This document shows, piece after piece, positions 1 to 64,000 of a DNA stretch of 64,000 nt (position 1 is the first letter of the stretch; each line of letters starts with the position of its first letter). A model generated the notes under the pieces. The model did no database searches. It was not told the origin of the DNA and saw only the letters and a list, made by a program, of their open reading frames with translations. The translations under genes and the position numbers were made by a program. The stretch comes from Desulfobacteraceae bacterium UBA2156 (GTDB lineage: Bacteria > Desulfobacterota > Desulfobacteria > Desulfobacterales > UBA2156): NCBI GenBank assembly GCA_002328165.1, contig DCWS01000077.1, forward strand, positions 1,624 through 65,623, given 5' to 3'.

Positions 1-81
1 ATCCGACCCGGGGGGAAACAGACCTCGGTGGGGGAGCGAAACTCGACCCATAACCTTTAAATGAAAGTGGAGTAATATACC

Positions 82-981
82 ATGTGCGGAATAGCTGGGT
101 TGATAACCCGGAATAACGAATCCCTTGGAACCGACTTGATCAACATGCTCAAGGAGCTGGTCCACCGAGGTAAAGATGCTACCGGGGTGGCGATTTATGA
201 AAAGCGTAATGATGTTCAGCTCAGGGCCTCGATGACCAGTGCGACCCATGAAAAAAGTCTCTTGGACATCATCCAGACTTATGGCAGGGTCACCCATTCA
301 AGAAGCTATCCCGGTTCCGGGATTTATACCTTTTTTGAAGGGTCCCTCGACATGGACCCGAACCAGGTGAGTCAAATGCATTGGGACATCGACTCCCATC
401 CCGAGCTTTGTGTCCATTCCATCGGCCGACAGCTCAAAGTATATAAGGATCAAGGATCAGCCGAGGACCTTCAAAAGTCTCACGAAATCCAGGTTGGCAG
501 GGGTACTCATGGCATCGGTCATGTACGGCTGGCCACGGAAAGCGTAGAGAACGTCAATTTTTCCCACCCGTATGTGTCATATCTTTACCCGGAGCTCTCC
601 CTTGTTCACAATGGCCAATTCACCAATTACTTCAACATGAGAAGGCGTCTTGAAAACAAGGGCATCCGGTTCAAAACTGCCAATGACACGGAAGTGGCCG
701 CCCACTTCATCGCATACGAGATGAAGGAGAATGGATATGACCTGGAGGGGGCGATTCATCTGGCGCTGGATACCTTTGATGGGATTTTTACCATTCTGGT
801 TGCTACGACCGACCGGATCGGGGCGTTTCGGGATCGGTTGGCGTTCAAGCCGGTTGTGGTTTATGAAAAAGAGGACGGCACTGTTCTCTTCGGGTCGGAG
901 CAGATCGCTTTAACCCCCATTGTTTCCGATGTCTATGCCACGGAGATGGAGCCAGGAGGAGTGAAGGTATGGTCCGTTTAG
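82..981 (+). CDS. Class-II (Ntn) glutamine amidotransferase subunit, glutamate-synthase domain-1-like (GlxB/MgsA type)
   Basis: 299-aa ORF beginning MCGIAGL (nucleophile Cys directly after Met). HGIGHVRLAT and VHNGQFTNY motifs are typical of PurF/GltB-type amidotransferases. Overlaps the next ORF by 13 nt. Confidence 0.8.
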   Translation: MCGIAGLITRNNESLGTDLINMLKELVHRGKDATGVAIYEKRNDVQLRASMTSATHEKSLLDIIQTYGRVTHSRSYPGSGIYTFFEGSLDMDPNQVSQMHWDIDSHPELCVHSIGRQLKVYKDQGSAEDLQKSHEIQVGRGTHGIGHVRLATESVENVNFSHPYVSYLYPELSLVHNGQFTNYFNMRRRLENKGIRFKTANDTEVAAHFIAYEMKENGYDLEGAIHLALDTFDGIFTILVATTDRIGAFRDRLAFKPVVVYEKEDGTVLFGSEQIALTPIVSDVYATEMEPGGVKVWSV

Positions 982-1673
982 ATATAAATGAGATGAGTAC
1001 ACGGGATGTGAATCAAAAGCTGAGGGAGTTGATCCTGCAAGATGATGAAATTGTGGTCGAAAACCCCCATTCGGTTCATAACTTTGCCACAGCTCTAAAA
1101 GGAAAAGGGACGATTACGGTGGAGGGAAGCACCGGTTTTTACACCGGCGGATTTTTACAGGGCCCCACCGCTATCATCAAAGGGAATACCGGTTGGTATA
1201 CGGGGGACAACATGGGTGACGGAGAGCTCATTGTTGGGATGAACACCGGCAGCAATTGCGCACCCTCCATGGGGGGCGGTACCATTTTGGTTAAAGGGCA
1301 CAGCGGCAGCCGGGCCGGTTGGGGAATGAAAGGCGGCAACCTGATCATCTGCGGCAACGCCGGTTTGTGGAGCGGTAAAATGACCATGGGAGGACGCATC
1401 ATCATTTTGGGCACTGTGGGCCGGGGGATCGGCGAATCGATGTACAGAGGAATTATCCATGTCCTCGATCCAGAAGTCGAAGATAAACTCGGCGGCAATG
1501 TCATGGTCGTACCGATCGAGGATAAGGAGAAGAGAGAAGTAGAAACTCTTTTCAAAAAATACGGCATCGAACAAGCTGTAGATGGTTTTAGAAGCATCGT
1601 TCCGAAGGTTTATGGGCGACATGAGTACTTTTTGTTTAAACCAACCCATCAGCAGACAGGAGCGCAATCATGA
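969..1673 (+). CDS. GXGXG-repeat subunit, glutamate-synthase domain-3-like (GlxC/MgsB type)
   Basis: 234 aa with repeated G-x-G-x-G beta-helix motifs (GSTGFYTGG, GNTGWYTGD, GHSGSRAGW, GNAGLWSGK). ATGA overlap with the next ORF. Confidence 0.8.
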   Translation: MVRLDINEMSTRDVNQKLRELILQDDEIVVENPHSVHNFATALKGKGTITVEGSTGFYTGGFLQGPTAIIKGNTGWYTGDNMGDGELIVGMNTGSNCAPSMGGGTILVKGHSGSRAGWGMKGGNLIICGNAGLWSGKMTMGGRIIILGTVGRGIGESMYRGIIHVLDPEVEDKLGGNVMVVPIEDKEKREVETLFKKYGIEQAVDGFRSIVPKVYGRHEYFLFKPTHQQTGAQS

Positions 1674-2962
1674 CGGAAAAAGAAAGGAAACCAAGGGCAA
1701 AGGATGTCCAAAGGGGTATCTGGAATCAAGAGGCCATCGCCGAGGTCAAATATAAAGCCGATATGGGCAAGCATCGTATCCGTGGCTGTGGGTCTACAAA
1801 AAAATATCCCACCTTTGACGATCTTTTAATCCTGCCTTCCCAGCTATCGCGTCTGTCCATCGATACATATCGTGAGGATTGTAAAACTCAGACGGTTCTC
1901 GGTGCAAGATATGCAAAAAAACCGCTGGTTGTTGAAACACCCATTCTGATTTCAGGCATGTCCTACGGTGCCTTGAGCAAAGAAGCCAAAACCGCCCTGG
2001 CCAAGTCGACCCAGACTGTCGGGACCTCAATTAATAATGGTGAGGGTGGTCTATTGCCCGGGGAAAGTGAGAACTCTTATAAACAGGTCGTTCAAATAAC
2101 GCCTAGCCGAATGGGATTTTCTTTGCGAAACATTGAGGCCGCCGATGCCCTGGAACTGGTAACCGGCATCGGTGCAAAACCCGGTCTTGCCGGTCATCTG
2201 ATGGGAAACAAAATTACAAAGGAAATTGCGGAATTCAGACAGCTGCCCGAAGGTATCGATCTTCACAGCCACCCCCGGCATGGGGACATCTTTGGCGCGG
2301 ACGATATGGTGCTCAAGGTCGAGGAACTCAGAGACGTCACCGACTATGAAATCCCCATTTTTGTAAAGATTGCTGCAGGCCGTGTCAGAGAGGATGTCAA
2401 AATCGCCGTGAAGACCGGCGTGGATGGGATCGTCATCGATGGTGCTGAAGCAGGTACAGGAGCTGCGCCGGTGGTTGCTTCAACTCACCTGGGCATTCCG
2501 ATCCTGCCGGGGTTGGTCCAAGGCGCTCGCGCCCTGGAAGAGATGGGGGTAAAGGAAGAAGTCAGCCTGATTGTTTCGGGCGGTATCAAGGATGGCGCAG
2601 ACGTTGCAAAGGCGTTGGCCCTGGGAGCGGATGCGGTGGCCATCGGGACTGGGGCTATGGTTGCAATGGGGTGTGTGGTTTGTCTCCGGTGTCACGAAGG
2701 AAAGTGTGCATACGGTATCGGCACCCAGGATTCGGAGCTGCGGAAACGGTTGGATACCGATGCCGCTGCCCAACGGGTGGCCAACTATATCCAGGGCATG
2801 ACCTATGAAGCCGTAATCCTTGCGAAGGCTGCGGGCAAAACCGCTTTGGCGAATATGGAGAGGGAAGATCTGCGTTCTCTGACCCTGGAGGCCTGCGCAA
2901 TGACCGGAACGCCCCTGGCCGGAACAAACTTCGCATTTACCGAACCGTTTGGTTTTTTTTGA
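1670..2962 (+). CDS. FMN-dependent glutamate-synthase domain-2-like subunit (GlxD/MgsC type)
   Basis: 430 aa. SGMSYGALSKEAK...NNGEGG and IVIDGAEAGTGAAP motifs of the GltB FMN domain, plus a Cys-rich CVVCLRCHEGKC segment. Confidence 0.8.
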   Translation: MTEKERKPRAKDVQRGIWNQEAIAEVKYKADMGKHRIRGCGSTKKYPTFDDLLILPSQLSRLSIDTYREDCKTQTVLGARYAKKPLVVETPILISGMSYGALSKEAKTALAKSTQTVGTSINNGEGGLLPGESENSYKQVVQITPSRMGFSLRNIEAADALELVTGIGAKPGLAGHLMGNKITKEIAEFRQLPEGIDLHSHPRHGDIFGADDMVLKVEELRDVTDYEIPIFVKIAAGRVREDVKIAVKTGVDGIVIDGAEAGTGAAPVVASTHLGIPILPGLVQGARALEEMGVKEEVSLIVSGGIKDGADVAKALALGADAVAIGTGAMVAMGCVVCLRCHEGKCAYGIGTQDSELRKRLDTDAAAQRVANYIQGMTYEAVILAKAAGKTALANMEREDLRSLTLEACAMTGTPLAGTNFAFTEPFGFF

Positions 2963-2974
2963 GAGTGAACTGAA

Positions 2975-3301
2975 GTGTTGAGCATGCGGATAGACGATCA
3001 TCCCATATTGGGAACGTTTGAAAAAGGCCAGAAGGTTTCCTTCGTATTTGATGATAAAGCGATGGAAGGTTTTGAAGGGGAGCCGATTGCCGTTGCCCTC
3101 CGAAGCAACGGTGTGAAGATCCATCGTTACACGATGAGGAGAAATCAGCCCCGGGGCATTTTCTGTGCCATCGGACGTTGCACAGATTGTATCATGGTCG
3201 TCGACGGCACGCCGAATGTGCGAACCTGTGTGGAGCCGTTGCAGAAAGGGTCGGTGATCCAGACTCAAGTTGGCGCCGGTCCGGAAGTCACGAGGAAGTA
3301 A
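2975..3301 (+). CDS. Small [2Fe-2S] subunit (HcnA / opine-oxidase / sarcosine-oxidase-alpha N-terminal type)
   Basis: 108 aa. GEPIAVAL..NG and CAIGRCTDCIMVVDGTPNVRTC are characteristic of the 2Fe-2S domain that partners HcnB/OoxA-type flavoproteins. The start could also be ATG 2984. Confidence 0.7.
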   Translation: MLSMRIDDHPILGTFEKGQKVSFVFDDKAMEGFEGEPIAVALRSNGVKIHRYTMRRNQPRGIFCAIGRCTDCIMVVDGTPNVRTCVEPLQKGSVIQTQVGAGPEVTRK

Positions 3302-3304
3302 ATC

Positions 3305-4393
3305 GTGCGCAGATGTGAAATGATAAGTGTCGGAGCCGGTCCTGCGGGTTTGGCCGCTGCCACCGAAGCTGCCAGAAACGGTGTTGAAGTTTTAGTTTTT
3401 GACGAAAATGACCGGCCCGGTGGACAGCTTTTTAAACAGATTCATAAATTCTTTGGGTCAGAAGAACATCATGCCAAGGAGCGGGGTTTTGATATCGGAT
3501 ACGGTTTTCTAGAGGAGGCTGAGAAGCTGGGGGTCGAAGTCTCTTTGAGCTCTGTGGTCATGGGAATCTATGAGAACCGGACGATGAATGTCCTGATCAG
3601 AGATCGGATTGAGCAGGTAAGGGCGGAAAAGATTTTGGTTGCCACCGGTGCGTCAGAAAACATGATTCCATTTCCAGGCTGGACTCTGCCGGGCATAATC
3701 GGCGCTGGAGCGGCCCAGACCATTGCCAACATTCATGGAATAAAACCGGGCGAGAATCTGCTTATGGTCGGGTCGGGGAATGTCGGGCTCGTGGTGGCTT
3801 ATCAGATGCTTCAAGCGGGTTGTCAGGTTTCAGCCATCATAGACGCTGCTCCCCGCATCGGTGGATACGAGGTTCATGCGGCCAAGGTGGCTCGATATGG
3901 TGTCCCGTTTTTCATGTCCCATACCATCACGGAGGCGGGCGGAGAAAAATGGATTGAAAGTGCGACGATCAGCCAGGTCGATAAAGAATGGAAGCCGATT
4001 CCAGGGACCGAAAAAAAATTTGAACTCGATACGGTCTGTATTGCAGTGGGTCTCAACCCAATGACGCAGCTCCTGGATATGTTAAGCTGCAAAATGGTAC
4101 CTGTCCCGTCTCTGGGCGGAAGGGTTCCTGCGCATGACCTGGGCCAGGAAACGTCTATTCCGGGTATTTATGTAGCCGGCGATTCGTCCGGTATTGAGGA
4201 GGCCAGCACAGCCATCATCGAGGGCCGGATTGCGGGATTGGCGATTGCGCACAGCTTGGGATATATAGATGACTCGTCCTTTCTGGAACAACGTGATCGG
4301 CAATTCAAAAGCATGGTGGGGCTGCGGAGCGGTTCCCACGGAGAGGCGCGGAAAATAGCAAAAGAATATATAAATGCAGTGATGAAAGGATAG
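3305..4393 (+). CDS. FAD/NAD(P)-binding pyridine-nucleotide-disulfide oxidoreductase subunit (HcnB/OoxA/LhpF-like alpha subunit)
   Basis: 362 aa. Two Rossmann motifs (VGAGPAGLAAA..E and MVGSGNVGLVVA) and a C-terminal GIYVAGD FAD motif. Confidence 0.75.
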   Translation: MRRCEMISVGAGPAGLAAATEAARNGVEVLVFDENDRPGGQLFKQIHKFFGSEEHHAKERGFDIGYGFLEEAEKLGVEVSLSSVVMGIYENRTMNVLIRDRIEQVRAEKILVATGASENMIPFPGWTLPGIIGAGAAQTIANIHGIKPGENLLMVGSGNVGLVVAYQMLQAGCQVSAIIDAAPRIGGYEVHAAKVARYGVPFFMSHTITEAGGEKWIESATISQVDKEWKPIPGTEKKFELDTVCIAVGLNPMTQLLDMLSCKMVPVPSLGGRVPAHDLGQETSIPGIYVAGDSSGIEEASTAIIEGRIAGLAIAHSLGYIDDSSFLEQRDRQFKSMVGLRSGSHGEARKIAKEYINAVMKG

Positions 4394-4397
4394 TTTC

Positions 4398-4901
4398 ATG
4401 TCCAAGGGGATGTCAGAAACAGGATATCTCTCAGATGAAGAGCTGGATAACGGTCCTGGTATCCCTTCCGAGGGGAGACGGCGTAGAGGCCCGGTGGCGG
4501 TGCTTGAATGCATTCAGGATATCCCCTGTAACCCCTGCGAAGCGAGTTGTCCGGAAGGTGCTATCCAGGTGGGTGAGGACATCACCAATCTTCCCCATCT
4601 GTTGGAAGAGAAATGTATCGGATGTCAATCCTGCTTACCCGTTTGCCCTGGACAGGCTATTTTTTTAGTCGATGAAAGTTCGACGGAAGACGTTTCCAGG
4701 GTAACAATGCCATACGAATTTTTGCCATTACCGGAAAAGGAAGAGACTGTCATCGCATTGGATCGTGCCGGGCAGGAATTGGGCGATACAACGGTCATAA
4801 GAGTTCGGAAAACAGATAAAATGGACCATACTGCTTTGGTCACCATTGAGGTGCCGAAAGAATGGTCCATGAGAACCAGAGCGTTTAAATTAAAACGATA
4901 A
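4398..4901 (+). CDS. Ferredoxin-domain protein (2x[4Fe-4S]-type motifs) with extra C-terminal domain
   Basis: 167 aa. CNPCEASCPEGAI and CIGCQSCLPVCPGQAI motifs. Lies directly between the flavoprotein gene and the first shell gene. Confidence 0.7.
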   Translation: MSKGMSETGYLSDEELDNGPGIPSEGRRRRGPVAVLECIQDIPCNPCEASCPEGAIQVGEDITNLPHLLEEKCIGCQSCLPVCPGQAIFLVDESSTEDVSRVTMPYEFLPLPEKEETVIALDRAGQELGDTTVIRVRKTDKMDHTALVTIEVPKEWSMRTRAFKLKR

Positions 4902-4924
4902 CTCAAACCAGGAGGAAATGAAAA

Positions 4925-5206
4925 ATGAACGAACAAGCGCTGGGTATGGTAGAGACCCGAGGACTGGTAGGTGCCATTGAGGCTGCCGATGCCATGGTCA
5001 AAGCCGCAAAAGTGAGATTTGTGGGAAGGGAATTTGTAGGTGGCGGTCTTGTGACGGTTTTCGTCCGCGGGGATGTTGGTGCGGTTAAAGCGGCAACAGA
5101 TGCCGGCGGTGCGGCGGCCGGAAGGGTGGGCGAACTCATCTCAGTACATGTCATCCCAAGGCCTCACGGAGACGTTGAGTTTACTATTCCCAAGGCGGAA
5201 GAATAA
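4925..5206 (+). CDS. BMC-H shell protein (PduA/EutM-type hexamer)
   Basis: 93 aa. [24 protein letters not shown]...[11 protein letters not shown]...VHVIPRP is a canonical single BMC domain. Good RBS (aggagga) upstream. Confidence 0.9.
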
Positions 5207-5334
5207 CCGTTTCACATTGTGTTGAACCGAAACAGCGAGTGCATTCCCCGCAGCTTGTCGAAGTGCAGCGTAGATTTATTCGCCTATGGAGTATCCTTAC
5301 ATTTAAGGTTGCGGAGTTCTTCAATCTTGATTTT

Positions 5335-5355
5335 GAGAGGGGTTCCTCTCTTTTT
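5335..5355 (+). terminator. Hairpin plus T-run inside the BMC operon (possible partial terminator/attenuator after the first BMC-H gene)
   Basis: gagagg-ggtt-cctctc followed by ttttt, within the unusually long 190-bp gap between 5206 and 5398. Confidence 0.4.
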
Positions 5356-5397
5356 CAGGGAAGATTTGCGTTCGGTATTTTGTGAATTCTCAGAGAT

Positions 5398-5700
5398 ATG
5401 GCTCTAAACATTCAGTTTATAACCCACCCCGGACCCGGTGTCATCAGCATCTTGATGACCCGGATGAGCACATCCGGTCGAAAAACGGTTGAAATGATCG
5501 ATTTGAGCGCCGTTGGGCTCGTCCAGGGTCGTTTGATAGATATGATCTACGCGTCTGATATCGCAGAGAAGTCTGCAAACGTTCAGGTTTTTGATCTCAA
5601 AGGAACCTGTCCGCAACATCTGACGATGATCGGTATTTTTGGCGAGATTGCGGCTGTGAAAGCCGCGCTGGATGCCATATCCGCTGAGGAGGGATTGTAG
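5398..5700 (+). CDS. Circularly permuted single-domain BMC shell protein (EutS/PduU-like)
   Basis: 100 aa. AVGLVQGRLIDMIYASDIAEKSANVQV...GEIAAVKAALDAI aligns by eye to the permuted PduU/EutS order. Confidence 0.65.
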   Translation: MALNIQFITHPGPGVISILMTRMSTSGRKTVEMIDLSAVGLVQGRLIDMIYASDIAEKSANVQVFDLKGTCPQHLTMIGIFGEIAAVKAALDAISAEEGL

Positions 5701-5762
5701 CAGTGGATTTCATCGATTTGGTGTAATCCGATCATTGTAAACAAGCGTAAAGGTAGTTGGGT

Positions 5763-6053
5763 ATGATACTCGGTAAAATTGTCGGAGATGTCTGGTCGAC
5801 CAAAAAGAATGACAAAATCCATGCGTTAAGACTTCTCTTTGTCCAGCCCCTGGGGAAGGATTTAACCCCGTGCGGAGAAATGCTGATTGCTGCAGATGAG
5901 ATTGGGGCAGGGATGGGGGAGATGGTAATTGTCACTCAAGGCGCACCGGCCATGCAGGCATTTAACAAAGATTCGTTGATTCCTGTGGATGCCGTGGTGG
6001 TCGGTATTGTCGATAACCTTGAAATACCGGAAAAGCCAGACGCCGACGGATAA
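5763..6053 (+). CDS. BMC-P vertex pentamer (EutN/CcmL family)
   Basis: MILGKIVGDVWSTKK...LLFVQP...IAADEIGAGMGEMVIV..G...VDAVVVGIVD is a typical EutN/CcmL pattern. ATG 5763 is preferred over the TTG at 5757. Confidence 0.85.
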   Translation: MILGKIVGDVWSTKKNDKIHALRLLFVQPLGKDLTPCGEMLIAADEIGAGMGEMVIVTQGAPAMQAFNKDSLIPVDAVVVGIVDNLEIPEKPDADG

Positions 6054-7391
6054 ATGATAAAACAGGAGATTGTAGAAAAAGTCAGGGCCGCAGGCGTCGT
6101 AGGGGCAGGTGGCGCCGGTTTTCCCACCCACGTCAAACTCGAAGCGGATGTTGAAAGGGTGCTCGGGAACGGGGCATCCTGCGAACCGCTTCTGATGAGC
6201 GACCTTTTTTTGGTGGAGAACGAGTCAGAAGATATTCTCAGCGGCCTTTCCATGGTGATGCAGAGCACTGGGGCCGGACGTGGAACCCTCTGTCTCAAAG
6301 AGAAACATTTCGAAGCCTTTGGCACACTGGAAAAAATGATCTCAAAGCACAAAATAAAAGATATCGATATTTTTAGACTGGGTGATTTTTATCCGGCAGG
6401 CGACGAAATGGTTTTGGTCTATGAAGTAATGAATCGGGTGGTGCCTGAGGGTGGCTTCCCGCTACAGGTGGGGGTTGTGGTAAATAATGTTGAATCTCTT
6501 CTCAACATTGCCCGGGCTGTAAAAACCGATAAACCCGTTACCGAGAGATATCTGACCGTTGCCGGGGAGGTGCAAAAAAACTTGGTTGTGAAAGTGCCGG
6601 TCGGTATTTCTGTGGGTGAAGTCATAAACCTTGCCGGCGGTGCAACCATTAGTGATTTTAAAGTTATTGTCGGGGGACCGATGATGGGGCAGGTTGTCAC
6701 CGATCTTTCCACGTCGGTGGACAAGACCACAAGTGGAGTAATTGTTCTACCCATCAATCATAATGTCATTGCCGGCAAAACAGATGATCCGGAAAGAATC
6801 AGACAGATTACCCGTTTGTTTTGTTGCCAGTGTTCGCGGTGCACGGATCTGTGCCCAAGGACACTGCTGGGTCATTCCCTTGAATCCCATAAAATTATGC
6901 GGCAACTAGGGGTCGGGTCCCAGCTGGTCTCCGAGGCGTTGTTAGAGGATGCGCTCATCTGTTCAGAATGCGGCATATGTGAAAAGTTTGCATGTCCGAT
7001 GATGATTTCTCCACGGGAGGTCAATGCACAGATCAAGAGAGAAATGATGGAAAAAGGTGTCGACAGATCTCCCAAAAAGATCGACTATCAACCCTCGGCT
7101 TTCAGAGATGTTCGTAAGATCCCAACCAAAAGGCTTATGGAACGTTTGCAGGTGAGCCGGTACGACCAACACCCTGAAATTTTTACAGGGAAAATAGAGG
7201 TAAAAAAAGCAACGATTCCGTTAAAGCAGCACATTGGAGCACCGGCAATACCTGTGGTTAAAACCGGAGACCGTGTCGATAAGGGAGATCTCGTCGGGGA
7301 GATTCCGAATAAGACATTGGGTGCCAGGGTCCACGCCAGCATCTCCGGTGTGGTGGAATCCGTGGGAACGGACGTTGTAATCCGACAATAA
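6054..7391 (+). CDS. PduS/RnfC-like Fe-S flavoprotein (NADH-binding SLBB-type, two 4Fe-4S motifs)
   Basis: 445 aa. N-terminal GVVGAGGAGFPTHVKL, then CCQCSRCTDLCP and CSECGICEKFACP cluster motifs. Located inside the shell gene block. Confidence 0.8.
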   Translation: MIKQEIVEKVRAAGVVGAGGAGFPTHVKLEADVERVLGNGASCEPLLMSDLFLVENESEDILSGLSMVMQSTGAGRGTLCLKEKHFEAFGTLEKMISKHKIKDIDIFRLGDFYPAGDEMVLVYEVMNRVVPEGGFPLQVGVVVNNVESLLNIARAVKTDKPVTERYLTVAGEVQKNLVVKVPVGISVGEVINLAGGATISDFKVIVGGPMMGQVVTDLSTSVDKTTSGVIVLPINHNVIAGKTDDPERIRQITRLFCCQCSRCTDLCPRTLLGHSLESHKIMRQLGVGSQLVSEALLEDALICSECGICEKFACPMMISPREVNAQIKREMMEKGVDRSPKKIDYQPSAFRDVRKIPTKRLMERLQVSRYDQHPEIFTGKIEVKKATIPLKQHIGAPAIPVVKTGDRVDKGDLVGEIPNKTLGARVHASISGVVESVGTDVVIRQ

Positions 7392-7469
7392 AAGGTGGAA
7401 CCTTTGAAAAACATCGCTTTTTGCCCAAAATAAAAATCAGCATTTTTCAAAGATCTCTAGGTGTAACGA

Positions 7470-8021
7470 ATGGATTATAAGGCCATCGGGCTCATTGAAA
7501 CAAATAGTGTTGCCAAAGGAATTGAGTGCGCCGATGAAATGATCAAGGCAGCTGCCGTGGAGCTTTTGATGGCCCGCAGCGCATGTCCGGGCAGATATTT
7601 GGCGATGATCTCAGGTGATGTAGATTCAGTCGAAAATTCCGTCGATGTTGGAAGCGAAGTGGCCGGCGAGTTTCTTGTTGGAATATTTATCATTCCCAAT
7701 GTGCATTCAACGGTCTTTCCGGCTTTGGGCTGTGTCACCCCGATGCCTTCGATGAATGCCCTGGGTATCATCGAAACATTTTCCACTGTTTCTTGTATTG
7801 TTGCGGCCGATGCCGCGGCAAAAGCAGGGGATGTTGAACTGATTGAGATTCGCTGTGCCACAGGTCTGGCCGGGAAATCCTATGTCACACTGACCGGCGA
7901 CGTCGGATCGGTTAATGCTGCTGTTGATGCCGGTATCGCTGAAGTGGCGGAAGAAGGGATGATACAGAGCCATGTGGTTATCCCTTCCCCAAGCAAGGAG
8001 CTTTTTTCAAGACTGGCATAA
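7470..8021 (+). CDS. BMC-T tandem-domain shell protein, PduT-like with conserved pore cysteine
   Basis: 183 aa with two BMC domains (AIGLIETNS..., ALGIIETFS...). ARSACPGRYLAMISGDV aligns with the PduT segment TICPGKFLLMLGGDI that carries the [4Fe-4S]-ligating Cys. Confidence 0.8.
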   Translation: MDYKAIGLIETNSVAKGIECADEMIKAAAVELLMARSACPGRYLAMISGDVDSVENSVDVGSEVAGEFLVGIFIIPNVHSTVFPALGCVTPMPSMNALGIIETFSTVSCIVAADAAAKAGDVELIEIRCATGLAGKSYVTLTGDVGSVNAAVDAGIAEVAEEGMIQSHVVIPSPSKELFSRLA

Positions 8022-8872
8022 TGGAAACAATTGAAAAAATTGGCTGGATGCTAAATCAACCCGAACGGTGGGATTTTTCAGGAACGGAAAATCTGTACGC
8101 GGGTGTTGATCTTGGTACCTACAAAACCATCGTTATTGTGGTCGATGAGAAGGGAACGCCGCGTGCAGCAAACCTGCGTAAGGCTGAAGTGGTGCGGAGC
8201 GGGCTGATCGTCGATTATATAAGTGCCCTGGATATTGTCCGAGAGCTGATGGATGAGATCAGAAACTGCAGCCCCCAGAAGATAAATAAAGGAGCCACCT
8301 CATTTCCACCGCAAACCGAAACCGCCAATATCAACACTACAAAATATATACTCGAAAGTGTTGATCTAGAGGTCCTCAGGGTACTGGATGAACCGACAGC
8401 CGCAAGATTCGCACTCAATATGAGGGATGGGGCCATAGTCGATGTGGGTGGTGGCACAACCGGAGTGGCGGTCATAAGGGATGGTGAAGTCATTTATACC
8501 AATGACGAGGCGACCGGAGGAGAGCATCTGTCGCTGGTTTTGGCCGGACATCTGAATATCAGTTATGAGGAGGCCGATCAGATCAAGTTGAAAAAGGAAA
8601 ATACGCAACAGATACTTTCCATCGTTCAACCGGTCATCGATAAAATATCAAGCATTGTCGGGTCCTTTTTGAATAATTTTACCGGAATCGACACAATTTA
8701 TCTGGCAGGTGGAACATGCGAGCTTGATGGGCTAGCTGAAATTGTTTCTAAAAACCTAAACCTTGTGACCTTCCGGCCAAAGGCGCCGCAATTCATTACC
8801 CCTTTCGGCATTGCCCTTTCATGTCTTAAAACAAATGGACATGATGCTGAGGTAGGAAAATGGCCAATCTGA
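8021..8872 (+). CDS. EutJ-like actin/Hsp70-fold chaperone
   Basis: 283 aa. GVDLGTYKT, VLDEPTAA and IVDVGGGTTGVAV sugar-kinase/Hsp70 ATPase motifs. TAATG overlap with the BMC-T gene. Confidence 0.75.
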   Translation: METIEKIGWMLNQPERWDFSGTENLYAGVDLGTYKTIVIVVDEKGTPRAANLRKAEVVRSGLIVDYISALDIVRELMDEIRNCSPQKINKGATSFPPQTETANINTTKYILESVDLEVLRVLDEPTAARFALNMRDGAIVDVGGGTTGVAVIRDGEVIYTNDEATGGEHLSLVLAGHLNISYEEADQIKLKKENTQQILSIVQPVIDKISSIVGSFLNNFTGIDTIYLAGGTCELDGLAEIVSKNLNLVTFRPKAPQFITPFGIALSCLKTNGHDAEVGKWPI

Positions 8873-9663
8873 AAAAAGAAGAAATCAGACGATTTGTCCT
8901 TGATGTCTTAAAAGAGATGGGATCAACCGGAAAGAAGGAAACAAAATCGGTTTCAACGTATTCAAAGGGACCCTATGTATTCTGCATCTTCCACGCCGGT
9001 GTTCGTAAACTGGACACGGCGTTGAAACAGGTCCAACTGATTGGAGAACAGGCGGTTAAGTGTGGAATATACACGGGTGAGTCTGCTCGGGGTCGGGTTT
9101 GCGGGGGTGATGTCAGGGAGAAAGCAGGGACGCGCTGTATTCTTGATAATGTAAAGACAGACGGGTTGAATAAGGTTTTGGAAAGGGCGGATCTATTGGT
9201 ACTTCCCACCTTTTGTCTCAGGGTGGCTGCAAAAGTGGCCAATCTGATATGTGATGATCCTGAATCGAGTCTCGTTCTTTCTGCTCTGCTGCAGGGGAAA
9301 AGGATTTTGGCGACCCGAGACAGCTTCCTGGTCTGTGACATTCTGGTCAATGCGAGGCTAAAAAAAGAAATAGACAATATTTTGGAGAAACTGCAAAGTT
9401 TTGGAATGGTTTTCTGTGAAACCGGGCAGTTGAACGAGATGTTCCAGCAGTTGATCGTTGAACAGAAAAATACCGAGGGCGCTGAAGATAAAGCACCTCT
9501 AACGGAAGTGGCTGCTTCTACGGTAAAATTTATCAACGCAAAAGATGTTTACGCAGCTGTCGATCAAAAGAAGCATACCCTTGCGCTTTCTCCCGGCGGC
9601 ATTGTAACCCCCTTGGCGAAAGATCTGGCAAAGGAGTATTCAATCAAGATTGTTAAGACCTGA
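8860..9663 (+). CDS. BMC-associated protein with flavoprotein-like (CoaC/EpiD-fold-like) core, an N-terminal amphipathic helix and a C-terminal ~45-aa domain shared with the 10741 ORF
   Basis: 267 aa. ADLLVLPTFCLRVAAKVANLICDD...LLQGKRIL resembles the Flavoprotein family. The N-terminus EEIRRFVLDVLKEM is encapsulation-peptide-like. Function unknown. Confidence 0.45.
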   Translation: MANLKKEEIRRFVLDVLKEMGSTGKKETKSVSTYSKGPYVFCIFHAGVRKLDTALKQVQLIGEQAVKCGIYTGESARGRVCGGDVREKAGTRCILDNVKTDGLNKVLERADLLVLPTFCLRVAAKVANLICDDPESSLVLSALLQGKRILATRDSFLVCDILVNARLKKEIDNILEKLQSFGMVFCETGQLNEMFQQLIVEQKNTEGAEDKAPLTEVAASTVKFINAKDVYAAVDQKKHTLALSPGGIVTPLAKDLAKEYSIKIVKT

Positions 9664-9749
9664 TCAATCATGCGATCGGTATTTCCCATCAAAAAAGAAG
9701 CATTAGAAAAAAACCTTTGGTTAAAATTTCACATCAGGGAGACATATTT

Positions 9750-10367
9750 ATGGCTGAACTGAGGGCCTTTTGTCATTTGGATCGGATGCAACCACAGTTT
9801 GCATCTTTATTTGCGTCCCGCTGCCGCGGTTTCCTCTCCGTGGAGGGTATGGCCTCTTTATTTGTGGAGGTGGTCCCCGGCATTGAAATCAATCGCTTAA
9901 CTGATATTGCCCTAAAAATTACAGGTTCTCTCCCGGGTGAGATGATTGTTGAGCGTCGTTACGGGATGCTGGAAATCCATTCCTTTGAGCAGGAAGAAGT
10001 GCTTCACGCCGGTCAGATGATTTTGGATGAACTGGATTTAAAAGTAGAAAATCGACTGGCGCCGGCTATTTTAACAACCAGCGTAATCAACAAGGTTGAT
10101 CCGTATCAGGCGGTGATTATCAACCGCAACAGCAGTGGAATGCTCATTTTAGGGGGTGATGATGTTTACCTTCTAGAAGTTACACCGGCTGCCTATTCTT
10201 CCATCGCAGCCAACGAAGCGGAAAAACACTGCAATATACGACTGGTTGATATCCGGTTCTTTGGAGCTGCCGGGCGGGTCTACATGGCAGGAAGCGAATC
10301 CGAAATTCAGGCAGCGGCAAAAAAAGTGGTTGACACCTTAACCGGTCTTGAGGGGAGAAACCAATGA
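9750..10367 (+). CDS. BMC-T tandem permuted shell protein, CcmP/CsoS1D-like (double-stacking type), paralog 1
   Basis: MAELRAFCHLDRMQPQF...VEVVPGIEINRLTDIALK...VERRYGMLEIH...AANEAEK...FGAAGRVYMAG matches the remembered CcmP sequence pattern along its whole length. ATG 9750 with RBS agggaga. Confidence 0.7.
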   Translation: MAELRAFCHLDRMQPQFASLFASRCRGFLSVEGMASLFVEVVPGIEINRLTDIALKITGSLPGEMIVERRYGMLEIHSFEQEEVLHAGQMILDELDLKVENRLAPAILTTSVINKVDPYQAVIINRNSSGMLILGGDDVYLLEVTPAAYSSIAANEAEKHCNIRLVDIRFFGAAGRVYMAGSESEIQAAAKKVVDTLTGLEGRNQ

Positions 10368-10383
10368 TTGGAGGATTTAACCG

Positions 10384-10740
10384 ATGCAACAGGCTTTGGG
10401 ATTGATTGAAACAAGAGGGCTGGTGGCTGCCATTGAGGCTGCAGACGCGATGGTTAAAGCTGCCAACGTCAAACTGTTGGGCCGTCAGAAAGTCAAAGGC
10501 GGATTGGTATCTGTCATGATTTCCGGGGATGTGGGTGCTGTTAAAGCAGCTGTCGATGCAGGCTCGGCAGCATGCGGGAAGGTGGGTGAGCTTGTTTCTA
10601 TCCATGTCATCCCCAGGCCGAGAGACGATATTGAGCATATTATTCCTAAAGGACCGCCAGAGGAAAAGCCGGCGGATAAGAAAAAAACACCAGCTCGGAA
10701 GCGGAAACCAAAAAAACATCATAAAAGTCAGGGGAAGTAA
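10384..10740 (+). CDS. BMC-H shell protein with ~30-aa lysine/arginine-rich C-terminal tail
   Basis: 118 aa. Canonical BMC domain ([24 protein letters not shown]...[11 protein letters not shown]...IHVIPRP), then [28 protein letters not shown]. Confidence 0.9.
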
Positions 10741-11331
10741 GTGGCACCTGTTTTTATATTCATCGAAGATATCCAGAAGGCTCTAGATTCGGACAAAAAG
10801 GAAATCATGATCCCCCGGGAGACGAGAATTTCAGCGGCAGCCTTCGATCTGATTAAGGGCAATGACATCCGGATTCGTTTTGTTGGCGATCAAAAGGATG
10901 ATGCTTTAAAAGCGCCTGTCGATCCGACGCAGGAGACGCAGGCATCTCCTGCTGTTGGCCGGATATCAGATGGAGAACTGGAAAAAGTTGTCGACCTAGT
11001 TATCAGCCGAATCAAAGGGGCCAAGAGTCAAGAATCCTCTGAAACCGTGAAAAAAGAAAACGGACCTACGGATGACGACCTGGTGATTTGCCGGTGCGAG
11101 GAGATTACCAAGGGAGAGATCAAGGAAGTGATCAAAAATGGGATAAAGACCCCAAATGGTATCAAGCGTATTACCCGGGCGGGGATGGGGCTTTGTCAAG
11201 GACAGACATGCCAGCGGTTGGTGACGCAGATTCTGGCCACCGGGCTCGGTATCAATCCGACTGAGATTAAACCGACGACAGGACGGGCGCCGGTCAGACC
11301 GGTTTCTTTTTCGGCTTTTTCGACTGGATAA
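10741..11331 (+). CDS. BFD-like [2Fe-2S] protein with N-terminal ~45-aa domain and an internal amphipathic helix
   Basis: 196 aa. C-terminal ICRCEEITKGEI...GMGLCQGQTCQ is the Fer2_BFD motif found in HcnB/OoxA-type enzymes. The N-terminus aligns to the C-terminus of the 8860 ORF. GTG start directly after the preceding stop. Confidence 0.6.
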   Translation: MAPVFIFIEDIQKALDSDKKEIMIPRETRISAAAFDLIKGNDIRIRFVGDQKDDALKAPVDPTQETQASPAVGRISDGELEKVVDLVISRIKGAKSQESSETVKKENGPTDDDLVICRCEEITKGEIKEVIKNGIKTPNGIKRITRAGMGLCQGQTCQRLVTQILATGLGINPTEIKPTTGRAPVRPVSFSAFSTG

Positions 11332-11375
11332 TGCAAAAGATATTTCAACATTCCCCATAAACAACGGGAGAACAG

Positions 11376-12581
11376 ATGCCCAATAAAGCAGATGTGGTCA
11401 TTATCGGCGGTGGTGTTACGGGGAACGCCATTGCATATAACTTGGCCAAAGAAGGACTAAAACCAGTCGTTATCGAGAAGTCGGACATCGGAGGAGAAGC
11501 CTCCGGTAGCACTGGTGGCGGTGTCCGCCAGTCGGCTCGAAATCTGAAAGAGATGCCTATGGCCATGGAAAGCATTCGCTTATATGGCCAACTCCATGAA
11601 GAATTGGGCATGGATGTTGAGTATGTCAGGGAAGGGAACCTTCGATTATGTACCAGTGAAGAAGAATTAGAGACCATGCGCACCTCTGTTGAAAATCAGA
11701 AATCGGTCGGGCTCAATCTTGAGATGATAGACCGAAAACAGATTCTGAAAATCAACCCCTTTGTGGGCGAAAAAGTAATCGGTGCCGGCTACTGCCCCAC
11801 AGATGGCCATGTGAACCCCTTCCTAGTCACCTATGCTTTTTTTAAAAAAGCAAAAAGTCTTGGCGCATTGTACCACACCCATGAGGAAGTGACCGACATA
11901 AGACTGAGGAGGGGTAAAGTGGTTGCGGTCATTACCGATAAACAGGAGGTTGAAACTGATCTGGTGGTCAACGCCGCAGGGATAACCGGGCGAAAGGTCG
12001 CAAATATGGTTGGGATCGATCTGCCGATGCGGCCGGTTTTTACCGAGGCTTTGATAACCGAACCTTACCCACCTTTTTTTAAACAGATGATCGGACATGC
12101 CAAAGGACTTTTTTACGGCCGCCAAACGGTTCATGGCCCCTTTCTTTGGGGTGGCTTTGTTGGCACCGAAACGTTTATCCACCAGGGAGGCAAGCCACTC
12201 TTCCACTTTATCGGTCCCGCCATTTCCCGGATGGTGATTGACTTTTTTCCCATTCTTAAAGATTTCCATGTCATTCGCACATGGTCCGGACTCATCGCTC
12301 AGATGTCTGACGGAATACCGGTTCTTGGCCTGGTTGATGAAGTCCCCGGGTTTGTGTTTGCGACAGGATTCAGCGGGCACGGTTTTGGACTGGCTCCTGT
12401 AATCGGCCGGCTCATTTCAGAATTAATTATGGATTGCGAAGCTTCTATTCCGATAAATGACTTCTGTTATTCACGGTTTTACAGAGGCGGTGATCACGAA
12501 TGCGCTTGTAAAGGAAACGCGGCCTGTACAACAGTTACCGCCATCTGTCCCAACAAAAGGGAATGGCTGAAAAGTATATGA
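11376..12581 (+). CDS. FAD-dependent oxidoreductase, DAO family (SoxB/HcnC/OoxB/LhpB/proline-dehydrogenase beta-like catalytic subunit)
   Basis: 401 aa. DVVIIGGGVTGNAIAYNLAK dinucleotide fold, GYCPTDGHVNP, and the GFSGHGFGLAPVIG C-terminal motif typical of sarcosine-oxidase-beta-like enzymes. Cys-rich C-terminal tail. Confidence 0.8.
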   Translation: MPNKADVVIIGGGVTGNAIAYNLAKEGLKPVVIEKSDIGGEASGSTGGGVRQSARNLKEMPMAMESIRLYGQLHEELGMDVEYVREGNLRLCTSEEELETMRTSVENQKSVGLNLEMIDRKQILKINPFVGEKVIGAGYCPTDGHVNPFLVTYAFFKKAKSLGALYHTHEEVTDIRLRRGKVVAVITDKQEVETDLVVNAAGITGRKVANMVGIDLPMRPVFTEALITEPYPPFFKQMIGHAKGLFYGRQTVHGPFLWGGFVGTETFIHQGGKPLFHFIGPAISRMVIDFFPILKDFHVIRTWSGLIAQMSDGIPVLGLVDEVPGFVFATGFSGHGFGLAPVIGRLISELIMDCEASIPINDFCYSRFYRGGDHECACKGNAACTTVTAICPNKREWLKSI

Positions 12582-12595
12582 AAAGATGAGGGATT

Positions 12596-13207
12596 ATGGT
12601 CGAACTCAGGGCTTTTTCCTATATGGATGAATTGCAAAAACAGTTTGTCGGTTACATCAGCACAACTGCCCGTGGGTATTATCCGGTTGCCGGCCAGGCG
12701 GCATTATTTTTAGAAATTGCCCCTGGAATCGAGATCAATTCACTTACGGATGTACTCATGAAAAAAGCGAACGTTCGACCCGGTGCCATGGTCGTGGAAA
12801 GGATCTTTGGCATGTTGGAAGTGCATGCGGATTCCCCGGCGGACGTTCATATGGCAGGTGAAGTGGCATTGGATTACTTGGGACTAAAGGAAGGCGACAG
12901 GCTAAAACCAAAAATATTGGCGACCGAAACCATAGAAAGAATAGAGCCCTATATGAGTCAGATCGTCAACCGCTTTCGGGACGCCAGCATGGTTTTATCA
13001 GATGAAACTCTTTATATCTTAGAATGTGTTCCAGCCGGGTATGCTGGATATGCGGCCAATGAGGCTGAAAAAAAAGCCGATATCAAGTTGATCCACCTCA
13101 CTGTCTTTGGTGCCACCGGCCGGGTCTATTTGGCCGGAACCACCTCCAACATTCAAGCAGCGAAAGAGGTGGCAGAAAGTTCTTTATTGGCATTGGATGG
13201 CAGGTGA
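12596..13207 (+). CDS. BMC-T tandem permuted shell protein, CcmP/CsoS1D-like, paralog 2
   Basis: 203 aa. ELRAFSYMDELQKQF...LEIAPGIEINSLTD...VERIFGMLEVH...DRLKPKI...AANEAEKKA...FGATGRVYLAG. Clear paralog of 9750-10367. Confidence 0.7.
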   Translation: MVELRAFSYMDELQKQFVGYISTTARGYYPVAGQAALFLEIAPGIEINSLTDVLMKKANVRPGAMVVERIFGMLEVHADSPADVHMAGEVALDYLGLKEGDRLKPKILATETIERIEPYMSQIVNRFRDASMVLSDETLYILECVPAGYAGYAANEAEKKADIKLIHLTVFGATGRVYLAGTTSNIQAAKEVAESSLLALDGR

Positions 13208-13231
13208 AACCGATAAACTCTTTTTGATTTT

Positions 13232-14188
13232 TTGCTTATGAATTCAGCTAAAAAAGATTTATTTGATAAAATTGTCAGGGTCTACCCCAATCTTTCTCCC
13301 AAAAAGAAACGGGTAGCGGATTACATTATCAAAGATCATAAAAAGCTTTTTCTGATGACTGCCAGAGAGATTGCTCAGGAATGCCGGGTCAGTGAGCCAA
13401 CCATTATTCGGTTCACAAACGACCTCGGGTTTTCAGGATATCAGGGGTTTGTTCAGTACATGAAGGGACTCCTCCATATCGAATTGACGGCGGTTGAAAG
13501 ACTGATAAAGGCCAGCCAGCAGTCAGACCAAGCGGATACCCTCGACAAATATTGTCAAAATGCAATACGCAATCTTGAAAATTTACGAAGTTCGATCTCT
13601 AAAAAGGAGCTGAAAAGAGTTGCCAGGGTCATTCATAATGCTGAACAGGTATATGTTGTCGGGTATCGGGCATCGACCACATTGGCTTTTTATTTCGGTT
13701 ATCTCCTCGGTAAAATTCTCGAAAATGTCTTCCTGGATACATCCCTATCCTGGAAACTCATGGATAAAATCGCGCGAAATGGCAAATCAAGCGTTATGTT
13801 TGTTATCGCTTTCCCCAGATATCCGCTGAAAGTTATTCGCCTTCTGGAATATGCCAAAAGATATCGGGTAAAAATCATCGGTCTCAGCGATACACCAAAA
13901 TCCCCCATCATCGCGCTTTCTGATCAATATATTCTTATCGACCTTGAATCGGTGTCATTTATAGATCCTTTTGCCCATATAATTACATATCTTGGCGCCC
14001 TGATTCATGAAATTACTTTTTTAGATCAGCAGCAGGCCATGAAATATCTTTCCAGGTTTGACCATGCTGCAAAATCAGGGAAAGAATTCTTCACGGAAGA
14101 AAACGCTGATTTGGAAAAGAAGCAAAAATTCGATCATTCATATCTCACATCATTTTGGCCCGGTGATCACACACATCAACCGGGTTAG
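13232..14188 (+). CDS. RpiR/MurR-family transcriptional regulator (HTH + SIS domain)
   Basis: 318 aa. N-terminal LSPKKKRVADYIIKD...TAREIAQECRVSEPTIIRF HTH_6 pattern, followed by a SIS-like region (VYVVGYRAS...). Confidence 0.8.
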   Translation: MLMNSAKKDLFDKIVRVYPNLSPKKKRVADYIIKDHKKLFLMTAREIAQECRVSEPTIIRFTNDLGFSGYQGFVQYMKGLLHIELTAVERLIKASQQSDQADTLDKYCQNAIRNLENLRSSISKKELKRVARVIHNAEQVYVVGYRASTTLAFYFGYLLGKILENVFLDTSLSWKLMDKIARNGKSSVMFVIAFPRYPLKVIRLLEYAKRYRVKIIGLSDTPKSPIIALSDQYILIDLESVSFIDPFAHIITYLGALIHEITFLDQQQAMKYLSRFDHAAKSGKEFFTEENADLEKKQKFDHSYLTSFWPGDHTHQPG

Positions 14189-14218
14189 GAACAAGTGCTG
14201 AAACCCCGGGAGATCGGC

Positions 14219-15694
14219 ATGCGTCTTGATAAAGGACAAATCGAACAAATAGTTGAACAAGTCGTTAGATGTCTTCAGGCAGAAGGCCCCAAACGGTTGG
14301 ATTCTTTGAGAAACTCTACGGGATATAGCGGGATAGCAGATGGTGTCTTCCAGGACATGGAAGATTGTATCCAAGCCGCTTCCACCGCTCAAAAAAGACT
14401 GTTGGCTCTGCCGTTAACCGTTCGTCAGGAAATCATCCGAGCATTGCGCAGGGTTGGTATCTCCAATGCCGAAACGTATGCCCGACTGGAATTTGAAGAG
14501 ACGAGATTGGGCAAGCTTGAAGATAACGCGAAAAAAAATCTATCCGCATGCGAAGTCCCGGGCATGGAGGATCTTTCCCCTGAGGTCTATACCGGTGATA
14601 AAGGGGTAACCATAATTGAACGAATTCCTTTTGGTGTGATCGCTTCGATAAATCCAATAACCAACGGCTCACCGACGATCCTGCATAATGCTATCATGAT
14701 GTTATCTGGCGGCAACACAGTAGTGAATAACCCCCATCCCAAAACGTGGGGCGTGGCATCCAGGGTGATCAAGGATCTGAACAAAGCGGTCGTTGAGGCC
14801 GGTGGGCCACCGAACTCTATTTGCAGTCTTGAGGAACCATCGGTCGAGTCGGCCCAAAAGTTGATGACACATCCCGGTATAAGAATGATTGCGGTTACCG
14901 GCGGGCACGGGGTTGTGGCATTTGCCACCCAGACCGGAAAACGGGTTATTGCGGGCGGACCTGGGAATCCACCGGTGGTGGTCGATGAAACCGCTGACCT
15001 GAAACGGGCTGCAAAGTCTATCATCGAAGGAGCATCCTTCTCCAACTGTATTGCCTGCTCAAGTGAAAAAGAGATTTTTGTCGTTGAACCGGTGGCTGAC
15101 CGGCTGAAGGAACTGCTGAAGGATTACGGCGCCTTCGAGATCACAGCGGCACAGGGTGAAGAATTGATCAAACATATATTTACGGAAATCAAAGCACCCG
15201 GAGAACCGGGGCTCATCAACATGGATTTTATCGGCCGGTCACCCCGAACGATTTTAAAATCGATCGGTCTGGAAGTGGGTCCTGCCGTAAAGATAGCCAT
15301 TTTGGAAACCGATCGAAACCACCCCCTTGTTTGGACCGAACAGATCATGCCGGTTTTGCCGTTTATCCGTTGCCAGGATGCTGATGACGCCATAGGAGCA
15401 GCGATCGCCGCTGAACAGGGATACGGCCACACAATGGCCATTCATTCCAACAACCTGGAAAACATAAAAAAAATGGCCGGTATGGCCAAATGTGCCGCAT
15501 TTGTTAAAAATGGGTCCTGCGGTCTGGCAAGCGTTGGTGTTTCCGGAGAGGGGTATATCTCAATGCATATTGCGACCAACGGCGAAGGACAGACTCGACC
15601 AAGGACTTTTACCTTGATTAGACGCTGTGTCCTCTCAAACGATTTTCGATATCGTTTTGGGGCGGAGGTCCAGGGCCAATCGAAAACGGAATAG
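14219..15694 (+). CDS. CoA-acylating aldehyde dehydrogenase (PduP/EutE type) with N-terminal encapsulation-peptide-like helix, copy 1
   Basis: GGPGNPPVVVDETAD, catalytic-Cys region SFSNCIACSSEKE, and N-terminus MRLDKGQIEQIVEQVVRCL. ATG 14219 has a GGGAGA RBS and is preferred over GTG 14195. Confidence 0.85.
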   Translation: MRLDKGQIEQIVEQVVRCLQAEGPKRLDSLRNSTGYSGIADGVFQDMEDCIQAASTAQKRLLALPLTVRQEIIRALRRVGISNAETYARLEFEETRLGKLEDNAKKNLSACEVPGMEDLSPEVYTGDKGVTIIERIPFGVIASINPITNGSPTILHNAIMMLSGGNTVVNNPHPKTWGVASRVIKDLNKAVVEAGGPPNSICSLEEPSVESAQKLMTHPGIRMIAVTGGHGVVAFATQTGKRVIAGGPGNPPVVVDETADLKRAAKSIIEGASFSNCIACSSEKEIFVVEPVADRLKELLKDYGAFEITAAQGEELIKHIFTEIKAPGEPGLINMDFIGRSPRTILKSIGLEVGPAVKIAILETDRNHPLVWTEQIMPVLPFIRCQDADDAIGAAIAAEQGYGHTMAIHSNNLENIKKMAGMAKCAAFVKNGSCGLASVGVSGEGYISMHIATNGEGQTRPRTFTLIRRCVLSNDFRYRFGAEVQGQSKTE

Positions 15695-15704
15695 ATGGTA
15701 TGTT

Positions 15705-17141
15705 ATGGATATTGATGAAAAACAGATAGAACAGATCGTAGGGATGGTTCTGGAAAGATTATCTCCATCTGATCAGAAAATTTCTCCTGATCGATCTTTT
15801 GAAAAAGGAGATGGTGTTTTTAGAGAAATGGAGGATGCGATCCATGCGGCGGTGACTGCGCAAAAGCAATTGGTCGGTCTGCCCTTGGCCACACGTGAAA
15901 AAATTGTTCAGGGCATTCGAGATGTTTGCTGGAACAATCGTAAAGAATATGGTCGCATGGAGTTAGAGGAGACCGATATCGGAGCGAAGGAAGGAACTGT
16001 CCTGAAATTGGAAGTGGCGTGCGGTGTTCCGGGTCTTGAAGACTTGACGCCAGAGGTCTTTACGGGGGACCGGGGAATTACCGTTATAGAGAGCATCCCC
16101 GTCGGAGTCATTGCTTCTATCAACGCGGTGACTAATGCTGCGCCGAGCATCGTCAGTAACGCTATCCTGATGCTGGCTGGTGGCAACACTGTGGTCAACA
16201 ACCCCCACCCCAAAACCAAAGTTATTTCCGCCTGCGTGGTTCGTGATATCAATCAAGCCGTCGCCGATTGTGGCGGGCCGCCCAACTGTGTGAGCACCGT
16301 CGAAAACCCGGACATCCCCTCTGCGCAGCATCTGATGACCCACCCCCAGATCAATTTGATTGCGGTAACAGGCGGGCATCGGGTGGTTGAATTTGCCACT
16401 CAAACCGGCAAACGTGTCATCGCAGGCGGGCCTGGAAATCCACCGGTGGTGGTCGATGAAACCGCCGATTTAGATAATGCCGCCCAGTGTATTGTTCGGG
16501 GTGCTTCTTTGAGCAACTGTACCCCTTGTTCCAGTGAAAAAGAAATTTTTGTGGTAAAAACTGTTGCCAACCAATTAAAGGATCTCCTCAAGAAACACGG
16601 TGCATTCGAACTTACTGCTGAACAGGGCAGCGATCTGATTAAAGAGATATTCAAAGAAATTCGACCCGGCAGAGGCCCCAGTGTGATCAATATGGATTAT
16701 ATCGGCAAGCCCCCTCAGGTAATTTTGAAAAGGGCGATCGGACTGGAGATCCCGCCTGACACAAAAATTGCCATTTTGGAAACCGACAAGGAACACCCGC
16801 TCATTTGGACCGAGCAGATCATGCCGATTCTCCCGTTTGTCAGATGCCAGGATGCAGATGAAGCCATGGACATGGGGATTGCGGCTGAACAGGGGATGCG
16901 TCACACCATTGTTTTTCACTCCAATGATTTAAAAAACATCGCACGGATGGCGAGCATAGCCGATGCCTCTCAGTTTATCAAAAACGGGTCATCCATTGCA
17001 GGCCTCGGCGTTGAGGGAGAGGGATTCAAATCTCTGCACATCGCCACCGGCGGGGAAGGATTGACCCGGCCAAGGACATTCACGCTGGTCAGACGGTGTA
17101 TCCTCACCGATGATTTTCGATATCGGTTTGGGTCATTATGA
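15705..17141 (+). CDS. CoA-acylating aldehyde dehydrogenase (PduP/EutE type) with N-terminal encapsulation-peptide-like helix, copy 2
   Basis: Tandem paralog, roughly 60 percent identical by eye. GGPGNPPVVVDETAD, SLSNCTPCSSEKE, and N-terminus MDIDEKQIEQIVGMVLERL. ATG 15705 lies just after the copy-1 stop. Confidence 0.85.
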   Translation: MDIDEKQIEQIVGMVLERLSPSDQKISPDRSFEKGDGVFREMEDAIHAAVTAQKQLVGLPLATREKIVQGIRDVCWNNRKEYGRMELEETDIGAKEGTVLKLEVACGVPGLEDLTPEVFTGDRGITVIESIPVGVIASINAVTNAAPSIVSNAILMLAGGNTVVNNPHPKTKVISACVVRDINQAVADCGGPPNCVSTVENPDIPSAQHLMTHPQINLIAVTGGHRVVEFATQTGKRVIAGGPGNPPVVVDETADLDNAAQCIVRGASLSNCTPCSSEKEIFVVKTVANQLKDLLKKHGAFELTAEQGSDLIKEIFKEIRPGRGPSVINMDYIGKPPQVILKRAIGLEIPPDTKIAILETDKEHPLIWTEQIMPILPFVRCQDADEAMDMGIAAEQGMRHTIVFHSNDLKNIARMASIADASQFIKNGSSIAGLGVEGEGFKSLHIATGGEGLTRPRTFTLVRRCILTDDFRYRFGSL

Positions 17142-17154
17142 CCGTTACCTCCAA

Positions 17155-17586
17155 ATGGGGAACCGCATGGCTATGGACTTAATGAAGAGAGAAAATTTTT
17201 CATCCGGTGCACCTTTGGAAGAAAAAATCGGATACAGCCGGACGGTAAAAATTGGAAATCTTGTATTTATAGGCGGTACAACCACCACCAATTCAAAAGG
17301 GATAGTGGAGGGTGAAGGGGATGCCTACCTTCAGACCAGGATCATACTCGAGAAGATCGAAAAGGCACTGAAAAAGGCAGGAGCCAGACTTTCAGAAGTA
17401 TACCGGGTCCGCATATATGTTACCGATATCAGTCGTTCAGAGGAATACATGCGGGCTTATTCCGAATTTTTCAAAAAGGTTAAGCCAGTTACCATTTTGG
17501 CAGAAGTGAAAGCCTTGGTTCGACCCGCTCATCTGGTGGAGATCGAAGCCGATGCCATTATCGGCTCATATCTTGTGCGCAAATAA
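17155..17586 (+). CDS. RidA/YjgF/L-PSP-family enamine/imine deaminase
   Basis: ~143 aa. GYSRTVKIGNLVFIGGTT...RIYVTD...ILAEVKAL..P..LVEIEADA is the RidA-family pattern. The start among the 17155-17182 ATGs is uncertain. Confidence 0.75.
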   Translation: MGNRMAMDLMKRENFSSGAPLEEKIGYSRTVKIGNLVFIGGTTTTNSKGIVEGEGDAYLQTRIILEKIEKALKKAGARLSEVYRVRIYVTDISRSEEYMRAYSEFFKKVKPVTILAEVKALVRPAHLVEIEADAIIGSYLVRK

Positions 17587-17650
17587 GAACTCAAGTTTCG
17601 CATCTGATATTTTGAGAAAAGCCGCATCAGGCGTATACCTTGGAAGGCCG

Positions 17651-18778
17651 ATGAAACTCCTTGAGCCTACAGAAATAAAGGGTTTACACTTGCCCAATCG
17701 TTTTATCCGTTCTGCCACATGGGAGGGATTGGCCGACGGGGATGGCGCTTGTACACCTGAGCTTGTGGATTTGATGCTCAAACTTGTCAAAGGGGGTGTT
17801 GGCTTGATCATTACCGGTCACACCTATGTCTCTTCAGCCGGGCAGGCCACGCCCTGGCAACTGGGCCTTTACAAAGACAGCCTCATTGAGGGTCTAAAAG
17901 AAATGACCGAGGCGGTTCATCGCGAAGGCGGCAAAATCATTCTCCAGCTGGCCCACGGCGGTCTCATGGCCAGATCCGAATTAACCGGCACCGCCCCTCA
18001 AGGGCCCTCTTCTGAAAAAGGTCAGGATAATGATCCGGGTCGGGGAATGGCCATAGATGAAATTGAGGAAACGATAGCGGCATTTGGCCAGGCGGCCAGA
18101 AGGGCAAAAACAGCAGGCTTTGACGGTGTTCAGATCCATTCAGCCCATGGATATCTTCTCAATCAGTTTCTTTCACTGGCCTTCAACCTACGGGAGGACA
18201 AATACGGGGGATCCATAGAGAATCGCGCCAGAGCGCTTTTGGAAGTCTACCATAGCATCCGGCGGGCGGTGGGCCGTTATTATCCGATCTTGGTCAAGAT
18301 CAACTCCGAAGATTTTATGGAGAGGGGTCTAATCTTAAGCGATGTTATTCGTATTGCTGCCTTGCTGGACCATGCGGGTGTGGATGCAATCGAAGTGAGC
18401 GGCGGAACCTTTGTGTCGGGGCAACTGGGTCCCTGTCGGAACAAAATCATCTTTGAACGGGATCAGGCTTACTTTCGGAAGGCAGCCCGATTGCTAAGGG
18501 CGGCAATTAAGGCGCCGGTGATCCTGGTTGGGGGTATCCGTTCGTATCTTTTGGCGGAACGGCTGATGGTTGAAGGAGTAGCCGATTATATTTCCTTGTG
18601 CCGGCCGTTTATTCGCGAACCCTGGTTAATCAAACGGTGGGTGTCGGGTGATCTTCGAAATGCCACATGTATTTCATGTAACGCGTGTTTCGGTCCGGCC
18701 ATGTCCGGTAAAGGCATTTATTGTGTGGAGGATAGAAAAATCGAGATGCGTGGCAAAAGAAAAGCTTCACCTTATTAA
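17651..18778 (+). CDS. Old-Yellow-Enzyme-family NADH:flavin oxidoreductase with Cys-rich C-terminus (FadH/TMADH N-terminal-module-like)
   Basis: 375 aa. NRFIRSATWEG, IILQLAHGG, GFDGVQIHSAHGYLLNQFLS...R.D.YGGS. C-terminal CISCNACFGPAMSGKGIYC. Confidence 0.8.
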   Translation: MKLLEPTEIKGLHLPNRFIRSATWEGLADGDGACTPELVDLMLKLVKGGVGLIITGHTYVSSAGQATPWQLGLYKDSLIEGLKEMTEAVHREGGKIILQLAHGGLMARSELTGTAPQGPSSEKGQDNDPGRGMAIDEIEETIAAFGQAARRAKTAGFDGVQIHSAHGYLLNQFLSLAFNLREDKYGGSIENRARALLEVYHSIRRAVGRYYPILVKINSEDFMERGLILSDVIRIAALLDHAGVDAIEVSGGTFVSGQLGPCRNKIIFERDQAYFRKAARLLRAAIKAPVILVGGIRSYLLAERLMVEGVADYISLCRPFIREPWLIKRWVSGDLRNATCISCNACFGPAMSGKGIYCVEDRKIEMRGKRKASPY

Positions 18779-18858
18779 TTTTCTTGCCCTGGCGGGTCCC
18801 GGTGATAAACTGATTCCAGAAGATCGGGGCCCTGGATATCAAACGGAGGATAACCCTA

Positions 18859-18886
18859 TTGACACATTTCTTATAACTGCTAATAT
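18859..18886 (+). promoter_or_regulatory. Sigma70-like promoter candidate upstream of the TRAP genes
   Basis: TTGACA (18859-18864), a 16-nt spacer, then TAATAT (18881-18886), ~120 nt upstream of the dctP-like start. Confidence 0.35.
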
Positions 18887-19006
18887 GGCCGTGAGTTAAG
18901 TCAAAAGGAGGTGATGCATTCGAATCATTTTTGCCGTGCTAAAATCGATGCATGATAGGTTTGAAAAGACCGTCCTGTCATAACCATCTAACAAAGGAGA
19001 AGACTC

Positions 19007-20065
19007 ATGATAAGAAAAAAAAGCTTTTTAATAAGTGTTGGCGTGTTGGTCATTTTGTTTGCCGCTTCTCTGTGCATTGGTCATTTAACCGCCGAAGCAG
19101 CTCAGAAGGTTTACCGGATGAAGATACAATCGGCATGGCCGCGTGCGGACATATCGATGCAAATGCTTGAAAAGTTTGCAGCCGCCGCAGACAAAAGGAG
19201 TAACGGGCAGATAAAAATCCAGGTGTTTGCCGCACCGGAGATCGTCCCGGGTGAACAGACCCTTGAGGCGACAAAGAAGGGGACCCTGGATATGCTCCAC
19301 AGTATCGGGGCATATTGGGGCGGAACCACACCTATCGGTGAAATCGAGTTCGGTTTGCCCCTAATGTGGGCCATGCCGCTTGGAAAAACAGTCAAGGAGA
19401 ATTCGGAGATTGTTCGAGATTTCTTCCTTAACAGTGGGTTCGCAGAGCTGCTCCGCAAGGAATACGCCAAACAGGGTGTCTACTGGCTGGATATGCACTC
19501 TTATGGTGAGCTTTTTACTCTTGCCAGGGAACCGATCACCAGTTGTGCAGATATGCAAGGGAAAAAGTTCAGGGCAGAAGGCGCCTGGACAGACTTTTAC
19601 AATAATATGGGAGCCCGCGGTACGTTTGTGGATGGCGGGGAGGCCTATATGGCTTTGAGCAAGGGCGTTATCGATACAACTCAGTGGGATGTCAGTGCCG
19701 TTACAGGTATGAATATACATGAAGTGGCTCCGTATCGAATTATGGGTGGAGGGAATGATGTGGTCCCCGGACACATACTGATCAACCTGAAAAAGTGGGA
19801 GGCTCTACCTGATAACCTTAAAGAGGCTCTAAAGGGTGCCGCTAAGGACTATTTTGATACTCTTAACGAAATTTATATGGAAGAAATGAAGAAAGTTGAT
19901 GGGTTGGTGAAGCAAGGCAAAGTCAAACTAAGCTATTTTGATGATGCTTGCCTAAAAAAACATGAAGAAGTCGCCGCTAAATTGTGGGATGAAATCGCTA
20001 AAAGAGACCCGTCGGCTGTAAAGGCTGTCGAATTGGTCAAAGCGTGGAGAAAAACACTGAAATAG
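19007..20065 (+). CDS. TRAP transporter substrate-binding protein (DctP family; resembles the mannitol/chloroaromatic FcbT1-like subgroup)
   Basis: 352 aa. Signal peptide (LISVGVLVILFAASL), then YRMKIQSAWPR...QIKIQVFAAPEIVPG...LDMLHS..AYWGG. Confidence 0.8.
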   Translation: MIRKKSFLISVGVLVILFAASLCIGHLTAEAAQKVYRMKIQSAWPRADISMQMLEKFAAAADKRSNGQIKIQVFAAPEIVPGEQTLEATKKGTLDMLHSIGAYWGGTTPIGEIEFGLPLMWAMPLGKTVKENSEIVRDFFLNSGFAELLRKEYAKQGVYWLDMHSYGELFTLAREPITSCADMQGKKFRAEGAWTDFYNNMGARGTFVDGGEAYMALSKGVIDTTQWDVSAVTGMNIHEVAPYRIMGGGNDVVPGHILINLKKWEALPDNLKEALKGAAKDYFDTLNEIYMEEMKKVDGLVKQGKVKLSYFDDACLKKHEEVAAKLWDEIAKRDPSAVKAVELVKAWRKTLK

Positions 20066-20284
20066 GATAAAAAGCGGTGCTTTTTATTGAAGGCTTTTTT
20101 GCTTTTCGCTTTTCAGCAGAGAGCAAAAAAGTAAAGCGCAGAGGGGGTGGGTTGTTGGTTCCCCGGTTAACAACGTTAGTACTCTTCTTTTTTGTGAAAA
20201 ATCTTATTATTCGCCCCACACCGGATGCGGGTCTTTGTTAAATAAAAGGTGTGAAACTTAAGTTATTGATTCGTAAAGGGGGCT

Positions 20285-20779
20285 TTGGAATTGACCAAAG
20301 GGATTAAGGTTCTTTGTAATCTAGTTGATATTTTTACTCAAAAAACCAGCAAGCCGGCCAGCCTTTTGGTTTTTTTTATGATGGCCGTCACCGCAACGGA
20401 GGTTGTCGCGCGGTATGTGTTTAACAACCCAACCACCTGGGCTTGGCCGGTCAACAAGCAGCTTTTTGGTTTATTTATACTCTTCGCGGGCGTTTATACC
20501 ACCTCTAAAAGCGGTCATATCCGGATCGAAATTTTATATGATAATTTCCCTCCCAAGATTCAATACATCGTAAGATTGATTACCCTGGCAGCATTGATCT
20601 GCTTTATGGGTGTTCTTGTTTGGCAGGGGGCATGGATGGGCTGGAACGCATGGGTGGTTAAAGAGGTGTCTGCACGCGCATTTCGTATCCCTCTGTATCC
20701 TTTTAAATTGCTCATTCCGGTATTTGCCTTTCTTTTCCTGGTTCAGGGAATCGCTGTTTTTATCAAAAGCGAGGATTGA
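20285..20779 (+). CDS. TRAP transporter small permease (DctQ)
   Basis: 164 aa, four hydrophobic segments, positioned between the DctP and DctM genes. TTG start with a GGGGG RBS. Confidence 0.7.
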   Translation: MELTKGIKVLCNLVDIFTQKTSKPASLLVFFMMAVTATEVVARYVFNNPTTWAWPVNKQLFGLFILFAGVYTTSKSGHIRIEILYDNFPPKIQYIVRLITLAALICFMGVLVWQGAWMGWNAWVVKEVSARAFRIPLYPFKLLIPVFAFLFLVQGIAVFIKSED

Positions 20780-20911
20780 TCTTCTTTTAAAAAGTCTTTT
20801 ATGAGCGGCATTGAGTCCCGCCAGCAGCGGGAGAAATAGCGGAATGAAATGCTGAATCTTAAAAATTGTAAATTGTTCGATCCATCCTCAAATGGTTTTT
20901 AGCGGAGGCCC

Positions 20912-22213
20912 ATGAGCACCGAACTGGTGACCGTCATACTGTTTGGAGGACTTATATGTCTTTTAACCCTCGGTGTGCCGGTTGTTTTTGCCCTTGCCAG
21001 CATCAGCATATTAGTTGCCTATATACTGGGGGGCGCCAATGACCTCTTTATAGTCGCCACGACAACCTACCGGCAAATAACCGAATACAGTTTAATGAGT
21101 ATTCCCTTGTTCCTCCTTATGGGGAATTTTTTACTTCACTCCGGCATATCCGATCGTCTTTTCAAGGCTCTCAACTACTGGCTGTCTGGGGTAAGGGGGG
21201 GGTTAGCAATCGTTTCGGTCGGTGTATGTGTTGCCCTGGCCATGTGCGGGGGCTTTGGCCCCGGTATCCTAATGATGGGTCTGATTGCCGTACCTGCCAT
21301 GCTCAAAAGCGGTTATGACAAATCCCTGGCCCTGGGAAGTGTTATGGCCGGCGGGGTGCTTGGAGAAATTATCCCTCCCAGCATCATCATGATTGTTTTT
21401 GCTTTTATTGCACGACTCTCAATTGGCAGGCTTTTTTTTGGGGGGGCGATCCCAGGCTTTATCACCGCATCTCTTTATATTTTTTACATTTCCATGAGGT
21501 GTTATTTCCAACCACAACTGGCCCCCAGGGTCGCCGAGGATGCTACCTGGAAGCTGAGGATGATTTCACTCAAGGAAATTATCCTTCCGGCAATGTTAAT
21601 TTTTATGGTGCTGGGGGCGATTTTCTTCGGAGTTGCAACTCCCTCGGAGGCAGCCGGTGTAGGCGCATCGGGTGCTTTTTTAATCTGTATTATTTATCGC
21701 AGTTTTACGATAAAGGTGGTGCTTGATTCATGTGTTGAGACCATGAAGATCAGCGGTATGGCGCTGTGGATTCTGGTGGCGGCCACTCTTTTCGGAGTTG
21801 TTTATACGATGGCAGGCGCACAATCACTCATCATGGAAATTGTGGAGAGCCTCCATGTGAACCGTTGGTTCATACTTGTGGCGATGCAAATCATCCTCCT
21901 CATATTTGGCGCATTCATGGATGATTATGCCGTCATCACCATATGTGCCCCAATCTTCCTCCCCATTGCCCGCCATCTGGGTTTTAACCCCATATGGTTT
22001 GCAATTGTCTTTATCCTCAACATGCAGGCGGCTTACCTGACCCCTCCGTTTGGTTGGGCCCTCATTTTGATGAAAGGGGTTGCGCCACCGGAAATACACA
22101 CCAAGGACATATGGCGATCAATACCGCCATTTGTTGCCATTCAATTGCTTGTATTGATATTGACCATGCTATTTCCCCAGTTAGCGCTTTGGCTTCCTGA
22201 CAAAATGCTGTAA
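20912..22213 (+). CDS. TRAP transporter large permease (DctM)
   Basis: 433-aa polytopic membrane protein with typical DctM length and motifs (IPLFLLMG, GELIPPSI-like GEIIPPSI). Confidence 0.85.
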   Translation: MSTELVTVILFGGLICLLTLGVPVVFALASISILVAYILGGANDLFIVATTTYRQITEYSLMSIPLFLLMGNFLLHSGISDRLFKALNYWLSGVRGGLAIVSVGVCVALAMCGGFGPGILMMGLIAVPAMLKSGYDKSLALGSVMAGGVLGEIIPPSIIMIVFAFIARLSIGRLFFGGAIPGFITASLYIFYISMRCYFQPQLAPRVAEDATWKLRMISLKEIILPAMLIFMVLGAIFFGVATPSEAAGVGASGAFLICIIYRSFTIKVVLDSCVETMKISGMALWILVAATLFGVVYTMAGAQSLIMEIVESLHVNRWFILVAMQIILLIFGAFMDDYAVITICAPIFLPIARHLGFNPIWFAIVFILNMQAAYLTPPFGWALILMKGVAPPEIHTKDIWRSIPPFVAIQLLVLILTMLFPQLALWLPDKML

Positions 22214-22313
22214 CCCGTAAAGAATTAAAGTGTCGCAAGGAAAGGAGACGGACATGGCGGTACCATTCGTGTACCCATACATATCGAATTCAGTACCTGA
22301 GGTGATGAAGTAA

Positions 22314-22673
22314 ATGATGCAGGAAGTCGGTATCGATGATCTTTTTAAGGATCTTCTCTTCAGATCAGATCCAATCAATCTGCCAGACCCCATGAGCGAG
22401 TATGAGCTCAGGCGGTATGTCGCAGAGATCCTTTCGAAAAACAATGACCAGTTGCTGGTGTTTTGCGGGGCCGGCTGCTGGCCCCACTATGTACCGGCAG
22501 TTGTGGATGAAATCATCAACCGAACAGAATTCAAAACCGCTTACCTCGGCCTACCTGAACCGGAAAAAGGTAAGATGCAGGCCCCTTTGGAAAGACGATT
22601 TATCCAAGGCGCTAAGGTTGCTTCCGTCACAGGCGATCATGAGATCTTCGCAATGCAATCCATCGCGGAGTAG
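22314..22673 (+). pseudogene. Relic of a glycine-dehydrogenase subunit-1 (GcvPA)-like gene; only the N-terminal ~80 aa are recognisable
   Basis: MMQEVGIDDLFKD...LPDPMSEYELRRYV..ILSKN...FCGAGCWPHYVPAVVDEIINRTEFKTAY matches the GcvPA N-terminus. The ORF stops after 119 aa instead of ~440. Confidence 0.55.
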
Positions 22674-22675
22674 AT

Positions 22676-23113
22676 CGTAGAAGCCATGGATGCTGGCTGT
22701 CTGTATATCATCGGCTCAGGTACAACGCCACGGGCCATCATGGAACGGCTCGGTTTAAAAACACCCTCTTGGGTGTTGATGCCGTCTTGAATGGCAAACT
22801 GGTGGCGTTTGATCTGAACGAAGCCCAACTTATGGAACTAATTGAAGAGGAAATGGCCAAGATCATCATCACGCCTATCGGTGGACAAGGCTACGTATTT
22901 GGAAGAGGAAATCAGCAATTGAGCCCCGGTGTCATCAAAAAAATTGGAGCAGAAAACATTATCGTTGTGGCACTCCGAAACAAGCTTACTTCGCTGGAGC
23001 GAAGACCGCTTCTGGTGGACACAGGTGATAAAGAGGTAGATAAGATGCTGAAAGGGTACGTGAAGGTCGTCACCGGATATAGGGAAGAAATGGTCTATAA
23101 AATCTCTCACTAG
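22676..23113 (+). pseudogene. Relic of an ATP-NAD-kinase-like (COG3199/AcoX-like) gene: C-terminal third only, with a frameshift
   Basis: IIGSGTTPRAIMERLGLKTP (one frame) continues as LLGVDAVLNGKLVAFD...IITPIGGQGYVFGRGNQQLSP...VDTGD in another frame, with the shift near 22760. The N-terminal two-thirds are absent. Confidence 0.5.
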
Positions 23114-23148
23114 GTACATATGTTCAAGAATTTATCAGGAGGAACTCG

Positions 23149-24354
23149 ATGCCTAAAAAGAAGAAAAAACCGGTAGCCCCATATATGGCCGTGGGCCTAT
23201 CCACAGTCGTCTATGGGATTGCTGAGCGAAAACATATCAAAATCAATTTGGCTACCATTGAAGAAAATATTCACGCAGCGGTGTCGATGGTAAACATCAA
23301 TATGCCGGTCAGGCTGATCGCATTGGCAGAAGGTGCGATGACCGGTTTTACCGATGAAGCCTTTGATTTGTCCCATACCGCTGCGGCAAACGACCTGTTT
23401 ATCGACATTCCAGGTGAAGAAACTGAATTCCTCGGGGTGCTGGCCAAGCTCTATGACACTTATATTGTTGTTCAGTGTAAAGCTCGCTGGCCCGAAATAA
23501 TGCCCAATCGTTACTTTAATACCCTGTTTATCCTTTCACCTACCGGTGAAATCGTACACAAGGCCGCCAAAAACCACATATGGTGCCGGGAGCGATCCTG
23601 TACGCCCCACGATGTTTATGATCGGTGGGTTGAACTTTTCGGGGATGGTATCGATGCGTTTTATCCGGTATTAAAGACCGATGACATCGGAAATATCGGC
23701 ACCATTTGCTGCAGCGACGGTGAATACCCTGAGGCGGTTCGAGCGTTGGCACTAAATGGTGCTGAAGTGGTTTATCGCCCAAGTGAAGCAATGCCGATGA
23801 CCGGAAACTCATACCCCGGCGGGGGCGGCTGGATGATCCAGAACCGAGGCCATGCGCAGTTTAACAGCCTGTATATGATTTGTCCGAATGTCGGACCTGT
23901 GTTCCTCCATCCAAAGATGAAACATCCCATTGATATTGCCGGCGGAAATTCCCACATCGTCAATTATTATGGTAACATCATTTCGTATTCCGCTTCTGGC
24001 TATAACACCATGGTGGCGGCAGTTATTGACATTGAAGCGCTTCGGCAGTTTAGGGTCATGAATCTCAACAGCAACTGGATGAAGGATTTAAGAACTGAGA
24101 TATTCAAAAAAATGTATGAACGACCGATTCATCCAAAGAATCTGTGGATGGACCAAAATCCGCAGCCCCATGAAAAGGTGGACGAAATTTACAGGGATAA
24201 CATCCGCTGTCTGATTAAACGGGGTTCATTTACAGAGCCCGGCACTCATTTTCGCGGGGCTTATTATCAATCCGGCGCTTCTTCTCCGGAGGAGGAAAAT
24301 TGGGAAAACATAAAACTGCTCTGGGACGGATGGATGGAAGATGAAGATCAATAA
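23149..24354 (+). CDS. Carbon-nitrogen hydrolase (nitrilase/amidase superfamily)
   Basis: 401 aa. Putative Glu-Lys-Cys triad in LIALAEGAM, HKAAKNH and GTICCSDGEYPE. RBS aggagga. Confidence 0.75.
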   Translation: MPKKKKKPVAPYMAVGLSTVVYGIAERKHIKINLATIEENIHAAVSMVNINMPVRLIALAEGAMTGFTDEAFDLSHTAAANDLFIDIPGEETEFLGVLAKLYDTYIVVQCKARWPEIMPNRYFNTLFILSPTGEIVHKAAKNHIWCRERSCTPHDVYDRWVELFGDGIDAFYPVLKTDDIGNIGTICCSDGEYPEAVRALALNGAEVVYRPSEAMPMTGNSYPGGGGWMIQNRGHAQFNSLYMICPNVGPVFLHPKMKHPIDIAGGNSHIVNYYGNIISYSASGYNTMVAAVIDIEALRQFRVMNLNSNWMKDLRTEIFKKMYERPIHPKNLWMDQNPQPHEKVDEIYRDNIRCLIKRGSFTEPGTHFRGAYYQSGASSPEEENWENIKLLWDGWMEDEDQ

Positions 24355-24438
24355 AAAATTCAAGATCCAATTGCCTTTATCACCGGTACGTCGGCGGCGG
24401 TTGAGCGTGGGAAACCGGTGAAATAGAAAGGAGACAAC

Positions 24439-24531
24439 ATGAAAAAAGTAAAGAATACCGAAATTAAACGTGCCCTCTGCTTCGGTTGCTGGCTTCAGAC
24501 AGGTGCGGGCAAGGAGATAAAAAATCAATGA
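24439..24531 (+). pseudogene. 30-codon ORF that is a relic copy of the N-terminus of a molybdopterin oxidoreductase; its stop overlaps (ATGA) the rdhA-like start
   Basis: MKKVKNTEIKRALCFGCWLQTGAG... versus MQKIETAEVKRAICFGCWLQAGVL... at 25715. Strong RBS aaaggaga 5 nt upstream. Confidence 0.5.
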
Positions 24532-25685
24532 AAGCGCGATTTGTTGATCAGGGAGCCGACCGGTATGTGGTTGGGAATGTGACCCAATTTGATCAAAAGA
24601 ATGAAATGTTCTGCAGACCGCTATGGGATGAAGAGATGCTGGATCTGGGCAAGAAATTCTATATGACAGAAGTGCCGCCCAGGAATAAACCGGGCTATCG
24701 CTTAAAAGATCAGGCCATGGTGAATGCCGCGTGGCACCTTGAAAACACATTTGCTCAGGGTGTGGCCGGCGGCAGGATGGGAATGTACGCCTGGGAATGG
24801 GATCAAATTTTCGAATTTCCGCTGGTGCCGCCGGGATTGAAAATTGATCTCGACAACCCTGCTGAGGTAACGGATGGTATAAAAAGGGTAGCTAAATTCT
24901 TTGGCAGCGCTTTGGTCGGGGTCTGCAAGTTGGATAGACGCTGGGTGTATTCGGCTGCCTTTCCGTTCAGAGATCAAAAGCCAACGCCAAGTGAGCTAGG
25001 CGATCAGTATCAATATGCCATCGCAATTGCCATTGAGATGAATTATCAGGCAATTCGCTGTTCCCCAACAAGTCCATCTTCGGCAGCTACCGGCCTGGGA
25101 TATTCTAAAATGGCGTTTATCGCCGGGTTGCTGGCACATTATATCAGAGGATTGGGATTTAAGGCAATTGCCTGTGGAAATGACACCGCCTGCAGCATTC
25201 CTATCGCCATTGACGCCGGGTTGGGAGAGCTGGCACGCAACGGATTATTGATTACCCAGGCCTTTGGTCCCAGGATTCGATTGGCCAAGGTGCTGACAGA
25301 TATGCCCCTGATCGCGGATAGACCCATTGAATTCGGTGTCTGGGACTTCTGTTTGAAATGTGAAAAATGCGCTGTGAAATGCCCCAGCCAATCTATTGCC
25401 TATGGAGAGCCCACCGACAAACTCAATAATATTTCCAACAGGCAGGGATTATTAAGGTGGCCGATTAATGCGGTAGAGTGCTTGCGTTTCTGGGCGGCGA
25501 ATGGTACAGATTGTGCGAATTGTATCCGGACCTGCCCTTTCAACAAACCCACAGGGTGGCTTCACGATACTGTCCGATGGGGCGTGAGGAATCTTCGCTG
25601 GTTAAACCCATTTTTTCTATGGATGGATGACATCTGCGGCTATGGCAAGCAGACAAATGCAGATAAATTCTGGACCACGCAGTGA
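24528..25685 (+). CDS. Reductive-dehalogenase-family (RdhA-like) corrinoid/Fe-S protein, no Tat leader
   Basis: 385 aa. FGSALVGVCKLDRRWVYS, IPIAIDAGLGELARNGLLIT..FGPRIRL, and two cluster motifs CLKCEKCAVKCP and CANCIRTCP. No RR signal; no rdhB-like neighbour. Confidence 0.75.
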   Translation: MKARFVDQGADRYVVGNVTQFDQKNEMFCRPLWDEEMLDLGKKFYMTEVPPRNKPGYRLKDQAMVNAAWHLENTFAQGVAGGRMGMYAWEWDQIFEFPLVPPGLKIDLDNPAEVTDGIKRVAKFFGSALVGVCKLDRRWVYSAAFPFRDQKPTPSELGDQYQYAIAIAIEMNYQAIRCSPTSPSSAATGLGYSKMAFIAGLLAHYIRGLGFKAIACGNDTACSIPIAIDAGLGELARNGLLITQAFGPRIRLAKVLTDMPLIADRPIEFGVWDFCLKCEKCAVKCPSQSIAYGEPTDKLNNISNRQGLLRWPINAVECLRFWAANGTDCANCIRTCPFNKPTGWLHDTVRWGVRNLRWLNPFFLWMDDICGYGKQTNADKFWTTQ

Positions 25686-25714
25686 GCGGCCAATTCATTC
25701 CGGATGGAGATATA

Positions 25715-27973
25715 ATGCAAAAAATCGAAACAGCCGAAGTAAAGCGCGCTATTTGTTTTGGCTGCTGGCTGCAGGCCGGTGTGCTGGTAACCGTCGAAAA
25801 CGGCAGAGTTGTGAAACTCAGCGGAGAACCCGGACATCCGGTAAACCAGGGCTGGATTTGCGAGCGCTCCAAGGCATTTATCGAACACCTCTATCACGAA
25901 GATCGGCTCAATTATCCCCTCAAGCGTACGGGTCAAAGAGGTGAAGGCCGGTGGGAAAAAATATCATGGGAAAAAGCCCTGGATGAAGTTTCTGAAAAAC
26001 TTGGCCGGATCAAAACCGAGAGCGGTGCCGAAGCCGTGGCCTCGGTTGGCGGTACCGGCAGGGGTTTTTCAGAAATGTTTAAAGTCAGATTTATGAATCT
26101 TTTCGAAAGCCCGAACCACGCCAATGCCGGTCAATGGTGCTCGGTTGTCAGCCGCCAAATTCATGCGGCCGTGTACGGCGCCGGGGCCAGCCGTGCCGTA
26201 AAACCGCCCTGTGAATGTGCCGTCATTTGGGGAGGCAATCCGGCTGAGTCATTAGCGTGCATATTTCCGCAGCACATTAAAGCCAAGCGCAAGGGGGTCA
26301 AGTATATTGTCATTGATCCCAAATATTCGGAAACGGCAGCGCGTCTGGCCGATCACTGGCTAAGGCTCAGGCCCGGTACCGATGCTGCCCTGGCTTTGGG
26401 CTGGTTGAATGTGATTATTGAAGAAGAGCTGTATGATAAAAATTTTGTCGAGCAATGGTGCCACGGCTTCGACGAGCTGAAAGACCGCGTAAAACAGCAT
26501 CCCCCCGGCAAAGTTGCAGAAATTACCGGGGTGCTGAAAGAACAGATTGTACAAACCGCCCGATTGTACGCCGCCAGCAGGCCGGCGTCGATTATCTGGG
26601 GCGTAAAGTCGGACATGCAGGGAATCAACGTCACCAGCATCACCCAGGCCAAATGCATATTGCGGGCAATTACCGGCAATCTGGATGTCATCGGCGGCGA
26701 TATGCTGTCCGGTCCCTGCGAGAAGGCCAACTATGGCGCCCTGATGGAGTACATGGATCGGCTGCCGGCGGGGCAGAGAAAAAAGCAACTCGGTGCCGGA
26801 GAGCACAAGCTGTGGGGCTTCCCGGGATATGAAATGGTTGACGAAGTCGCCAAACCTTACTGGTATGATAAGGGACTGTCGGCCGGCTTTCTTCCCGGTT
26901 GCCACGAACCGGCGATCTGGACGGCCATCCTCGATGGAAATCCGTATCAGGTTCGAGGGCTAATTTGTGGCGCCTGCAATCCTTTGATTGCCTATCCCAA
27001 TACAAAAAGAATTTATGAGGCCTTGAAAAGTTCGAATCTCGAGCTTCTCGTTGTTGCCGAACAGTGGATGACCCCGACGGCCATGCTGGCGGATTATGTA
27101 TTCCCGATCACCAACTGGCTGGAACATCCCCAGCTGTACACCCAGACGTCCCAGGGCAGCGGCAATGTGGCATCTATCGGTCAGCGCGTGGTTGAACCCC
27201 TGTACGAGCGCCGCACGGATTATGAACTCTACCGGGAATTAGGCCTGCGTTTGGGTCAGGAAAAATACTGGCGCCGTAGCCTTGAAGAAGAATGGGATTA
27301 CTGTCTGGAGCCACTACTGGGCGAACTTAATTTGACAAATTCGGAGGAATTTGCCGTAAAACAACGTTTCTGGGCACCCCCGGCAATCGAAAAACGTTAC
27401 GAACAGATTAACCCGTATACGGGCAAACCCAAAGGGTTTGCAACGCCTACGGGCAAGGTCGAACTGTATTCCACCATTCTTGAAAAGCTGGGTTACGATC
27501 CTTTGCCCGGTTATGAAGAGCCGCCGGAAACACCCGTCAGTCAGCCGGAGATTGCCAAAAAATATCCCTTCATCCTGATTACCGGGGCCAGATTCCGTCC
27601 CATGCACCACTCCGAGCATCGACAGATCCGCTCCCTGCGCAAACTTTATCCCTACCCGACCGTTGAAATTAATCCGGATACAGCCCGACAATCAGGGATC
27701 GGTGAAGGCGACTGGACGGTAATAGAGACTTTGAGAGGCAAGATAAAACAAAAGGCCAAGCTCACCTCCAGAATTCTGCCAAGAATGGTTGAATGCCAGC
27801 ACGGGTGGTGGTTGCCGGAGGAAATTGGTGAAGACCCGGTGCTGTTCGGCACTTTTGAATACAACGTGAACGTTCTGACACCGGATTCAGAGAAATTTTG
27901 TGACCCTGCAACAGGGGCGGTCACCTTTGGTCCCTTATTATGTAAAATTTATCCCCTAAAAAAATTTACGTAA
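25715..27973 (+). CDS. Molybdopterin (bis-MGD, DMSO-reductase-family) oxidoreductase, cytoplasmic type
   Basis: 752 aa. N-terminal CFGCWLQAG...GHPVNQGWIC, conserved GTGRG, IVIDPKYSETA and LRPGTDAAL segments, and a C-terminal dinucleotide-binding barrel (ILITGAR...HS). No Tat leader. Confidence 0.8.
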   Translation: MQKIETAEVKRAICFGCWLQAGVLVTVENGRVVKLSGEPGHPVNQGWICERSKAFIEHLYHEDRLNYPLKRTGQRGEGRWEKISWEKALDEVSEKLGRIKTESGAEAVASVGGTGRGFSEMFKVRFMNLFESPNHANAGQWCSVVSRQIHAAVYGAGASRAVKPPCECAVIWGGNPAESLACIFPQHIKAKRKGVKYIVIDPKYSETAARLADHWLRLRPGTDAALALGWLNVIIEEELYDKNFVEQWCHGFDELKDRVKQHPPGKVAEITGVLKEQIVQTARLYAASRPASIIWGVKSDMQGINVTSITQAKCILRAITGNLDVIGGDMLSGPCEKANYGALMEYMDRLPAGQRKKQLGAGEHKLWGFPGYEMVDEVAKPYWYDKGLSAGFLPGCHEPAIWTAILDGNPYQVRGLICGACNPLIAYPNTKRIYEALKSSNLELLVVAEQWMTPTAMLADYVFPITNWLEHPQLYTQTSQGSGNVASIGQRVVEPLYERRTDYELYRELGLRLGQEKYWRRSLEEEWDYCLEPLLGELNLTNSEEFAVKQRFWAPPAIEKRYEQINPYTGKPKGFATPTGKVELYSTILEKLGYDPLPGYEEPPETPVSQPEIAKKYPFILITGARFRPMHHSEHRQIRSLRKLYPYPTVEINPDTARQSGIGEGDWTVIETLRGKIKQKAKLTSRILPRMVECQHGWWLPEEIGEDPVLFGTFEYNVNVLTPDSEKFCDPATGAVTFGPLLCKIYPLKKFT

Positions 27974-28091
27974 TGTACTTAAGTATCACCCCTTTAATTT
28001 TAAGAAGGCCCTTATGCGGCGAGGAGCGAATAAAATTTTTCTTCACCCTGTGCCGGATGTGACGCTCAGGTGGAGTGGGGTGCTAAACATT

Positions 28092-28565
28092 TCAGCGAAC
28101 CTTAAAGCCATGATCCTTTTGCCAATCGGGTCCGAATTTTTTCTCGCAATAGTCCGCCAGCCTGTCAAACCATCTCCACCAGAAGTTTTTTCCTTTTTTT
28201 TTGGCTTCCAAAATATCATTTAAAAACATAGTGATATGGGTCATCTCTTCTTTGGGTACAAACGATGCAGCACCCTCATGATATGACATTTTTATATTTT
28301 CGGGTGTCACTGCATAGGCGGTCAGCATCACACCAATCACCTTGTTCTCGTTGCATATTTTTAATAATTCGTATCCCTCGACCCCCATGATGTCCAGAAT
28401 CGCGATATCAAAATATTGACTTTCGAGGAGCGTCTTGGCTTGATCAAAAGTAGAAGCCGTTTTCACCACACAAATGGTCAATAGATCCGCAAGTGTTTCC
28501 AAAACATCGGGTTCGTCATCGACAATGAGAATTCTTTTTCCCTCTAACAGATGATTTTTTTCCAT
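28092..28565 (-). CDS. Stand-alone response-regulator receiver protein (CheY-like) with short C-terminal extension
   Basis: KRILIVDDEPDVLETL...DIAILDIMG...VIGVMLTAY are receiver-domain motifs. No recognisable output domain. Confidence 0.8.
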   Translation of the reverse strand: MEKNHLLEGKRILIVDDEPDVLETLADLLTICVVKTASTFDQAKTLLESQYFDIAILDIMGVEGYELLKICNENKVIGVMLTAYAVTPENIKMSYHEGAASFVPKEEMTHITMFLNDILEAKKKGKNFWWRWFDRLADYCEKKFGPDWQKDHGFKVR

Positions 28566-28829
28566 GGGTTTGCCCTTAAACACAATTTATTCAGATTTCA
28601 CACTCCCAATCCACAGAAGCGTCGTCTTCGCAAAATCTAAAGTACGAAACATGAGCAATTTAATTTTTTTATCTTTCATTGGTGAACGCCTAAAAATTTT
28701 CTTGCTAAGTGAGTAAAATGACCTTTTAAAATACCGTTATTGGTTAACTTAATGCATTTTGTGGATGAATCAAGGGGAAAGCGGTCTGGAAATTTTACCA
28801 TTTCAATTCAAACACACCCTTTGGCTGCT

Positions 28830-29467
28830 TTATCGAAATGACAGGAAGTATCGTCTCCCATCAATGGTTCTGAAGACCGCTTCGGTTTCCTCGGCTTTGT
28901 TCCAGAAATTGGGGACCAATGGTGCTGCGCCCGACCCACATGCTTTGAGACTCGAGAGATCGTATTGATTCATATTCGGATGGTTCACAATGCCAGCGTA
29001 CAGGGCGGGGACACAGTGCAGAATTGTACCTTTTTGCTTTTGTATCTCCTCTAACAGATCAGACAGTGGTGGGTTTCCAGCCCTTGGTTCCGGGATGCAA
29101 ACGAGTCTGCCCGCCAGATGGGCAGACGCAATCATGGTCAGCGTTATTCCGTAGCAGCATGTAACAGTGGTGGTACCCATCTTAAGTATACCGAAGAAGA
29201 CAGCTGGATAGTGAGGCATGTTGGGCAGAAATATTGCGACCCTGTCGCCTTTTTTGATGCCCTGCTTGAGGAGAAAATCGGCGATCTTGTTGGCACCATC
29301 TCTGATCTCAGAGAAAGTTCGTCCGACCCCACTTCATACAGTGTAGATCGAATCGCCGCACCGGTCAGCTGTTCTATCGATACCCCATAAAGCGGTTCGT
29401 TCGGATAATCGAGCGATTTCATGACATGCTCTGGCCATTTGCGTTTATGCCACAACATTTCTTTCAT
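28830..29467 (-). pseudogene. Heavily decayed AMP-dependent acyl-CoA synthetase/ligase gene
   Basis: N-terminus MLWHKRKWPEHVMKSLDYPNEPLY. After a 1-nt frameshift it continues RTFSEIRDGANKIADFLLKQGIKKGDRVAIFLPNMPHYPAVFFGILKMG. Internal deletions then jump to TILHCVPALY...YDLSSLKACGSGAAPL. About 640 bp remain of an expected ~1.6 kb. Confidence 0.65.
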
Positions 29468-29685
29468 TTATCTATCCCCCTTTTATAGGTTTAAAGAAAT
29501 GAAATTGGTTGACATTTTATCAGGAAGTTGGGAAGTTTGGATGGGTCAGTACTTTAAGAATTTAGATCAAACTGAAAATCGGTCGCAAATACCGTTGCGC
29601 CGATTGAACTGAAGCATCGATCTGTTTCACAACCAGCCAAGGAAATACACTTATTTTTTACCCCAACCTTAGCCCAGGAGGGATT

Positions 29686-30528
29686 TTGCATAACCGCCTA
29701 TCAATTTTATTCTGGACGCTTATCTGGATCGTATCGGCGGCAATGCCTAGTTATTGTGGTGAAGAACAGGAATTGGTAGAAAGGATGGAAGCCGGCAGTA
29801 TAAACTGGTCCAGGTGGGTGGTTCAGACCAAGGGGGTCAGCACGCCGAATGAAAAAGACAAAAAAAGTAAACCCCAAGATGTATTGGTCGTTGCGAAACA
29901 GAAGGCCGTACGTAAAATCCTCGAAGTTGTAAAAAATATAAGGATCGATTCCAACTATACTGTCAGTGATTATGCCAGTGGAAACGATGTTATTTTAAGC
30001 AAAATAGAGAGCCTGATTAAGGATGCACATGTGGTAAAGCAAAATTATTTGTCAGATGGGACGGTAGAGGTTACAATGGAGGTGAGTCTGTTGGGCGGTT
30101 TTTCTCAACTTATTCTTCCTCAAGCCATCAAACAGATTGGATCGATTAAAACCATAGCACCTACCCAAGGGAAACATTCTCCCTTTACAGGATTGATTGT
30201 AGATGCCAGAAAGATTGGTGCGCGTCCGGCCATGACCCTCCAAATCGTCGATGAAAACCAGAAGGAGGTTTATGGGTCCGCATTTGTCAGCCGCGAATGT
30301 GCTGTTCAGCATGGAATCGGGGGGTATACAACAGATATGGCCTTCGCTCAAAACCATCAGCGGGTGACGAATAAGCCGCTAATTGTAAAAGGATTGAAGA
30401 CAAGCGGCGGACCGGGGGTCTCCAGTGTGATCGTCATTAGCAATGCGGATGCCTCAAAGCTCAGGGGCTCTTCGAAACACCTCTCTTTTTTAAAAAAATG
30501 TCGTGTGATGATCGTGGTTGCCCTCTGA
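29686..30528 (+). CDS. Secreted/periplasmic protein of unknown function
   Basis: 280 aa with an N-terminal signal-like segment (LSILFWTLIWIVSAAMP). No family recognised with confidence. Confidence 0.4.
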   Translation: MHNRLSILFWTLIWIVSAAMPSYCGEEQELVERMEAGSINWSRWVVQTKGVSTPNEKDKKSKPQDVLVVAKQKAVRKILEVVKNIRIDSNYTVSDYASGNDVILSKIESLIKDAHVVKQNYLSDGTVEVTMEVSLLGGFSQLILPQAIKQIGSIKTIAPTQGKHSPFTGLIVDARKIGARPAMTLQIVDENQKEVYGSAFVSRECAVQHGIGGYTTDMAFAQNHQRVTNKPLIVKGLKTSGGPGVSSVIVISNADASKLRGSSKHLSFLKKCRVMIVVAL

Positions 30529-30629
30529 ATAGAGACAGCGGGAAAATCCTAAAATAGAACTTAATTCCCGGCAGGCGGAAGGTTCTTTGTGCCTAAATGA
30601 CGGGCGTTTCGATGCGATGTGGAGGAATC

Positions 30630-31228
30630 ATGGCATTTAGAATAAAATGTTTTGCCGTGGCTATGATGAGCGCGTTTTTCTTTTCCGCGTGCGGCCAGAA
30701 GTTGCTTACACCAAAGACCAGACTCGATACGCCTGCTCAACATGTTCGCAACGGGATAAAATTGCTGAAGCTGGACAAGTTTGAAGCCGCTTTTCGAGAA
30801 TTCAGCAGGGCAAATGAACTCGATCCGAAATTATCATCTCCCTATGTGGGAATGGGCCTGGTATATGGTCATAAGGGTCAGTTTGGAAAAGGCTTGGTGT
30901 CCATAAGATGGGCGGATGAATTTGCCAAGGAGACCGAGCAAAAACTCGTAGCCCAAGTCGGGTACATGCGACTTTATATACTTGGCGGAGTGAAGCTTGA
31001 AAACAATGGTTAAGACAGGTAGAGGATGCTTTTCGAAAAGCAAAATCGGCCAGTGGAGATAATCCGAGACCGCATTATTACACGGGGGTGGCTTACAAAA
31101 TATCCCATGATTATGATAAAGCTTTAGAACGGTTTGTTCGAGTATTTGAGCTTGATAACGGTTTCGTCGAAGATGTAAGCAGTGAATATGAAGCGATACA
31201 AAAAATCAAAAGAACAAAGCCCTGATTA
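30630..31228 (+). pseudogene. TPR-repeat lipoprotein interrupted by a frameshift near 31000-31012
   Basis: Lipobox FFFSACG and TPR-like repeats. The frame ends at 31013, but a second frame (31001-31228: KQWLRQVEDAFRKAK...PHYYTGVAYKISHDYDKALERF) continues the TPR pattern. Confidence 0.5.
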
Positions 31229-31273
31229 GCCTCTTTGTAAACCTGCTTGTGACCCGCCTTCCAATCGGGAAGA

Positions 31274-32530
31274 TCAAGTGCCCAAGTCCCAGGAAGCCAA
31301 ATATTTTTTTTGTTCTCCCGTTAGCTTATCAATCGTAATCCCAACGCTCACCAGTTTTTCTTTGGCAATTAGCCTATCTATTTTTTCAGGCACCGGATAA
31401 ACGTCCCTAGCCAATGGTTTTTTTCGTTTGACCATGTGTTCAATGCTGAGTGCCTGATTCGCAAAACTCATGTCCATCACGCTCGAAGGATGGCCTTCGG
31501 CTGAAGCGAGATTTATTAACCGTCCTTCAGCGAGCACATTAACCCGCCGGCCATTTTTCAGAACATGTTCCTGAACATGGGGCCGAAGGGCTTTTGTGGT
31601 GGTGGTAATTTCTCTTAGCCCATCAAGGTCGAGCTCAACGTTAAAATGGCCGGAATTGCATATGATGGCGCCATCTTTCATGAGCATAAAGTGATTTTTC
31701 CGAATAACATTGATATTTCCAGTAACCGTGCAGAAAAAATCGCCAATCCCTGCTGCTTTCCGTATCGGCATTAGGGTAAATCCGTCCATGGCCGCTTCGA
31801 GGGCGGCCACCGGATTCACCTCGGTGACAATCACATTGGCCCCCATTCCACGGGCTCTCATTGCAAGGCCTTTTCCACACCAGCCATAGCCGCAAACAAC
31901 AAATCTAGAACCTGCTAAAAGACGGTTTGTTGACCGGATGATGCCGTCGATCGTGCTTTGTCCCGTGCCATAGCGATTGTCAAAAAAGTGTTTGGTCTGG
32001 GCGTCATTCACCGCAATGATCGGGTACTGTAGAATCCCTTCTCCTGCCATGCTTTTGAGTCGTATAATACCGGTGGTGGTTTCTTCCGTACCCCCCCGAA
32101 CATCTTTGATTAATTCATTTCTCTCCGAATGGAGAATAGAAACCAGATCAGCTCCATCGTCCATCGTATAATGGGGACCGGCATCCAGAACCGTGTGGAT
32201 ATGTTTGTAGTATGTTTTGTTGTTTTCACCCTTTATGGCGAAAACGGGGATTTTGTTATTTTTTACCAAGGACGCGGCAACATCATCCTGGGTGCTTAAC
32301 GGATTGGATGCGCAAAGAAAAACTTTAGCGCCACCGGTCTTCAGTGTTTGCATCAGAGAGGCGGTTTCAGTGGTGACATGAAGACAGGCGCCGATTCGAA
32401 TTCCTTTCAATGGCTTTTCATTTTTAAATCTGTCACGGATTCGATTTAAAACCGGCATGCTCTGATTGGCCCATTCGATGCGTCGTGCACCGTCATTTGC
32501 TAGTTTTATATCTTTGATATCATATTTCAT
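31274..32530 (-). CDS. ahcY: Adenosylhomocysteinase
   Basis: 418 aa. [15 protein letters not shown]...[11 protein letters not shown], and [14 protein letters not shown]-binding motif. Confidence 0.9.
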
Positions 32531-32592
32531 TCTATTATCATCTCCATCAAATTAACGTTAATAATCATGGTTAAAGGTTTTCGGAGTTCTGT

Positions 32593-33762
32593 CTACAAAC
32601 CTGCTTTTTCGCGGATTGTTTCCGCCATGTTTGTTTTTTCCCATGTAAATTCAGCTTCACTTCGTCCAAAATGTCCATAGGCGGAAGTCTTGTGATAGAT
32701 AGGTCTCAAAAGATCAAGATATTCAATAATGGCTGCAGGCCTCAAATCAAATAGCTCCGTAACAATCTCTTCAACTTTTTGTTTTGGGACAATGCCGGTC
32801 CCCACGAGGTCTACCAGAACAGAGACCGGTTGGGCCAGACCGATGGCATAGGCGATCTGAATTTCACATTTTCCAGCAAGACCCGCTGCAACAATATTTT
32901 TTGCGATATGCCGGGCCATGTAGGATCCGCTGCGGTCAACCTTGGACGGATCTTTTCCGGAAAAACAACCGCCGCCATGGCTTCCCTGCCCGCCGTAAGT
33001 GTCAACAATGATCTTTCGGCCGGTAAGGCCGCAATCTCCCATAGGGCCTCCGATCACAAATTTCCCTGTGGAGTTGACGAGGTAGCGGGTGCCCCCATCG
33101 GTCATCTCCTTAGGAATTACCTTCTTAATCACTTCTTCGATGATCGCCTCTTTTAAATCCTCATAGGCGATATCCGGTTTGTGTTGGGAAGCGATTACAA
33201 CGGTATCCACCCGTTTTGGATTTCCGTTTTCATATTCTATGGTGACCTGTGATTTACCGTCCGGTCTTAAAAAATCGAGGGATCCATTCTTTCTCACGGT
33301 AGCGAGACGATGGCACAACTTATGGGCATAGGTAATCGGCATTGGCATAAGCTCGGGCGTTTCATTCGTGGCAAATCCGAACATAAGGCCCTGGTCGCCG
33401 GCGCCCTGTTCTTTGTATAGCCCCACACCCTTGTTAACACCCTGGGCAATGTCGGGCGATTGACGGTCGATACTGGTGATGACAGAGCAGGTCTGCCAAT
33501 CAAAACCCATCTGGGATGAATTGTATCCGATATCCCGGATGGTACTCCGAACAATCCGCGGGATATCAGCATAGCAGGTGGTCGTAATTTCACCCGCAAC
33601 AATGGCCATTCCGGTGGTTACAAGTGTTTCACAAGCCACTCTACAATTTTGATCTTCCTTGATAATGAAATCCAATATGGAATCTGATATCGAATCGGCA
33701 ACCTTGTCCGGGTGGCCTTCACATACCGATTCGGATGTAAAAAAGAATTCTTCTTTGTTCAT
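32593..33762 (-). CDS. metK: S-adenosylmethionine synthetase
   Basis: 389 aa. [47 protein letters not shown]. Confidence 0.95.
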
Positions 33763-34058
33763 GAAATAGCTCCTTTGGCTTAGGGTTTCGTTTTTTCTGG
33801 GGTCAATCGAACGCTTCTGCGGTCGACATTACGTAAAAGATGTTCGGAAAAGGATTCCATAGAACAACCCTGGAACAATGTCAACCGAAGGGGTGGATGA
33901 ATGACAGGTTCGATCATGCAAGCCAAGCGGATTCTCCATATTTAGTGTGGCTTCCATCCATGAAAACCGGGCGGTATGAAAAATTTTTGATTTCTTGAAG
34001 TAAAACTGTTGAAAAGGAGGCTTACGGGGTCTTTCAATCCCGGATGGGATCAAACGTA

Positions 34059-34538
34059 TCATTCCAGAAGAACGTCCATATCCGGATGGTTTTTTACCGC
34101 CCTTAAAAATTGCTCTGTGCGGCGATCCAGGCGGCTTTTAACTTCCCTGAGGAATCTTTGGAACAACATATATCCCATGTGATGATCATTTTCAAAAAGG
34201 GGTACAATATGTTCTTTTTTTATTGAAAAAATTTCACTTGTTTCGGCACTCACTGGATCGGACGTATACGATCCTTCGCCGAGTAGGGCAGACCACCCGA
34301 AGGAATATCCCGGTTTGATTGCACCCAGGGAAACGGTGACATGATCCGATATTCTCTTCTCAAGGAGAATTTTTCCTCTTTTTAGCATATAAAACCGATC
34401 CGCCAAATTGCCTTCTCTGAATATGACTTCCCCTTTTTCAAACGTAAGCAATTCTGTTACAGGGATTAGTTTATCAAACATCTCATCCGTAAGATATCCC
34501 AAAATAACGATTGATCTTAAATCCTTTTTGGATACCAT
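34059..34538 (-). CDS. Cyclic-nucleotide-binding-domain protein
   Basis: 159 aa. FEKGEVIFREGNLADRFYMLKRGKILL...FGWSAL is a cNMP-binding beta-barrel pattern. Last gene of the mrp-like transcription unit. Confidence 0.7.
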   Translation of the reverse strand: MVSKKDLRSIVILGYLTDEMFDKLIPVTELLTFEKGEVIFREGNLADRFYMLKRGKILLEKRISDHVTVSLGAIKPGYSFGWSALLGEGSYTSDPVSAETSEIFSIKKEHIVPLFENDHHMGYMLFQRFLREVKSRLDRRTEQFLRAVKNHPDMDVLLE

Positions 34539-34565
34539 AATTAACTCCTCTCACACGCTCTTGAA

Positions 34566-36047
34566 CTATTGCCCCGAAAAGATACCGACCGATACTATTT
34601 TTGCCAGAGAAAAAAAAGGTTCAGGATAAAAAAAGAGAAAAATTGAACAAATGGCGGTAATTGTCAAGGGGACCAGGCACCAGGGCGGTGCTTCATCGAT
34701 TTTATTTTCAAACAACGATTCTTCTGGTGTACAAAAAAACGCTTTATAAATTATGGGCAAAAAATATGCTGCATTGAGAAGCGAACTTGAGAGGAGGATA
34801 AACAACATAAACCTTTGATCCGCCTCCAGTGTACCGAGAATCAGATACCATTTGCTGATAAAACCACCTCCCGGTGGAATCCCGATGACACTTAAAGATC
34901 CAATGAAAAAACAGCTAAGTGTCACTGGCATTCTCTTCCCAATCCCCACCATCTGGCTGATATTTTTGGTTCCGGTTGCCACAAATATGGCACCTGCACA
35001 GAAAAAGAGTGTGATCTTGCCGAAAGCATGCATGGCAATGTGCATCATTCCTCCGATCATCCCTTTAGGGGAGAGGAGTGCAGCGCCCAGTATAATATAG
35101 GAAAGCTGTCCGATGGTGGAATAGGCCAGACGACTTTTCAAACTGTCCTGGGAAAGAGCAACCAAAGAAGCGGCGATGATGGTAAACGATGCGAGATATA
35201 AGACAACGGTGTCCATCTGAGAGGAAAAAAGCAGTTGGGTTCCGAAGACACCAGTAAGTACCCGCAGTATGCAAAAAACCCCAACTTTTACCACTGCAAC
35301 CGCATGCAGCAAAGCACTCACAGGCGTGGGAGCCACCATGGCAGCAGGGAGCCATGAGTGGAATGGCATAACGGCAGCCTTAGCAAATCCAAATACAAAG
35401 AGAAGAACAAGGATCCAAATCAGTTTCGGCGGTACTATCCCTGCAATAAATCCCTGCTGCGTAAATTCAAGGGTGCCGGTCATGTGATATATAAAAAGCA
35501 TTGCAGGAAGAACCAACCCTATGGAAGACCCTACAATAAACAATAGGTACTTTCGTCCTGAGCTTCGTCCCTCCATATCCTGGTGATGGGTGACCAGGGG
35601 ATAGGTGGCAAATGAAAGCATTTCATAAAAAAGGTAAAGCGTCAGAAGATTTGCTGAGAAGGCAACCCCGATGGTAGCTGACAGGGAAAGAGCAAAGTAG
35701 CAAAAATAGCGGGTTTGGCTATGTTCCTTTAACCTCCTCATATACCCGATGGAATATGCGGACGTAACAATCCAGAGAAAGGATGAGACAAGGGCAAACA
35801 ACATACCAAAAGCGTCAACTTTTAATTTAATGGCAACCGAGGGTAACACCTGGGCGATAGTATATTCGATCTCAACACCATCTAGGATCACAGGGGTCAT
35901 GGAAGCAATGATCGAAAACTTGGCAAAGGCCGCGAAAAAGGTCCACCCCTCGCGAAAATTTGTCCTGCGGGTTGAAACGATCAGCGGCACAGCCAATATA
36001 GACACCAGTACCGCGAGAAAAGGTCTGATAGATACGATAGTTTCCAT
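34566..36047 (-). CDS. Mrp/Mnh antiporter subunit D-like (NuoM/N-type proton-conducting membrane subunit)
   Basis: 493-aa polytopic protein with NuoM/N/MrpD hallmark segments (FHSWLPAAMVAPTPVSALLHA). Confidence 0.8.
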   Translation of the reverse strand: METIVSIRPFLAVLVSILAVPLIVSTRRTNFREGWTFFAAFAKFSIIASMTPVILDGVEIEYTIAQVLPSVAIKLKVDAFGMLFALVSSFLWIVTSAYSIGYMRRLKEHSQTRYFCYFALSLSATIGVAFSANLLTLYLFYEMLSFATYPLVTHHQDMEGRSSGRKYLLFIVGSSIGLVLPAMLFIYHMTGTLEFTQQGFIAGIVPPKLIWILVLLFVFGFAKAAVMPFHSWLPAAMVAPTPVSALLHAVAVVKVGVFCILRVLTGVFGTQLLFSSQMDTVVLYLASFTIIAASLVALSQDSLKSRLAYSTIGQLSYIILGAALLSPKGMIGGMMHIAMHAFGKITLFFCAGAIFVATGTKNISQMVGIGKRMPVTLSCFFIGSLSVIGIPPGGGFISKWYLILGTLEADQRFMLFILLSSSLLNAAYFLPIIYKAFFCTPEESLFENKIDEAPPWCLVPLTITAICSIFLFFYPEPFFSLAKIVSVGIFSGQ

Positions 36048-36097
36048 TTATGGTTTTTTCATCCGAATCAGCAGACACAGTGATTTAGTGTTAGATG

Positions 36098-37597
36098 TCA
36101 GCTTATCCCTCCTGGTATGGCAAACTGAATTACCTTTGTCACTAGGGTATCTGTATAGATCCCAAGGGCAATAAGACCAGCAGCAACAATCATCAGTGGA
36201 ACCAGCATCCCCAAGGGCGCATCGTCGAACGTTTTCTCCTCTTCATCCATGCTGCCGGAAATGTGAAGGTCACCGAAGGGTTCAAAATATCCGATCTCGA
36301 AAATTCTGAAAAAGAGAACCACATTCACGAGGCTACTGAACAACAAGGCAGCCACAAAACCGTAATGGCCAGCAGCAATACCCCCGGTAATCAGATACCA
36401 CTTGCTGAAAAATCCACAGGTTGGGGGTACCCCGATAATGGAAAGGGCACCAACAACAAATGCACCCATGGAAAATGGCATTTTTCGAAAAAGACCCTTA
36501 AGATTGTCGAAGGAATCCCCCGGCACCCGGTATAAAATATTTCCTGCGACTAGAAACACGCACAGGGTCATGGCCGCATCGTTGATGATATGAAGAATCG
36601 CTCCGGTTATCCCAGCCCGGTTTGCGAGCCAAAACCCTCCAACCATATAACCGATCTCGGCAATCATGACATAGGACAACATCCGTTTTAAGCTCTGTTG
36701 GGAAAGGGCAAGGATGGATCCCACAACAATGGCGATAACCGCCAGCCATACGAAAGAGGTGTTGACCGCCATGCTTTTAAAAGAAAAAGAAGGGGTAAAA
36801 ACCGAAAGGAGAATACGGATCATTACATATACCATCACCTTGGTTGTCAAAGGTGCAATAAGGCTGATGGCTGGTGAGGGAGAATAGGTATACGCATTGG
36901 GAAGCCAGGTATGCATCGGGAAAAGCGCCATTTTAATGAATAGTCCGGTCAGGCAGATCACAAATGCGAATAAAACGACATTTGATTGAAAAATATTTGG
37001 AAGGATCGATGCAATGTCAAACATGTTTAACGATCCGGTTGCGATGTAAAGATAGCCGATCCCTAAAAGATAAAAACTGGCGCCGATCGTCCCCATAAAG
37101 ACATAATTCAGGCTTGCTAGGGCCGCGTGTTCCGTTCCCATGCCGATCAAGGCATAACCGGTCAGGGAGGCAATTTCTAGGAGCACATATAGATTAAATG
37201 CATCTCCGGTAACCACGATGCCCATAGTGCCGGTCACGAAAAGCACATAAAGGGCGTAAAAAGGGCCGACCCTCTCAATGAATTCTTTTTCAACACTCTT
37301 TTTAGTAGCAATGAGATTGAGAAAGGCAATGGCAGCAGAAACAACAAGTACAATACCGTTTAAATAGTCTACTCGGTATGCAATGCCCCAGGGAGGCGAC
37401 CATCCGCCAAAGTGGTAAACGACCACCTTATTTTGGAGTACTTGCAGAAGCAGACCAAAAGATGAAAAAAGTGATATTGCAAGGGCCACGGCTGCGATAT
37501 AAAAACAGTAGGTTCTTTTCAGCCAACCTGCAGTAAAAATAAAAAATGCTGCTATTAGCGGTATGACAATAATGAAGGCAGGGAAATGTTGGCTCAT
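36098..37597 (-). CDS. Mrp/Mnh antiporter subunit D-like, second copy
   Basis: 499 aa. MHTWLPNAYTYSPSPAISLIAPLTTK and overall NuoN/MrpD topology. Confidence 0.8.
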   Translation of the reverse strand: MSQHFPAFIIVIPLIAAFFIFTAGWLKRTYCFYIAAVALAISLFSSFGLLLQVLQNKVVVYHFGGWSPPWGIAYRVDYLNGIVLVVSAAIAFLNLIATKKSVEKEFIERVGPFYALYVLFVTGTMGIVVTGDAFNLYVLLEIASLTGYALIGMGTEHAALASLNYVFMGTIGASFYLLGIGYLYIATGSLNMFDIASILPNIFQSNVVLFAFVICLTGLFIKMALFPMHTWLPNAYTYSPSPAISLIAPLTTKVMVYVMIRILLSVFTPSFSFKSMAVNTSFVWLAVIAIVVGSILALSQQSLKRMLSYVMIAEIGYMVGGFWLANRAGITGAILHIINDAAMTLCVFLVAGNILYRVPGDSFDNLKGLFRKMPFSMGAFVVGALSIIGVPPTCGFFSKWYLITGGIAAGHYGFVAALLFSSLVNVVLFFRIFEIGYFEPFGDLHISGSMDEEEKTFDDAPLGMLVPLMIVAAGLIALGIYTDTLVTKVIQFAIPGGIS

Positions 37598-37989
37598 TTT
37601 ACTTTTATCTGCGAATCAATTTCATCTTCTTCAAGGGAGTTGTACTGTTGATAGACTTTTATGGCCAGCGCCAGAGCTACACCGAGGGTTGCCACTGACA
37701 CAACGATAGCCGTGAGCATAAGCACATGGGGCAACGGGTTGATAAAGTCAACCGCATGCACGGCGTGTTCACCACCATCATGGCCGTGACTTATAATCGG
37801 GATGGTCGCATTTTTTTTCATACCGATGGAGACATAAAAAAAGATAATGGCTGTTTGAAAAATACTCATGCCGATAATCTTCTTCACCAGATTCTTTTTA
37901 ACGATCATGGCATAGAGGCCGATCATCATCAGGACGATGTAGCCCCAGTAATTGTATTTTGAAATGATGATCGTGAGAAGATCAACCAT
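37594..37989 (-). CDS. Mrp subunit C-like (NuoK-like)
   Basis: 131 aa, three hydrophobic helices. Its position between the B-like and D-like genes matches mrp/mbh order. Confidence 0.7.
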   Translation of the reverse strand: MVDLLTIIISKYNYWGYIVLMMIGLYAMIVKKNLVKKIIGMSIFQTAIIFFYVSIGMKKNATIPIISHGHDGGEHAVHAVDFINPLPHVLMLTAIVVSVATLGVALALAIKVYQQYNSLEEDEIDSQIKVK

Positions 37990-37991
37990 GC

Positions 37992-38822
37992 TTATAGACC
38001 TTCATCAAACTTTCCGGCAGAGACCAGATTGTAATAAAGGATAACCATGACTGCCATCACAGCGATACCAACGCCGATTTCTACGATAAGGATACCGTGG
38101 GATCGTGCCGTGACTGGATCAACGAAAAGGATGGTTGCAAGTGCGCTGTAATCTAGAAAATTGGCTCCTAAAAGGATACAAAGAGCGCCTGTGCCAGCAT
38201 AAATATACACACCTAGGGTATAAAAAAAAGCGGTCAACTTTTCACTCATCCTATTAAGTGCCGAACGAAGATCGTGGGATATGGCAAACAGTACGAAGGA
38301 CGCTCCGAGGATCACGCCGCCTTGAAATCCCCCTCCAGGGCTGTGATGCCCGTGGGCAATAACATACAGGGCAAAGATCTGAATAAACGGAATGATGAAT
38401 CGGCCGGTGGTTTTTATTATCAGATCGTATGGAGTCCATAATCCATCTATCCGTTCAAATTCTTTGGCGGTAGGTGGCAGTTTTCCCCCCTTTTCAATGC
38501 GAAAAGTTATTCCGGTTGCCGTATGGCGATAAAGTCTGAAATCTGTTTTTTTTCGTTTCATCTGCCGCAACAGGAATAGACAAGCAATACCGGCCGAGAA
38601 TATCACCGCGGTTTCAAACATGGTATCGTATCCCCGATAGTCGGCGAGGACAGCGGTGACGATATTGGGTACGGAGGTATCCTCCATGGTCTTTTCAATA
38701 TAGTATGGAGACACATGGGTGCTGGTTGGAGATAGAGGATCACCCCACCCGGGGAACTCCACAGTTCCATAAATGAAGAGGCTTCCGCATAAAAATACAG
38801 CGATGAAACCGAACCATTTCAA
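37992..38822 (-). CDS. MnhB-domain membrane protein (MrpA-C-terminal/MrpB-like; MbhE/F-equivalent)
   Basis: 276 aa. GYDTMFETAVIFSAGIA and HHSPGGGFQGGVILGASF are typical of the MnhB domain. Confidence 0.65.
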   Translation of the reverse strand: MKWFGFIAVFLCGSLFIYGTVEFPGWGDPLSPTSTHVSPYYIEKTMEDTSVPNIVTAVLADYRGYDTMFETAVIFSAGIACLFLLRQMKRKKTDFRLYRHTATGITFRIEKGGKLPPTAKEFERIDGLWTPYDLIIKTTGRFIIPFIQIFALYVIAHGHHSPGGGFQGGVILGASFVLFAISHDLRSALNRMSEKLTAFFYTLGVYIYAGTGALCILLGANFLDYSALATILFVDPVTARSHGILIVEIGVGIAVMAVMVILYYNLVSAGKFDEGL

Positions 38823-39064
38823 TCTTTGGTCCTCCTAGTGGTGCGAAACACTGCCGAAACAAAAAATACGGTACTGACGCCAGCGCCCACCGAGGCCTCG
38901 GTAAATGACACATCCACCGCCCCCATAATGGCCCAGAGGAGGCTCATCATGAAGCTGTATGCGCCAAAAAGGATTGCAGCGCCCAGAAGGTCCTTGATTG
39001 TGATAGCACCGATTCCACAGAAAATCACAAAAGTCAGAATGATAAGATCGAGCTGCCAGATCAT
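38819..39064 (-). CDS. Small membrane subunit, MbhD/MrpA-C-terminal-like
   Basis: 81 aa, three helices, ending in FTEASVGAGVSTV-type sequence. Assignment rests on position in the cluster. Confidence 0.5.
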   Translation of the reverse strand: MIWQLDLIILTFVIFCGIGAITIKDLLGAAILFGAYSFMMSLLWAIMGAVDVSFTEASVGAGVSTVFFVSAVFRTTRRTKD

Positions 39065-39067
39065 ATG

Positions 39068-39391
39068 TTAATCAGCTTTCTCCTTTTTTGTCCATGGCCG
39101 AAGCCCTGCCCTGATTCCGGCGTCCACGATGGCATGGGTGGCCGTGGGACCGGTAATAAACACAAATACGACAATGAGCATGATTTTTAAACCGGTCAAC
39201 AGGGACTCTGTCGAAAAGTCCTGGATCGTATACAAGGCCGCGGCCAGCATCGTCATCAGCAGACCGGTCGTGTCAAGCTTACCGGCAGGATGAAGGCGTG
39301 AGTAGAAATCCGGAAACCTGATGATACCCACTGATCCGCCGGTAAAAAATATGAGTCCGAGGACCAGAAAGATAATCACAATGATATTCAT
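39068..39391 (-). CDS. Mrp subunit G-like
   Basis: 107 aa. GIIRFPDFYSRLHPAGK..T is the MnhG signature. Confidence 0.65.
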   Translation of the reverse strand: MNIIVIIFLVLGLIFFTGGSVGIIRFPDFYSRLHPAGKLDTTGLLMTMLAAALYTIQDFSTESLLTGLKIMLIVVFVFITGPTATHAIVDAGIRAGLRPWTKKEKAD

Positions 39392-39679
39392 TTATTTTCT
39401 TCCTATTTCTTCATGTAAGTTCTTTTTCTTTTGAAAGTATCTTGAAGAAGCCAGGACCGCGATAAAGTTTAACATGGCGTAAGCCAGAGCGATGTCCACA
39501 AACATGTTCACCCGGTGGTATAACAAACCGATGACCACCAAAAGGGCCGTTGTTTTGCTTCCAATGGCATTCACTCCGACCATTCGATCCAGGACCGTAG
39601 GGCCAAAGAGCGCTCTATAAAGAGACAAGCCCATGATCAGGCTCAGAAATATTCCAAAATATAGAAAAAGGTTGTCCAT
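39392..39679 (-). CDS. Mrp subunit F-like
   Basis: 95 aa. LYRALFGPTVLDRMV..NAIG pattern of MnhF. Confidence 0.65.
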   Translation of the reverse strand: MDNLFLYFGIFLSLIMGLSLYRALFGPTVLDRMVGVNAIGSKTTALLVVIGLLYHRVNMFVDIALAYAMLNFIAVLASSRYFQKKKNLHEEIGRK

Positions 39680-39686
39680 TATTCAC

Positions 39687-40226
39687 CTATTCACTAAAAA
39701 TTCTTCCCACCCTTTCCTCCATCTCACCTGGAAGAGGTCGCCCGGATGGCTTATCGATGGCATGGACCTGAAAGTCACCGTAGACGGAAACATAAACGGT
39801 GATTGTACCCGGGGTAAGCGTGATGGAATTGGCAAAGGTGAGCAAAGAAATGTTGCTTTTAAGCTTGCTCCTGAATCGGATAATTTCCGGGTCAATCAGA
39901 TCCATCATTCTTGGGTGAAAGGTCAAATAGAGCACATGAATATTTGCGAGAAATACTTGATGAAGTAACCACGGGATATACCGAAGAAATCGGAGCCATG
40001 TCACCGTCATCCCCTTTGTTTCAGATGAAGTGAATAGAAGATCACTAGATAAAAATGCAACAATTAAACAGGAAATGACACCAAGGGAGATGTGGAGTCC
40101 ATCGAACCTTCCGGATAAAAGAAGCCATATGCCGAACAGGATAAAAAACGTAAGAAGAAAGGGGGCGATGGAACGGGTTTGCCGGGGAGATTTAGGCGAA
40201 TTGTGTTTTAAAGCGGATGAACCCAT
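39687..40226 (-). CDS. Mrp subunit E-like
   Basis: ~179 aa from ATG 40226, which has a GGAAG RBS and avoids overlap with the upstream gene. Two N-terminal helices plus the ITLTPGT motif typical of MnhE. Confidence 0.6.
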   Translation of the reverse strand: MGSSALKHNSPKSPRQTRSIAPFLLTFFILFGIWLLLSGRFDGLHISLGVISCLIVAFLSSDLLFTSSETKGMTVTWLRFLRYIPWLLHQVFLANIHVLYLTFHPRMMDLIDPEIIRFRSKLKSNISLLTFANSITLTPGTITVYVSVYGDFQVHAIDKPSGRPLPGEMEERVGRIFSE

Positions 40227-40239
40227 TTCAATAGCTTCC

Positions 40240-42027
40240 TCATACCAACCACAGATAAACCAACCCATAAATGAGAAAAAAAACAAGTGACATGCAAATG
40301 CCCACCCCGATCGGCAACCGGTAGATGTGCGGACTGTAGGCCTGATTGACCGAATCTTTAAGCGGCAATGTCTTGCCTTGAACTATATGCCAAAACATTT
40401 CCAGCGGAACATACGGATTTTGACTCAGTCTGCTCAAAAAGGCCACTTTTTGCGACGAGAGGGTCTGTATTTTCAGCCGGATCTGATTTAAGGGTTCATT
40501 GCAAAATCGGAGCAAAGCTCGGCCGAAATTTCGATAGAACCAATCGGTATCCAGACTGATAGCCGCTTCCCCGCCCAGTTTATCAATGTAGATCCAGAAA
40601 GCAGATAGGGTCAGTAAAAGGAGTTGCATCATAGCGACCACTTTCCCGGCTTCATACGGATGAAAGTGAACCTGGTAGGGTAGAAGATCGTAAAGTAGCT
40701 TGGGATAGATCCCGGTCAGGATACAGAGAAATGAGCCGATTCCCATGGCCAGAAGCATATTTAACGGTGGTTCCTTGGCGTCAGGGATTTTATCGGAGCC
40801 TTTTTGAGAGCCAAACCATATTCCCTGGGGGAGTTTCAAACTAATACTGAGAAAAGTTCCGATGGATGCCAGGTGCAGCATCAACTCAATGACCGGTCGG
40901 TTCAATTCGCCTGCCGCAGCCACCACCATGTTTTTACTGATGAATCCATTAAAAAGGGGTACCGCTGATATGGAAAAAGCACCGACCATGTAAAGGGTGA
41001 GGGTGACAGGCATTTTCTTATACAGTTCATGCCCATGCAGCTCCGTCGATTTTCTGCGACCTGTGACATGGATGACGGCTCCTGCTCCCATGAATAGAAT
41101 TGCTTTATAAAGAATATGGGAGAATGCATGGGCACCGGCGCCGTTGATGGCCAGTTCACTCCCAAGTCCAACGCCGCAGACCATGAACCCGACCTGGCTG
41201 ATGATATGATAGGAGAGAAGCCTTCTGATATCGTTTTCCATGACTGCATAGACCACACCGTAAAGTGCCATAATCGCACCCAGCCAGACCAGAAGCTCAA
41301 CTCCCGGAAAAGAACGAGCCAGCACATAAACAGCACTTTTGGTTGTAAATGCGGTCATGAAAACACTCCCGGTGACCGTCCCTTCAGGGTAGGCATCGGA
41401 GAGCCACGCATGCAATGGGGGAACCGCAGCATTGACCAGAAAGCCGATCAGAATTAATTTTGTGGACAGTTCATGGATGTCAAAAAGGACAAACGCGATC
41501 GATCCTGTGGTAGTAGCGTGAATAACAATTCCTGCCAATAGAAAAGTCCCTCCGGCAAGGTGGACCAGAATATATCGAAAACCCGCACTCATTGCAGATT
41601 TGGTTCTTTGGTACCAGATGAGAAATACCGAAGAAGCGGCCATGATTTCCCAAAAGATAAACAGGGTGAGTAAATCGCCGGCAAACACCACACCGAGGGT
41701 GCTTCCAACGTAAAGGCAGGCGGCCACATGTTGGCCGTATTCTTTGATATGAATCGCATAAACCATACCGATAAAGGACATGATGACAAAAACATAGGCA
41801 AAAAGCATACTGAGTTTGTCCACCTTACCCAGAACGAGGTCAAAGCCGAGAAAGTTATACACCCAGTAATTACCGTATGGCATATGAATCAGGTTAACAA
41901 AAGCGATGACCGGTAACAAAAGGACAAAGGCCTGCTGAGCCCTTCTATTTTTGATTATTGGAAGGATGAACGCACCGATGAGGTAGATGAAAGCGGGCGG
42001 GATGATGTCAATCATAATAATGTTCAT
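40240..42027 (-). CDS. NuoL/MrpA-N-terminal-like or MrpD-like large antiporter subunit with C-terminal extension
   Basis: 595 aa. LHAWLSDAYPEGTVTGSVFMTAFTTKSAVY and a NuoL/M/N-type fold. Third large subunit of the cluster. Confidence 0.75.
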   Translation of the reverse strand: MNIIMIDIIPPAFIYLIGAFILPIIKNRRAQQAFVLLLPVIAFVNLIHMPYGNYWVYNFLGFDLVLGKVDKLSMLFAYVFVIMSFIGMVYAIHIKEYGQHVAACLYVGSTLGVVFAGDLLTLFIFWEIMAASSVFLIWYQRTKSAMSAGFRYILVHLAGGTFLLAGIVIHATTTGSIAFVLFDIHELSTKLILIGFLVNAAVPPLHAWLSDAYPEGTVTGSVFMTAFTTKSAVYVLARSFPGVELLVWLGAIMALYGVVYAVMENDIRRLLSYHIISQVGFMVCGVGLGSELAINGAGAHAFSHILYKAILFMGAGAVIHVTGRRKSTELHGHELYKKMPVTLTLYMVGAFSISAVPLFNGFISKNMVVAAAGELNRPVIELMLHLASIGTFLSISLKLPQGIWFGSQKGSDKIPDAKEPPLNMLLAMGIGSFLCILTGIYPKLLYDLLPYQVHFHPYEAGKVVAMMQLLLLTLSAFWIYIDKLGGEAAISLDTDWFYRNFGRALLRFCNEPLNQIRLKIQTLSSQKVAFLSRLSQNPYVPLEMFWHIVQGKTLPLKDSVNQAYSPHIYRLPIGVGICMSLVFFLIYGLVYLWLV

Positions 42028-42220
42028 CCTTCATCAACCAATGGTGGCCGAGCCATTTTGAGAATATGATAATGATTATACAGCCGATAAAGCCAAAAAT
42101 CGCATCAAAAACAGGAATTTTTTGCCACCAGAAGTGGGGATGTTTGTAAGGAAAGACAAAACCCAATAAACTGGTTATGGTGATGGCGATATATAAAATG
42201 AAGCGTAATTTTTTTAGCAT
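42008..42220 (-). CDS. Small two-helix membrane protein, first ORF of the mrp-like cluster
   Basis: 70-aa hydrophobic ORF that overlaps the next gene by 20 nt. No family recognised. Confidence 0.3.
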   Translation of the reverse strand: MLKKLRFILYIAITITSLLGFVFPYKHPHFWWQKIPVFDAIFGFIGCIIIIIFSKWLGHHWLMKDEHYYD

Positions 42221-42406
42221 TGGCGATCAATTCCTTCGGGGCTACAAGCCTGTCATACCTCAAGCGCAACTCGGATGAAAAATTATTATGAGGTATAAAC
42301 AAAAAAAATATTTCTGGTCAAGCATTAAAGAAAAAAATAATCGAGGCTTCACGAACACGGCCAAATATTTAAGTTTATTTCTGTTTTAAGATTTGACAGT
42401 CTCGTA

Positions 42407-42550
42407 TTGGGATAAAGCGTTTTGATAGGTGGTACGTTAAGAGTTTGGAGGTTACGACGAATTCTTGAAATTTAGTATCACCTACTCTAAACGCCCCAAA
42501 ATGGCCATTTAGAGAGCAATATGATCTTTTTACGAGTTCATCAAGACTTG
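42407..42550. repeat. Interspersed ~145-155-bp repeat, copy A
   Basis: Aligns along its whole length, in the same orientation, with 49841-49996. Shared blocks: gggataaag.gttttgataggtggt.cgttaaga, ttacgacga.ttcttgaaatttagtatcaccta, catttagagagcaa, tttttacgagttcat. Confidence 0.7.
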
Positions 42551-42674
42551 GATTTTCAGAAAAGGGCAGGGAATCAGGATCTTCGCCTTCGACATTTGAC
42601 AAAGGCAGGTCCTCTGGAAGTTTGCGGTGAGAAACTTGAGTATTTATTTACACTGGTATAAAAAGCGCGACCGG

Positions 42675-45083
42675 TTACATCTCTGATTTGAAAAATTCTT
42701 CCGGCTCGGCCATTGCACCTGGCTGTTTGGCATACTCCGTGGGTGCAGTTCCCTCCTTGAAACATTCAAATATCGTTTTTTTTGATTCGGGAATCGGCAA
42801 AAGGCCGGTTTTAGCATCGATTTTGGAAAAGACAATGCCCTCGGGAACCTGAAAAACCCTTATGGGTCTGTCGGCAACCACTTTCTTCATAAAACCGAGC
42901 CATATGGGACTCGCCGCCCTGGATCCGGTTTCGTTCTTTCCGAGGGAACGCCCGTCATCAAAACCGACCCAAGTCCCGGTGATATAACGGGGGGTATAGC
43001 CGACAAACCAGGCGTCATAAAGATTATTTGTTGTGCCGGTTTTACCGGCCACAGGCCGGCCCAACGCCCGTACTCTCCAGCCGGTTCCATTTTTGACTGC
43101 GCCTTCAAGGAGGCTCGTCATGATGTACGCGGTACTTTTATCGATAGCTTTTTCTCGCACAGGAGTGATTTCCTCAAGAATATTCCCATTCCGATCGATG
43201 ATTTTTGTTATAAAAATAGACTCAACGCGAAAACCTCCGTTGGCAAAAACCGAATAGGCATTAAGCAATTCAAGCAATGATACACCCGATGATCCCAAAG
43301 CAATGGAAAGATTTCTGCTCAGGTTGGAAGTGATGCCAAGTTTCTTGGCATAATCGATGATATAGTCAATCCCAATATCTTTTAAAATCTTAATTGTAAC
43401 CACATTTCGCGACTTGGCCAGGGCCTGGCGAAGCAGGGTCGGACCGAAAAATTTTTCCTTGTAGTTTTTGGGTTTCCATCTGAAGTCACGCCCGGCATCA
43501 TGAAATACGATCGGTGAATCGATGATCATGGTTGCAGGGGTATATCCCTTGTCGAGGGCAGCTGCATAAATGATCGGTTTAAAAGCGGAGCCAGGCTGCC
43601 GTCTTGACTGGATTGCCCGGTTAAACTGGCTTTCTCTGAAATCCCTCCCTCCAATCATTACCTTGACCCTGCCGGTTTCCGACTCGATGGCCAGCAGTGC
43701 CCCCTGAACCTTCGGTACCTGTTCCAGGGCGAGTGTCCATAGATCCGAATCTTTTTTCTTGCCTTTCAACTTTACGAGGATAACATCGCCGATCCTTAAA
43801 ATATCACCCACATGTTTGATGAATGATTCATAGGAGGCGACCTCGGGGTTTGGCTCTCTCGCCCATTTCATATTCGTAATACCGATAATCCCCTTGGCAT
43901 TTCCCATGCGGATTGTGATCTCATTTTTTCGGTCGTTTACATCAATCACCACGCCTTTTACGGTCTTTCCCTTTTCCAGTGGGGTCTTATCGAACTCGAT
44001 TTGGAGTTTTTTTGAAAATGTTTCGATTGCTTCCGGTGAAAAATGGTTTAGAGGGCCTCGGTATCCCTGTCGTTTATCCAGTTCTTTTAACCCCTTTTTT
44101 ATTTCCGTGCGTGCAATTTGCTGCATCTCGATATTTGCCGCAGTATAAATCTTGAGCCCTTCATTGTACAGCATGGCCGGACCATATTTTTTTTCAACGT
44201 AGCGCCTGACCTGTTCTGTATAAAAAGGGACCTCTTCAATATACCAGTTCCGTCTGGGTTTTATATCGAGCTTGACATTTATGGCCTCGGTCGCTTGGAT
44301 GTTGTCGATATATCCCTCAGCAACCATCCGATTTAATACGTAAATCTGGCGCTCCTTTGCTTTTTCCGGAAATTTAAAAGGAGAATATTTACTGGGTGCC
44401 TGGGGCAGGCCGGCCAAGATGGCGCATTCGGTCAAGTTTAGCTCCCTGACGGATTTTCTAAAATAATTCTCGGCAGCCGCTTCCACACCGTAGGCGCCAT
44501 GCCCTAAATATATTTGGTTTAAGTATAATAAAAGAATTTCATCTTTACTAAATGTTCGATCAATCCGATGCGCGAGGATGGCTTCTTTTATCTTTCGTGT
44601 ATAGCTTTTTTCCGGGGTTAATAAGAACGACTTGGTAACCTGCTGGGTTATGGTGCTCCCTCCCTGAACGATTGCGCCGGCTTCAATATTCTTGAAAAAA
44701 GCCCTTATAATAGAAAGAAAATCGATTCCTTCGTGTTTATAAAATCTTGCATCCTCGGCAGCGACAAAGGCATCGATCAGCGTTTTGGGAATCTCGGACA
44801 TCGGAATAACAATTCTTCTTTCGTTGTAAAATTCAGCGATTTTTCTGTTATCATCTGAATAGACAGTTGTAATGATGGGCGGATGGTAATCTTTAAGGGA
44901 TGAAATTTTAGGGAGATCTTTGCTGAGATAAAGATAGATACCGGCGCTGCCCAACACGCCAAGGACAGACAAAACAACCGCAGACCAGATGAACCAGCGG
45001 ATCGTGGTGGTAATGTATTTCCGTTTTTGGGTCAGGGCCCTTTTTTTTAAGATCTGCGAAGCGCTCTTTTTTTTCGATCTCAT
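42675..45083 (-). CDS. mrcA: Bifunctional class-A penicillin-binding protein 1A (transglycosylase/transpeptidase)
   Basis: 802 aa. EDARFYKHEGID, GGSTITQQ and RKIKE glycosyltransferase motifs. SAFKP and KTGTTN transpeptidase motifs. Confidence 0.9.
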   Translation of the reverse strand: MRSKKKSASQILKKRALTQKRKYITTTIRWFIWSAVVLSVLGVLGSAGIYLYLSKDLPKISSLKDYHPPIITTVYSDDNRKIAEFYNERRIVIPMSEIPKTLIDAFVAAEDARFYKHEGIDFLSIIRAFFKNIEAGAIVQGGSTITQQVTKSFLLTPEKSYTRKIKEAILAHRIDRTFSKDEILLLYLNQIYLGHGAYGVEAAAENYFRKSVRELNLTECAILAGLPQAPSKYSPFKFPEKAKERQIYVLNRMVAEGYIDNIQATEAINVKLDIKPRRNWYIEEVPFYTEQVRRYVEKKYGPAMLYNEGLKIYTAANIEMQQIARTEIKKGLKELDKRQGYRGPLNHFSPEAIETFSKKLQIEFDKTPLEKGKTVKGVVIDVNDRKNEITIRMGNAKGIIGITNMKWAREPNPEVASYESFIKHVGDILRIGDVILVKLKGKKKDSDLWTLALEQVPKVQGALLAIESETGRVKVMIGGRDFRESQFNRAIQSRRQPGSAFKPIIYAAALDKGYTPATMIIDSPIVFHDAGRDFRWKPKNYKEKFFGPTLLRQALAKSRNVVTIKILKDIGIDYIIDYAKKLGITSNLSRNLSIALGSSGVSLLELLNAYSVFANGGFRVESIFITKIIDRNGNILEEITPVREKAIDKSTAYIMTSLLEGAVKNGTGWRVRALGRPVAGKTGTTNNLYDAWFVGYTPRYITGTWVGFDDGRSLGKNETGSRAASPIWLGFMKKVVADRPIRVFQVPEGIVFSKIDAKTGLLPIPESKKTIFECFKEGTAPTEYAKQPGAMAEPEEFFKSEM

Positions 45084-45344
45084 ATAATCACGGATAGCTT
45101 TTTAAAAAGGTTAGATTTGAATCGCCTGGCCCCGTGAACTTTACACTTCAGGGCCCTATGACCTTCAGGTCTCGCGGTTCGAATGAGGTCTAAAGACATT
45201 TTATCAAACATCGTGCCGCTTATCAAGGATCTATGTAAATCTTAAAAAAAAATTGACTTTGTTTCGAGTTATGTTTACTCAACGGATTCGAATCGACTGT
45301 TTGCAATTTAAAAGGTAAAAACTTCTCAAAAGGATTAAAATAAA

Positions 45345-45740
45345 GTGGAGAATCTAAGTCGGATGATAAAACTTGATTTTGATAAGATGAACGGTCTATT
45401 ACCTGCGATTGTTCAAGATTATAAAACCGATGAAATCCTGATGCTGGGTTTTATGAACGAAGAGGCATGGAAATCGACCCTTTCGACAGGCCGGGCGACA
45501 TTTTTCAGCCGCGGTCGACAGACACTTTGGGTAAAGGGGGAGACTTCCGGCAATATACAGATCGTAAAAGAGATTCGTGTTGATTGCGATAATGATACGG
45601 TTCTTCTGATAGTCGAGCAGATCGGTGGGGCAACATGTCATACCGGCTATAGAAGCTGTTTTTTCAAAAGAGTGAAAGAGGGGGCTGTCGAGGTCATCGG
45701 AACGCCGGCAATTGACCCAAGGGAGGTGTATCCTATATGA
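45345..45740 (+). CDS. hisI: Phosphoribosyl-AMP cyclohydrolase
   Basis: [25 protein letters not shown]...WVKGETSGN...DCDNDTVLL...G.ATCHTG.RSCF. Confidence 0.85.
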
Positions 45741-46612
45741 AAAATAAAATAAAACTGGGCATTCCAAAGGGGAGTCTGCAAAATGCAACCATTGCACTCT
45801 TCAAACGTTCCGGATGGATGATTCGTGCCGAAGGGAGAAGCTATTACCCCGAGATCAACGACGAAGAAATCGAGTGCGCCATCTGTAGGGCCCAGGAGAT
45901 GTCACGTTATGTTGAAGGCGGTACCCTGGATGCCGGGCTTACCGGCAAAGACTGGATTGTTGAAAACAACTCGGACGTACAAGTTGTTGCCGACCTTGTT
46001 TATTCCAAGGTAAGCTCTCGCCCCGCGCGATGGGTTCTTGCCGTCCCTTTTGAATCCCCCATTAACAAACCGGAAGAACTCCAGGGAAAAAAAGTGGCCA
46101 CGGAGTTGGTTCAATATACAAAGAAATATTTTTCAGATCGGAACATTGAAGCAACGGTTGAATTCTCATGGGGAGCTACCGAGGCGAAAGTAAGTTCCGG
46201 GCTTGCAGATGCGGTTGTGGAGATTACTGAAACCGAAAGGACCATAAATGCCCATGGACTTCGTATTATAGAAGAGTTAATGCAGACCAACACCCAGTTT
46301 ATTGCCAACCACGATACCTGGAAGGATCAGGGCAAAAGAAAAAAAATTGAACAGATCTCACTCTTATTAAAAGGCGCCCTCTTAGGTGAACAACTCGTGG
46401 GTCTTAAAATGAATGTTCCCAACACACACCTTGAAAAGGTAATATTGCTGCTCCCAAGTCTCAATGCCCCCACCGTTGCACCGCTGTATCAGTCCGACTG
46501 GTTTTCGGTGGAGACAGTGGTCAACTCCCATAAAGTGCGAGAGCTCATACCCCTGCTTTTGAAACACGGTGCAGAAGGGATCATAGAATACCCATTGAAT
46601 AAGGTGGTTTAG
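45737..46612 (+). CDS. hisG: ATP phosphoribosyltransferase (long form)
   Basis: 291 aa. [18 protein letters not shown], and a C-terminal regulatory domain. ATGA overlap with hisI. Confidence 0.85.
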
Positions 46613-46693
46613 TGTCTTTAACCCGAAACACGGGATAGAAAGGGGATTGGGAAGATTTCAGCTCGGATCCGAGAAATTACTTCGTTCATCGTC

Positions 46694-47806
46694 ATGGATG
46701 TTCTAGAAAGGGCTCAGGAATTGGAACGTGATGGGATTGATATTATTCATTTGGAGGTGGGTGAGCCGGATTTTGATACCCCTTTGTGTATCAAGGAGGC
46801 TCTCTACAAGGCCTTGGAGGATGGCCATACGCACTACACCCACAGCCTTGGCATGCCGGCCTTGAGGGAAGTGATTTGCAGGCACTATTTTTCTAAATAC
46901 CGTGTTTCGCTAAGTCCTGACCAGATTGTTATTACTTCAGGAACTTCCCCTGCCATGTTCCTTCTTTTTTCTGTGCTTCTTGAGAAAGGGGACCAGGTCA
47001 TCATCTCAGATCCGCATTATGCCTGCTACCCCAATTTTATCATTTTCTCGGAAGGGGAACCGGTTATTGTACCGGTCTACGAAGAGGACGGGTTTCAATA
47101 CAGACCCGAAGCCATTCAGGAGAAGATTACAAATAGAACCCGGGGAATTTTGATCAATTCTCCATCCAATCCTACCGGGAATCTACTTTCAGCGGACCGT
47201 ATGGGGGCGATTGCCGAATTTTCGCCCTATATCATTTCAGATGAAATCTATCATGGCTTGGTGTACGAGGGGGAGGCGCATTCTATTCTTGAATTCACCG
47301 ATAATGCGTTTGTTTTCAACGGGTTTTCCAAACTCTATGCCATGACAGGGTTAAGACTCGGATACCTGGTGGCGCCAAAATCGTTCATCCGCCCCCTGCA
47401 AAAACTTCATCAAAATTTTTTTATTTCAGCCAATTCGGTTGTTCAGATGGCAGGTATGGCCGCGCTGGAAAATGCTGGTGAAGATACCGCCCGTATGATA
47501 CAGATTTACGATGAGCGTCGACGTTACATGATCCACCGTCTAAAGAAAATAGGATTTGGAATTACCGTTGAACCGACAGGCGCCTTCTATGTATTTGCAA
47601 ATGCAAAACACATTTCAACCGATTCGTATACCTTGGCCTTTGACATGCTTGAAAAAGCACATGTGGGTGTAGGGCCGGGAATCGATTTTGGGAAAAACGG
47701 CGAGGGTTATCTCAGATTTTCCTATGCAAACTCTATGGAGAATATTGAGGCCGGGTTGGACCGGATAGAGAAATATTTGCAAGGGGAGTCGTTGCTTGGG
47801 AAATAG
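46694..47806 (+). CDS. Class I/II PLP-dependent aminotransferase (aspartate/aromatic-type)
   Basis: HLEVGEPDFDTP, INSPSNPTG, FNGFSKLYAMTGLRLGY (PLP lysine). The frame is open for 24 codons upstream of the first ATG without a canonical start. Confidence 0.8.
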   Translation: MDVLERAQELERDGIDIIHLEVGEPDFDTPLCIKEALYKALEDGHTHYTHSLGMPALREVICRHYFSKYRVSLSPDQIVITSGTSPAMFLLFSVLLEKGDQVIISDPHYACYPNFIIFSEGEPVIVPVYEEDGFQYRPEAIQEKITNRTRGILINSPSNPTGNLLSADRMGAIAEFSPYIISDEIYHGLVYEGEAHSILEFTDNAFVFNGFSKLYAMTGLRLGYLVAPKSFIRPLQKLHQNFFISANSVVQMAGMAALENAGEDTARMIQIYDERRRYMIHRLKKIGFGITVEPTGAFYVFANAKHISTDSYTLAFDMLEKAHVGVGPGIDFGKNGEGYLRFSYANSMENIEAGLDRIEKYLQGESLLGK

Positions 47807-47851
47807 ATGTTATATGTGACAAACCAGGGATTGTTCCGAAGCTGATTTGGT

Positions 47852-48439
47852 ATGATTATCACCTCCGCCCATTTTGTTACCAGTGCTGTACAATCGCCAC
47901 AATACCCATCCGGAAATCTACCGGAAATTGCCTTTTCCGGCCGGTCAAATGTGGGGAAATCTTCTCTAATCAATACACTCCTCAATCGCAAGCATCTGGT
48001 AAAGACCAGCTCCACCCCCGGGCGAACCCGCCTGATTAACTTCTTTGAAATCAATGCGTCCTTTTTATTTGTTGATCTTCCAGGGTATGGGTATGCAAAG
48101 GTTCCAATCTCCGAGAAAAAAAAATGGCGGCCGATGATCGAAACATATCTGTCAACAAGAAAGACATTAAAAGGGGTTATCCTGGTCCTTGATATCCGCC
48201 GTGTTCCCGGACAAAAAGAGCATCAGTTTATCGATTGGCTTTGCCACTTCAATATCCCAAAGATGTTGGTAATTACGAAATCTGACAAACTCTCAAAGCC
48301 TAACCGGATAAAAAATCGAAAATCTATTGCTGAATCTCTCTCGGTTGACGAAAATGAATTGACGCTTTTTTCGGCCAAGTCCCGGTTGGGAAAGGATGAT
48401 GTTTGGGAGGGAATAACAAATTTGATCGCAAGCGGGTGA
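47852..48439 (+). CDS. engB: Ribosome-biogenesis GTPase EngB/YsxC (YihA)
   Basis: PEIAFSGRSNVGKSSLINTL, DLPGYGYAKV, TKSDKL. Confidence 0.85.
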   Translation: MIITSAHFVTSAVQSPQYPSGNLPEIAFSGRSNVGKSSLINTLLNRKHLVKTSSTPGRTRLINFFEINASFLFVDLPGYGYAKVPISEKKKWRPMIETYLSTRKTLKGVILVLDIRRVPGQKEHQFIDWLCHFNIPKMLVITKSDKLSKPNRIKNRKSIAESLSVDENELTLFSAKSRLGKDDVWEGITNLIASG

Positions 48440-49351
48440 ATGGAAAAAAAGAGGAAGATGAAGCCGATGGACTTTAAATCTGGTTTTATCGGTATTGTCG
48501 GTGCGCCCAACGTGGGGAAATCGACCCTTTTGAACCGGCTGCTCGGTGGTAAAATTTCAATCACCTCAAAAAAACCGCAGACCACGCGCAACCGCATACT
48601 TGGAATCGTCCAACGGCCGGCATCCCAGATCATCTTCATCGATACCCCAGGCATTTTTAGTACTTCAAACAGGTTCAATATCAGAATGGTCGAAACCGCC
48701 CTTTCGGTTTTGGGTGATGTTGATATAGCGCTTTTGATGATCGACGCCTCAAAACCGGACCCATGTTCAGAACAGCTGGTGGTTAAAAAGCTGAGAAACC
48801 AAAAAAAACCGGTGATTCTTGCATTTAATAAAATAGATATTATCGAAAGATCGACACTTCTATCCAAAATAGATGCATGGACAAAACAGTTTTCCTTTGC
48901 AGCAATCATCCCGATTTCAGCCAAACATGGAACTCAGATGGAGGCACTGCTTCGTGCCATGGAGGTGGCCCTCCCAAAAGGTCCGCAATACTTTCCCAGA
49001 GATCTCATTACCGATATGCCAGAAAAGTTTATTGCTGCAGAAATGGTGCGTGAGAAAGTATTCCGTTTCACCGGGCAGGAAATTCCATATGCGACCGCAG
49101 TTACCGTTGAATCTTTTGCAGAGGATAAAAAGCGATCACTAGTAAAAATCTATGCCAGCATCCATGTAGAGCGGGATTCACAGAAAGGGATTGTCATTGG
49201 AAAAAACGGGGTCAAGCTTAAAAAGATCGGCGAGGCCGCCCGAATAGAAATTGAACGAATGATGGGGTGTAGGGTGTTTTTAAAACTGTTTGTCAGAGTC
49301 CAGAAAAACTGGAGCAAGGATATGAAGACCTTGAGGGGATTAGGTTACTGA
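48440..49351 (+). CDS. era: GTPase Era
   Basis: GFIGIVGAPNVGKSTLLN, DTPGI, NKIDI, and a C-terminal KH domain (VERDSQKGIVIGKNG). Confidence 0.9.
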   Translation: MEKKRKMKPMDFKSGFIGIVGAPNVGKSTLLNRLLGGKISITSKKPQTTRNRILGIVQRPASQIIFIDTPGIFSTSNRFNIRMVETALSVLGDVDIALLMIDASKPDPCSEQLVVKKLRNQKKPVILAFNKIDIIERSTLLSKIDAWTKQFSFAAIIPISAKHGTQMEALLRAMEVALPKGPQYFPRDLITDMPEKFIAAEMVREKVFRFTGQEIPYATAVTVESFAEDKKRSLVKIYASIHVERDSQKGIVIGKNGVKLKKIGEAARIEIERMMGCRVFLKLFVRVQKNWSKDMKTLRGLGY

Positions 49352-49503
49352 TGATTCTTTATCTTTACCCGGACAAAAGCGGGCAGATTCATCTGTTTCG
49401 TGAATTGAATATAACTCATCCCCATACCGAAATATATTCCAATGTCGACGCCCTGCGGCGTCATTCCCATGATCTAGAGAAGGTGTCGGGAAGTTAAAAT
49501 CGC

Positions 49504-49800
49504 ATGGAAACATTTTCAATCGATTTTGATGAAGGTCATATAAAAAGGGAACGCCAGAAAGCTAGGGAGCTGAGGGAATCTCAATGGTGGAAACGCCGTT
49601 TGGCAAAGGGCCTATGCCATTATTGCCAAAGGGCCTATTCTCCCGCAGAACTTACCATGGACCATATCGTCCCGATATCCAGGGGAGGGAGGAGTACAAA
49701 AGGGAATGTGGTTCCTTCCTGTAAGGCGTGCAACAATAAAAAAAAATATCTTCTCCCCATGGAATGGGATGCCTATTTAAAATCCGGCGATAAAGATTGA
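49504..49800 (+). CDS. Small stand-alone HNH endonuclease
   Basis: 98 aa. CHYCQ...DHIVPISRGG....NVVPSCKACNNKK. Confidence 0.7.
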   Translation: METFSIDFDEGHIKRERQKARELRESQWWKRRLAKGLCHYCQRAYSPAELTMDHIVPISRGGRSTKGNVVPSCKACNNKKKYLLPMEWDAYLKSGDKD

Positions 49801-49840
49801 CAACCTCGTAAAAAGTCATTTGAGAACGACTTTGAGCATT

Positions 49841-49996
49841 TTGGGATAAAGTGTTTTGATAGGTGGTGCGTTAAGAATTTCAAGCTGTTTGAGGAGTTTA
49901 CGACGACTTCTTGAAATTTAGTATCACCTATCTGAACGCCCCTAAACGGTCATTTAGAGAGCAAAATGGTTTTTTTACGAGTTCATTAAGATTAGG
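49841..49996. repeat. Interspersed ~145-155-bp repeat, copy B
   Basis: Second copy of the element at 42407-42550. Carries ~12 extra nt (aatttcaagctg) that create a 9-bp inverted repeat, aatttcaag...cttgaaatt. Confidence 0.7.
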
Positions 49997-50053
49997 CCGG
50001 ACAATCCATTCGATTGCGCTATTCCCCTTCTCTGTTACAACGCTTCATCCGGT

Positions 50054-50082
50054 TTGACATCATTTGGTAAGTGTTTATTTTA
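50054..50082 (+). promoter_or_regulatory. Sigma70-like promoter candidate upstream of clpB
   Basis: TTGACA at 50054-50059, a 16-17-nt spacer, then a TATTTT/ATTTTA -10-like element, ~65 nt upstream of the start codon. Confidence 0.3.
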
Positions 50083-50143
50083 ACGAAGAAAAGAGATTTT
50101 CTTTCTTAAATCTTAGGTAGATAAAAACAAAACAACAGGAGCC

Positions 50144-52729
50144 ATGATGCGTTTGGATAAATTCACTTTAAAATCACAGGAATTGATTCAAAATGCCCAG
50201 GGTTTGGCATCACAACAAACCCATCAACAGATTGAACCGGAACATTTGCTCAGCGTCATGCTGATGGAACCCGAGGGAGTGGCAAGAGCCATCCTCCTTA
50301 AACTGGGCATCTCTCCTGATAGTGTTTTCAAGGAGGTCTCCATTTTTATTGAAAAACAGCCGAAAGTGAGCGGTGCGAGGGATGTTTATATTTCCCCGAG
50401 GACAAAAAATGTCCTTGATGCGGCATTTTCGGAAGCCTCTAACATGAAGGATGAGTATGTGAGCATCGAACATGTTCTTCTGGCTGTTTCCGGTGAAACC
50501 GCTGGAGAAGCATCAAGAATTCTGAACCGATATGGAATAACCAGAGAATCAATTTTAAAGGTCCTTATCGATATTCGTGGTGCTCAACGGATAACCGATC
50601 CTAATCCGGAAGAAAAATATCAGGCCCTGGATAAGTTCAGCCGGGATCTGACCGATCTGGCCCGTTTGGGTAAACTCGATCCGATAATCGGTCGCGATGA
50701 TGAAATCAGGCGTATTGTTCAGGTGCTTTCCAGACGGACAAAAAACAATCCTGTGCTCATCGGCGAGCCGGGTGTCGGGAAAACAGCCATCGTTGACGGT
50801 CTCGCCCAACGCATTGTCGCAGGAGATGTTTCAGAAACATTAAAAAACCGACGGGTTGTGGCGCTGGATATGGGAGCCCTCATTGCAGGGGCCAAATACA
50901 GGGGCGAATTTGAAGATCGGTTAAAAGCGGTTCTAAAGGAAATTGAAAAAGCAAAGGGTGAGATCATCCTTTTCATAGATGAGCTGCATACGCTGGTCGG
51001 TGCCGGAGCCGCTGAAGGGGCCATGGATGCGTCCAATATGCTGAAACCCGCCCTCGCTCGCGGGACCCTTCGGTGCGTTGGTGCCACTACACTCGATGAA
51101 TATCGAAAATATATTGAAAAAGACGCAGCTTTTGAACGGCGATTTCAGCCGATAATGACACTAGAACCGAGTGTAGAGGATACCATTTCCATTCTTCGTG
51201 GGCTCAAAGAAAAATACGAGGTTCATCATGGGGTCAGGATCAAGGATTCAGCGATAGTTGCTGCGGCAACCCTTTCAAATCGTTATATCTCTGATCGCTT
51301 TCTTCCGGATAAAGCAATCGATCTTATCGACGAGTGTGCCTCAAAGCTGAGAATTGAAATTGACAGCATGCCGACGGAGATAGATGAAATCCAGCGTAGA
51401 ATTACACAATCGGAGATCGAAAGAGAAGCCCTCAAAAAAGAGTCTGATCCTGCATCTCAGGAACGGTTGCAAAAATTGGAAGCGGAGCTGGGGGCGATGA
51501 AGGAAGAGATAACTTCGATGAAGGTCCATTGGCAAAGTGAAAAAGATGTTATCCAGACGATAAGATCAATCAAAGAAGCATATGAACAACTCAACATTGA
51601 AGAGCAGCAAGCGGAAAGGGAAGGCGATTTGTCCAGGGTAGCCGAAATCAGGTACGGAAAGGTGGTGGAGTTGCAAAATCGTCTGGAAGAGGCCAACGAA
51701 AACCTCTCTCAACTCCAAAAAGACCGAAAAATGCTCAAAGAGGAAGTCGACGACGAGGATATTGCCGAAGTCGTATCTAGGTGGACTGGGATTCCGGTTA
51801 AAAAAATGCTCGAAGGTGAGCGGGAAAGACTGGTCCGCATGGAAGACCATCTGTCCCTTCGGGTTGTCGGACAAATCGAGGCGATATCCGCCATTTCGAA
51901 TGCGGTTCGTCGAGCAAGATCAGGATTGCAGGATCCGGACCGGCCGATCGGCTCATTCATTTTCATGGGGCCGACCGGGGTGGGCAAAACCGAACTCGCC
52001 AAAGCGTTGGCTGAATTCATTTTTGATACCGAACAGGCCATCGTTCGGGTCGATATGTCAGAATATATGGAGAGACATGCGGTTTCAAGACTGATCGGGG
52101 CTCCACCCGGGTATGTTGGCTACGAGGAAGGCGGGTATCTGACAGAAGCGGTCCGAAGGCGGCCGTATTCAGTGATCCTGTTCGATGAAATCGAAAAAGC
52201 ACATCCAGAAGTTTTCAATGTATTGCTGCAGATTTTAGACGACGGCCGTATGACCGATGGACAGGGAAGAACCGTCGATTTTAAAAATACGATCATCATC
52301 ATGACCTCCAATGTGGGGACTCGCTGGATCCAGGAGATGGAAGCAACAAATCGTCTGGGGATGGAAGAAAAGATAACGGAATCTTTAAGGGCACATTTTA
52401 AACCCGAATTTTTAAACCGGATAGATGAAACCATCATATTCCAGAATCTAACACCCGAACAAATCAGTAAAATCGTTGACATACAAATGAAAATGCTCAG
52501 TAAACGGCTTTCTGATCAGCATATTGAGCTCGACCTGTCGGATCGTGCAATTTCATTGCTTGCAAAATTGGGGTATGATCCCATCTACGGTGCGCGACCT
52601 CTAAAGCGAGCCATTCAAAAGTATATCGAAAATCCGCTGGCAACTGAAATGTTAAAGGGAACCTTTACGGAAGGAACCCGCATCAGAGCAGATGTGGAAG
52701 GGAATCAAATTGTCTTTAAGGCGATATAA
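50144..52729 (+). CDS. clpB: Disaggregase chaperone ClpB
   Basis: 861 aa. Clp-N repeats, two AAA+ modules ([11 protein letters not shown]; [14 protein letters not shown]), and a long coiled-coil middle domain. Confidence 0.95.
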
Positions 52730-52842
52730 AGGTGAAAATTGCCACAATTGACCCACCTCCTTTGTCGGTGCGTTAGGCGATAGTTGATTTTCCTTGACAG
52801 AAAAAAAAGGGAGTGATATCGCCTCCTTGTTCAGAGCAATAA

Positions 52843-52917
52843 AGGCACGTAGCTCAGGGGGAGAGCGCTACCCTGACACGGTAGAAGTCACGAGTTCAAA
52901 TCTCGTCGTGCCTACCA
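52843..52917 (+). tRNA. tRNA-Val (anticodon GAC), CCA encoded
   Basis: Manual cloverleaf. Acceptor AGGCACG/CGUGCCU; D arm GCUC-AGGGGGA-GAGC; anticodon stem CUACC/GGUAG with loop CUGACAC; T arm ACGAG-UUCAAAU-CUCGU; discriminator A plus CCA. Confidence 0.85.
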
Positions 52918-52928
52918 TGTATATCAAG

Positions 52929-52962
52929 GGTTTACGGTGATCAGTTGCTGTAAACCTTTTTT
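52929..52962 (+). terminator. Rho-independent terminator after tRNA-Val
   Basis: ggtttac...gtaaacc stem followed by tttttt. Confidence 0.5.
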
Positions 52963-53082
52963 ATTGGTGGTTTGTGGGTAGCTATCTCTATAGAACATTG
53001 AAAAATAAGAGTTTCTATGACGTGGCGATCGAAGTTTTTTCAGCATTGGTCTCCATTTGTCTCAAAAACCGCCTTTTCGAGC

Positions 53083-53364
53083 CTACAAGCTGCCTCCTGA
53101 TTGACTGGTTTCATCAGGTTGATCATAAGCATTTAAAGTCACCGTTGGGCTTGAATGACCCAGTTGGGATTGGATGTGTTTAATGTTTTCACCTTGAGCA
53201 ATTAAAAGACTCGCATATGTGTGTCTTAAATCGTGAAATCTGATTTCCGGTAATTTTGCCGATTCCAATACGGGATAAAAATAGCGCCTGATAAGATTGT
53301 TGTGGTCTATTGGGCGACCTTTGCCATTTGGAAATACGAGGTGAAGCTTACAGGGCGGCCACAC
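53083..53364 (-). pseudogene. Tyrosine recombinase/integrase, C-terminal fragment only
   Basis: 93 aa with FHDLRHTYASLLI, LGHSS..VTLNAY (R-H-R-Y catalytic region). The N-terminal ~250 aa are missing. Confidence 0.7.
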
Positions 53365-53499
53365 CTTTTTCCAATTGATAAGAACTCGCTTTTTGAGATC
53401 GGGTAGATTGAAATTTTATAATTGTGTATGGAAAGCATGCAAACCGCGACAATGCAATGGCAATGTGCATTCTGTCGAATTTGTATTTAAATGATCAAA

Positions 53500-54111
53500 T
53501 TATCCATCGCTTCGTGAACGCACCGCGAAACCCCGGTCGCCGTAGAAGTAGCCGCGGTAGCCCCAGAGATCGCGGCCGCGGCTGACGTAGAAGCCGAAGT
53601 ACCAGGCGCCCGACGAACCCTTTCCCTCTCCTGACCAGACGTACCAGCCGGTGGTTTTCAAAAGTCGCGTCATATTCCTGCTTCCGGCCCCCTTTTGATA
53701 AAGTGATCGCAACTCGTTTCTGGCGGGCATCCGCCAGCCGCCGCCAGCAACAGATAGACTGCTAACCCAGGACTTAGCCTCATCCCAGGTCGTATTCCTG
53801 TCCGGGCCGGCCACCCATTCAAGGCTGGTTTGCGTATCGTACACGACGTCATTGGCATACCCGCAGTATTGGCCGTCGCGTTCCACACAGTCCTGCTTTT
53901 TAATATCATCCTTGAGCGGTTTTTCCCGTTTCTCTTTTCTTATCATTTCCAAAATTACTTCTTCACTTACTCCTGCCTTTTTTAGTTTTATGATTTCTTC
54001 AATAGTCAATGCCGCTGCGGTGTTGATTAGCCAGATTGACGAAAATGATAACAGAAATAAGATGGAACAAAGCAGAATAAATCTTGCTTTAAAACGATCA
54101 GTAAAGGACAT
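53500..54111 (-). CDS. Membrane-anchored/secreted DUF1566 (Lcl C-terminal-like) domain protein
   Basis: 203 aa. Hydrophobic N-terminus. TSLEWVAGPD..TTWDEAKSWV..L...GGGWRMPARNELRSLY matches the DUF1566 pattern. Confidence 0.55.
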   Translation of the reverse strand: MSFTDRFKARFILLCSILFLLSFSSIWLINTAAALTIEEIIKLKKAGVSEEVILEMIRKEKREKPLKDDIKKQDCVERDGQYCGYANDVVYDTQTSLEWVAGPDRNTTWDEAKSWVSSLSVAGGGWRMPARNELRSLYQKGAGSRNMTRLLKTTGWYVWSGEGKGSSGAWYFGFYVSRGRDLWGYRGYFYGDRGFAVRSRSDG

Positions 54112-55242
54112 GGTATCCTCCCCCTTATCTTAAATTAGAATTTTTATTCAATCACTGTTAGTTTTGTTTCCCAACCCACAAATACTAGCTTTGAAACATC
54201 TATTTCAATATTTTTTTTGCCCATAATCGACATGCACAGTAATATCACGCATGCCGACATAATTGTTTGCGGTGTCAATTGAGACTCTGGTACCAACGGA
54301 GAGGCTCCAATAATTTCCAGCAGTTTTTCAGATGTGGTGTTTTTCGAGTTGATATTCATATCGCCTGATAAACCATAGAAATATTCAAATGTAATAGGCC
54401 AGATGTGATTTTACATCCCCTAAAACAACAAAACCCCATCTCTCTATTCAAGAAACGGGGTTTTACATTCAATCCATGGCATCCTCTTCTTTAAACTGTA
54501 AGAATATCGACCATGTTTTTATGAGCTTGGTAATTTGTATATCAGGATCGACAGATAGCTTATCAAAAGAATTATAAATTGCAACATTAAATTTTAGCTA
54601 ATATTCCAATAATTAGAGGAGACTATACGCTAAAATTCAAGAACGTAGAAAGTCCTTAAAATCAGTCATCCTTTCAGGATAACGGACTCCAATCAGGCAA
54701 GGCCAGCTTTTATTTTCATTTCCTCAATATCCTTTGCTGTCAAATAGCTGACAGAAGATGACTTGAGCCTGGTTGAATCGAATCTGTTCAGGATTTCGTT
54801 CTGCAATGCCGGGGGACCCGAGCTTACCGTCGAGTTCGGATTGGAGGCTGACGTGGTCAGTGCCGTCGCTGGTGATTGTGAAACTGCTCCTTGGCAATTG
54901 CTTGCCGACCAACCTTACCCAGAGTTGAGGGTGGGGCGCGCGCGTAAGGCATGTAGCAAGCCGACAGCCCGGATTGCGGACGGGGGATAGTGGGAAAGGC
55001 AATCTGCCGTTATTCTGCCGTCTGACCGCAGCAATAAGGGGGGGGCAGGTCAGTCAGACTCAAGGTCTGACATTAATTTATTGCTACTAAATATCCAATC
55101 TGCAGCGGGACCAATCCATATATCTTTTGCGATGAGAAATCGGATTCGATTCTGTAAATAGAGGACCGCTTCAGGTCGCGTGGAATAGGGGAATCAAAAT
55201 AATTTGTATACATTTATACCCAAATCGATGAGATTTAGTCAA

Positions 55243-55286
55243 ACACGGTAGAAGTCACGAGTTCAAATCTCGTCGTGCCTACCATG
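55243..55286 (+). repeat. Partial tRNA-Val copy (3' half from anticodon loop to CCA), attR-like
   Basis: Exact 44-nt match to 52876-52919. Confidence 0.8.
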
Positions 55287-55430
55287 GATGTGAAGGGTTT
55301 GCATCGGTTAAACTTTGTAAACCCTTTTTATTTTCTGGCTACTGGCCACGTTGGCCAAGCTCCTACCAGTATAGAAAAGGGCACCCCGTCATCATTCGAT
55401 GGAACGCCCTTTTCCCCTCAGAACAATTGA

Positions 55431-55631
55431 TTAAACTACAGTAACATTTACCGCTGAAGAACCTTTTTCCCCTTGCTCTATGTCAAAGGCAACTCGGTCG
55501 CCTTCATTAAGAGATTTAAAACCGGCCGCATTGATTCCTGAATGATGGACGAATACATCATCGCCATCTTCTCGTTCAATAAAACCATAGCCTTTTCGAT
55601 CGTCGAACCATTTCACGACTCCATTTGTCAT
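55431..55631 (-). CDS. cspA: Cold-shock protein (CspA family)
   Basis: 66 aa. [15 protein letters not shown]...DVFVHHS (RNP1/RNP2). Confidence 0.9.
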
Positions 55632-55815
55632 TTGGGCATCCTCCTTTTAAAAAAAATTCATGGTTCCATACTTCAGGTTACCACTCTTGACAAATGAGTT
55701 CTCCCTTTAGAACGAAACCGACCTGTCCACTAAACAGGCTTTCTTGATTACCTCCGATAATAAACTATTTTTTGGAGAAATCAAGTCATTAAAAAATTAA
55801 ATGAAAATTCTGAAT

Positions 55816-56877
55816 TCAAGGCATCCTGTAAACCATTGAATTAATGTTCATACCGGCTCCAACAGAGGCAAAGACCACGACATCCTCTGAACGCAATTTA
55901 TGATTTTTCAGCTTTCCTCTTTGAATTAGGTCCAACAGCGTCGGTAGGGTCGCAACCGAACTGTTGCCCAGCCATGAAATTGTCATTGGCATGATGTGTT
56001 CAGGGATTTTTTTTATGTTGTACAACTTAAACAATCTTTCTAAAATTGCATTATCCATCTTTTCATTGGCCTGGTGGATCAGTACCTTCTTTACATCGGT
56101 TAAAGAAAACCCCGCTGTATCAAGGCTTTGTTTTACCGTTTTCGGAACCATCCTGACAGAATACTTATATATCTCGTGACCATGCATTTTGATAAACAGT
56201 TCATTGCCCCCATGATTTGAGTTATATGATTTACCAATCCATAACAAATAAGCGGATTCAAAAGTATCAGATCTTGTAGTATGTGACAGAATGCCGGCAT
56301 CCTCTTCTGTTGCTTCCAACACGGCCGCTCCGGCTCCGTCCGAATATATCATGCTGTCCACATCGTGGGGATCTGTGACCCGGGAAAGTGTTTCGGCCCC
56401 AATTACAAGAACCCGCTTTGCTCCACCCGATCTGATATGAAGGTTCGCCAGACCCATCCCATGAAGCCATCCCGGACAGCCAAAGGGGATATCATAAGCA
56501 ACGGTATAGGGATTTTTTATTCTCAATTTGTGTTTCACACGGGCGGCGATGGTTGGAATCATATCAGATCTTATGTTATCGGGTTCCACATCACCTAAAT
56601 TCTGGGCGACAATTATATAATCAAGGCTTTCCCGATCTATACCTTCCAATGCCGATTTTGCTGATTCATATGCTATATCAGATGTGTTCAAACTATCGAT
56701 TACATATCTCCGTTCGTTGATACATGTGATTTCCTTGAACTTTTTAATGATATCACTATTTGACCTTTCAAGTTTTTTTCCGTTCTCATCGTAAAAATCA
56801 TTATTCAAAAAATGTCGGTTGGGTACCTTTAAGGTCGGTATATAGCTGCCGGTACCGGTTATAATAGAATTTGTCAT
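55816..56877 (-). CDS. 3-oxoacyl-ACP synthase III-like (KAS III/FabH family)
   Basis: 353 aa. Cys in IPFGCPGW, His in LIHQAN, Asn in LGNSSVAT. Confidence 0.8.
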   Translation of the reverse strand: MTNSIITGTGSYIPTLKVPNRHFLNNDFYDENGKKLERSNSDIIKKFKEITCINERRYVIDSLNTSDIAYESAKSALEGIDRESLDYIIVAQNLGDVEPDNIRSDMIPTIAARVKHKLRIKNPYTVAYDIPFGCPGWLHGMGLANLHIRSGGAKRVLVIGAETLSRVTDPHDVDSMIYSDGAGAAVLEATEEDAGILSHTTRSDTFESAYLLWIGKSYNSNHGGNELFIKMHGHEIYKYSVRMVPKTVKQSLDTAGFSLTDVKKVLIHQANEKMDNAILERLFKLYNIKKIPEHIMPMTISWLGNSSVATLPTLLDLIQRGKLKNHKLRSEDVVVFASVGAGMNINSMVYRMP

Positions 56878-56943
56878 GTTTAAATCACCTTAATCTTCAT
56901 CTTCCTAAACGTATGGCTATCATTGGTTTTAATATCCGGTTTT

Positions 56944-58200
56944 TCAGGACATGGGGAGTATTTTCCCTTTCGGGTCAAATTCCATGGGAATCGGATTTTG
57001 ATCAATTATGATTTCAGGTTTTGCTTCAAGCTCCGGCAACAGGGCTTTGGTTATCCAAAGGTTTTCCAACTTTAAAGTATTCTTAATTCTGGCCATGCGA
57101 ACCCGGCTTGGATCGCGGACCCTGGATAGGGCCATTAAAACAGTTGTTTCATCATTTTCCAGGGCGATCGGCATACGGGCGCTGGCCCATATTCCGGTTG
57201 TCAATGCATTGGTACATGTGGTGTTGAGATCGATTTTATTAACGACACGACGTGTGGTTAAATCAGCCATTCCGATTCCCAATGCATTGCCCTGGGATTT
57301 TTCGGTTATATCGAGCACAACCAGGGTACGGTAATCAGGGATTCGCTCTCCACCGTCCCTTCGCCAGGATCCGATAACATTGGTATCCATGCCGGTGCCA
57401 CTGATATTTTTGCCCATTTCATCCACAATCAAAATATCCAGATCGTCCAATGGAATCCGCGGCAGCAATTGGCATGCATGGGTCAGCAATCTTCGGTCAG
57501 TCTCCACAAACTCTGCAGGCAGCGCCAAGCACGCGGTTTGAATTTGTTCTAGGGAATTTTCGACCAGGGCCAGACCGCCCAACACTGGAGCCTGTTGAAG
57601 TATCATCTCGGCAGCCGGTACGATGCTTGCCCCAAGACCGAATTTATGAATATTTTTGGCGCCCTCATGTTTACCGGATCCAACCGCCAGCATTTTGCAC
57701 AGGCCCGATTCAACATCGGAATGAAAGGCGGTATGGGGCTTGACCCGGTTGACGACAACAAGGTGATCAACCGCCATGGCATCCTTTGAAAAGTGCGCGC
57801 TGGCACCGGAAGTTAGATTGCCGAGTGAAACCACATCCATACTGGAAATGATCGGCGACTTTACCGAGGTTTCGGTTACCCCAAGGCCTTTCAATATTTT
57901 GATCTGTCCCGCTGCGGTCGCCCCGCCGTGGGCCCCCATGGCAGGGATAATACAGGGTTTCAACCCCAAATTCTTAAGACAGGCCACCACCGTAGCGATA
58001 ACATCGGTCAACCTGTCGATCCCGCGTGACCCCACAGTGATCCCTGCCAGTTGTCCGGGTTTTACTCGGCGCTTTAGGTTTATCCGTTGAAATTCTTCTC
58101 GGATGGCGGTTTCTATGTCCGTAATGGATGTCTTGTCAAACTTCTGGTGGACACGATACATTGACGGACAGGGATTTTTCGTGAATTTCGATCCCATCAT
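56944..58200 (-). CDS. Conserved protein of uncertain function (possibly LarA-N/DUF2088-like)
   Basis: 418 aa. GITVGSRGI...PAMGAHGGATAAGQ...NRVKPHT.F...ESGL.KM...GSGKHEGA. Family assignment is from memory only. Confidence 0.4.
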   Translation of the reverse strand: MMGSKFTKNPCPSMYRVHQKFDKTSITDIETAIREEFQRINLKRRVKPGQLAGITVGSRGIDRLTDVIATVVACLKNLGLKPCIIPAMGAHGGATAAGQIKILKGLGVTETSVKSPIISSMDVVSLGNLTSGASAHFSKDAMAVDHLVVVNRVKPHTAFHSDVESGLCKMLAVGSGKHEGAKNIHKFGLGASIVPAAEMILQQAPVLGGLALVENSLEQIQTACLALPAEFVETDRRLLTHACQLLPRIPLDDLDILIVDEMGKNISGTGMDTNVIGSWRRDGGERIPDYRTLVVLDITEKSQGNALGIGMADLTTRRVVNKIDLNTTCTNALTTGIWASARMPIALENDETTVLMALSRVRDPSRVRMARIKNTLKLENLWITKALLPELEAKPEIIIDQNPIPMEFDPKGKILPMS

Positions 58201-58484
58201 TTAATATTTTTCCTCTCGGTGCAAGATAAAAATCAAAGAACGAGTCTGTAATATATCTTCATACGCTAAAATTCTAAAATCATTGTCCTGCTTCAAAGTC
58301 AACCCTTTGGGTTTTCATCACCAAACTCTTCTTGCACCATAGGGGCCTTGTTTGATATAATTATATTTACATTGAGTTTGAGTGTCGCTACCTATCAGGG
58401 GCAGAAAAAATGGCGCACAATTTAGATCTCATAGAAAGAAGAGACCCAAATGAAAACCGATTTTTTAATGTAGGATAAGTTCAG

Positions 58485-59447
58485 ATGGATAGTCAGACAC
58501 CCAGAAACCTGGGACCTGAGCGGTCCATGACCGCCCCTCGATACATGGAAATTCCCACATTTATGCGATCGTCGCTCATCACCGATCTGGATGCATTTGA
58601 CATCGCCATGGTCGGCATACCCTATGACGGAGCGGTGACAAATCGACCAGGTGCACGGCATGGCCCGCGCGAGATCCGCAATGCATCCACCATGATGCGA
58701 TCTATTCACCCCGTGACCCGGATCAACCCTTACCGGCTTTGTCGAGTAGGCGATGCAGGCGATGTCCCTTTCACCAGGGCTTATGAGGTGGAAGAGACGC
58801 TTAACGACATTACCCGTTTTTTCACACAACTTTACGAAGCCGATGTCGTGCCGTTGGCCGCTGGAGGCGATCACTCCGTTACCTTGGCGATTTTAAGGGC
58901 GATGATTGTTGATGGCCCTATCGGTATGGTTCATATCGACGCGCATACCGATACCTGGGATGAATTCATGGGGTGCAAATTCATGCATGGCACACCATTT
59001 CGCCGGGCGGTGGAGAAGAATCTGATCGACCCGGGGCGCACCGTGCAGATCGGCATTCGTGGCGCGCAGAACAAAACAGAAGGGTGGGATTACTCCCTCG
59101 ACAGCGGTATGCGCGTCATTTTCATGGACGAGTTTACGAAAATCGGTGTGGCTGCGGTGATCGACGAAATCCATCGGGTCATAGGTGATGGTCGGGCATA
59201 TATTTCTTTTGATATAGACGTTCTGGACCCCGCTTTTGCCCCCGGCACCGGCACGCCGGAGGTCGGCGGTCTCACCACCATTGAGGCCCTAACCCTGCTG
59301 CGGGGCTTGAATCCATTGAACTTGATCGGGGCCGATGTAGTGGAGGTTTCACCTCCCTATGATCCAAGCGGGAACACCGCTCTGGTTGGTGCCACGATCA
59401 TGTATGAACTTCTCTGCCTTCTGGCAGAAGCAGTTTCCCGTGGTTGA
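58485..59447 (+). CDS. speB: Agmatinase/ureohydrolase (arginase family)
   Basis: GIPYDG..TNRPGAR.GP, GGDHSVT, HIDAHTD, SFDIDVLDPAFAPGTGTPE.GG. The true start may be ATG 58527. Confidence 0.8.
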   Translation: MDSQTPRNLGPERSMTAPRYMEIPTFMRSSLITDLDAFDIAMVGIPYDGAVTNRPGARHGPREIRNASTMMRSIHPVTRINPYRLCRVGDAGDVPFTRAYEVEETLNDITRFFTQLYEADVVPLAAGGDHSVTLAILRAMIVDGPIGMVHIDAHTDTWDEFMGCKFMHGTPFRRAVEKNLIDPGRTVQIGIRGAQNKTEGWDYSLDSGMRVIFMDEFTKIGVAAVIDEIHRVIGDGRAYISFDIDVLDPAFAPGTGTPEVGGLTTIEALTLLRGLNPLNLIGADVVEVSPPYDPSGNTALVGATIMYELLCLLAEAVSRG

Positions 59448-59720
59448 CCCTGCCGATTTTTCAAGATACCCTAACTCGAATAAACCGGAAACAAAAAAAT
59501 CTCTCGCGCACAATGAACGCCAAGAATTTTTTCTCTTTTTCCTTTACGGCTTTGCGCGAGAAAAATAAAATTTAGAAATATTTTGCCACAAAAGACACAA
59601 ATTCCAGAACCAAGAAACAATTGCTACCAATAAAAAATGGCCAATGCCTCGACAGCCGATCCTTAAAGATGGCCCAAATCAGTAGGAGGCGTGAAACTTG
59701 AGTTATAGCTTACAGATGGT

Positions 59721-61037
59721 ATGAAACTTCACCTAGTCAGCCTCGGCTGTTCAAAAAATCTCGTTGACAGTGAAATAATGCTGGGCCGTCTCAAGAGGGT
59801 TGGATGGCAAACAACCCCGGATCCCGCAAAAGCGGATATGATCATTGTAAACACTTGCAGCTTTATAAAGACCGCCGTCAATGAATCGATCGATATGATT
59901 CTCGAACTGGTAAACTTTAAAAAGACCGGTGCCTGCCGACGGCTGGTCGTTACCGGATGCCTTCCTGAACGTTTCCGAGAGGATATCGTCCAAAGTCTCC
60001 CGGAGGTCGATCTCTTCCTCGGTACCGGAGGCTATGATAAAATTGAGTCGATTCTAAAACCTTCCCGGGATATTTCGGGCTGCATCTTACCGGACCCTGA
60101 TTTAATCTTCCCCCAGGGTAAAGATGACCCAAGGGTGCGCAGCACGCCCCATATAGCCTATCTTAAAATAGCGGAAGGCTGCAACAGACGTTGCACCTAT
60201 TGTATTATTCCAAAACTGAGGGGAAAACAAAAAAGCCGATCCTTGGAAGATATTGTTCCAGAAGCACGCTCATTGATTTCATCGGGCGTAAAGGAACTGA
60301 TACTGGTGGCCCAGGAAACGACCGCATACGGATCAGACCTTTCCCCGACGGTCGATTTCGCAGAGCTGCTCAAACAGATTTCTGATCACTCCGATAAAAT
60401 ATGGATGAGAGCCCTTTACGGTCATCCTGAAAGTTTGAGCGAATCTGCCATCGAAACCATTGCAGAACGCCGGAATATATGCTCTTATTTTGACATACCA
60501 ATCCAGCATGTGAGCAACCGGGTATTGAAACAGATGGGCAGAAACTACTCGTGTAATACCCTGTATCGATTGTTTGACAAAATCCGATCCTCCGATCCCG
60601 AGGCGGCGTTGCGGACAACCCTTTTGGTCGGTTTTCCAGGCGAAACAGACAAAGACTTTGAAGCGCTTTTAACCTTTGTCCAGACGATCTGTTTTCAGCA
60701 CCTCGGTGTTTTTATCTACTCCGATATGGACGATCTTCCCTCCTACGGCCTCTCCGCCCCTGTCCCGGAAACGGTTGCAAAAGAACGGTATGAGCAGGTA
60801 ATGGCCGTTCAGGCCGGAATATCTTTAAAAAACAACCAAAAACAGATCGGCAGGACATACCAAACCCTGGTGGAGGGCAGGCAAGATGATAATACCTTTT
60901 CAGGACGAACACAATTTCAGGCACCGGAAATAGACGGGGTGACATACATTCATTCCAGCCGGTTGCTGGTCGGCTCTTTTACAACTGTAAGGATTATTGG
61001 CGCACTTGAATATGATCTCATTGGAGAAACGGTATGA
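59721..61037 (+). CDS. rimO: Ribosomal protein S12 methylthiotransferase
   Basis: 438 aa. UPF0004 N-domain (LGCSKNLVDSE), radical-SAM CNRRCTYC, and a C-terminal TRAM domain. Confidence 0.85.
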   Translation: MKLHLVSLGCSKNLVDSEIMLGRLKRVGWQTTPDPAKADMIIVNTCSFIKTAVNESIDMILELVNFKKTGACRRLVVTGCLPERFREDIVQSLPEVDLFLGTGGYDKIESILKPSRDISGCILPDPDLIFPQGKDDPRVRSTPHIAYLKIAEGCNRRCTYCIIPKLRGKQKSRSLEDIVPEARSLISSGVKELILVAQETTAYGSDLSPTVDFAELLKQISDHSDKIWMRALYGHPESLSESAIETIAERRNICSYFDIPIQHVSNRVLKQMGRNYSCNTLYRLFDKIRSSDPEAALRTTLLVGFPGETDKDFEALLTFVQTICFQHLGVFIYSDMDDLPSYGLSAPVPETVAKERYEQVMAVQAGISLKNNQKQIGRTYQTLVEGRQDDNTFSGRTQFQAPEIDGVTYIHSSRLLVGSFTTVRIIGALEYDLIGETV

Positions 61038-62014
61038 GTGATCTGAAACAAAAGATTCTTACAATGGTAAAGGATGACCTGGCAGAAATCGAAACGGCAC
61101 TTACCCAAAATCTGAACCCGTATCTCGATCTGGTTTCCCAGACCGCAAAACACATACTCTTCAGCGGCGGAAAACGGTTGAGACCCCTGCTGATGGTCAT
61201 TTCTGCAAAAATTTGCGGTTATCATGAACCTGCTGCTAAAACGTTTTCAATTATTTTCGAATATCTCCATGCCGCCACTCTCTTGCATGACGATCTGGTG
61301 GATGAGGCGACCCTGCGGAGGGGCAAACCTGTGGCTCATTCTATATGGGGAAATTCGACTGCTGTTCTGGTTGGAGACTTTCTCCTCGCACGGTCCCTTA
61401 TCATTGCCGCTGAGACAGAAAATCCGAAGGTCATTAAGATCATAGCGAAAATTACAGAAAACATGTCTCAGGGTGAGATACATCAGTTATTAAATAAAGG
61501 AGATTTTAACCTGTCTGAATCCGAGTACATGGAAATTATCCGGCGAAAGACCGCTGTCCTGATCCAAGGCGCATGCCGGGTGGGCGCCATTATCGCAAAG
61601 GCTGATGAAGAACGGGAAATAGCCCTTTCCAGATACGGACTCAATCTTGGCATAGCGTTTCAGATGGTGGACGACCTGCTCGATTATACATCAGATACTT
61701 CTGTCATCGGAAAAACAATCGGTGCGGATCTCAGAGAGGGCAAACTGACACTTCCGGTCATATATTCCCTGAAGGCAGCGAGCACAAAGGATCGAACCCA
61801 AATGGAAAATATCATAAAAAGCAAAAATTTTTCTGTTCATGGTTTTGAAAAATTGATAGGATTGTTAAAAAAATACAAAGGGATTGCCTATACCCAACAA
61901 TTTGCCGAAGCACACATTCGCCAAGCAAAGGAAGCCATCTCGCTCTTTGGGCCGACAGAACATAGGCAGCTTCTTGAAAATATTGCCGATTATGCAATTA
62001 CGAGAAAACTTTAG
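61034..62014 (+). CDS. Long-chain polyprenyl-diphosphate synthase (IspB-like)
   Basis: 326 aa. LLHDDLVDE (first DDxxD) and FQMVDDLLD (second DDxxD). ATGA overlap with rimO. Confidence 0.85.
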   Translation: MSDLKQKILTMVKDDLAEIETALTQNLNPYLDLVSQTAKHILFSGGKRLRPLLMVISAKICGYHEPAAKTFSIIFEYLHAATLLHDDLVDEATLRRGKPVAHSIWGNSTAVLVGDFLLARSLIIAAETENPKVIKIIAKITENMSQGEIHQLLNKGDFNLSESEYMEIIRRKTAVLIQGACRVGAIIAKADEEREIALSRYGLNLGIAFQMVDDLLDYTSDTSVIGKTIGADLREGKLTLPVIYSLKAASTKDRTQMENIIKSKNFSVHGFEKLIGLLKKYKGIAYTQQFAEAHIRQAKEAISLFGPTEHRQLLENIADYAITRKL

Positions 62015-62042
62015 AAAAATCGTAAGCCGATCATCTGCCATG

Positions 62043-63287
62043 CGGGTGGGAACAACCGATCCACAGGTAAAAAGAAAGCGCCCCAGCACCGCGACCGGCA
62101 TAATCGATGGTGTTCTATTTTCAGTCGGTCTCCTTTTGATGGTTGTGACCCTTTCAAATCCTGCCCGATCTGAAAAAACGCCTCTTATAAAACGAGTGGA
62201 GGTGATGGGAAGCGGAGCCATTTACAAACAGGATATCGCATCCGCAAGGAGCCGGGCGATCGCAAACAGCCTGGCGACAGCGGTTGACCTGGTGGCCATC
62301 GAGCTGATCACCCTCGAAACACTGATCAGTGAATTTAAGGGCGTTAACGATATTCTCTATAATCATACCAGTGAATTTATTCAGGATTATAAAGTGCTCA
62401 CCGAGTATCTTTCCGGAAAGATTTACAAAGTAATGGTGCAGGCCACCGTTTCAGTCAACAAAGTGGAAGCGGCACTAACCACCGCAGGTGTCGAAACCGG
62501 CAATAAAGAACTGCCGAAAATTTTGTTTTTAATTGCAGAACAAAACCTTGAAGACATCTTACCCAAATACTGGTGGGGTGAAGATCTCTCTTTTTCAAAG
62601 GGGGTAGCGGAAACCGCCTTAACCGATGCCATGGAAGCCAAAGGCTTTGTAATCCTTGATCGTCAGGACGATTTCACTAGTATGGGGGATGAGGAAATTC
62701 TCGGCAAACCAACGCTAACCGACACGGAAGCTGTCCTCCTTGGGATTAGGTTTGAGGCTGATGTAGTAATTGTCGGCAAGTCGACGGCCCATCGTATACC
62801 CAATACAATGGGGGGTACCATCAAGTCGTTCGATGGAAGTGTTGCCCTCCGGGCCATAAGGACAGACACCAGTGACAAGATCGCATCCACAACTGAAAAC
62901 TATGTCACGACAAATACAGATGAAGCCAAAGGGGGGAAGGAAGCGATTGCAGGTGCCGGATCCCTTGCCGGTGCCGAGCTCGCTTTACAAATCGCTGCGG
63001 GTTGGAAAAAAGCGGTTCAGAAACCTGTTGAGGTCGAAATTGTAGTAAAAGGTACCAGGAACCTCGGAAATTTTGTCAATTTCCGAAGAGCGCTTAAGAA
63101 TATCCCCGATGTAAAGGGAATACAGTTAAAAGAGATGCAATCAAATGAAGCGGTGATCGTTGTAGATTACGTGGGAAACGCCAAGAAACTTGCCGAGGCA
63201 TTGATGTTGAAAACCTTTGAATCGTTCGGCATCAGCATCACCGAGGTGCTGGAGCAGCGCTTAAGTGTCGAGCTGACACAAGGATAG
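62043..63287 (+). CDS. Membrane-anchored periplasmic protein of unknown function
   Basis: ATG 62043 is chosen because the longer ORF overlaps the preceding gene. One N-terminal helix (GVLFSVGLLLMVV). No confident family. Confidence 0.35.
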   Translation, partial: RVGTTDPQVKRKRPSTATGIIDGVLFSVGLLLMVVTLSNPARSEKTPLIKRVEVMGSGAIYKQDIASARSRAIANSLATAVDLVAIELITLETLISEFKGVNDILYNHTSEFIQDYKVLTEYLSGKIYKVMVQATVSVNKVEAALTTAGVETGNKELPKILFLIAEQNLEDILPKYWWGEDLSFSKGVAETALTDAMEAKGFVILDRQDDFTSMGDEEILGKPTLTDTEAVLLGIRFEADVVIVGKSTAHRIPNTMGGTIKSFDGSVALRAIRTDTSDKIASTTENYVTTNTDEAKGGKEAIAGAGSLAGAELALQIAAGWKKAVQKPVEVEIVVKGTRNLGNFVNFRRALKNIPDVKGIQLKEMQSNEAVIVVDYVGNAKKLAEALMLKTFESFGISITEVLEQRLSVELTQG

Positions 63288-63342
63288 GCCTTACCGGCCA
63301 TTTAGCCCCATATCATTTAAACATAGGGCACGTACCGAGAAA

Positions 63343-63902
63343 TTGTCGATTAATATCCCAAATATCCTGACGGTCCTCCGGATACACATTGCGCCGTTGT
63401 TTGTTATTTTCTCCTTAACGGAATGGCTCAACTTGCTCTATTGGCGTTCGAGCTTGCCGGCATCAGTGATGGGCTGGATGGTCTGATTGCCAGATACTTT
63501 GACCAGCGGACAACATTGGGGTCTTATCTGGATCCGATCGCAGATAAGCTGCTGTGAACATCTGCGTTTGTGAGCCTGGCAGTTTTCAAATTCATTCCCG
63601 GCTGGCTTGCGGTTATCGTTATCAGCCGTGATGTGGTGATCATGGTCGGTTTCGCTATTTTTTCTATCAACAATATTGTCGTGAAAAGAAAGCCGAGTCT
63701 GGTCAGCAAATGCACCACAGTGATCCAGTTGGTGACCGCCCTCCTGGTTTTACTTAATCCAAAGATAATTGGTGCATTTTATATGAAATGGCCCCTGTTT
63801 TGGTCTGTTGCTGTTTTGACGATTCTGTCAGGTTTGCACTACATGTACATCTGTCTGAATATCTTCCAGGAAGATGCAAAAAATAATCAGGGGAGAAAAT
63901 AA
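63343..63902 (+). pseudogene. pgsA: CDP-alcohol phosphatidyltransferase (pgsA-like) interrupted by a frameshift (~63415-63430) and an in-frame TGA (63555-63557)
   Basis: NIPNILTVLRI..PLFVI (frame 1), then AGISDGLDGLIARYFDQRTTLGSYLDPIADKLL-stop-TSAFVSLAVFKFIPGWLAVIVISRDV (frame 2). The D-G-x2-A-R...D-x3-D motif is intact. Confidence 0.6.
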
Positions 63903-64000
63903 TACCCGCTTGCGCATATTCCGCTTTGAAACCACATCACACCCTTTTCATTTTCAAAATAATCAACAAATAAATCGCTTGAACATCACCACCAAGTCTG

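Follow-up and report, generated by a model that had tools for sequence, protein, structure and literature searches.

Transfer of electrons to the shell pore of a metabolosome has been demonstrated in vitro for the MNdh/BMC-T^SE module, in which electrons pass from NADH to FMN, then to Fe-S clusters and finally to a cluster in the shell pore (Sutter et al. 2024, PMC11626177). The purified complex from the C. botulinum GRM1 compartment was analyzed using EPR and voltammetry, which revealed that reduction of the BMC-T cluster depends on NADH and that the three clusters have potentials of -0.349, -0.217 and -0.147 V (PMC11626177). Under the published model, the aldehyde dehydrogenase produces the NADH that supplies electrons for export, and the module has been proposed to replace alcohol dehydrogenase for NAD+ recycling, with 361 loci lacking this enzyme (PMC11626177). 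The genes for MNdh and BMC-T^SE are adjacent in 97% of MNdh loci, and no specific co-occurring electron acceptor was found (Sutter et al. 2024, PMC11626177). The pore of PduT-type BMC-T proteins is characterized by the motif C-P/S/A-G-K/R/S-Y/F (Ferlez et al. 2019).

Among the BMC types catalogued by Sutter et al. 2021, MIC6 is represented by three loci including that of Desulfobacteraceae bacterium 4484_190.3. It is defined by an aldehyde dehydrogenase bearing an N-terminal encapsulation peptide (EP), a 2Fe-2S protein (PF04324) and a DAO-family protein (PF01266) carrying a C-terminal extension of approximately 30 residues with four cysteines (Sutter et al. 2021). According to the supplement to this catalog, the PduT-type and GrpU-type shell proteins of MIC6 are also predicted to have Fe-S pores, but no signature enzyme is given.

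Here, we compare these systems with a locus, probably from a marine Desulfobacterales bacterium, located in a 64-kb stretch of DNA, which is referred to as the window. We estimate a probability of roughly 75% that the genes at positions 6054–7391 and 7470–8021 represent a standard MNdh/BMC-T^SE electron-export module in a MIC6-type locus. All genes given below with coordinates are on the + strand.

The flavoprotein and the tandem shell protein

The gene at 6054–7391 encodes a protein of 445 amino acids with all four Pfam domains that define MNdh (PduS-type) metabolosome NADH dehydrogenases: PF01512 (Complex1_51K, residues 10–153), PF10531 (SLBB, 167–212), PF13534 (Fer4_17, 256–318) and PF13375 (RnfC_N, 384–440). 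The RnfC_N domain is C-terminal, which is the permuted order also found in PduS from Salmonella and Citrobacter. Correspondingly, the RnfC structure 7zc6 (E 1.9e-52) aligns with this protein in two pieces, with the RnfC N-terminus matching residues 387–438 and the RnfC core residues 3–316. The glycine-rich FMN/NADH motif GAGGAGFP is located at residues 17–24 (nt 6102–6125), followed by two four-cysteine motifs, CCQCSRCTDLCP (residues 257–268, nt 6822–6857) and CSECGICEKFACP (residues 303–315, nt 6960–6998), whose cysteines pair with the cluster cysteines of 7zc6. The glycine-rich motif and all eight cluster cysteines are invariant in eight orthologs. Thus, both the domain composition and the 7zc6 alignment agree with the initial annotation, which had described a PduS/RnfC-like protein with the GAGGAGFP motif and two 4Fe-4S motifs next to the BMC-T gene. 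The two genes are separated by 78 nt, and they are adjacent in all ten related loci covering this region.

The neighboring gene (7470–8021) encodes a tandem shell protein of 183 residues containing two PF00936 BMC domains (E 1.2e-47), which is a BMC-T of the single-layer BMC-T^S type. Among solved structures, the D. hafniense BMC-T 3nwg is the closest (E 1e-53), followed by PduT from C. freundii (3pac, E 8e-44). Both align end to end without gaps, and the sequence identity to PduT (3pac and 3n79) is 37–40% over the full length. In these alignments, ARSAC39PGRY is placed over SKTIC38PGKF of PduT, so that Cys39 (codon TGT, nt 7584–7586) occupies the position of the cluster-ligating Cys38 and pairs with the serine of the deposited C38S mutant (3n79). 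This residue is invariant in all 121 homologs with at least 58% identity, whereas the other four cysteines of the protein vary, being conserved in 47–96% of these sequences. In an AlphaFold2 model (pLDDT 90.6), Cys39 is located at the tip of the β2-β3 hairpin, and the model superimposes on 3nwg, PduT 3pac and the engineered [4Fe-4S] BMC-T 5dii with TM-scores of 0.86, 0.77 and 0.89, respectively (0.75–0.89 to PduT and BMC-T1 in Foldseek). The gapless alignment and the complete invariance of Cys39 bear out the earlier proposal, made by eye, that this cysteine corresponds to the PduT cluster ligand. This protein is a PduT-type BMC-T with a predicted [4Fe-4S] cluster in the pore.

The pore motif C-P-G-R-Y fits the pattern of Ferlez et al. 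2019, and CPGR is the most common form in the clade (66 of the 121 homologs). Two observations stand against assigning the pair to the published module: the motif is CPGR in this protein versus CP(G/S)K given by Sutter et al. 2024, and the three Cys39 residues of a trimer supply only three ligands for the cluster, a shortfall shared with PduT. The locus also differs from that of the C. botulinum GRM1 module in belonging to MIC6 and in its desulfobacterotal host.

Gene content and assignment to MIC6

The shell gene set of MIC6 is complete in this locus. It comprises two BMC-H proteins (4925–5206, PF00936, E 4.6e-28; and 10384–10740, PF00936, E 6.6e-30, with a Lys-rich C-terminal tail), a BMC-P vertex protein (5763–6053, PF03319, E 4.9e-26), two CcmP-like BMC-T^dp proteins (9750–10367, NF053796, E 3.4e-66, PF27545; and 12596–13207, NF053796, E 3.3e-67), the PduT-type BMC-T^s, and a GrpU-type circularly permuted BMC-H^p of 100 residues (5398–5700). 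The latter, which was overlooked in the initial annotation, is a second candidate Fe-S pore protein: its pore loop KGTC71PQH fits the pattern G-[ST]-C-P-Q, the CPQ residues align with those of GrpU from glycyl-radical compartments (4olo, E 1.1e-19; 4olp, E 2e-16), and CPQH is retained in eight orthologs. Unlike the GrpU compartments, this locus encodes no glycyl radical enzyme or activase, so the activase-reduction role proposed for GrpU cannot apply here.

Two acylating aldehyde dehydrogenases are encoded in tandem. The first (14219–15694) scores above the cut-off of NF011927 (527 bits) and has the N-terminal EP QIEQIVEQVV, and its paralog (15705–17141, PF00171) has the N-terminal EP QIEQIVGMVLERL. 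MNdh is described as confined to loci that encode an acylating aldehyde dehydrogenase. The two genes are followed by one for a RidA-family imine/enamine deaminase (17167–17586, PF01042), whose place at the 3' end of the module is conserved. In agreement with the initial annotation, no alcohol dehydrogenase was found among the main, non-nested open reading frames of at least 140 amino acids in the 64-kb window, which places this locus in the same class as the 361 published loci. A PduL-type phosphotransacylase (PF06130) was also not found in the window.

The shell genes are interspersed with an EutJ-family actin-like protein (8021–8872, NF011660, 312 bits, above the cut-off) and a TIGR02536-like "eut_hyp" protein (8860–9663) with an N-terminal encapsulation-peptide-like helix, EEIRRFVLDVLKEM, and with neither a solved relative nor a Pfam match. 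By eye, the eut_hyp C-terminus appeared to resemble the N-terminal domain of the BFD/A3 protein described below, but BLASTP gave no support for this (E 16). The solved relatives of a TRAP solute-binding protein are all distant (the best, at E 1e-27, is a lactate binder), and give no clue to a substrate.

All features listed for MIC6 in the catalog are present in this locus, including the EP-tagged aldehyde dehydrogenase, the PF04324 protein, the DAO protein with the four-cysteine tail, the incomplete core (no PTAC) and, probably, the anaerobic deltaproteobacterial host. The locus is a member of MIC6, an identity missed by the initial annotation. Beyond the catalogued features, it has an OYE gene and the tandem copy of the aldehyde dehydrogenase gene. 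The closest loci are from metagenome-assembled genomes of Desulfobacterales and Syntrophobacteraceae, with the DAO protein sharing 98% identity with that of MAG HyVt-363. A module of approximately 22 kb is syntenic in 11 other loci from these two groups as far as the contigs reach, and every related locus retains both candidate Fe-S pore proteins. This module extends upstream to genes for a glutamine synthetase-like (GS-like) protein, GlxBCD-like proteins, and Fer2_4, Pyr_redox_2 and Fer4 proteins, which are not discussed in the catalog.

Proposed electron export and NAD+ recycling

By analogy with the published module, the encapsulated aldehyde dehydrogenases (14219–17141) would convert an aldehyde to acyl-CoA in the lumen with the formation of NADH. 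MNdh would dock on the trimeric BMC-T at its lumenal face and oxidize NADH at its FMN, with single electrons passing through its two [4Fe-4S] clusters to a further [4Fe-4S] cluster in the three-fold pore, where each protomer would contribute its Cys39 as a ligand. A cytosolic carrier would then collect the electrons at the outer face, and NAD+ would be regenerated without alcohol dehydrogenase. The NADH oxidation, cluster binding and direction of transfer in this scheme are taken from published experiments on homologs; the same behavior of this pair and the nature of the external acceptor are inferred.

The initial annotation had proposed electron export through the shell rather than, or in addition to, NAD+/NADH recycling by an alcohol dehydrogenase. 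Based on homology to MNdh/BMC-T^SE, this proposal is essentially right and had already been published (Sutter et al. 2024). It can be refined in that the electrons of the published model stem from the NADH of the aldehyde dehydrogenase, which makes the module the NAD+ recycling system itself and not an alternative to it. In this respect, the locus is a further environmental instance of a module characterized in 2024, in a locus type catalogued in 2021, and leaves the understanding of electron export unchanged. What it still contributes is to draw attention to MIC6 as one of the metabolosome types without an assigned substrate or signature enzyme.

A putative split flavoprotein dehydrogenase

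The DAO-family flavoprotein (11376–12581, PF01266, E 2e-71) is a candidate signature enzyme and resembles the β subunit of dye-linked dehydrogenases. Its best match in the PDB is the β subunit of L-proline dehydrogenase from P. horikoshii (1y56_B, E 4.3e-55), to which it is closer than to the Sox-type dehydrogenases, and its MIC6-specific C-terminal tail with four cysteines, HECACKGNAACTTVTAICPNKREWLKSI, is conserved in ten sequences. The preceding gene (10741–11331) encodes a protein with a [2Fe-2S] BFD domain (PF04324, Fer2_BFD) and a SoxA-A3 domain (PF17806), which corresponds to the C-terminal piece of a dye-linked dehydrogenase α subunit. In an ortholog alignment, this protein shows a conserved N-terminal domain and a variable linker, together with a helix that resembles an encapsulation peptide (ISDGELEKVVDLVISRIKG, from nt 10963). 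Because of this helix, the dehydrogenase complex is probably lumenal.

The other pieces are encoded upstream of the shell genes. These include a γ-subunit-like [2Fe-2S] protein (2975–3301, Fer2_4, PF13510, E 3e-26), in which a conserved C-x4-C-x2-C-x12-C motif fits the C-x4-C-x2-C-x11-12-C pattern of the dye-linked dehydrogenase family, and a Pyr_redox_2 FAD protein (3305–4393), which is similar to the middle piece of SoxA or α subunits (TIGR01372 soxA, E 2e-40; 2gag_A, E 1e-19). Taken together, the dehydrogenase pieces match SoxA only at residues 10–99, 273–459 and 530–582, the last stretch corresponding to the BFD/A3 protein. A 2×[4Fe-4S] ferredoxin-domain protein of 167 residues (4398–4901, Fer4) with no evident encapsulation peptide is a candidate partner or acceptor. 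Its ortholog in the MIC6 reference genome of Desulfobacteraceae bacterium 4484_190.3 is B1H13_00900, and its best 120 matches are all at least 63% identical and so are probably orthologs. The two 2Fe-2S proteins and the di-cluster ferredoxin-domain protein reported in the initial annotation were all recovered as the Fer2_4, BFD/A3 and Fer4 proteins.

As in OdhABC, D-hydroxyproline dehydrogenase, HcnABC and 1y56, the locus provides a DAO-type β subunit, a Fer2_4-type γ subunit, and an α subunit that combines an ADP-binding FAD fold with a 2Fe-2S site of the form C-x-C...C-x4-C, although the spacer within this site is approximately 34 residues versus 15–20 in the described family. Unlike in these enzymes, the α subunit is split between two genes 6 kb apart with shell genes between them, one of the α pieces carries the encapsulation peptide, the β subunit has the four-cysteine tail, an additional 2×[4Fe-4S] protein is encoded, and the whole set lies within a BMC locus.

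The presence of these proteins raises the possibility, emphasized in the initial annotation, that the MNdh/BMC-T pair works mainly, or in addition, for a lumenal flavoprotein amine dehydrogenase and not for the aldehyde dehydrogenases alone. This enzyme would consist of the DAO and BFD/A3 proteins, possibly with the Fer2_4, Pyr_redox_2 and Fer4 proteins, and would deliver electrons to the PduT- or GrpU-type pore directly or through NADH made by the Pyr_redox_2 protein. The nearest characterized relatives of this dehydrogenase (opine, D-hydroxyproline and L-proline dehydrogenases and HCN synthase) transfer electrons only to dyes or cytochrome c, and not to NAD(P)+ or O2, which makes a direct role in export plausible. 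The similarity to the L-proline dehydrogenase β subunit, the probable lumenal location, the BMC-specific cysteine tail and the retention of two distinct Fe-S pore proteins in every related locus point in the same direction. However, the NADH/FMN site of MNdh is intact and the published MNdh is an NADH oxidase, many BMC types contain MNdh and BMC-T^SE without such a flavoprotein, and the phylogeny of MNdh/BMC-T^SE does not track BMC type. For these reasons, we regard this explanation as rather unlikely. Even so, the combination of a second Fe-S pore protein with a non-NAD flavoprotein dehydrogenase means that a simple "NADH only" scheme may be incomplete for this locus. Compared to the published MNdh module, the GrpU-type Fe-S BMC-H and several Fe-S proteins are additional here and are possible specific partners.

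Glutamate synthase-like genes and a possible electron acceptor

The 5' end of the module is formed by a three-gene set (82–2962) similar to glutamate synthase and GlxBCD: a GATase_6 gene (82–981), a GXGXG gene (969–1673) and an FMN glutamate synthase-domain gene (1670–2962). The set is conserved at this position in three further loci and in the window's own contig, and the proteins share 33, 26 and 47% identity with GlxB, GlxC and GlxD, respectively, in the same gene order. In the FMN protein, a [3Fe-4S] motif is retained (GCVVCLRCHEGKC, from nt 2669); its C-x5-C-x4-C cysteines align with the [3Fe-4S] cysteines of GltA and are absent from GlxD. The GS-like gene is located directly upstream of the window on the parent contig, and its product is 32% identical to GlnT. 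This protein does not reach the cut-off of any of the NCBIfam models for GSIII, GlnA and PuuA, and its PDB matches to true glutamine synthetase (1e-67) and glutamate-methylamine ligase (7e-66) are about equal. Thus, both NCBIfam and PDB scores are ambiguous between a GmaS/Mgs-like and a true GS/GOGAT identity of the upstream genes.

The arrangement resembles the N-methylglutamate cluster (gmaS/glnT - mgsABC/glxBCD - mgdABCD/soxBDAG), as in Rhizobium etli pRetIE4803a, in its three component types, a GS-like protein, a GlxBCD-like trio and a Sox-like dehydrogenase. In contrast to that cluster, the FMN subunit keeps the glutamate synthase [3Fe-4S] cysteines, and the dehydrogenase has no folate-binding domain and no δ or γ Sox subunits, as neither a GCV_T domain nor a homolog of SoxD or SoxG was found. 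A literature search retrieved nothing relevant on microcompartments with N-methylglutamate, on MIC6, or on a microcompartment FAD oxidoreductase in Desulfobacterales.

Judged from the gene content, the split dehydrogenase and the upstream genes hint at a signature enzyme for MIC6 and at electron partners dedicated to it. The 22-kb synteny, the split EP-tagged amine dehydrogenase, the GS-like gene and the trio retaining the [3Fe-4S] site may be new. A more speculative extension, for which we see only a slim chance, is that MIC6 may be the first metabolosome with its signature reaction itself wired through the shell. In this scheme, a lumenal dye-linked amine dehydrogenase (the DAO protein with the EP-tagged BFD/A3 protein) would produce the aldehyde without NAD+ or O2, and its electrons would leave through one of the Fe-S pores, for example the GrpU-type, whereas NADH from the aldehyde dehydrogenase would be discharged through MNdh/BMC-T^SE. 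Outside the shell, the Fer4, Fer2_4 and Pyr_redox_2 proteins would carry electrons to the [3Fe-4S]-FMN glutamate synthase/GlxD-like enzyme. This enzyme would either re-assimilate released ammonia or make an N-substituted glutamate substrate by an N-methylglutamate-like route via a γ-glutamyl product of the GS-like ligase. If true, this would provide a BMC with a dedicated, genetically linked electron acceptor and the MIC6 compartment with a substrate class (amines).

Less likely readings: electron import and cobalamin reduction

The clusters of PduT and GrpU are reachable from both faces of the shell, and electron import has been proposed for GRM compartments, where it is discussed for the activation of glycyl radical enzymes. 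With several Fe-S proteins of a low-potential type encoded in the locus, reduced cytosolic ferredoxin-type carriers could supply electrons through the pore to a lumenal reductive step or cofactor activation. This direction appears improbable, as neither a glycyl radical enzyme or activase nor another obvious lumenal reductase is encoded, the lumen would contain two NADH-producing aldehyde dehydrogenases with no other enzyme to regenerate NAD+, and the measured potentials favor transfer from NADH to FMN and the clusters. The historical assignment of PduS from Salmonella and Citrobacter as a cobalamin reductase, with the PduT-like protein aiding B12 recycling, is rejected as very improbable for this pair because neither a B12-dependent enzyme nor an adenosyltransferase or reactivase is encoded in the locus, in contrast to the propanediol-utilization compartment with its B12-dependent diol dehydratase, PduO and PduQ alcohol dehydrogenase, and because Sutter et al. 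2024 argue against a direct role in B12 metabolism.

With export through the MNdh/BMC-T^SE module as the preferred reading, the strict synteny in the MIC6 sample brings this module together with a second Fe-S pore protein, a non-NAD flavoprotein dehydrogenase and several candidate Fe-S proteins, and offers concrete, cloneable candidates for the acceptor of exported electrons. In the shell-protein trees of Sutter et al. 2021, a closely related PduT-type protein is present in the cultured Desulfatibacillum DSM 16219, which may offer a cultured system if a MIC6 locus is confirmed there.

Gene content and assignment to the MIC6 type

The genes tabulated for the first 22 kb of the window are all on the forward strand. 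They start with GATase_6 (82-981), GXGXG (969-1673) and Glu_synthase FMN domain (1670-2962) genes, followed by Fer2_4 (2975-3301), Pyr_redox_2 (3305-4393) and a 2x[4Fe-4S] protein (Fer4, 4398-4901). The shell proteins of the bacterial microcompartment (BMC) comprise BMC-H (4925-5206 and 10384-10740), a permuted BMC-H of the GrpU type (5398-5700, 100 aa), BMC-P (5763-6053), the PduT-type BMC-T^SE (7470-8021) and CcmP-like BMC-T^dp (9750-10367 and 12596-13207). Interspersed are the PduS-type flavoprotein MNdh (6054-7391, a 445 aa ORF), EutJ (8021-8872), a TIGR02536-like protein (8860-9663), a Fer2_BFD + SO_alpha_A3 protein (BFD/A3, 10741-11331) and the flavoprotein DAO (11376-12581), and further downstream are RpiR (13238-14188), two acylating aldehyde dehydrogenases (14219-15694 and 15705-17141), RidA (17167-17586), OYE (17552-18778) and a TRAP transporter (19007-22213).

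In their supplement, Sutter et al. (2021) describe "MIC6 - 3 loci" from anaerobic Deltaproteobacteria. All items of that description are found in the window locus, and in the MIC6 reference MAG the ortholog of Fer4 (P0169) is B1H13_00900; the locus is of this catalogued type. The alcohol dehydrogenase reported missing by the initial annotation is indeed absent from the main non-nested window ORFs of at least 140 aa, as is PduL phosphotransacylase, which fits a "metabolosome with incomplete core". The aldehyde dehydrogenases (14219-17141, +) are tandem paralogs, each with an N-terminal encapsulation peptide, and several related loci (L006, L008, L010, L020 and L021) have a single one.

DAO is encoded at 74-98% identity at nine loci taken from genomes (MAGs of Desulfobacterales, Desulfobacter and Syntrophobacteraceae), and look-ups with three PduT homologs added two more loci and lengthened one of the nine on its upstream side. 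As far as their contigs reach, these 11 related loci share the gene order between a glutamine-synthetase-like gene at one end and RidA and the TRAP transporter at the other; BMC-H2, OYE and the second aldehyde dehydrogenase vary, and the flanking genes differ. Homolog searches returned 1,195 BMC-T clusters (E<=1e-20) and 591 Fer4 clusters (E<=1e-10), not all of which need be MIC6. Given the syntenic loci and these hundreds of clusters, MIC6-like loci are far commoner in metagenomes than the 2021 catalog, with its three loci, would indicate. Among the related loci, MNdh, BMC-T^SE, the GrpU-type protein and BFD/A3 are the fastest-diverging module proteins (44-77% identity), and DAO, the FMN subunit, BMC-H1 and BMC-T^dp are slower (75-92%).

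The MNdh and BMC-T^SE pair

The MNdh and BMC-T^SE genes (both +) are separated by 78 nt, and MNdh is directly upstream of BMC-T^SE in 10/10 related loci covering the region. MNdh contains the Pfam domains Complex1_51K (aa 10-153), SLBB (167-212), Fer4_17 (256-318) and RnfC_N (384-440), and a search of solved structures identified RnfC subunits as its best relatives (7zc6_C, E 1.9e-52). The alignment consists of two segments in swapped order, with residues 387-438 corresponding to RnfC 34-84 and residues 3-316 to RnfC 120-416, the circular permutation that sets PduS/MNdh apart from RnfC. The GAGGAGFP motif (aa 17-24) and the tetracysteine motifs CCQCSRCTDLCP (257-268) and CSECGICEKFACP (303-315), which align with the RnfC cluster cysteines, are invariant among eight orthologs. 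The initial annotation of a PduS/RnfC-like gene with this nucleotide motif and two 4Fe-4S motifs is confirmed.

BMC-T^SE (183 aa) has two BMC domains (E 1.2e-47) and gives full-length, gap-free alignments with D. hafniense BMC-T (3nwg, E 1e-53) and with PduT from C. freundii (3pac, E 8.4e-44) and S. enterica (3n79, E 6.3e-41). Its ARSAC39PGRY segment is opposite SKTIC38PGKF of PduT and, in 3n79 (Foldseek label "PduT C38S mutant"), opposite SKTISPGKF; the cysteine match to PduT that had been drawn by eye is therefore correct, and proper alignment places Cys39 at the PduT Cys38 position rather than away from the pore. In a set of 121 sequences (the window protein and 120 homologs with 58-96% identity), Cys39 is invariant (121/121) and the four remaining cysteines are kept in 47-96%. 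Over the four-residue motif, 66 sequences read CPGR, 35 CAGK and 17 CPGK. This agrees with the PduT-type motif C-P/S/A-G-K/R/S-Y/F published by Ferlez et al. (2019) and is slightly wider than the pore motif CP(G/S)K of Sutter et al. 2024 (PMC11626177).

An AlphaFold2 model built from a 36-sequence alignment (pLDDT 90.6, pTM 0.86) has Cys39 as the last residue of strand 30-39, immediately ahead of the turn to strand 42-49. Foldseek matched this model in the PDB to the engineered [4Fe-4S] BMC-T 5dii (TM 0.89), 3nwg (0.86), 3pac (0.77), labelled "PduT... with 4Fe-4S cluster binding site", and 3n79 (0.75). Cys39 is a candidate [4Fe-4S] ligand at the pore. In domain 2, Cys129 (about nt 7854-7856), just ahead of that domain's pore loop, is kept in 116/121 clade homologs, whereas PduT and 3nwg have Met or Ile at this position; the adjoining loop is the lowest-confidence part of the model (pLDDT about 74).

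The GrpU-type protein matches structures of GrpU, the Fe-S BMC-H of glycyl-radical (GRM) compartments (4olo, E 1.1e-19; 4olp, E 2e-16), with its KGTCPQH on the GrpU SCPQ loop. It is kept in all related loci and, besides BMC-T^SE, is another candidate Fe-S pore protein. Because it has neither a glycyl radical enzyme nor an activase alongside it, it cannot have the role that has been suggested for GrpU in GRM compartments. Two jointly conserved Fe-S pore proteins would fit two electron routes.

In the survey of Sutter et al. 2024 (PMC11626177), MNdh was found in 2,172 of >7,000 BMC loci, always with an aldehyde dehydrogenase, and adjoined a BMC-T gene in 97%; the pore Cys motif was universal among these BMC-Ts, and 361 loci had the pair without alcohol dehydrogenase. 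The purified C. botulinum complex oxidised NADH, EPR showed its BMC-T cluster to be reduced in an NADH-dependent way, and the three clusters were assigned potentials of -0.349, -0.217 and -0.147 V. The same authors proposed that electrons are exported to an unspecified cytosolic carrier and found no specific acceptor co-occurring with the module. The electron export through the PduT-type shell protein that had been suggested for this locus is the model of that study, and strong homology to the experimentally characterised system supports it; this interpretation is already known, as a mechanism since 2024 and for the MIC6 locus type since 2021.

A dye-linked dehydrogenase and additional Fe-S sites

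The description of the locus as unusually rich in one-electron carriers holds qualitatively, and there are more sites than initially listed. Candidate metal sites include two [4Fe-4S] in MNdh, the BMC-T and GrpU-type pores, two clusters in the Fer4 protein, C-x4-C-x2-C-x12-C in Fer2_4, C-x-C...C-x4-C in BFD, C-x2-C-x2-C-x11-C in OYE, C-x5-C-x4-C in the FMN subunit (aligned with the [3Fe-4S] cysteines of B. subtilis GltA) and the 4-Cys tail at the DAO C-terminus, HECACKGNAACTTVTAICPNKREWLKSI. This tail could be a metal/cluster site or a shell-docking peptide. In 10 sequences, its pattern ECxCxGNAxCTTxTAxCPNKREWLKSI (12495-12581, +) is nearly invariant, including the final PNKREWLKSI. The OYE-family FMN protein (17552-18778, +) is found in only some related loci; its cysteine motif resembles the 2,4-dienoyl-CoA reductase/BaiCD family, but it would need an external electron donor because the C-terminal NAD(P)H-binding domain of that family is missing.

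Among solved structures, DAO is closest to the P. horikoshii L-proline dehydrogenase beta subunit (1y56_B, E 4.3e-55), and Fer2_4, Pyr_redox_2 and BFD/A3 match separate portions of SoxA. Together, these four proteins correspond to the subunits of heterooligomeric "dye-linked" dehydrogenases, which include opine dehydrogenase, D-hydroxyproline dehydrogenase, HCN synthase and archaeal L-proline dehydrogenase (2015 paper). In contrast to that type, the alpha subunit is split here, with the FAD piece upstream of the shell genes and the BFD/A3 piece beside DAO. Both the N-domain of BFD/A3 and an amphipathic helix in it (ISDGELEKVVDLVISRIKG) of the kind that characterises encapsulation peptides are conserved, and its linker is variable; similar helices are present in the aldehyde dehydrogenases and the TIGR02536-like protein, and none is obvious in the Fer2_4 or Fer4 sequences. 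Considering this subunit set and the BFD/A3 helix, a lumenal non-NAD flavoprotein dehydrogenase that would need an electron exit is a reasonable proposal.

Upstream genes and a candidate electron sink

The BMC module has a conserved 5' end made up of a glutamine-synthetase-like (GS-like) gene just upstream of the window (1168-2505 of the parent contig, L001, a 121-kb Tara Oceans metagenome contig that includes the window) and the GATase/GXGXG/FMN trio (82-2962, +). These genes resemble Rhizobium glxBCD-glnT (identities of 33% to GlxB, 26% to GlxC, 47% to GlxD and 32% to GlnT), which adjoin soxBDAG within the N-methylglutamate pathway cluster, and this resemblance suggests a possible gamma-glutamyl or N-substituted-glutamate route delivering an amine to the compartment. 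Alternatively, the upstream genes may encode a split glutamate synthase and a glutamine synthetase, which would consume exported electrons and released ammonia. The [3Fe-4S] cysteines of glutamate synthase are retained in the window FMN subunit (GCVVCLRCHEGKC) and missing from GlxD, and the dehydrogenase differs from N-methylglutamate dehydrogenase in having no folate-binding or delta/gamma parts. The GS-like protein falls under all NCBIfam cut-offs, and its scores against a glutamate-methylamine ligase and against true glutamine synthetases are equal.

Under either reading, the cytosolic [3Fe-4S]-FMN enzyme, which is co-transcribed with the organelle genes, is thereby a concrete candidate sink for exported electrons. 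Our literature searches found no paper linking BMCs with the N-methylglutamate pathway or characterising MIC6. Based on gene content and synteny, it is conceivable but unlikely, with a probability of about 0.12, that MIC6 is an amine-catabolising organelle with dedicated trans-shell wiring from a dye-linked signature dehydrogenase to cytosolic Fe-S partners encoded in the same locus.

Flanking genes

Just downstream of the TRAP transporter, two short ORFs (22314-22673, +, 119 aa; 22769-23113, +, 114 aa) match only fragments, the first of a glycine-cleavage P-protein and the second of the C-terminal domain of NAD kinase, and are probably gene remnants. They are followed by a CN_hydrolase gene (23149-24354) and, at 24486-27973 (+), by a Fer4/reductive-dehalogenase-like protein (weak matches) and a molybdopterin oxidoreductase that carries an Fe4S4 domain; in related locus L021, the MIC6 module is likewise flanked by a molybdopterin oxidoreductase, on the opposite side to the one in the window. 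For two long ORFs (56944-58200, -, 418 aa; 61884-63287, +, 467 aa), Pfam gave no hit at the applied thresholds. A Mrp/Mnh-type multisubunit cation/proton antiporter cluster (34566-42027, -), preceded by a cNMP-binding protein, encodes three Proton_antipo_M proteins, MnhB and MnhE.

Follow-up and report, generated by a model that had tools for sequence, protein, structure and literature searches.

The window, a 64,000-nucleotide stretch of DNA from the sulfate-reducer relative Desulfobacteraceae bacterium UBA2156, carries a BMC locus that is, feature by feature, a MIC6 locus ("metabolosome with incomplete core", PMC8217296). Of its two adjacent CoA-acylating aldehyde dehydrogenases (AldDHs), the second, Ald2, represents an old and separate paralog lineage that evolves under purifying selection and is kept by a subset of MIC6 loci. 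From their sequences, both enzymes are predicted to be catalytically intact and to bear encapsulation peptides (EPs), and the acyl pocket of Ald2 is predicted to be remodelled.

The aldehyde dehydrogenase pair and its locus

The two AldDH genes are the following:

14219..15694, plus strand: Ald1, core MIC6 CoA-acylating aldehyde dehydrogenase, 491 aa (NF011927, 527 bits; nearest structures 4C3S and 5JFL)
15705..17141, plus strand: Ald2, accessory paralog, 478 aa (NF011927, 516 bits; member of a clade of 21 orthologs)

Ald1 starts with an ATG (GGGAG 7 nt upstream), and the ATG of Ald2 lies on the same strand 10 nt past the Ald1 stop. A sequence-only reading of the window had described an adjacent PduP/EutE-type pair, about 60% identical by eye; BLASTP gives 290 identities over 483 positions (60%, E = 0). 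Both proteins exceed the curated cut-off (403 bits) of NF011927/PRK15398 ("aldehyde dehydrogenase", EutE/PduP type) with 527.1 bits for Ald1 and 515.9 bits for Ald2, aligning to nearly the whole profile from profile position 2. The closest PDB structures are 4C3S (339 bits) and 5JFL (325 bits) for Ald1 and 5JFL (346 bits) for Ald2. All motifs quoted in that reading, GGPGNPPVVVDETAD, NCIACSSEKE / NCTPCSSEKE and the N-terminal segments QIEQIVEQVVRCL / QIEQIVGMVLERL, are found in Ald1 and Ald2.

The MIC6 catalogue comprises three loci with "an" aldehyde dehydrogenase (Sutter et al, 2021, Nat Commun, PMC8217296, Supplementary Data 2), against which about 58 related loci were found here at the species level. 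The incomplete-core compartment proposed earlier is therefore correct and already known, and because the locus is MIC6, the absence of PduL and alcohol dehydrogenase is a catalogued trait. The common gene order across the approximately 58 loci is Fer4, BMC-H, GrpU, BMC-P, PduS, PduT, EutJ, eut_hyp, CcmP, BMC-H, BFD, DAO, CcmP, RpiR, Ald1, [Ald2], RidA, [OYE], DctPQM, the bracketed genes being present in a subset. The window contains the following features around the AldDH pair:

4925..5206, plus strand: BMC-H shell protein 1 (Pfam PF00936)
5398..5700, plus strand: GrpU-type permuted BMC-H, pore Cys71 (Pfam BMC, partial/permuted match; named in the MIC6 description)
5757..6053, plus strand: BMC-P (EutN/CcmL) vertex protein (Pfam PF03319)
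6054..7391, plus strand: PduS-like NADH/FMN and 2x[4Fe-4S] protein (Pfam Complex1_51K, Fer4_17, RnfC_N)
7470..8021, plus strand: PduT-type BMC-T, pore Cys39 (two BMC domains)
9717..10367, plus strand: CcmP-like double-stacking BMC-T, copy 1 (NF053796, 223 bits, below the cut-off; named in the MIC6 description)
10384..10740, plus strand: BMC-H shell protein 2 (Pfam PF00936)
10741-11331, within 10741..12581, plus strand: BFD-type [2Fe-2S] protein (Pfam PF04324; MIC6 marker gene)
11376-12581, plus strand: DAO-family FAD oxidoreductase with a C-terminal 4-Cys tail (Pfam PF01266; MIC6 marker gene)
12596..13207, plus strand: CcmP-like double-stacking BMC-T, copy 2 (NF053796, 226 bits, below the cut-off)
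13232..14188, plus strand: RpiR-type regulator (HTH_6 and SIS, Pfam), directly upstream of Ald1, start codon uncertain
19007..22213, plus strand: TRAP transporter DctP/Q/M (Pfam)

The MIC6 shell set is complete, with two BMC-H, one BMC-P, two CcmP-like BMC-Tdp (NF053796 cut-off, 340 bits), one PduT-type BMC-Ts and one GrpU-type BMC-Hp, and the rest of the genome yielded no further shell genes. The marker enzymes are likewise all present, namely the pfam04324 [2Fe-2S] protein, the pfam01266 oxidoreductase with its 4-Cys extension (CACKGNAACTTVTAIC) and an AldDH with an N-terminal EP. The best NCBIfam matches of the BFD/DAO pair (10741..12581), ThiO and SoxB, are sub-threshold; this pair, inside the shell-gene block, is the probable aldehyde-generating enzyme. 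The position of the RpiR-type regulator is conserved in about 50 related loci, and DctP/Q/M, the probable substrate importer, is kept downstream in most.

Ald2 is an old paralog

The sequence-only reading had called the two genes tandem duplicated, which is misleading: Ald2 forms a paralog clade that is ancient and has been conserved separately, and it is no recent duplicate. A single clade unites the Ald2 orthologs (21 rows, SH-aLRT 100, stem 0.44), while the AldDHs of all single-AldDH MIC6 loci group with Ald1. Twenty positions discriminate the two clades, mostly derived in Ald2. Ald2 occurs in about 21 loci, in every case directly after Ald1, and the Ald1 and Ald2 sub-clades mirror each other, indicating that the pair has been inherited together. 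The dN/dS ratio is 0.23 for Ald1 (versus L003) and 0.12 for Ald2. As Ald1 alone suffices in most MIC6 loci, Ald2 is dispensable for the core pathway.

Putative encapsulation peptides

Both N-termini combine a conserved amphipathic helix with a variable linker and are thus putative encapsulation peptides, as the sequence-only reading had suggested:

14231..14281, plus strand: Ald1 encapsulation-peptide helix, putative, residues 5-21, KGQIEQIVEQVVRCLQA (AF2 helix 5-21)
nt 14282-14341, plus strand: Ald1 variable linker, residues 22-41 (pLDDT < 50 at residues 23-36)
15717..15761, plus strand: Ald2 encapsulation-peptide helix, putative, residues 5-19, EKQIEQIVGMVLERL (AF2 helix 5-19, pLDDT 72-77)
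nt 15762-15812, plus strand: Ald2 variable linker, residues 20-36 (pLDDT < 50 at residues 20-36)

The helices, taken from AF2 models of modest quality (mean pLDDT 71.7 for Ald1 and 58.5 for Ald2), follow the patterns xIxxIVxxVVxxL in Ald1 and xIxxIVxxVLxxL in Ald2. The hydrophobic moment is high for the Ald1 helix only (rank 2 of 477 windows), that of Ald2 being unremarkable (rank 22 of 464). The N-terminal motif is kept in more than 50 Ald1 orthologs while the linker varies, and across 52 Ald1-clade and 21 Ald2-clade orthologs the linker columns are gap-rich and show no consensus. Searched against the whole genome, an HMM of the N-terminal region retrieved Ald1 and Ald2 only (E = 1e-10 to 1e-11; next match E = 0.7). 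The first 40 or so residues have no counterpart in non-BMC homologues: in the structures of SucD, AdhE and the ACDHs of Listeria and Geobacillus, the alignment to Ald1 begins no earlier than residue 44-57. The EP-truncated 4C3S construct aligns from Ald1 residue 42, and the BMC enzyme RpPduP (5JFL), itself extended at the N-terminus, from residue 27.

Catalytic residues and acyl pocket

In RpPduP the catalytic residues are Cys330, the His449-Thr450 dyad and the NAD-ribose Glu419 (PMC5311937). The corresponding sets are Cys280 (nt 15056-15058), His404/Thr405 and Glu374 in Ald1 and Cys275 (nt 16527-16529), His400/Thr401 and Glu370 in Ald2. All 91 sequences have the catalytic Cys, His and Glu, and two of them have Ser in place of Thr; the Ald2 set is kept together with the GGPGNPP cofactor motif across the 21 Ald2 orthologs. 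These residues and the purifying selection support the prediction that both enzymes are active.

The acyl pocket, in turn, points to diverged specificity. Three pocket positions set acyl specificity, and the Ser after the catalytic Cys binds the distal carboxylate in SucD (PMC10249356); they are L158/V331/L483 in RpPduP, equivalent to K70/S243/T395 in CkSucD (PMC10249356). Transferred by alignment from enzymes just 32-45% identical, these positions, three in all, show systematic differences, the Ald1 clade having S or A / A / V and the Ald2 clade V, T or I / S / L or I. The Ald1 of the window has a Ser after its catalytic Cys, as does Ald2, so that this particular pair is alike at that position. 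Further derived changes in Ald2 lie beside the catalytic His-Thr (G403R, M406I and I408F) and in the INP loop (P146A), most of these positions retaining the outgroup state in Ald1, and a G231R change is fixed in the TGGxG cofactor loop of Ald2. The earlier proposal of two different aldehydes, one per AldDH, gains indirect support from the clade-specific pocket positions and His-Thr neighbours alongside conserved catalytic residues.

CoA and NAD+ recycling

The usual account of what BMCs do invokes a private cofactor pool, which PduL or Pta and an alcohol dehydrogenase recycle inside the shell. Measured against this canonical complete-core set (AldDH, PTAC/Pta and ADH), both the phosphotransacylase and a locus-encoded or EP-bearing ADH are missing. 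The window was correctly described as free of PduL, Pta and Fe-ADH, and for the first two the absence extends further: a six-frame family search of the whole genome (2.94 Mb, 98.8% complete) yielded neither PduL (PF06130) nor Pta (PF01515), and acetate kinase (Ack) is also absent from it, while CODH/ACS is present. PduL is absent in all five other MIC6 genomes and Pta in three of the five. In the same six-frame search, Fe-ADH was found solely on contigs C49 and C63, and Zn-ADH solely on C60, C1 and C12. None of the alcohol dehydrogenases was found to carry an EP; the two Fe-ADH proteins start directly with the fold, and the EP-HMM matches no protein beyond Ald1 and Ald2. A pduL/adh pair just beyond the window, which had been named as a refuting case, is excluded, the 1.6 kb of contig upstream containing a glutamine-synthetase-like gene only.

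Lacking the usual CoA-recycling enzymes in its genome, the MIC6 organelle must manage its cofactors in another way. Recycling through the PduS-like protein, as proposed in the sequence-only reading, is plausible as an NADH outlet: PduS is conserved in all loci covering the region, and its eight cluster cysteines are invariant in 35 orthologs. The pore cysteines are equally conserved, Cys39 of PduT (SACPG) in 37 orthologs and Cys71 of GrpU (GTCPQ) in 30. As at least about 27 MIC6 loci have Ald1 only and likewise lack PduL, recycling must be solved without Ald2.

Genes downstream of the pair

Two enzyme genes follow Ald2:

17173..17586, plus strand: RidA-family imine/enamine deaminase, no encapsulation peptide (Pfam PF01042)
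17651..18778, plus strand: OYE-family flavoprotein, YqjM-like TIM barrel, C-terminal Cys motif as in FadH and NCR (Pfam PF00724)

RidA follows the AldDH gene or genes in nearly all related loci, its orthologs beginning MDLLKRENF. The OYE protein matches YqjM (163 bits), NCR (149 bits) and FadH (130 bits) in the PDB; its orthologs align from residue 34, with no N-terminal extension and no encapsulation peptide. OYE is present in 9 of 15 Ald2 loci (absent in six) and in none of 27 single-AldDH loci with enough downstream sequence, a co-occurrence to be read as a pattern and not a statistic, as related genomes are not independent samples. Cofactor recycling through OYE, also put forward in the sequence-only reading, is not supported as a general solution, given an unencapsulated protein that is absent in 27 of 27 single-AldDH loci.

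A proposed model for two putatively encapsulated aldehyde dehydrogenases

We consider it moderately probable that Ald1 is the core enzyme, that Ald2, together with OYE, forms an accessory module handling a second aldehyde, and that PduS/PduT/GrpU together with CcmP constitute the cofactor route. The encapsulation peptide would target Ald1 to the lumen, where it would turn a lumen-made aldehyde, probably produced by the DAO/[2Fe-2S] dehydrogenase, into acyl-CoA using NAD+ and CoA. With its intact catalytic residues, own encapsulation peptide and remodelled acyl pocket, Ald2 most likely acts on another aldehyde than Ald1 does, one whose acyl group is probably smaller or less polar. This second aldehyde could be formed at a further step of the pathway or stem from an additional substrate. 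In the cytosol, the OYE ene-reductase, which has no encapsulation peptide, might act on a related unsaturated aldehyde or acyl-CoA. NADH would probably be re-oxidised by PduS, with electrons leaving via Fe-S clusters in the PduT and GrpU pores, and the two gated shell proteins of the CcmP type would probably serve the exchange of acyl-CoA and CoA, with acyl-CoA passing straight on to central metabolism (CODH/ACS, no Pta-Ack branch). We infer both routes, that of the electrons and that of CoA across the shell, by analogy with what the BMC literature has proposed, and the substrates and reaction directions given for Ald1 and Ald2 are likewise putative. A more specific and only tentative version assumes no luminal recycling enzyme for either cofactor and the same PduS/PduT/GrpU and CcmP exits, and has Ald1 and Ald2 act on two aldehydes, either successive or alternative, of an anaerobic amine degradation of the gamma-glutamyl type (like Puu or N-methylglutamate), with OYE on an unsaturated intermediate.

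That the two enzymes are instead redundant isozymes, the second copy serving dosage or robustness on the same aldehyde, is unlikely. Catalytic residues and the kind of encapsulation peptide are the same in both, the window's pair shares the Ser after the catalytic Cys, and one AldDH is enough for most MIC6 loci; yet a dosage copy would not last in at least 20 species as a clade of its own, set apart by a long stem and by 20 fixed differences, of which several fall at pocket positions or beside the catalytic His, and the exclusive OYE link points to an added function. Quite unlikely, too, is a cofactor-balancing pair that replaces ADH and PduL, in which one AldDH oxidises the pathway aldehyde and the other acts on another acyl-CoA, running backwards or using a different nicotinamide cofactor, to regenerate luminal NAD+ and CoA. 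The lack of PduL, Pta and a locus alcohol dehydrogenase, the reversibility of PduP-type enzymes (PMC5311937) and the fixed G231R in the cofactor loop of Ald2 would fit such an exchange, whereas the Ald1-only loci (at least about 27) manage equally without PduL, a futile swap of acyl groups yields no net oxidation, and it is not evident where a second acyl-CoA inside the shell would come from.

Two further explanations deny Ald2 an independent catalytic role. PduP-type enzymes are tetramers (PMC5311937), and the two genes are translationally close (10 nt) and have co-diverged, as would be expected if Ald2 were a regulatory or assembly subunit of mixed tetramers; we regard this as very unlikely because every catalytic residue is kept in Ald2 under strong purifying selection and its fixed changes affect positions that define the pocket or are sequence neighbours of catalytic residues. 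Finally, it is highly improbable that Ald2 plays a structural part without catalysis, as does the second, cysteine-less AldDH in GRM1 loci: the precedent exists in GRM1A and GRM3A (Sutter et al, 2021, Supplementary Data 2), but Cys275, His400, Thr401, Glu370 and GGPGNPP are conserved in the 21 Ald2 orthologs.

Beyond the MIC6 catalogue, the number of loci, the old Ald2 clade, the pocket differences, the OYE link and the whole-genome absence of PduL, Pta and Ack are new. MIC6 thus emerges as a widespread BMC type without canonical recycling enzymes, a lack that reaches from the locus to the whole genome, and all its members keep the PduS/PduT/GrpU iron-sulfur set and two gated shell proteins, so that CoA and NAD+ recycling in an incomplete core can be tested directly on a defined set of genes. 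The two-AldDH subtype offers a natural, putatively encapsulated pair with different predicted pockets that could help to identify the substrate or substrates, and its two closely related native encapsulation peptides may serve cargo loading into engineered shells.

Comparison with known systems

The gamma-glutamyl-putrescine (Puu) and N-methylglutamate pathways resemble the locus in its GS-like ligase, MgsABC-like trio, DAO/SoxAB-like dehydrogenase and aldehyde dehydrogenase. The Puu pathway has two successive aldehyde oxidations, and a PuuD-like class-I amidotransferase/C26 gene occurs in many relatives; all named-equivalog matches are below their cut-offs, and the AldDHs here are of the CoA-acylating type and predicted to be encapsulated.

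Clostridium kluyveri SucD, a succinyl-CoA reductase (8CEI-8CEK), belongs to the same superfamily branch (154 bits) and shares the Ser after the catalytic Cys with Ald2 and the window's Ald1. Its Lys70 and Thr395 correspond to Ser and Val in Ald1 and to Val and Leu in Ald2, and, unlike both, it has no EP and is not BMC-associated. The PduP/EutE structures 4C3S (C. phytofermentans) and 5JFL-5JFN (R. palustris) have the Cys/His/Thr/Glu set and the N-terminal EP architecture in common with Ald1 and Ald2. They differ in the catalytic loop, DNNLPC(V/I)AEKE as against SNC(I/T)(A/P)C(A/S)SEKE here, and the L/V/L pocket of RpPduP differs from those of Ald1 and Ald2.

Two PduP-type AldDH genes are also found in GRM1A, where one copy lacks the active-site cysteine, and in GRM3A, where only one copy has an EP (Sutter et al, 2021, Supplementary Data 2, PMC8217296). 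In contrast, both copies here have the cysteine and a putative EP, and we rejected a GRM1/GRM3A-type dual arrangement because Ald2 has Cys275 and an N-terminal helix with linker. The closest system remains MIC6 itself (PMC8217296), which shares with the locus its occurrence in anaerobic Deltaproteobacteria, the EP-bearing AldDH, the marker enzymes, the shell set and the lack of PTAC and alcohol dehydrogenase. Whereas the catalogue lists one aldehyde dehydrogenase, about 21 of the approximately 58 loci have a second paralog with a putative EP and predicted activity, nine of them together with OYE.

Two adjacent aldehyde dehydrogenases in a MIC6-type locus

The interval 14219-17141 is occupied by two plus-strand open reading frames, which encode a CoA-acylating aldehyde dehydrogenase (Ald1) and its adjacent paralog (Ald2):

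14219-15694, + strand: Ald1, 491 amino acids; ATG start with GGGAG 7 nt upstream
15705-17141, + strand: Ald2, 478 amino acids; ATG 10 nt past the Ald1 stop

The proteins are 60% identical over 483 residues. The sequence-only reading had described an adjacent PduP/EutE-type pair, and indeed every motif that it quoted was found, and both proteins (Ald1, 527 bits; Ald2, 516 bits) exceed the curated cut-off of 403 of the EutE/PduP-type aldehyde dehydrogenase model NF011927/PRK15398. A promoter and terminator scan of 12500-20500 returned nothing exceeding shuffled expectation. From the contig start to ~22 kb, all genes lie on the plus strand.

Gene order of the locus, all on the + strand
Immediately upstream of the window: glutamine-synthetase (GS)-like ligase
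After the GS-like ligase: Mgs-like trio (amidotransferase, GXGXG and Glu_synthase-FMN proteins) in the arrangement of N-methylglutamate synthase
After the trio: Fer2_4, Pyr_redox_2 and Fer4 proteins
After Fer4, in this order: BMC-H, permuted BMC-H, BMC-P, PduS-like, two-domain BMC-T, EutJ-like, TIGR02536 "eut_hyp"
After eut_hyp: CcmP-like BMC-T, second BMC-H, BFD-type [2Fe-2S] protein, DAO-family flavoprotein, second CcmP-like BMC-T
After the second CcmP-like BMC-T: RpiR regulator, Ald1, Ald2, RidA, OYE flavoprotein, TRAP transporter

The type MIC6, catalogued as a "metabolosome with incomplete core" from three loci of anaerobic Deltaproteobacteria without an assigned function, has a shell set of two BMC-H, one BMC-P, two CcmP-like BMC-Tdp, one PduT-type and one GrpU-type protein, and its enzymes are an AldDh with an N-terminal encapsulation peptide (EP), a pfam04324 protein and a pfam01266 protein with a C-terminal 4-Cys tail (Sutter et al. 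2021). At the sequence level, our locus matches this type feature by feature, and a whole-genome search found no further shell genes elsewhere in the source genome. Literature on MIC6, on Desulfobacterales BMCs and on gamma-glutamyl or N-methylglutamate pathways together with microcompartments yielded no functional study.

The incomplete core is genome-wide

To look for core enzymes, we ran family searches in six frames over all 78 contigs of the assembly (2.94 Mb, 98.8% complete); control genomes responded in each search. No PduL (PF06130), Pta (PF01515) or acetate kinase was found in the whole assembly; Fe-ADH genes occur on contigs C49 and C63 only and Zn-ADH genes on C60, C1 and C12 only, and both Fe-ADH proteins open straight into the catalytic fold without an N-terminal extension. 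The observation that the 64 kb hold no PduL/Pta-like or Fe-ADH gene thus stands, and for PduL and Pta the absence extends to the whole genome. A pduL/pta/adh pair just outside the window is ruled out by the same search, since PduL and Pta are missing genome-wide and the ADH genes, none with an EP, are all on other contigs. Among five other genomes with a MIC6-type AldDH, none has PduL and three lack Pta; in the remaining two, the sole Pta is a long housekeeping one encoded on another contig. Given the whole-genome searches and the lack of PduL in these genomes, the incomplete core is real, genome-wide and typical of the MIC6 type. The source genome encodes CODH/ACS, so that acyl-CoA can enter central metabolism without the Pta-Ack branch.

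Further aldehyde-related genes lie on other contigs. C49:13784-20703 groups an aldehyde:ferredoxin-oxidoreductase-like gene of the tungsten type (a by-eye assignment from the sequence), an OYE paralog 56% identical to the OYE of the locus and one of the two Fe-ADH genes, and looks like a separate cytosolic aldehyde-handling cluster. At C13:8575-11960, a third acylating-type aldehyde dehydrogenase, ~26% identical and without an EP, has as neighbours, judged by eye, a class-V aminotransferase and a HAD hydrolase; this cluster may serve a phosphono- or sulfo-acetaldehyde type route.

Related loci

Species-representative genomes were scanned, with more distant BMC AldDHs (43-46% identical) as outgroup. 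This retrieved ~58 related loci, almost all from Desulfobacterales and allies, in which the AldDH shares 62-92% identity with Ald1. Gene order is strongly kept, and the complete single-AldDH locus G085 shares the upstream GS-like ligase, Mgs-like trio, Fer2_4 and Pyr_redox_2 genes. The variable elements are Ald2, present in ~21 loci and always directly after Ald1, and OYE.

Individual loci show additional features. L014 carries a LysE-type exporter gene (11521-12144) that separates Ald1 from Ald2. Downstream of Ald2, L013:14670-15734 encodes an AAT-family protein (acyl-CoA:6-aminopenicillanic-acid acyltransferase-like); an acyl-CoA-consuming enzyme of this kind would release CoA. L033 (CP070746.1, 1-10000) has Ald1, RidA and TRAP together with an RDH-like gene and a Mo-oxidoreductase, but the 10 kb upstream of its AldDH contain no shell gene like those of the window. 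The Mo-oxidoreductase (85%) and RDH-like protein (80%) of L033 are far more similar to those of the window than is its AldDH (66%).

Putative encapsulation peptides on both enzymes

The first ~40 residues of Ald1 and Ald2 have no counterpart in non-BMC homologues or in the EP-truncated 4C3S construct, and the alignment to the BMC enzyme RpPduP (5JFL) begins at residue 27. Both clades carry an N-terminal motif (Ald1, M-x-L-D-E-K-x-I-x-Q-I-V-E-x-V-V-x-x-L; Ald2, M-x-I-D-x-K-Q-x-E-x-I-V-E-x-V-L-E-x-L-S) followed by a linker variable in length and sequence. AF2 models, of modest overall quality, place a helix at residues 5-21 of Ald1 and 5-19 of Ald2, each followed by a segment with pLDDT below 50 (residues 23-36 and 20-36, respectively), and both N-termini fit the published EP definition of alternating hydrophobic and hydrophilic pairs (PMC12108088). 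An HMM of these N-termini, run against all possible N-termini of the genome, recovered Ald1 and Ald2 only (E = 1e-10 to 1e-11; next hit, E = 0.7) and hence no satellite cargo with their tag; OYE and RidA lack an N-terminal extension. Orthologs, models and HMM thus agree with the EP-like N-termini and divergent linkers noticed earlier, and we regard them as putative EPs.

The eut_hyp protein (TIGR02536, 8860-9663) has an EP-like amphipathic start (EEIRRFVLDVLKEM) followed by a Gly/Ser/Lys-rich linker. These features, with conservation in ~37 related loci, mark it as a candidate for the lumen, where it might supply the missing CoA handling.

Age and catalytic state of the pair

In a maximum-likelihood tree of 91 AldDH sequences, the Ald2 orthologs form a single clade (SH-aLRT 100, stem 0.44), and the AldDHs from single-AldDH loci fall with Ald1 (support 83). 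The sub-clade pattern of Ald1 is mirrored in Ald2, a sign that the pair has long been co-inherited. Of the earlier description as "tandem duplicated", the adjacent paralogs are therefore retained and a recent duplication is rejected, given the separate, fully supported Ald2 clade and the co-divergence of the pair. An inactive second copy, as in GRM1, is rejected on the conserved catalytic residues: of those known from R. palustris PduP (Cys330, His449, Thr450, Glu419; PMC5311937), only the Thr varies among the 91 AldDHs, being Ser in two, and the Cys, His and Glu are invariant. Compared with L003, a locus 92-95% identical, Ald1 has a dN/dS of 0.23 and Ald2 one of 0.12. With its own clade, low dN/dS and conserved catalytic residues, Ald2 is an old, maintained and presumably active enzyme.

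MIC6 AldDHs also share an extra cysteine three residues before the catalytic one (SNCxxC), replacing the canonical PduP/EutE DNNLPC motif; it is invariant in the Ald1 clade and at least 90% conserved in the Ald2 clade. The DAO neighbour (11376-12581) has a C-terminal 4-Cys tail, and a redox or metal role is possible.

Acyl pockets of Ald1 and Ald2

Twenty alignment columns are at least 90% conserved inside each clade yet differ between the clades, and most clade-discriminating columns have the outgroup state in Ald1 and a derived state in Ald2. Several of the changes sit beside catalytic residues: G403R, M406I and I408F surround His404-Thr405, and P146A falls in the INPxTN loop. For the acyl pocket, the three positions named in the SucD structure paper, L158/V331/L483 in RpPduP and K70/S243/T395 in CkSucD (PMC10249356), were transferred by residue-by-residue alignment mapping.

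Residues at acyl-pocket positions (RpPduP numbering)
L158: Ald1 clade S or A; Ald2 clade V, T or I; outgroup mostly V
V331: Ald1 clade A (S in the window's Ald1); Ald2 clade S; outgroup I, T or V
L483: Ald1 clade V; Ald2 clade L or I; outgroup mostly L

By this mapping, the equivalent of CkSucD Lys70 (via RpPduP Leu158) is Ser109 in Ald1 and Val104 in Ald2, overruling an assignment to Ald1 Asn103. Because two pocket walls bear smaller residues, the Ald1 pocket would be roomier; that of Ald2 appears nearer to the restricted PduP-like one, but with a hydroxyl beside the catalytic Cys. These differences argue for different acyl groups in Ald1 and Ald2, which pocket residues cannot name.

Cofactor handling

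The sequence-only reading had considered OYE (17651-18778) for cofactor recycling. OYE is found in nine of 15 Ald2 loci with enough downstream sequence versus none of 27 single-AldDH loci, a pattern among kin genomes and not a statistical test. On its absence from all single-AldDH loci and its lack of an EP, a role of OYE as general NAD+ recycler is rejected. A trimethylamine-dehydrogenase-type amine dehydrogenase, which would be a source of a second aldehyde, is unlikely from the PDB ranking, in which YqjM-class ene-reductases (163 bits) precede histamine dehydrogenase (126) and TMADH (103).

PduS (a NuoF-like FMN/NADH domain and two 4-Cys clusters), PduT and GrpU are encoded in all loci covering that region, with the PduS cluster cysteines, PduT Cys39 and GrpU Cys71 invariant. 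BMC-Tdp proteins have been suggested to pass large cofactors (Sutter et al. 2021). In the most economical model, which we infer in all its parts, PduS would re-oxidise NADH with electrons leaving via the pore clusters, and the two CcmP-type proteins would let CoA and acyl-CoA cross the shell.

Pathway hints and comparison with known systems

The GS-like ligase scores 316 bits against type III GS and 267 bits against gamma-glutamylputrescine synthetase, both below cut-off. In ~30 related loci, a class-I amidotransferase/peptidase C26 (PuuD-like) gene directly follows the AldDH gene(s); a product 60% identical to it is encoded in the source genome at C36:67585-68295 (- strand), ~2 kb past the window end and ~50 kb from the BMC locus. 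One related locus, L006, additionally encodes a class-III aminotransferase downstream. Two successive aldehydes would occur in a Puu-like gamma-glutamyl route, which, speculatively, fits the two-step option raised from the sequence.

Downstream of the TRAP transporter, two short ORFs (22314-22673 and 22769-23113) are probably gene remnants, since their matches cover no more than the N-terminal part of glycine-cleavage P protein and the C-terminal domain of NAD kinase. The sequence of L006 shows, at a similar position, the apparent start of a GcvPA-type gene.

Overall, the earlier interpretation is partly supported. It stands for the incomplete core, already known as a type; its two-aldehyde part gains indirect support from the differing pockets, and its OYE-cofactor part is unsupported as a general solution. 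What appears new, judging from the genes, is a MIC6 subtype with two AldDHs (plus OYE), both EP-tagged and both presumably active. Two AldDh genes also occur in GRM1A, one lacking the active-site cysteine, and in GRM3A, with an EP on only one (Sutter et al. 2021). In contrast, both AldDHs of the present locus have the cysteine and a putative EP, which makes it a different dual-AldDh variant.
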